NCBI GenBank assembly: GCA_013265495.1
Contig: MU057552.1
Span: 276,713-296,712, forward strand
Origin: Vicugna vicugna
Lineage: Eukaryota
Direction: 5' to 3'
Length of the DNA stretch: 20,000 nt
A program made the position numbers and the translations under genes. This document shows, one piece after another, positions 1-20,000 of this stretch. The notes beneath the pieces are model-generated. The model had not been told where the DNA came from, did no database searches, and was given only the letters and a program-made list of their open reading frames with translations. Within the stretch, counting starts at the first letter, position 1; each line of letters opens with the position of its first letter.

Positions 1-712
1 GTATTTCTCATAACACTCACTTTTTCCCCTGTTTTATATTTAATTCTGTAGCTTTTATCTTCCCCTCCAGGTTGTAGTCAGTTTGAGGACCAAACCCAAA
101 TCTAAATTACCTTAAAAGATCTGTCCATAAACTCATATTCTCATCTGTCTCACACTCATAAGCTCAATAAAAATTCTATCGATGACCAAAGGAAGGAATG
201 CTCTTTCAGCCTTTCCTCCAAGGCTCAGGAAGGACAGCTGCCAGCTCAGAATGGAGTGGACAAATAGAGAATAGAGCAGTGTCACAAAGACAGCCTTCTT
301 ACTCCTTTTTAGTGTAATTCAATCCATAGTCCTAATCAGTCTCTGTCAGGCACATCTCCATCTCATATAACACAGTTGTGCCATTTATTTTCATTTATAC
401 AAACTGATCAGATATTTTTCAAATGCAGAGTTTTTTATAGTCTTTATTTTATTCCTTTGGGAGGTTCCTGTAAAAATTTTTTTTTTAATGGGAATGTGAT
501 CTCAGCAATCCTGAGATAGAGGTGTTGCCTAATTGAATCAGAGTGTTGAGGATGATTGTGCAAAAAGACTCAGTTAAATATGGGGTGGGGATGAGAGTAG
601 GGATTAAATGAGGATAACAGACATTTTAAGTCCCCCGAATTCCTGAGTCTGGATTAATGTTATGTTTGTTCTGCAAGTCTCCTTGTTAGTTTTCAAAGGA
701 AGGCCACTCAAC

Positions 713-1279
713 TGTAGAAGAAAATGAGCAGGGCAGAAGACAGGTATACTGGCAGTTTACTAGCCATAAAACCCTCTTTAAGAGTAAAGCAAGACCACGG
801 TATTCCCTCCCCATCTTGAGGGTAATGATTTATGAGATGCGGATGCTCCTGGAGGCCCAGAATCCTTACTTAAACCTCTTAGTTTGATACAACTATAAAC
901 TGCCACATGGCCCTGCAGCCTTTCTAGGCATGAAGGGGCAAAGCCCACAAAGGGACCAACACGACCTCCCATGCAGGGTCATTGCCTTCCTACTTTTGTG
1001 CTTCTGTAAAATGGCGTGGTTCTAGGAAAATGAAACTTACTCCTAAAATTCCATTGGTTCCCAAAAGCTCACCCCTTAATGGTCCATTTCTAACACCTAA
1101 TTTGCATATGGTGCAAACTTAATTGAAATCTAAAACCCTATAAAAGCCTCTGTAAACCTACAGACAGGGCCCAGAGCTTGGAGTGTTAACTCCTCTGGGC
1201 CCATTGGCATAATAAACCTGAGTTCTCCAACACTCCAAGCATTGTTTGGTCTCTCAATGGGATTCAGGTTTCTGAAACA
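713..1279 (+). mobile_element. Solo endogenous-retrovirus LTR (ERV1-like, cetartiodactyl type)
   Basis: TG...CA termini with imperfect inverted ends (TGTAGAAGAAA / TTTCTGAAACA). Reverse CCAAT at 1053-1057, octamer ATTTGCAT at 1100-1107, TATAAAA at 1139-1145 and AATAAA at 1211-1216, in U3-R-U5 order. No clear TSD, so the left boundary is approximate. Confidence 0.75.
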
Positions 1280-1502
1280 AGCACACAGTGTAAGAAAAGA
1301 TCAAGAGATTTCTGTGTATGAGTTAAACTCTTTGATGCTCCACTGAGTCTTCCTTTAGCATCCAAAGCACATCTGTAAATAACAAGTTACTCAGGATATA
1401 CATGTGAGAAAGCGGAGGCCTGACACAAATACTGTACTTCCAAAGTCCCTTGCATGTGGACCTGGACAGTCGTAAGCCTCTCTCCCAACTCTTGAAAACA
1501 GA

Positions 1503-1520
1503 CCCCTGCTTTTATAGCCC
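1503..1520 (-). promoter_or_regulatory. Candidate TATA-box core promoter (GGGCTATAAAAGCAGGGG)
   Basis: Consensus TATAAAAG with G/C-rich flanks in a locally GC-richer patch that does not look like a repeat. Motif evidence only. Confidence 0.3.
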
Positions 1521-2424
1521 ATGAGAGGTGTGCAGCAGTGCCCTGCTGTCCACTCTCAGCAGCCCCCTTCCCAACTCCCAAGAGAAGGACAGGTAACTTT
1601 TAAAACATAAGCCTATCTGTTAACTTTCTTGAATAAATTTGCCTTGCCAAAAACTTTTAAAATTAGGTGAAAAGATATCAGTATGAACATTTTAAATTGC
1701 AAATATGTGACCAACTTAAAATAGGCAGTGTTCACTGCTTTCCAAGAAGAAATGAAATGGCATGTATTTTTTTAGACTGTTAGGTCTGCTAAACCTAAAT
1801 GTTAGGTTGAAGCACACAGAAGCAACCAAAATGCAGTATAATTAGTTAACAATTCCAATACCCTCCATGTGTTCAGGTTCCACCCCCTGAGACCCCAAAA
1901 TGTTCTTTGGTTTGTGAGTGCCAAGATGAATTTCTTTTGCTCCTGGCTTTCCTAGTCAATAGCTTCACCCTTGAAGGAATATGAAATGGCAGCCAACAAC
2001 ACAAGTAACTGGGTCTGTGTGATTTAAGAATATAAGCCATGACATATATGATGTTACTCTTAGTTCAGGTAGTGAAGGGGACACAGTTGTCAGTGAGTGT
2101 ACGGTTGAATTATGGCACTTACACATACTTACCCATCTACTACATGTTAGAATTAAATTTATGATTCTTTGAATCTTGTCCTGTTTTTATTCGTTTGGAA
2201 AGGTGTTCCAACATGTCCAGCCTAACATGAACATTCTTACTTTGAGAGTGATTTCATTTTCAATGATTTAGATTTGCTCTTAAGATTTGCTTTTTTAAGA
2301 CCATTCCCCTCCCCATTGCTATCACACTCTTCTGAATCCTCAGATGGAAAAATTGAGCATTAGTTAAAATGAAAACGGCCCTAGTCAATATAACTGGAAA
2401 AAGATATTATGTCCTCCAAGGTTT

Positions 2425-3735
2425 GTTTTTGTCTTTTAGAATTTATTTTTTAGAGCAGTGTTAGGCTTACAGCAAAATTGAGAGTAACTGTATAGTCTCC
2501 ATGAAAGGGGAACCCTCCTACACTGCTGGTGGGAATGCATTTTGGTGCAGCCACTATGGAAAACAGTGTGGAGATTCCTCAAAAGACTAGGAATAGACTT
2601 ACCATATGACCAAGGAATCCCACTCCTGGGCTTATATCCAGAAGGAACCTTACTTCAGAATGACACCTGCACCTCAATGTTCATAGGAGCACTATTTACA
2701 ATAGCCAATACATGGAAACAGCCTAAATGTCCATCAACAGATGACTGGTTAAAGAAGATGTGGTATATTTATACAATGGAATACTACTCAGCCATAAAAA
2801 CTGACAACATAATGCCATTTGCAGCAACAGGGATGCTCCTGGAGAATGTCATCCTAAATGAAGTAAGCCAGAAAGAGAAAGAAAAATACCATATGAGATC
2901 ACTCATATGTGGAAGCCAAAAAACAAAAACAGAAACAAAATATCAAAGCATAAATATAAAACATAAAGAGACTCATAGACATAGAATACAAACTTGTGGT
3001 TGCCAAGGTAGCAGAGGGTGGGAAGGGATAGACTGGGATTTCAAAATTATAGAATAGATAAACAAGATTATACTGTATAGCACAGGGAAATATACACAAG
3101 AGCTTGTGGTAGCTCACAGAGAAAATAATGTGACAATGAATATATATATGTTCAAGTATAACTGAAAAATTGTGCTCTACACTGGAATTTGACACATTTT
3201 AAAATGATTATAAACCAATAAAAAATGTTAAAAAAGTGCACAGTCTCCATATACCCCTGCCCCCAACTCATGTACACCCTTCCCCATTATCAGCATCCCC
3301 CACCAGAGAAGTACATTTGATACAATTGATGAACATACATTGATGCATCATTCTCATCCACAGACCATAAGTAGTTTACATTAGGGTTCATTTGGTGTTT
3401 TGTACATTCTATGATGCATCAACCATTATAGTATCATCAGAGTGTGATAATGTACCGTATTATCACTGACCTGAAAATCCTATGCTCCACCAAAATTCAC
3501 TATTCTCCACCTATACATGTCTCCTTCCCACCTTACCCTTGGCAACCACTCATATGTTTACTGTCTTCATAATTTGGCCTTTTCCAAAATGTCATATCAT
3601 TAAAATCAGTCTGCAGCCTTTTTGTATTGGCTTCTTACACTTAGCATTATGCATTTAAGTTCCCCCCATGACTTTTTATGGCTTGATAGCTTATTTCTTT
3701 TCAGTGTTGAATATTATTCCATTATCCGTCCAAGT
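2425..3735 (-). mobile_element. Old L1 3' end (L1MC1/L1MC2-like), interrupted by a younger L1 at 2503-3235
   Basis: ttttagagcagtgttaggcttacagcaaaattgag ... catcccccaccagag ... gtttacattagggttca ... ggcaaccact ... ggcttgatagcttatttc matches the recalled L1MC 3' UTR in antisense. The two halves are colinear across the insertion. Confidence 0.8.
2503..3235 (+). mobile_element. 5'-truncated camelid-type L1: ORF2 C-terminus, 3' UTR and short A tail
   Basis: ORF 2542-3057 encodes the L1 ORF2 C-terminus ([11 protein letters not shown]...WYIYTMEYYSAIK...SLICG). AATAAA at 3217-3222. TSD aactgtatagtctccat (2486-2502) / aagtgcacagtctccat (3234-3250), 14/17 identical. Confidence 0.95.
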
Positions 3736-3914
3736 TTTTTAGACTGTGTGGATATTTTTCTGCAGTGTCTTGAAATTAGTGATATTTTTGTTTTGTTTTC
3801 TGGGGTCGAAGGGTGGAAATATTTTATTATGTAGAAGATTCTTGCTTAAGCCAGTTTTTCAAATTAATAAACAGGGTTTTTTTTTTAATTTAAAAATTCT
3901 CTTGATGGTATGGT

Positions 3915-4032
3915 NNNNNNNNNNNNNNNNNNNNNNNNNNNNNNNNNNNNNNNNNNNNNNNNNNNNNNNNNNNNNNNNNNNNNNNNNNNNNNNNNNNNNN
4001 NNNNNNNNNNNNNNNNNNNNNNNNNNNNNNNN
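3915..4032. other. Assembly gap (118 N)
   Basis: Run of N. Confidence 1.
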
Positions 4033-4089
4033 TTTGTTTCTAATTTCCAGCATCCATCTAGCATACACTGATATCATCAGGGAAAATGT

Positions 4090-4158
4090 ACACTGAAGAT
4101 TGAACCCAGGACCTCATACATGCTAAGTATTCACTCTACCACTGAGCAACCCCCTCCT
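4090..4158 (-). mobile_element. tRNA-Ala-derived SINE (camelid Vic-1-like)
   Basis: Minus strand reads gggggttgctcagtggtagagtgaatacttagcatgtatgaggtcctgggttcaatcttcagtg, with A box (GCTCAGTGG) and B box (GGTTCAATC) but degenerate stems. Confidence 0.8.
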
Positions 4159-5158
4159 CCAGCAGCATGATTTTCATTGTCTTCTATACAGCATGTTCTT
4201 CTCTGCTTTCCTGACTTGGGGAGTACAGGATGCTCTGCAAACAATTCTGATCTGTGACCACTCCAAAGAAATTTGGGAGGTCCAATTATAGCATACAGTT
4301 TATTTAACTAGTTGTAGAATGCATTGTCATTTCTGTCATGTCTGCTTTCTCATTACTGCCTTTCCTTTTTTTGCTATTGCCCACTTGTATTTTATTTCCC
4401 ATCTATATTTTATAAATTTGCTGTATACATTTATTATGATTTAGTTGTGTTTTCCCCCCTCTGCTGTTTAAAGTAATGTCTTTGGCAGACATACCAACTT
4501 ATCTTTCCCTTTCTGGACTATTAACATTGATCTTAAATAAAATTATGCTTAACTCCAATCACTGGATCTGTCTGCTAAGTTCTTATCAGTGCTGTTCATT
4601 TAGAAACTGAACAAAGGTTAATAATAAACTCCCTGTTCTATGATTTCCCCTCATTTAGGATTCCACTCAATTGCAACACAATTTAAATTCACTTCTTCAA
4701 TGCTGTTGTGAATCTGTGTAAAGGAAATGAATAAAAATGAGTTGTCAGAGCTTCAACCTTGACCTTTCTTTTTGCCTTTTTGTGCTGTATGCTGTCTTTG
4801 ATATGGGCCACGTGACTTGGCTTGTCCCTTTCCAGACCGTGCATCTCATCTCCTGCTTCTCTGATTTCAGGTTTCCTTGTAATTCTTACTTATCTATTTC
4901 ATCCTGTGGCCATTTCTAAGGCTCTGTTCCACAGTGCCTACTCCTCAGTCAGCAGCATCTTTCAGAGACACAGCTTCTGTTTCCTTTCTCTTTCCAGATC
5001 CATGCAGGTGACAGATCTATCTCTGTCCACCTATGATGGAGACTACATTCTTTACTGTCCAGTAGCATATTCCCTTTGATTGTCTCTTCCGTATACAGAG
5101 TTGTGAGCATATTTGAACTTTCCTTCTTTCCTTCTGTCAAATTCTTGTCAGCAGTTTT

Positions 5159-5178
5159 ACACACACACACACACACAC
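5159..5178 (+). repeat. (AC)10 microsatellite
   Basis: Direct reading. Confidence 0.95.
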
Positions 5179-5239
5179 TCTCTTCCCCACCACCAAACTT
5201 CTGCATATTATAAGCAGGAGTTCTTCAGGCTTCTGTCCA

Positions 5240-5920
5240 ACAGTGTGGACTTTGCAGACTGGTGGGCCTGGGTTTGAACCCTACATGATCACTTTGGATG
5301 AGTTTCTGGATTAGTTAAAATTAGTTGCCAGTTACAGAGACTGCAAAGAACTGTGGCATAAACAAAGTGATGTTTGTTTCTCTTTCACATTAAAAAAAAG
5401 TTTCTAGAGAGACAATCCAGAACTGGTATTATGATTTCACAAATCTCCTGAGACTTAGGCTGGTTTCACCTTTTAGGTTCACTAAACATCAGACGAGGCC
5501 CTCAATCTCATGGTCCTAGATGGAGCTTTATCCATCACATGCAGTGTAGAAAGGAGGAAGGAAGGGAAGGAGATAGAGGAAGGCAAGAATCTATGGTCTC
5601 TCAAGGAAATTTCCCAGAGGCTGTCATACACTTCCTGTCACAACTCATTGGCCAGAATTTAGTATTATGACCTCACCTAGCTGGAACAGATACCGGGGAA
5701 TATTGTCCTTATTCCAGACAATACTCAGCTGAAATGTGGGTGGTTCACATCCTTAGAAAGAAAGGGGGAAAGGAGCATTGCAGTAGCCAAATACCGGTTA
5801 TTCTATACCTCTTTTTTCTTGACTATTATTACTCATCTCACAGGAGCCTTAGGATTATTATGAAAGCATCTAATACAGTATCTAGCATAAAACAAGCTTT
5901 CGGTTAATGTTAGTTAATAT
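5240..5920 (+). mobile_element. MIR SINE relic split by an MLT1 LTR (5' part about 5240-5310, 3' part about 5830-5920)
   Basis: ggactttgcagac...cctgggtttgaaccc...tgatcactttggatgagttt resembles the MIR 5' core. caggagccttaggattattatgaaagcatctaatacagtatctagcata...aatgttagtta resembles the MIR 3' end. Confidence 0.55.
5312..5800 (-). mobile_element. MaLR LTR (MLT1J/K/L-like)
   Basis: Motifs ggcataaacaaag...tttctctttcacat, ctcatggtcctagatgg and ctcattggccagaatttagtattatgacctcacctagctg are typical of old MLT1 LTRs. Confidence 0.7.
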
Positions 5921-6099
5921 CCCTCCTTATTCCTTTTTTTGTGAATTTTCTCATTTCCCTGCTACCCCATCATTGGCATCCAAATTGTATTTCAAATACT
6001 TGCCCCAGTTGATGGTACTAAGATGTAGTCTTGTACCTTTTCATGAGAGGGAGCAACAAACACATTATTATTCAATGTCAGCATTTATTTTTTAGCTTA

Positions 6100-6295
6100 A
6101 AGTGTGGCTAAGATTTAAGGCATAGCTCTTGGAATCAAATACACCTAGATGTGACTCCTGGCTCTGCCGCTTAGTCAGTGTCTTACCCCAGCCCCTTGCT
6201 CCCTCCATTTCCTCATCTGTGACCCAGGGGTAAGATTCAGACATGAGGATTAAATTAAAATAATAGAGAGAGAGTACCTGACAAAGTAAGTGGTA
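6100..6295 (+). mobile_element. MIR SINE
   Basis: ctcttggaatcaaatacacctag...tcctggctctgccgcttag...tttcctcatctgt...atgaggattaaattaaaataat matches the MIR core. Confidence 0.75.
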
Positions 6296-6629
6296 GTTTT
6301 TCTTATCTTTTTCAATTTGGCCTAATCTGGGTGAACCTTTTTAAAAATGAACTCTTATTTCATTAAAAAAAAAGTTTTAAAATTGGTCATCTCCATACAT
6401 ATCCAAATGAGTGTTGTTAAATTGTTAGTCAAACCTTTTGAAAATTGTCTCCAAAATCAGTTTAAACCCAAATAGCAGCATAGTCTTTCTTCTATATTTT
6501 TTTAAAGAAAAAAACAGCATAGCTGAGCCTTAAAGTTAGTTAGCCTTGATTTGAATGATTTTTGGCAGATCCACTCTTAGAAGCAGAAACAGTTCCACCA
6601 ATGAGTCTATTTCATAGTATTTTTCCCCC

Positions 6630-6950
6630 AGTGGCTAGTTGTTAAGCCCCTACTGTGTGCCAGAAGCTGTGCTAGTTTCTGGGGACATATTGGTAAGCAG
6701 AAATGCACATGATTCCTGCTTATGCTGCTGTGGAAGTTGCAGTTACTGAGGGAGACAGGTGAATCAATCATTGAAAATAAATGAAAAATTGCCATTATTA
6801 AAGTTGTTAGGAAGGAGATGTACAGGTGCTGTGAAAGTATGTGCAAACATCTTATGATCCGAGGTTGAATGGTGACTTTAGGAACAAAAATTGGCCAGTG
6901 AGTTGAAGTAAAGAGATGTTATGGGCATATGGTTTGAAATGAGCTCAGAC
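6630..6950 (-). mobile_element. L2 3' fragment
   Basis: aagcccctactgtgtgccagaagctgtgctagtttctggggaca...gggagacag matches the antisense L2 3' end. Confidence 0.7.
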
Positions 6951-8034
6951 ACAAGGTGAGCCTGCCCTCGGCATGGACCAGAACATGCCACAGTCTCCAG
7001 CACCACTCCAAAGTATGCATTTCATGATTTGGGGCCATCTTTACAATAAGTGACCGTGATATATAACTTCTCAATGTGATACTCTGAAAGGGGCTACATA
7101 ATTTAGGAATAATCTAATTATTTCATAATTTATTCATGCTATAATGATAAATATTAAATTCACATACTTTTTTTTGATACACTAAGCAGAGGCATCTGCG
7201 AAAATTGGCTGTAAAGTAGGATCTTTTCAGAGTGTCAGAGTGTTGATCTGCATTACCCGTAGTGAGAATTTGAATTTGAAGCCATTTGGCTGAATGGGGT
7301 GGCATAAGAAACACTGTTGGCAGAAGAATAGGTAGCCCACAAAGTAGCAGTGGAGGATGACCACAGGATGAGAGGTGTGAGCAGTGTGTTCCAGACAGCA
7401 GCAGGACTGTGCTTGGGATGGCCCATCTCAGAGCCAGCAGACAGCCCCAATGTCCCATCTCTCCAAGGCATTCCAGGTACACATAGACAAGCAGTGGGAT
7501 ACCATTTCTCCTTTTCCTGTCCAGCTGAGCTAATGGGGCATCCTTTGGGGGAAATGTGGCCTCTCTGGTCTCTTTTAGGGTTTTGGAAGTTGGCTGGGAG
7601 GCTCTGCTCCCATGTAACATGTTAGGGAATGACAGAGCCTCAGGGGCAGAGCTGCCTGCCATTGGACTGTAGGTGGTTTCTTGTTCTGAACTGATAAATT
7701 TAAGATGAATTTCATTAATCTAAAGATTTTTAAGTTCATCTCTCTAGGCAAACCTAAATGAGTTTTAGTTAAATGAGTTACCAAGATAGGCAACTGAGCA
7801 AGGACTTGTCTTCCAAAAGCATTTGTGAGTCATGATGCAGTTTCTAGAGGCATATTGTTGTGCATGCTGGGCAGGTTCCCAGCCCTCCCCAAGAGTATTT
7901 ATGCTATGTATTTACCATAAGGGGTCACAAGCCTTTCACTTTCACCTTCCCAGGAATGCCATTGGAACTAGGAATTTCCCCAGCTCTTCATTTGCTCTGT
8001 ATTTGGAATTCCTCCCTCAGGGTGCAGCAAACTT

Positions 8035-8320
8035 GTTTTGACCTCAGGGACTTCTCAATTGTTGTTCTCTGCCTAGAACATTCTTCCCCTAAGAATCTGA
8101 ATGACTGCTTCCTTCTCAATGGAAGGTCAGCTCCAGGGTGACCTCAGGGATACTTTCCCTAATATCTAGATAAAGTACCACTGCCTGTCACCATCATAGT
8201 CCTTCACACCTGGGTTCATTGCTTGCTGACTTGTTCATATTCTGTTCCCCCAACACAGACACAAGAATATAAGTTCTGTGAAAGCATGGTTCTTGTTTAT
8301 CTGTTCTTAAGCCTGGTAGA
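8035..8320 (+). mobile_element. L2 fragment
   Basis: ctcagggacttc...gttctctgcctagaacattcttccc...gaatataagttctgtgaaagcatgg...tttatctgttc resembles the L2 3' region. Confidence 0.65.
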
Positions 8321-8334
8321 GAATAAACTTCCCA

Positions 8335-8440
8335 ACCTGCTGCATGTGATAGTAGGCAAAATGTTTACCCCTTTGGACATAAATGGGGATAACATCACCT
8401 TTGCTTCCTGCTTCATAGAAAAAGTGAGGACCTGTAATTA
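8335..8440 (+). mobile_element. MIR fragment
   Basis: tgtgatagtaggcaaa...taaatggggataaca...cttcatagaaaaagtgagga. Confidence 0.5.
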
Positions 8441-8494
8441 GGGTGCTGAAGATACTTTTTCTCCCTGAAATTTGGGATTAATTTGTTTGATTCC

Positions 8495-8510
8495 ATATAT
8501 ATATATATAT
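8495..8510 (+). repeat. (AT)8 microsatellite
   Basis: Direct reading. Confidence 0.9.
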
Positions 8511-8679
8511 TGCAAATATCAATACCATTTACCCAATTACATGACCCAAAAATACTTAGAACACATTTTGTGCTTCTCTTTGCTTTGCTTCCCACTAAAC
8601 TACTCCTTAAGCAATAGTAATCAGTTTGTCCAGAGGCCATATCCTTAAGGTCCCTCCCTTCAGCACCCTTCCTTCACAG

Positions 8680-9390
8680 CCTCTTGATTGCCTTGAGTCT
8701 TTCCAGGACCACTGCTAATTGTCTTCCAACCAGTAGTTAAGTTTGTATTCTTTCCCCTCTTCCGCCTCCCAAATTTGTCATCCACACTGCAGGAAAATAA
8801 TTGTTGTGGAAGGCAAATTCCACACCAATACTGCTTAGTTTAATAATCATGTAATGACTTGCTTTGCCACAGGATCATGTCCAAATGCCTTGGAAAGCCA
8901 TGTAAGACAGTCTTCCTCTGTGTGCTTCTGCAACTCTCCAGCTTCACCTCTTCCCCTCTGTCATTTCTAAATCATCTGTGCACACAACATGGACCCAATG
9001 TGCACAGTCATGTGCCATGCACCAACCATCTCAAACTGTTTGCAGTGCACAGAGGAAGGTTTCCAGGTGGCTTCACTCCCCTCTATCAGTGGTGTTCACC
9101 TTGCCTTGTCAAACACCTGCCCATCTTTTAAGAGTCAGTTCAAATGTACCTATTCTTAAAGACCATTCTAAACCCTTGCCCACTGCCAACCAGTTTCAAG
9201 AGCTCCTCATTTCTTTCTCTGCACTGCCTTGAACCTTGTAGTACACCTATTATAATACCCATGCCAGAGATTATCTCTGCCTCCTCCTCAGTGCTCCTTC
9301 ATGGTCAAGTTATTTTATTCATCTCCTGGGCTTCCTGGGCCAGGCATTATACTTGGCATGTAAATCAATATCTGGAAAAGAATGAAGCAA
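8680..9390 (+). mobile_element. L2 fragment running to its 3' end
   Basis: tccacactgcagg...caggatcatgtccaaatgcctt...ttaagagtcagttcaaatgtacc...ttattcatctc...tcaatatctggaaaagaatgaa is a degenerate L2 3' portion with its tail. Confidence 0.65.
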
Positions 9391-9724
9391 CCAAACTCAG
9401 TGTACTTATTATCTAGTAGAGAGCTTCAATCAATAAAATAGTTTTGACTGATATTTGAAAAATTGAAAGATCTCCTTGAAAGTTAGAGGTAGGAAGAAGG
9501 GATATTGTATTTATGCTGTTAAAAGATATCAGTTGAATGGCCAAAATATTTTGTCAATGAGCTAGTGTTAAGTGAACAATTACTGTGTTCAGAGCTCTGG
9601 ATTTGGTCATTTGCAGGGGATGCTTGAAATAGCTTTTGGACATTTCTGAAATGATTCTGGCTTTATCATCTCACTGGGTCAAAATGTTAAATGGTCGTCA
9701 CAGGTTCTCAGCTTCCAGGCAGTT

Positions 9725-10115
9725 TAGAACAAAGTGCCTGAATGTTTTTTCATCCACTACCCTCTAAAAGGATTTTGAAACACTGTGTCCTTTCCTCATC
9801 CATTTAAAAAGATAATATCTAAAAATTTTATCTTGACTTTAAATCATTACAAAAGATGATGCTTCTGACTTTATAAATATTGATTTATGAAAACCACTCT
9901 TTTTAATGTACACAATGGAAGCTAAATTAAATACCAGAGTGATTTTGTATCTACTGTGTCATCCATATTAAAAAAAAAACCACATTATAAACAAGCTCTT
10001 CTTGAAAAGCCAATAATTTTACATAGTTGTTTCCCTTGTGGAACTCATTTCATTCCTCTTCTCCTATAAAACTTAATCCCCATATAACATTCTTATGTTT
10101 GATATATTTTATTGA
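9725..10115. mobile_element. Probable old hAT/Charlie-type DNA transposon fragment
   Basis: AT-rich segment beginning tttttcatccactaccctctaaaaggattttgaaacactgtgtcc resembles recalled Charlie-family subterminal sequence. TIRs not confirmed. Confidence 0.3.
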
Positions 10116-10124
10116 TTACAAGTG

Positions 10125-11707
10125 CATTCTTAGCTCACTCTCATCCATGTACACCCACCACTTTGCTCAGGATGCCTGCTGGACATTGGTTAAACATCAA
10201 TTTCACCTTTTCTGTCTCTTACTTCAAGAGACAGAAAAGGTCTTCACAAAATTGGGAAGGAGGAAAAAGAAAAGTAGAAAAGGAAATCAGTGCAGGATCT
10301 GACTTTTGGTGAAGGAGCCAAAAAGGGGAAAACACTCTTTTACTGGGGCACACACAGAGAGATAAGTTGGGATTGAAGGAGATTCAATGATGGTGAGAGA
10401 AGTGCACAGCATATGCTTGGCTGACAGAACTGAAAGAAACCAGCACAAAATATCCCTGAAATCAATCCCCAGACCTTGACTTGAGCTGCTGATGCTGAGC
10501 TAGGAAGGTCTGCTGAAGCTGAGGGAGAGGGCTGAGGCTGATGGCACAGACTGAGTCTCATGGGGTTGGAGTGTGCTGTTTTCTGCGATTGGTAGTGTCT
10601 ACAGAACAGAACTGCCTGGGACCTGAATTCAAAAAGCAAAATTGCTGATGAACATGGTGTGGATTACCTAGATATCTCATAGACATATTCACTATCTCTG
10701 CAGGTCCAGGGCCAAATTTGGCATTTTTGCAATAGAAGAGAAGCAGGGCTCTATCAGAACCATCATAGTTTTGGTCTGAAGGACCCAGGGGAAGTTCGGG
10801 TTGAAATCAGAAACCATGGCCAAAGAATCTGCACATTTCATAGGCACAACTGTGATTTTTATTTGGTTCAAGGAAGAGGGTGTGGATATGCTCTGTGGTT
10901 GTCTTGGTGGTCCCATGCCACAAGGAAAAGAGAGCCAATAGCAGAGATCTGGGTGCACAGAAGGGGAAGTTGAAGCCTTTCCATCAGCTTTTTCTACCAC
11001 ATGCAAATGTGACAATAGGGATGGCGCTGACCTGGTACTGCACTGAGGACCCAGCTGGGGGACTGAAGGATCATTAGAGCAGGCCCTAGTGCATGACATC
11101 TTTAGATTTGTTTCCACTGGTGTTTTGGTGTAGAATTTGGACATTCCCATGGCAATAGAAAGGACAAAGGAACTGTCATGAGTATGTATTGGAAATATTC
11201 CAACACCACATTCCACAGCCTGCACCCCAGAAATGGTTTGGAAGTCTTAATTCCAATAAAAGGAGGAGCCCTAGCAACTCTCCAATCTGTGATAAACACC
11301 TAATCAAAATGAGGCTCTGCTAAACAACAAAAGTAGATTGTGTTTACCACAACAATAACCACATCAGCAATCATAGAAATAACAGGCAATGCACTTACAA
11401 GTATGACATGGCATCACACCATACCAAAAACAGATCTCACAGCAATATCATGGAACTGTGCACAGCCAACATAGGAAATCTTCCACTTAAAAAAATCCCT
11501 TCAAGTCTAGAATAGATAACTGACAATCTTTAACCCATAAAAATAGAGAGATATAATAAAATGAAAAAGAAGAACCATTCCCAGACCCAACTTCCATCAC
11601 AATTGGAAACTGAACAAAAAATAAATTAAAAAAGGAAGCATGTGAACACCCTTATCTACAGATCAGACTGAAATAAGAATTAGATAATGACTACTTCTTA
11701 AAAAAAA
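10125..11707 (+). mobile_element. Decayed L1 5' end: about 1.4 kb of 5' UTR plus the start of ORF1
   Basis: Resembles laurasiatherian L1 5' UTR motifs (aaaggaaatcagtgcaggatctg; gggagagggctgaggctg...ggggttggagtgtg; ccttcaagtctagaatagataactgac...agagatataataaaATG). ATG at 11561 gives MKKKNHSQ, like an ORF1p N-terminus. CpG-depleted. Confidence 0.6.
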
Positions 11708-11909
11708 GTTTTGGTTTTCTAAAATGTATGAATTTTCAAAGCCACATTTTATATTCTCCACCACCTTTTTCTTGTCAATGAGCCTGAGTAAGGTGTTCAC
11801 TCAGTGACCAAGAAGATCTCAGGTGTTGTCAGCAGGACCTAAAGCAAGCCTCTTCCTACTTGCTTCATCAAAAGATAATCGACCTATAGTTCCTGCCACT
11901 GAGCAGAGA

Positions 11910-13087
11910 AAACAGGCAGTGAAAAGACATTCAACATTGTTAGTCATCAGAGAAATGCAAATTAAAACCACAGTGATATATTACCTCGTGTCTATCAGGA
12001 TGGCTATCATCAAAAAGACCACAAAAACACAAACATTTAACAACAATGTGGAGAAAAGGGAACCCATATATACTGTTGGTATATAGTTTATACAGAGACT
12101 AGTGTGTGAGAGCTGAGTCCTGGAGGCCTGTGATTTATCCAGGAGGTCAAGTTATTGCAGGCAGCATGTGCTGCTTGAAACCAGTTTTCAGCCCTGGCTG
12201 TCCACGGGTATCAGTCTCCCTAGGAGCTGAGTCCCCCAACATCACACACCCCCACTCAGAGATTCTGATACAATTGGCCCAGGCAACCAGATTTGAAAGC
12301 TTCCCACTTGATTCAATGTGTAGTCACATTGAGAGACACTGTGAGCAACTAGTTCACTCTGGGATAGTCAGTATAGTTCATACACCCAAACTAGGAACAG
12401 TAGGAACAATAGAAATGCAAACTATTACAACCACTATGGAAAGCAGGATGGTGGCTTCTCAAAAAACTAAAAATAGAACTAATATATGATCTAGCAATTC
12501 CACTTCTGGGTATTCATCCAAAGAAAATGAAAACATTAACCTAAAAAGATATATGCACCCCAATGTTCATGGTAGCCTTATTTACAATTGCCAAGATATG
12601 GAAGCAAACTAAGTGTCCGTCAACAGATGACTGGATAAAGAAGTTGTGTTATATATAAAATGGAATATTACTGAGCCATAAAAAATTGAAATGTTGCCAT
12701 CTGCAACAATATAGATGGACGTGGGGAGTATTATGCTGAGTGAAATGAGTCAGACAGAAAACACAAATACCGCAGAGTATCACTTATATATGAACTCTGA
12801 AGAAGAAAACTAGTGAACATAACAACAACAACAAAAAGCAGACTCACAGGTACAGAGAACAAACAAATGGGTATCCATGAGACAGGGAAGAGGGGAGGGC
12901 AAGACTGGTGTAGGGGATTAAGAGGTACAAACTACTACGTATAAAACAAATAAGCTACAAGGATATGTTGTACAGCACAGGGAATATAGCTGATATTTAT
13001 AATAACTATAAATGGAGTATAACCTATAAAAACTGCAACCTGAAACTTATATAATATTGTACATCAACCCTACCTCAATTAGAAAAA
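11910..13087 (+). mobile_element. L1 3' portion (L1MA9/artiodactyl-type ORF2 end and 3' UTR), interrupted at 12081-12410
   Basis: Encodes degenerate KRHSTLLVIREMQIKTT...VEKREPIYTVG and resumes at agaaatgcaaactattacaaccactatgg. Its 3' UTR reads ggggattaagaggtacaaactac...gtacagcacagggaatatagc...cctgaaact...ctcaatt, followed by A-rich sequence. Confidence 0.9.
12182..12341. mobile_element. MER5A/MER5A1-like hAT MITE (about 160 bp)
   Basis: Ends cagttttcagccctggctg ... cacattgagagacactg, with internal cagagattctgatacaattgg and aaagcttcccacttgattcaatgtg matching recalled MER5 consensus. Confidence 0.7.
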
Positions 13088-13579
13088 CATTGAAGACCAG
13101 TTTGCCCCATGTGACCCAGGTCCCTCCAGTTTTACCTCCTTTTCCTATCTGTAGGGTTCAGTGTCATCATCTGTTAAATAAGGTACTCAGGCTAGAAGGC
13201 CAGCTGTACTTCAAGAATCCCATAAATCTACTGAAAGCAAACTAAATGATCAAATGAGAAACCTCAACCACAGCATGAACAATCCTTACTGCTGGCAGAA
13301 GTTTCATCTCAACCATGATGAAATGAGGACAAAATAGTGCACACTTGTTCCTTGCTTTCATGGACAGGAAGACACAGCTAATGTTATGTGAGATTTAAGA
13401 AGTAGGGAGAACAAGACACATACTGCACTAAACTTAATACTCTCATATGCCTTTGCTTTCCCTTCCTTGCATATTTACTGGAGGTGAGATGTGTTTAATT
13501 AAGGTTATATACCAATAAAAGCCAAATTATAATTTGCTTTTACCCATTAAATTTGTCTATATAGAAAATGTTTTCCAAT

Positions 13580-13915
13580 AATAAAAATAACATTTATTAA
13601 CCATAAAATTTCAAATAATTTTAAAACACAAAGAGTAGAAAGTAAGAGTTATCCATCTCTTGCCCAGATATATTTTATTTCCTTTAAGGAGTTTAACACA
13701 TATCATTCAAAATCTTTTCTTATATATATACATAAAGTATATTTTAAATAAAATGAAATAATACTATGTGTAAATTTTACAACTTGCTTTTTCATTTGAC
13801 AATATATACTGTAGACATCTTTTCATTTGAATTTACATTGCTTTACCTCATTCTTTTTAAAGGATGAGTAGTATTCTACTGTCCAGATGAAATAAACTGT
13901 ATTAAGCCCTCCCTA
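13580..13915 (-). mobile_element. Ancient L1 3' fragment (L1ME-like)
   Basis: aatactatgtgtaaattttacaacttgctttttcatttgacaatatat...acatcttttcat...cctcattctttttaa...gtagtattctactgt matches the antisense L1ME 3' UTR pattern. Confidence 0.65.
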
Positions 13916-14591
13916 CTTAGCCTGGCCCTCTCCTTCCTAAGGTTCCAGTCCCTGTATCTAAGAAGGGAAGACATGGTCTGGGGGAAGAGAAGGTTGTGCA
14001 GACAGAGGTGAGCAGGCAGGGAAGCAGGGCCAGCTGACTGCCACTTTCTGCCCCTCCCCTCTGGCTTTCAGCAACACTTCCTTCATCCTACAGTTACATG
14101 AACTGCCTTTTTCTCCTTCCCTGCAATCAAAGAATTTTGGAGAGACATTACATGAGTATTTTATGATTGTTCATTTCAGATTCCTCCTTCTCTCTGACAA
14201 CAACATATCTGGCACTAATCTAAATACTCATGAAGCAAGACCAGCAAACCCACAGAAAGCAAGAGGGGAAGGATCCCCTTGATCTTTCAGTCAAGATGGA
14301 GGGTTAAAATTGTCCAATTTAAAAATACAGCTGGGCAGATAAGAATAAGAGATACTAAAATATTTAAATCAAATACTTCTGGTTAACTGAGTCATATTGC
14401 CAAGCATTTAAGTCATCCTCACTCCAAGAAAAAAAAAAAAATTTTATCAGTAATCTGGCCCTTAACAAGTCCTATAAAACAGAAGTCAAATAGGACTGGC
14501 TGCAGACTGATGGAAAGAGTCTATTATTCTCAGAATGCTGGGCTTTTAACTCCAGAATGAAATCCAAGCATGTTACCCAAGCAGCTTATAC

Positions 14592-14684
14592 CTTACACAG
14601 GAGATGGTGGACATCGATGGGACAGTTCTGTATTACTTTGTCAACAACATCTGAGATGGATTCCATAATATCTGGGTTGGCAAA
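14592..14684 (-). pseudogene. ACTR3B: ACTR3B-pseudogene exon 9 (93 nt): [31 protein letters not shown]
   Basis: Acceptor aaaattcag|TTT and donor TGTAAG|gtataa. Matches Arp3[32 protein letters not shown]. The frame is open but RRP has become HHL. Confidence 0.95.
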
Positions 14685-15556
14685 CTGAATTTTATACAGA
14701 TATAAAAGAAACATTACACATTTCTCTCAACAACTTTTTAAAAATGTAACTTTAAAAAATACAGAATTCACTATGTCTTTAAAACTGTCACATTGGAATG
14801 AATGTGTCAAATTAATCCAAGTGACCGTACATGGAGTGATGGTGACATGTCCCCTCAAGAGATGAAATGTGTGGGTTTAGAGAGGGAGAAAATCAAACAG
14901 TAACAAAGGCAGACCAGCACCGCGTTAGAATACACAGTGACTCACACCTTTTATGAGATTTTAAAAAGCAAGTGCTCAGTGTATGTGACGTGTAATGAAA
15001 AATATTGTGAGTAGGTAATGAGCATGTGATGTATAGACACTAATGTCATGAAAAAGTTAGCCAGGATATAAGAAAAAAACCTAGTCAGTGACTCACACTG
15101 TAAATCTGGGCTAGAAGACTGGGAAGGGGGAAGGGTGGTGGCTTCTAAGTGAAACAATCAATACGGTAACAATCATGTTATTGAGTAAAAAATCTTACAT
15201 TCAATTCCATAAGTGAAATAAGCTAAAGTATAAGTAATTCAATTATAAAATTCTGAAATATGCTTTAAGAATCATGGAAAGTGTTGCTCAAGGGAAGAAG
15301 TCACCATGCAGCTGTTCACTGGATTTTGTTGGTTTATGTCTATTTTAACTGAAGACTATCACAAGCGAATGAGTGCTGTGCTATCAGGTACAGTCAGACA
15401 TACATTGTGTGCCATTTCCCTGAACAAACAGTCATACACATTGAAGAACAGGCAGTGGTTTGTATTTACCTATTAAATGTAAACTGAATGAAGCAGAAAA
15501 TTATACCAAAATACAAATAAAATCCAATTTACTAAACCTTAAAATATTGCCTCTTA

Positions 15557-15582
15557 ATTACTGCTTTTGCAAAAGCAGTAAT
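15557..15582. repeat. Perfect 26-bp palindrome ATTACTGCTTTTG|CAAAAGCAGTAAT
   Basis: Checked base by base; two 13-bp arms with no spacer. Confidence 0.95.
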
Positions 15583-16117
15583 CATTCTTTGTGACTACTC
15601 ATTAAACTGATAATATCTCTAATTCTTCTTTCCGAGGCTGTCCTCAGACAGAAGCTTTAACTTGCAGCAGGGAACACAGCAGGATCAGCTGTCCTGGGTT
15701 AAAAGTTGGAATGAGTGATGGGAAGGTTACATGTACGCTATTGTACTCTTATACAGACGCAAATTCCAATCAGTCCTCGAGATTAACTAGTTTTCATATT
15801 AGTATGAGATGAATTTCAAATCCATTCTCTTCTATTGTTCTTAAAGCTTCTTCCTAACAGCTCTTGGTTAAATCAACCATTAACTGTTTAACAGATAGCC
15901 AGAGCCAAAGAGGAGCACGCTGAAACACCCAGTCTAATGGGTGGACCACGCAGGGGCCAGAGCAGCCACTGAGGCTGAAGCCTACACTCCCAAGATCCTC
16001 CCTGGAAGGTGGCCACCTCATTCGGGAGCCCCACGGGGAGCCACTCTTGCACACATAAGTTGGCAGCATTGCTCCACACACGTCATTCTCTGCACACTCA
16101 GAAAGCAAATGTCTTAC

Positions 16118-16291
16118 TTCTGGCTGAGAGAAAATTTCAAGGCCTGGGAACCTTTCCTAGCCAACATCGATAATGAACTTCTTCTGGCTGATGGCATTGT
16201 TCCCTGTGTGCTGTTTGATCCACTTCTGTGGATCCACGTCATACTTGGCAAACTCCTTGACTATATTGGGGCAAATGTGTCAGTAATTCTC
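16118..16291 (-). pseudogene. ACTR3B: ACTR3B-pseudogene exon 8 (174 nt): [56 protein letters not shown]
   Basis: Acceptor gtgtgtgtctgcag|GAG and donor CCAGAA|gtaaga. Matches Arp3[22 protein letters not shown]...DVGYERFLGPEIFFHPE. Stops TGA at 16280-16282 and TAG at 16157-16159. Confidence 0.96.
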
Positions 16292-19204
16292 CTGCAGACA
16301 CACACACAGAGATGTCACCAGCCATTAGCCACCACCTAGTCTGCCCTCTGGCAAACACCCAGTAACTCCAGCACCACAAGCCCCCAACATCAGTCTTGCC
16401 CATGGCCACAGCTCCAAGGGAAACTTACTGGGCTCAGTGATGTCTAACAGCTATGCTTTGGCCAAGTACTCTGCTTTCATTTCAGCTCTGCTGTTAGTCC
16501 CAGCCTCACTGTCACATGTTGCTCCCCACTATCTGAGATGATGTCTGATGATGCCTTCCAAGTCCCTCGTCTCCATCTCCTCTCTTCTTACTCCTTGTAT
16601 GCCCCCACGTGGCACCTGCCCAGGCACTCGCTGCCACCCACTGGGAGCAGCAGACCCTCATCACAGCCCAACCCAGATCTGAAGGCAGCAGATCTGGCCC
16701 TGTGCTCACCAAGGCCGATTGGCAGGTGGTTAACCTGCTGTGCGGTCTGACACAGCACACTCAGTGGCTCCACAACAGAGAGTTAGTGGGTGCCTAGTCA
16801 CGTGGGATGCACAAGTGAATAAAACACACACAGACCCCTTCCCATTGGCCCATACACTGGCTGAGAGTCAGAGTAACCAGTGATGGTGATAAATAAGTGG
16901 CACAGCACTTTTTAAGGTGCTGGGACCATGAACCAAAGAAAAGCCCGACTTTGGCAGGATGGAGCTGCCACACACTGGGGTATGAGAACCCACGCAGTGC
17001 CAGCCCCAGACTGTGCTGTACAAAGTGTTTCCTCAGCTGGTGATGCCTGACTTGGGGTCTCTGGGTTGATCATCTGTCCTTAGAGCTAACCTCACAAGAA
17101 CAGCAGTTGGCCCCTGGGTACCGGATTCTGAAAGTCAGCTTCCTGTGGGCCAGATGGGCTTTGTTCAATGCCTGCACTGTGTCAGGCCCAACGCTGGTGC
17201 TCAGGAGGACCTCTGAAGGCATTTTCATGATACTAAGTTCAAAATTTCTTAGAATCCCTGAAACGAAACCTAATACCAGCCTTGGTATACTCTGCACAAC
17301 TGTAAGACTGATGGGCCAGACTTGCTACACACCCCTGTGCTCACTGATAACTGAGTGAGTGGGTCAGTCCATACAACCTCAAATCTACCAGGCTGAGGGC
17401 AGAAACAGTAAGTTGTCCTAAGACAACAGGTCAATGTCTCGTAGTATCTCAGAGGCTTAACTGAAGGCAGGAAGTGCCTCCACAGAGTTGATGGTGTGCA
17501 GTGTGTCAGCCCCAAGACCTGGACCACCACTGCCCTCACCAACAGGACCCTTGTATCCACAGGCCCCCTCCTGCCCACAGGGGCAACAAGACACAGGGTA
17601 ACTCTGACCCATTCCCACAGAGAGAAGTGGGGCAAGAACTAACTGACAGCAGGGTTGGGACAGGTGACCTGCAGGGAACACAAGGAGCTCTTCCACTTCC
17701 AAACTTCATGGCTGAGTGATACATTGTCACTGCCCAAATGGGTCAGCCCTGGTTCAGGGTCAGAGATGGACACCAGAGAGCCAGTGAGGAAAGTAAAGCC
17801 CACCACGAGGACTAGGAGAGCAGCCTCTGTCACAGTCAGCACACTTAGGGCCCAACTCACCTGCATGGCCACCATGATGATCAGGGGGCAGAGGCTCTGA
17901 GACACATTGGTAACAGGAGTGGGGTGGTGAGGGAACTTGGGTCAAATATCCAAATTTACTTCCTTGAAGAAAGGCAATGAAGGGAATAGGGGAAGTTCTG
18001 GGAAATATTTTAATATAAAAAGAAAGTCTTATGCTACTTCTGTAAACCTTCCCCCAGAGGGAAAGGGTTGACTCCCATGGACTGCCCAGGACCACACACC
18101 CAAGCTCTGAGGTGCCCCAGCCCTGGAAACTGTAGTCCTGGGCACACCCAGCCACCCAGCCACCCTACTCACAGGAGCCCTGACCCACACCAGTGCACCC
18201 TGTCCTAAAAATACCTCTGTATCCACCAAGAGTGTCATGCAAAGTGTAGGAATCCCCCCAGACACTAGCTTTCCTTCAACCAGTCTGTTACTGGGTGCAA
18301 AGGTGGGAGGAAAGGGGGAGGCTAACCTCCCTTAAACTTCCCTGCAGCTCAGAAACTGTGTGTTCAAGGCCACATGTCAACTCCATGCTTAAATTCTTCT
18401 CCAAAAACAAAATCTTTGCTCTTTATATAATAATTATCCTTGTATTACTAAAAATATCTTCATTTTGACTAAAACAAAAACAAAAACAAAACAGTAATTT
18501 GTCCTGATTTTGCAAACTGAAAAGAAAGATGCTTTGAAAGGGATCTGTCAAGTTCTACCTACAGAGTGACACAAAGACTAAACTGATGGATCAGTCAGGT
18601 GGACATTTTAAATAAGGACCAATGAACCATTTTCCTCTGAATCTTACTGATTTAATTTTAGAGCTTCCTGTAACTCCTCCAGCATGGTAACGGAGTCTAG
18701 AAAACATAGGAGGACTCTGTTCAATGATTCACCCTAGAACAGCATCACTCTGACTGGTAATTCTCAGGGTACAGAACCACACATAGCAATAGATGGAAAT
18801 GAGTTTGAATTCTGGCTGACTGCACAGGATTCCTCACAGTCACTGCTGCTGCTGTCTGCTCCTTACTTGGGAAATGAAGCCTGGAGGGAGAGGTGCAAGA
18901 CACATTGACAAATTGAAGGTTCTGTCTAATCAGGCTCCAATTAAATGACATCGTATTACACAGGATGCTCAATACCAGTTATCAAGCTACTCTCATTTAC
19001 AGCTGGAACCTCCACAAGCATCCATGTTCAGAGAAGAGGCTAAGCTTTCAGCCCCTTAACTCAAGTGGTAAACAGATGGAGACCCACCTTCATGGGGAGG
19101 GGAGGGAAGGCACAGTGGAGCAGGGGTGGCAGCCACGAGGGGTAGTGTGCAAACAACCGTTTCTCTCTCACACCCAAACTGGCCAATTTCCCAACTGTTT
19201 TTAC

Positions 19205-19348
19205 CTTAATGGCCTTTGCAGACTCCAGTGGTTGCTCAGGAGGGATTCCCACCTCCCTCTCCCTTGGCAGCTGTTGAATGAAATACATAATATCTCTACC
19301 TGCAACAGGGATGTGTCTGATGCAGCTTCCTAGTACCTAACCTTCCAC
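19205..19348 (-). pseudogene. ACTR3B: ACTR3B-pseudogene exon 7 (144 nt): [47 protein letters not shown]
   Basis: Acceptor ctctctgtctccccag|GTG and donor ATTAAG|gtaaaa. Matches Arp3[52 protein letters not shown] at 19337-19339 replaces Tyr. Confidence 0.96.
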
Positions 19349-19700
19349 CTGGGGAGACAGAGAGGCAAAACACCATGTGAGTAACTCCAGGAGGGAAGCC
19401 CTCCCTGGACTCTAAGTTAGACTTCTTCCCCCACCTGCCCTGGCAATGCAAGCATTTACTGAATCCCTACTCTGTGCAAAGCTCAGGACTAGGGGAGGGA
19501 GGATAAAATGACCATGCATGCAATTCTGTTAGGAGAACCTGTGATGCTCTGTAAGCAACCAAAGTGGTCTTTCCATTAGGAATGTGAAGAGAAAACCACA
19601 GAAGGTAGTTAATTTCTAAAATACTGCTGTCTGTCCAAACAATGGGTCATATTATTTTGTTCCTCTAACAAAAAGGAAAAAGTTTTAACTATTAATTTTT

Positions 19701-19815
19701 AAACACTTTTATTGAGTTATAGGCATTTTACAATGTTGTGTCAAATTCCAGTGTAGAGCACAATTTTTCTATTATACATGAACATATATATATTCACTGT
19801 CACATTTTTTTTCTG
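19701..19815 (-). mobile_element. Very short (about 115 bp) 5'-truncated camelid L1 3' end with TSD
   Basis: The reverse complement closely matches 3116-3235 of the other L1 in this window. It is flanked by the perfect direct repeat tttaactattaatttttaaac (19684-19704 / 19816-19836), which contains a TTTT/AA endonuclease site. Confidence 0.92.
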
Positions 19816-20000
19816 TTTAACTATTAATTTTTAAACCAACTACAAATTGGCTTGCATTTAAAAGTCAACAACCTGGTTAGCATGCGGGATTTAGAGTGTG
19901 ACAACCTAGACTCAGATACTGGTTCCACATCTGTGGGCAGAGTAACCATGGCCATACCTGTTAACACATATGTTTCAGCCTTGGCACCTTCACCCATCAT

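Follow-up and report, generated by a model that had tools for sequence, protein, structure and literature searches.

The closest described relative of the locus analyzed here is ACTR3C, which in human and cetaceans is a partial, intron-retaining duplicate of ACTR3B comprising the same exon set as the camelid copies presented below. The two nevertheless differ in several respects. ACTR3C models are open reading frames 92 to 98% identical to ACTR3B, while the camelid copies carry two or three stops, and the camelid form, unlike ACTR3C, is multi-copy. Their locations also differ: human ACTR3C lies in the same region of chromosome 7 as LRRC61, ZBED6CL, RARRES2, and REPIN1 (PMC4270463), while the camelid contig bearing ZBED6CL gave no Arp3-like match.

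The human ACTR3BP pseudogenes provide a second point of comparison. Members such as ACTR3BP6, on the acrocentric short arms, likewise derive from ACTR3B and travelled within segmental duplications that are mosaic and lineage-specific. The ACTR3BP6 site is covered by a probe that gives different signals in different great apes, and the pseudogene is called processed (PMC12940165), whereas the camelid copies keep their introns. The two groups belong to different mammalian orders and represent independent amplifications.

Here, we describe a window of 20,000 nucleotides (the whole stretch of DNA that was analyzed) from a camelid genome. We conclude, with a probability of about 0.9, that three exons within it form the 3′ part of an unprocessed, that is, duplicated and intron-retaining, ACTR3B pseudogene, which was amplified by re-duplication and whose parent is intact elsewhere.

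Results

The window contains three intron-separated pseudo-exons of ACTR3B

An earlier note on this DNA had proposed an intron-containing dead copy of ACTR3B with three exons, no frameshifts, and six intact splice sites. We located these exons on the minus strand (Table 1), with the limits of the middle one set by tblastn alignment and splice sites. When searched with the reference ACTR3B (P0028), the exons for residues 181 to 228, 229 to 286, and 287 to 317 gave tblastn E-values of 9e-20, 6e-23, and 5e-10, respectively, and the middle pseudo-exon also matched solved Arp3 chains at 1.5e-19. Because all three align without gaps to the exons of the genome's own ACTR3B, they contain no frameshifts. 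All six splice sites are intact, with acceptors showing AG after a pyrimidine-rich stretch and donors showing GT. We take the exon for residues 181 to 228 to be exon 7, by our own count of exon-sized matches, out of a presumed total of 12.

The three nonsense codons reported previously are present in the assembled sequence at codons 184 (TAT to TAG), 232 (TGT to TGA), and 273 (TAC to TAG). With stops counted as differences, the window departs from P0028 at 28 of 137 residues and from the genome's own ACTR3B at 30 of 137, in agreement with the former estimate of about 29. At the nucleotide level, 368 of the 411 exonic positions are identical to those of the parent; CpG decay accounts for 11 of the 43 differences, the CpG count having dropped from 14 to 3.

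The best named protein matches of the copy were ACTR3B and ACTR3C. The middle pseudo-exon shares 153 of its 174 nucleotides with the genome's own ACTR3B as compared to 115 of 174 with its ACTR3; thus, the window copy descends from ACTR3B and not from ACTR3. Exon phases and intron sizes match those of the parent gene on contig C1699, and because the introns are retained, the copy is not a retrocopy, in line with the earlier note. Their presence at the parental positions rules out a processed pseudogene. A functional Arp3 subunit, which requires a full-length actin-fold reading frame of about 418 amino acids, is ruled out by the stops and the truncation: the copy lacks both ends and is interrupted by stops, while the parent is open for residues 16 to 418. 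Processed Arp3-type pseudogenes do exist in the same genome (C907:61340-62532 and C10346:8387073-8388269). Like the window copy, they are dead and carry stops, but they are intronless retrocopies that run continuously across exon boundaries.

Because contig C381 breaks off within the copy at window position 20000, upstream of the first of the three exons, the window holds only residues 181 to 317. At the other end, tblastn with P0028 found no sequence for the last three ACTR3B exons in the window.

Table 1. Features of the window. Residue and codon numbers refer to ACTR3B.
Feature	Position	Strand	Details
Whole window, one segmental-duplication unit	1..20000	.	Also present on C9118 and C9408
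Second module of the duplicated block, unrelated to ACTR3B	1553..10119	.	83-87% identical to C7737:91269-99775
L1-like 3′ end	2503-3235		Interrupts the second module
N gap	3915-4032		Interrupts the second module
Short extra matches	11581-11920, 12095-12371		May extend the ACTR3B-homologous block or be repeat
ACTR3B-homologous block	13328..20000	-	Matches C1699:1599166-1605715; from intron 6 to intron 9 (~1.3 kb in); truncated at 20000, where C381 ends
Pseudo-exon, residues 287-317	14592..14684	-	93 nt; stop-free; 7/31 residues changed vs P0028
Retained intron	14685..16117	-	1433 nt; parent ACTR3B intron 1427 nt
Pseudo-exon, residues 229-286	16118..16291	-	174 nt; TGA at codon 232 (16280-16282), TAG at codon 273 (16157-16159)
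Retained intron	16292..19204	-	2913 nt; parent ACTR3B intron 2903 nt; ~83% raw identity
Pseudo-exon, residues 181-228	19205..19348	-	144 nt; TAG at codon 184 (19337-19339); tblastn and splice sites

Intact ACTR3B and ACTR3 are present elsewhere in the genome

Two origins had been proposed for the dead exons: a segmental duplicate of ACTR3B, or the orthologous gene itself, lost in this lineage with a resulting change in the composition of neuronal Arp2/3 isoforms. Only the duplicate stands. ACTR3B on C1699 is intact over residues 16 to 418 (the first 15 codons were not located): the exons for residues 32 to 418 are open in tblastn, and the exon for residues 16 to 33 is open with its AG and GT sites present. 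A single Rad51-family exon lies on the opposite strand about 87 kb from ACTR3B (C1699:1485137-1485637), where XRCC2 would be expected, and this open, syntenic gene refutes the loss of ACTR3B. The same contig carries a GIMAP cluster, with eight AIG1/GIMAP places at 13 to 107 kb, about 1.5 Mb from ACTR3B; ACTR3B and the cluster on one contig presumably reproduce the arrangement on human 7q36. Over the 137 residues matched by the window, the genome's own ACTR3B and that of guinea pig disagree at 2.

Contig C8191 bears ACTR3: over the compared stretch, its translated exon is identical to the solved sequence of bovine Arp3. With open, functional ACTR3B and ACTR3 genes elsewhere in its genome, this camelid retains an unaltered set of Arp2/3 isoforms, and the suggested shift in the neuronal isoforms falls. 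The assignment of the genome to a camelid, made as probable in the earlier note, is supported by a GIMAP7-like open reading frame of this assembly, which shares 99% identity with a protein of Vicugna pacos and 94% with one of Camelus bactrianus; alpaca is the nearest of the named matches.

The copy belongs to a family carried in a mosaic duplicated block

A DNA search with window positions 13300 to 20000 detected C9408 (94%), C1562 (95%), and C9118 (94%), fragments on C2140 (95%) and C10531 (94%), and ACTR3B itself (83%). The matches to the full window cover positions 1 to 20000 on C9408 at about 94% identity, 40 to 17638 on C9118 at about 96%, and 12756 to 20000 on C1562 at 95%. Together with tblastn, this gives at least four paralogous copies (C381, C1562, C9408, and C9118) plus fragments, 94 to 96% alike over at least 20 kb, in addition to the intact ACTR3B; these numbers come from a single, fragmented assembly (12,405 contigs), in which several copies lie at contig ends and may be halves of one another, while others may be collapsed or missing. 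The window block is a segmental duplication under the definition of at least 1 kb at 90% identity or more.

The block is at least 20 kb long and mosaic, since its ACTR3B-homologous part is accompanied by a second module unrelated to this gene (Table 1), in which no recognizable coding content was found. The copies mark a duplicated region that is also assembly-breaking, because C381 ends inside the copy.

In a protein search, Arp3B-like exons with stops were found on C381, C1562, C9408, C9118, C6655, C3399, C8392, C10531, C8933, and C1111. None of these stop-bearing copies gave an ACTR3B match in that search past about residue 320, where the alignments merely run into intron, and a genome search for the exon of residues 16 to 33 found it in ACTR3B and ACTR3 only. 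The exon content of the family is therefore limited to residues 31 to 318.

Shared stops and relaxed constraint indicate an early death of the copy

The stop at codon 184 is present in all three copies that carry the exon (C381, C1562, and C9408), and that at codon 273 in all four; the stop at codon 232 occurs in three of four copies and is absent from C9408. As the stops at codons 184 and 273 are found in every copy read at these codons, death of the copy preceded its re-duplication. The occurrence of the same stops on separately assembled contigs also argues against sequencing error.

The copy tree, which is dominated by noncoding sites and has a midpoint-rooted stem, was (ACTR3B,(C9408,(C381,(C1562,C9118)))), with support of 100/99 for its two inner branches. 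Noncoding K2P distances to ACTR3B were 0.164 to 0.167 (0.165 for the window), those between C9408 and the other copies were 0.056 to 0.063, and those among C381, C1562, and C9118 were 0.032 to 0.039. Private changes were seen in C9118 (in-frame deletions of 15 and 3 nucleotides) and in C1562 (a local multiplication).

The camelid copies carry two or three stops and 22 to 31 changes in 137 residues. For the window, dN/dS against the genome's own ACTR3B was 0.55; a value of about 0.5 is expected if one lineage evolves neutrally and the other is tightly constrained. Thus, the loss of constraint deduced earlier from the residue differences is borne out. The reconstructed ancestor of the copies differs from ACTR3B by a dN of 0.069, as compared to 0.055 for the midpoint-rooted stem in the noncoding-dominated tree. 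Non-synonymous changes accumulated on the stem at the neutral rate of the introns, so that the copy was probably dead on arrival, although the stem omega derives from small counts (21 non-synonymous and 10 synonymous changes) and would also accommodate brief early constraint. In sum, the copy has ACTR3B as its closest relative, parental introns, disabling lesions, an intact parent, and relaxed constraint, which are the features of an unprocessed pseudogene.

Discussion

Given the anatomy, the copy number in the assembly, the shared stops, the tree, the relaxed constraint, and the intact syntenic parent, we infer an order of events, a neutral history, and an absence of function as follows. A segment of ACTR3B reaching from intron 2 to intron 9, with the exons for residues 31 to 318, would have been copied by DNA-level duplication, as its anatomy suggests. 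Because two coding exons at the start and three at the end are absent, the original copy was never able to encode a full Arp3 subunit. It would have drifted neutrally from about its origin, gaining the stops at codons 184 and 273, and the dead copy would then have been fused with part of an unrelated locus (C7737 still carries a relative). Re-duplication at least three times within a block of at least 20 kb would have produced C9408, C381 (the window), C1562, and C9118, with the third stop, at codon 232, probably arising after C9408 had branched off. Judging by its sequence, the window copy most likely does nothing.

Several other readings were weighed against that of an amplified unprocessed pseudogene. 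That the window represents the ACTR3B ortholog in an inactivated state is hardly conceivable: apart from the degenerate exons themselves nothing speaks for it, while the open gene on C1699 with its Rad51-family exon and GIMAP cluster, the near identity of that gene to guinea-pig ACTR3B, and the lack of the last three exons from a window copy that occurs several times all speak against it. It is also very improbable that the apparent copies are assembly artefacts, with a single locus represented by uncollapsed haplotypes or by contigs full of errors. The assembly is indeed fragmented, C381 ends inside a copy, and several pieces are short (C2140, 4,303 bp; C8933, 927 bp; C1562, 22,527 bp). However, the copies differ by 3 to 6% over 4,000 to 6,300 aligned noncoding sites, which is far above the heterozygosity expected within a species, and both their clock-like, fully supported tree and the private structural changes in C9118 and C1562 point to separate loci. 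Slightly less remote, but still improbable, is a continued use of the copy as a non-coding RNA, a source of small RNAs, a decoy for regulators of ACTR3B, or a short peptide. The six splice sites are intact after long neutral drift, and human ACTR3C, likewise a truncated copy, carries a protein-coding annotation. Yet survival of six splice dinucleotides through about 9% divergence would be unsurprising, the first window exon is stopped at its fourth codon with two more stops to follow, omega is near 1, and no Rfam family was found in the window.

The relation of the pseudogene family to ACTR3C is less clear-cut. We lean slightly toward ACTR3B having been duplicated independently in the camelid lineage, with an exon content equal to that of ACTR3C by chance. 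In this genome, ZBED6CL lies at about 510 kb of contig C6649, together with a ZNF862-like open reading frame at 481 to 484 kb and GIMAP genes at 588 to 643 kb. Protein and DNA searches detected no Arp3-like exon or DNA match on the assembled sequence of this contig, and the presumed syntenic position of ACTR3C thus looks empty. The copy family shares the exon content of ACTR3C (about residues 35 to 317), but no copy was found on C6649 in the position defined by LRRC61, ZBED6CL, and RARRES2; we take LRRC61 to be the direct neighbor of ACTR3C in human. An independent origin also fits the neutral evolution of the copy since it arose. Introns 2 (about 12.3 kb) and 9 (about 9.6 kb) are the largest flanking the exon set, and chance breakpoints within them would not be very unlikely. 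At mammalian rates of 1.1 to 2.2e-9 per site per year, a K2P of 0.164 corresponds to roughly 37 to 75 Myr, which is younger than the primate-artiodactyl split, although this dating depends on the rates assumed and ignores gene conversion. What weighs against independent duplication is that an exon content identical to that of ACTR3C in two other orders must be a coincidence, and that the comparison covers one camelid genome only. A descent from an ancient ACTR3C, which would have been inactivated in camelids, moved from its former site, and amplified, is a tentative and less probable alternative. The dolphin ACTR3C (P0010) matches residues 35 to 317 of ACTR3B exactly in extent, with 277 of 283 residues identical, and the human ACTR3C isoforms end at residue 317, close to the limits of the camelid exon set (31 to 318). 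If ACTR3C is older than the primate-artiodactyl split, camelids must have inherited it. However, besides the absence of an Arp3-like match from C6649, the residues specific to cetacean ACTR3C are missing from the copies, except for R250Q at a CpG-prone codon, where C9408 keeps R and C1562 has W; differences at the protein level are few and CpG-prone. Moreover, a stem omega near 1 is not easily reconciled with the 98% conservation of the gene in dolphin.

The biological weight of the locus is small, as no gene was lost and the pseudogene is of an ordinary kind. Its copies could, however, be miscalled as ACTR3B, ACTR3C, or "low-quality proteins" in annotation. The family is a modest case of mosaic segmental duplication in a camelid that lends itself to dating, and it raises the testable question of whether ACTR3C is one old gene or the product of recurrent duplication.

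More speculatively, and in our opinion doubtful, the segment from intron 2 to intron 9 of ACTR3B could be a recurrent "core duplicon" of mammalian genomes, either with introns 2 and 9 acting as hot spots or with an ACTR3C that escaped from its slot. If the former were true, breakpoints in these two introns would have been used independently in several orders; if the latter, ACTR3C would be a driver or passenger of camelid segmental duplications and dispensable in camelids. The exon set was copied in human and cetaceans, as ACTR3C, and is found dead and at least fourfold in South American-type camelids. ACTR3B-derived pseudogenes also ride primate segmental duplications.

Three ACTR3B pseudo-exons with three stops at a contig end

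The window spans G000:C381:276713-296712; its position 20000 is the exact end of that contig, one of 12,405 in a 2.03-Gb assembly. As a tblastn query, we used the 418-residue guinea-pig ACTR3B (P0028), which represents a 609-member cluster named ACTR3B. Upon translation, recognizable Arp3 sequence was obtained from three minus-strand stretches of the window (see table). All three pseudo-exons are preceded by a pyrimidine-rich tract and AG and followed by GT, and all three align without gaps to the exons of the animal's own ACTR3B. We found stops at codons 184 (TAG), 232 (TGA), and 273 (TAG), where the parent gene carries TAT, TGT, and TAC. The residues differ from own ACTR3B at 30 of 137 positions and from the guinea-pig protein at 28 of 137. 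The earlier note had described three exons of Arp3 length with no frameshift, six splice sites, three stops, and about 29 differences in 137 residues, all of which the assembly sequence bears out.

Comparison by shared words with 24 sequencing runs showed that 20 contain part of the stretch and none half of it. The best shares (0.41 to 0.46) were found in 14 DNA-type runs of four organisms, while RNA-type runs gave 0.09 to 0.17; such shares are not informative on the copy's presence, species, or expression.

Pseudo-exons of the window (window coordinates) and genomic matches to its ACTR3B-like part
Feature	Position	Strand	Detail
tblastn match 1	19354-19199	minus	ACTR3B residues 179-230, E 9e-20
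tblastn match 2	16300-16118	minus	ACTR3B residues 226-286, E 6e-23
tblastn match 3	14687-14592	minus	ACTR3B residues 286-317, E 5e-10
Pseudo-exon, 144 nt	19348-19205	minus	bounds set by splice sites
Pseudo-exon, 174 nt	16291-16118	minus	bounds set by splice sites
Pseudo-exon, 93 nt	14684-14592	minus	bounds set by splice sites
DNA match, C9408			94%, full length of query
DNA match, C1562			95%, most of query
DNA match, C9118			94%, first 4.3 kb of query
DNA match, C2140			95%, 1 kb; contig itself 4.3 kb
DNA match, C10531			94%, 193 bp at the window's end
DNA match, C1699 (ACTR3B)			83%, parent locus

The parent gene is intact elsewhere in the genome

The middle pseudo-exon is identical to the ACTR3B exon on contig C1699 at 153 of 174 nt, as compared to 115 of 174 for the exon on C8191. 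The translation of the latter is identical, over the compared stretch, to a solved bovine Arp3 chain, and judged by its sequence, C8191 is ACTR3. The introns of the window copy measure 2913 and 1433 nt, their ACTR3B counterparts 2903 and 1427 nt, and the two sets show ~83% raw identity. Because the introns are kept at near-parental size and can be aligned to those of ACTR3B, the copy was made from genomic DNA and not from mRNA; the exclusion of retrotransposition, argued previously from the presence of introns, thus stands. Two continuous, intron-less Arp3-like stretches with stops, at C907:61340-62532 and C10346:8387073-8388269 (59-70% and 45-74% identity to ACTR3B, respectively), probably represent processed pseudogenes, derived from either ACTR3 or ACTR3B.

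The possibility that the orthologous ACTR3B itself had been lost in this lineage is refuted by C1699. Whole-genome protein search and alignment of the matching stretches placed exons for residues 32-418 on the plus strand at C1699:1584733-1615784; every one is open, and their identity to the guinea-pig reference ranges from 90 to 100%. Residues 16-33 are encoded by a small, intact exon at about C1699:1572370-1572425 with AG and GT flanks; the first 15 codons alone gave no match. Over the 137-residue stretch, only 2 positions distinguish own ACTR3B from its guinea-pig counterpart.

The surroundings of this gene fit the human 7q36 arrangement, which we take to run from the GIMAP cluster through XRCC2 to ACTR3B. 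Eight AIG1/GIMAP places are found at 13-107 kb of C1699. On the strand opposite to ACTR3B, one open frame of 270 codons holds a Rad51-family match (C1699:1485137-1485637), located and structured as expected for XRCC2, one of the neighbors proposed for the synteny check. DPPIV_N, searched for as the domain of DPP6, has no match on C1699; by the human map, this domain would in any case fall past the end of the contig. ATP_synt_H, searched for ATP6V0E2, matches only C8296 and C11790, each as one continuous near-whole-model match. One GIMAP (AIG1) match, at C1699:13049-13663, carries an in-frame TAG and may be a GIMAP pseudogene. A 297-codon GIMAP7-like frame on the same contig shows 99% identity with a protein of Vicugna pacos and 94% with one of Camelus bactrianus, values given for cluster representatives only, in a family with paralogues. 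Together with a ZBED6CL fragment on contig C6649, which matches a protein of Camelus ferus at 98%, it places the genome among the camelids, as assumed for this DNA, with alpaca nearest of the named matches.

A family of copies within a mosaic block

A DNA search of the genome with window 13300-20000 returned the loci listed in the table, below which there were only matches to a short, very common repeat. In the genome protein search, five further contigs (C6655, C3399, C8392, C8933, and C1111) showed stop-containing Arp3B-like exons. Not counting ACTR3B and ACTR3 themselves, five contigs contain the exon for residues 110-145, four that for residues 226-288, and three that for residues 31-76. 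The exon for residues 16-33 was detected by the genome search with residues 1-46 only in ACTR3B and ACTR3, and no ACTR3B match was seen in the copies beyond about residue 320, where the alignments just continue into the intron. Thus, the duplicated unit extends from ACTR3B intron 2 to intron 9. We read the assembly as containing four to five copies, a number made uncertain by several contigs that are short or end within the unit. The count of ACTR3B loci in this genome, an intact gene and several copies, bears out the other alternative of the earlier note, that of a segmental duplicate.

The copies have also changed individually. In C1562:17935-20000 (L037/L038), the intron separating the 144- and 174-nt pseudo-exons contains a local multiplication. 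Three to four consecutive stretches there, which overlap one another, match window 18052-19243, and the exon spacing grows from ~3.1 to 4.3 kb. Window 13000-20000, including the region multiplied in C1562, contains no tandem repeats. In C9118, the 174-nt pseudo-exon (C9118:418642-418812, L041) has two in-frame deletions of 15 and 3 nt, and the 144-nt pseudo-exon has no match on this contig, the alignment of which to the window ends at 17638.

Homology to ACTR3B is limited to window 13328-20000. The entire window recurs, at ~94% in C9408 and at ~96% in C9118 over window 40-17638, and window 1553-10119 shows 83-87% identity with C7737:91269-99775 (L048), part of a 7.1-Mb contig without an Arp3 match. 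Because the whole window recurs and this second module is related to C7737, the re-duplicated unit must already have joined ACTR3B-derived to C7737-related sequence, and the duplicated block is a mosaic with at least two source loci. Divergence from the respective relative is about equal for both pieces.

Decay and age of the copies

The window copy compared to ACTR3B gave a dN of 0.092, a dS of 0.166, and a dN/dS of 0.55; a ratio of about 0.5 is expected for a neutral lineage compared to one that tolerates hardly any amino-acid change. The parsimony ancestor of the copies is separated from ACTR3B by 21 non-synonymous and 10 synonymous changes (dN 0.069, dS 0.129). As the copy-side stem is 0.055 in a noncoding-dominated tree (midpoint rooting), the non-synonymous sites evolved about as fast as the introns. 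We therefore support the previous suggestion that the divergence reflects lost constraint, and we read the copy as probably dead on arrival, with small counts that leave room for a short constrained phase. This reading fits a copy that lacked its first two coding exons, and also its last three, from the outset. CpG decay accounts for 11 of the 43 exon differences, the number of CpGs having dropped from 14 to 3.

A maximum-likelihood tree of ~6.7 kb had the form (ACTR3B,(C9408,(C381,(C1562,C9118)))), C381 being the window's contig, with 100/99 on both inner branches, 0.146 changes per site from ACTR3B to the copy crown, and a crown depth of ~0.029. The distribution of stops agrees exactly with this tree. 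All four copies have a stop at codon 273, and codon 184 is TAG in C381, C1562, and C9408 (C9118 is without that exon), while codon 232 is TGA in C381, C1562, and C9118 and TGT in C9408. Noncoding K2P distances were 0.164-0.167 between the copies and ACTR3B, 0.056-0.063 between C9408 and the other copies, and 0.032-0.039 among C381, C1562, and C9118. At mammalian neutral rates of 1.1-2.2e-9 per site per year, ages of ~37-75 Myr would follow for the first duplication and of ~7-29 Myr for the re-duplications.

Relation to ACTR3C

Unprocessed pseudogenes carried by segmental duplications are well known, and the window feature is one of them; the finding is real but ordinary. Human ACTR3B-derived relatives are already catalogued as ACTR3C and the ACTR3BP pseudogenes, and ACTR3BP6 is located within a great-ape duplication mosaic according to PMC12940165. 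The titles and abstract openings retrieved from the literature contained nothing on camelid ACTR3B copies or ACTR3C evolution.

Within the explanation of an unprocessed ACTR3B pseudogene, the copies could either descend from ACTR3C or stem from an independent duplication on the camelid lineage. Database matches named "actin-related protein 3C" came from human, gray whale, and a dolphin. The dolphin model (P0010) consists of ACTR3B residues 35-317, identical at 277 of 283 positions, plus unrelated ends, and the human ACTR3C isoforms end at residue 317. The exon set of ACTR3C in both species is that of the camelid unit, which suggests common descent; however, the camelid copies have none of the cetacean-specific ACTR3C residues, and neutral drift from the start ill fits a gene 98% conserved in dolphin. 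The estimated age is also, if anything, younger than the primate-artiodactyl split.

Genomic position is a further argument. Human ACTR3C presumably lies directly beside LRRC61. It shares its region with LRRC61, ZBED6CL, RARRES2, and REPIN1, as stated in PMC4270463. On C6649, ZBED6CL is a 1105-codon open frame at ~510 kb (L062, 509917-510336), with relatives named ZBED6CL or LRRC61 isoform X1, yet the assembled sequence of this contig has no Arp3-like exon or DNA match. We thus consider descent from ACTR3C doubtful and lean toward an independent duplication on the camelid lineage (probability about 0.55). Of mild interest is that copies of one and the same ACTR3B exon set occur in three mammalian orders; the camelid one is dead and was amplified within a mosaic block that breaks the assembly.

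Residue 250, which is Q in the window and in human and cetacean ACTR3C, was rejected as a descent marker. Because the parental codon is CGG after CCG, and C9408 keeps R while C1562 has W, Q250 represents recurrent CpG decay.

GIMAP genes occupy 588-643 kb of the 660,643-bp C6649; since one part of the cluster lies at this contig's end and the other at the beginning of C1699, the two contigs are probably neighbors. Upstream of the cluster, C6649 carries two long, domesticated frames of hAT-transposase type, 26 kb apart, one of them ZBED6CL. The other, in C6649:481301-483700 (L061), is a 728-codon open frame at 481.5-483.7 kb with a Pfam hAT dimerisation domain, for which a resemblance to ZNF862 is a lead from feature search only.

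Other sequence in the block

No coding content was found in the second module or in C7737:90-100 kb, and none of 22 C7737 ORFs had a Pfam family. The same holds at E <= 0.01 for all nine long ORFs of the window, which also has no Rfam family at gathering score. In 39 of the 64 ORFs of at least 95 aa from window-related loci, the only Pfam match was DUF4153, at chance level (17.7 bits against a cut-off of 27). These 39 comprise the ORFs of L036, L042, L048, and L049 together with some from L037 and L051.

The block further includes an assembly gap (N run at window 3915-4032) and two repeats. The first, at window 2488-3235, holds a 189-codon open frame (2488-3057) without a Pfam family within 733 bp for which dozens of contigs have counterparts at 91-93% identity; scoring covered at least 37 places among 28,786 first-look candidates. 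We assume from its appearance that it is the 3' end of a LINE-1 ORF2. The second, of ~120 bp at window ~19690-19815, accounts for about 37 of the 48 matches of the DNA search, at 88-97% identity on many contigs, and is probably a lineage-specific SINE or repeat end.
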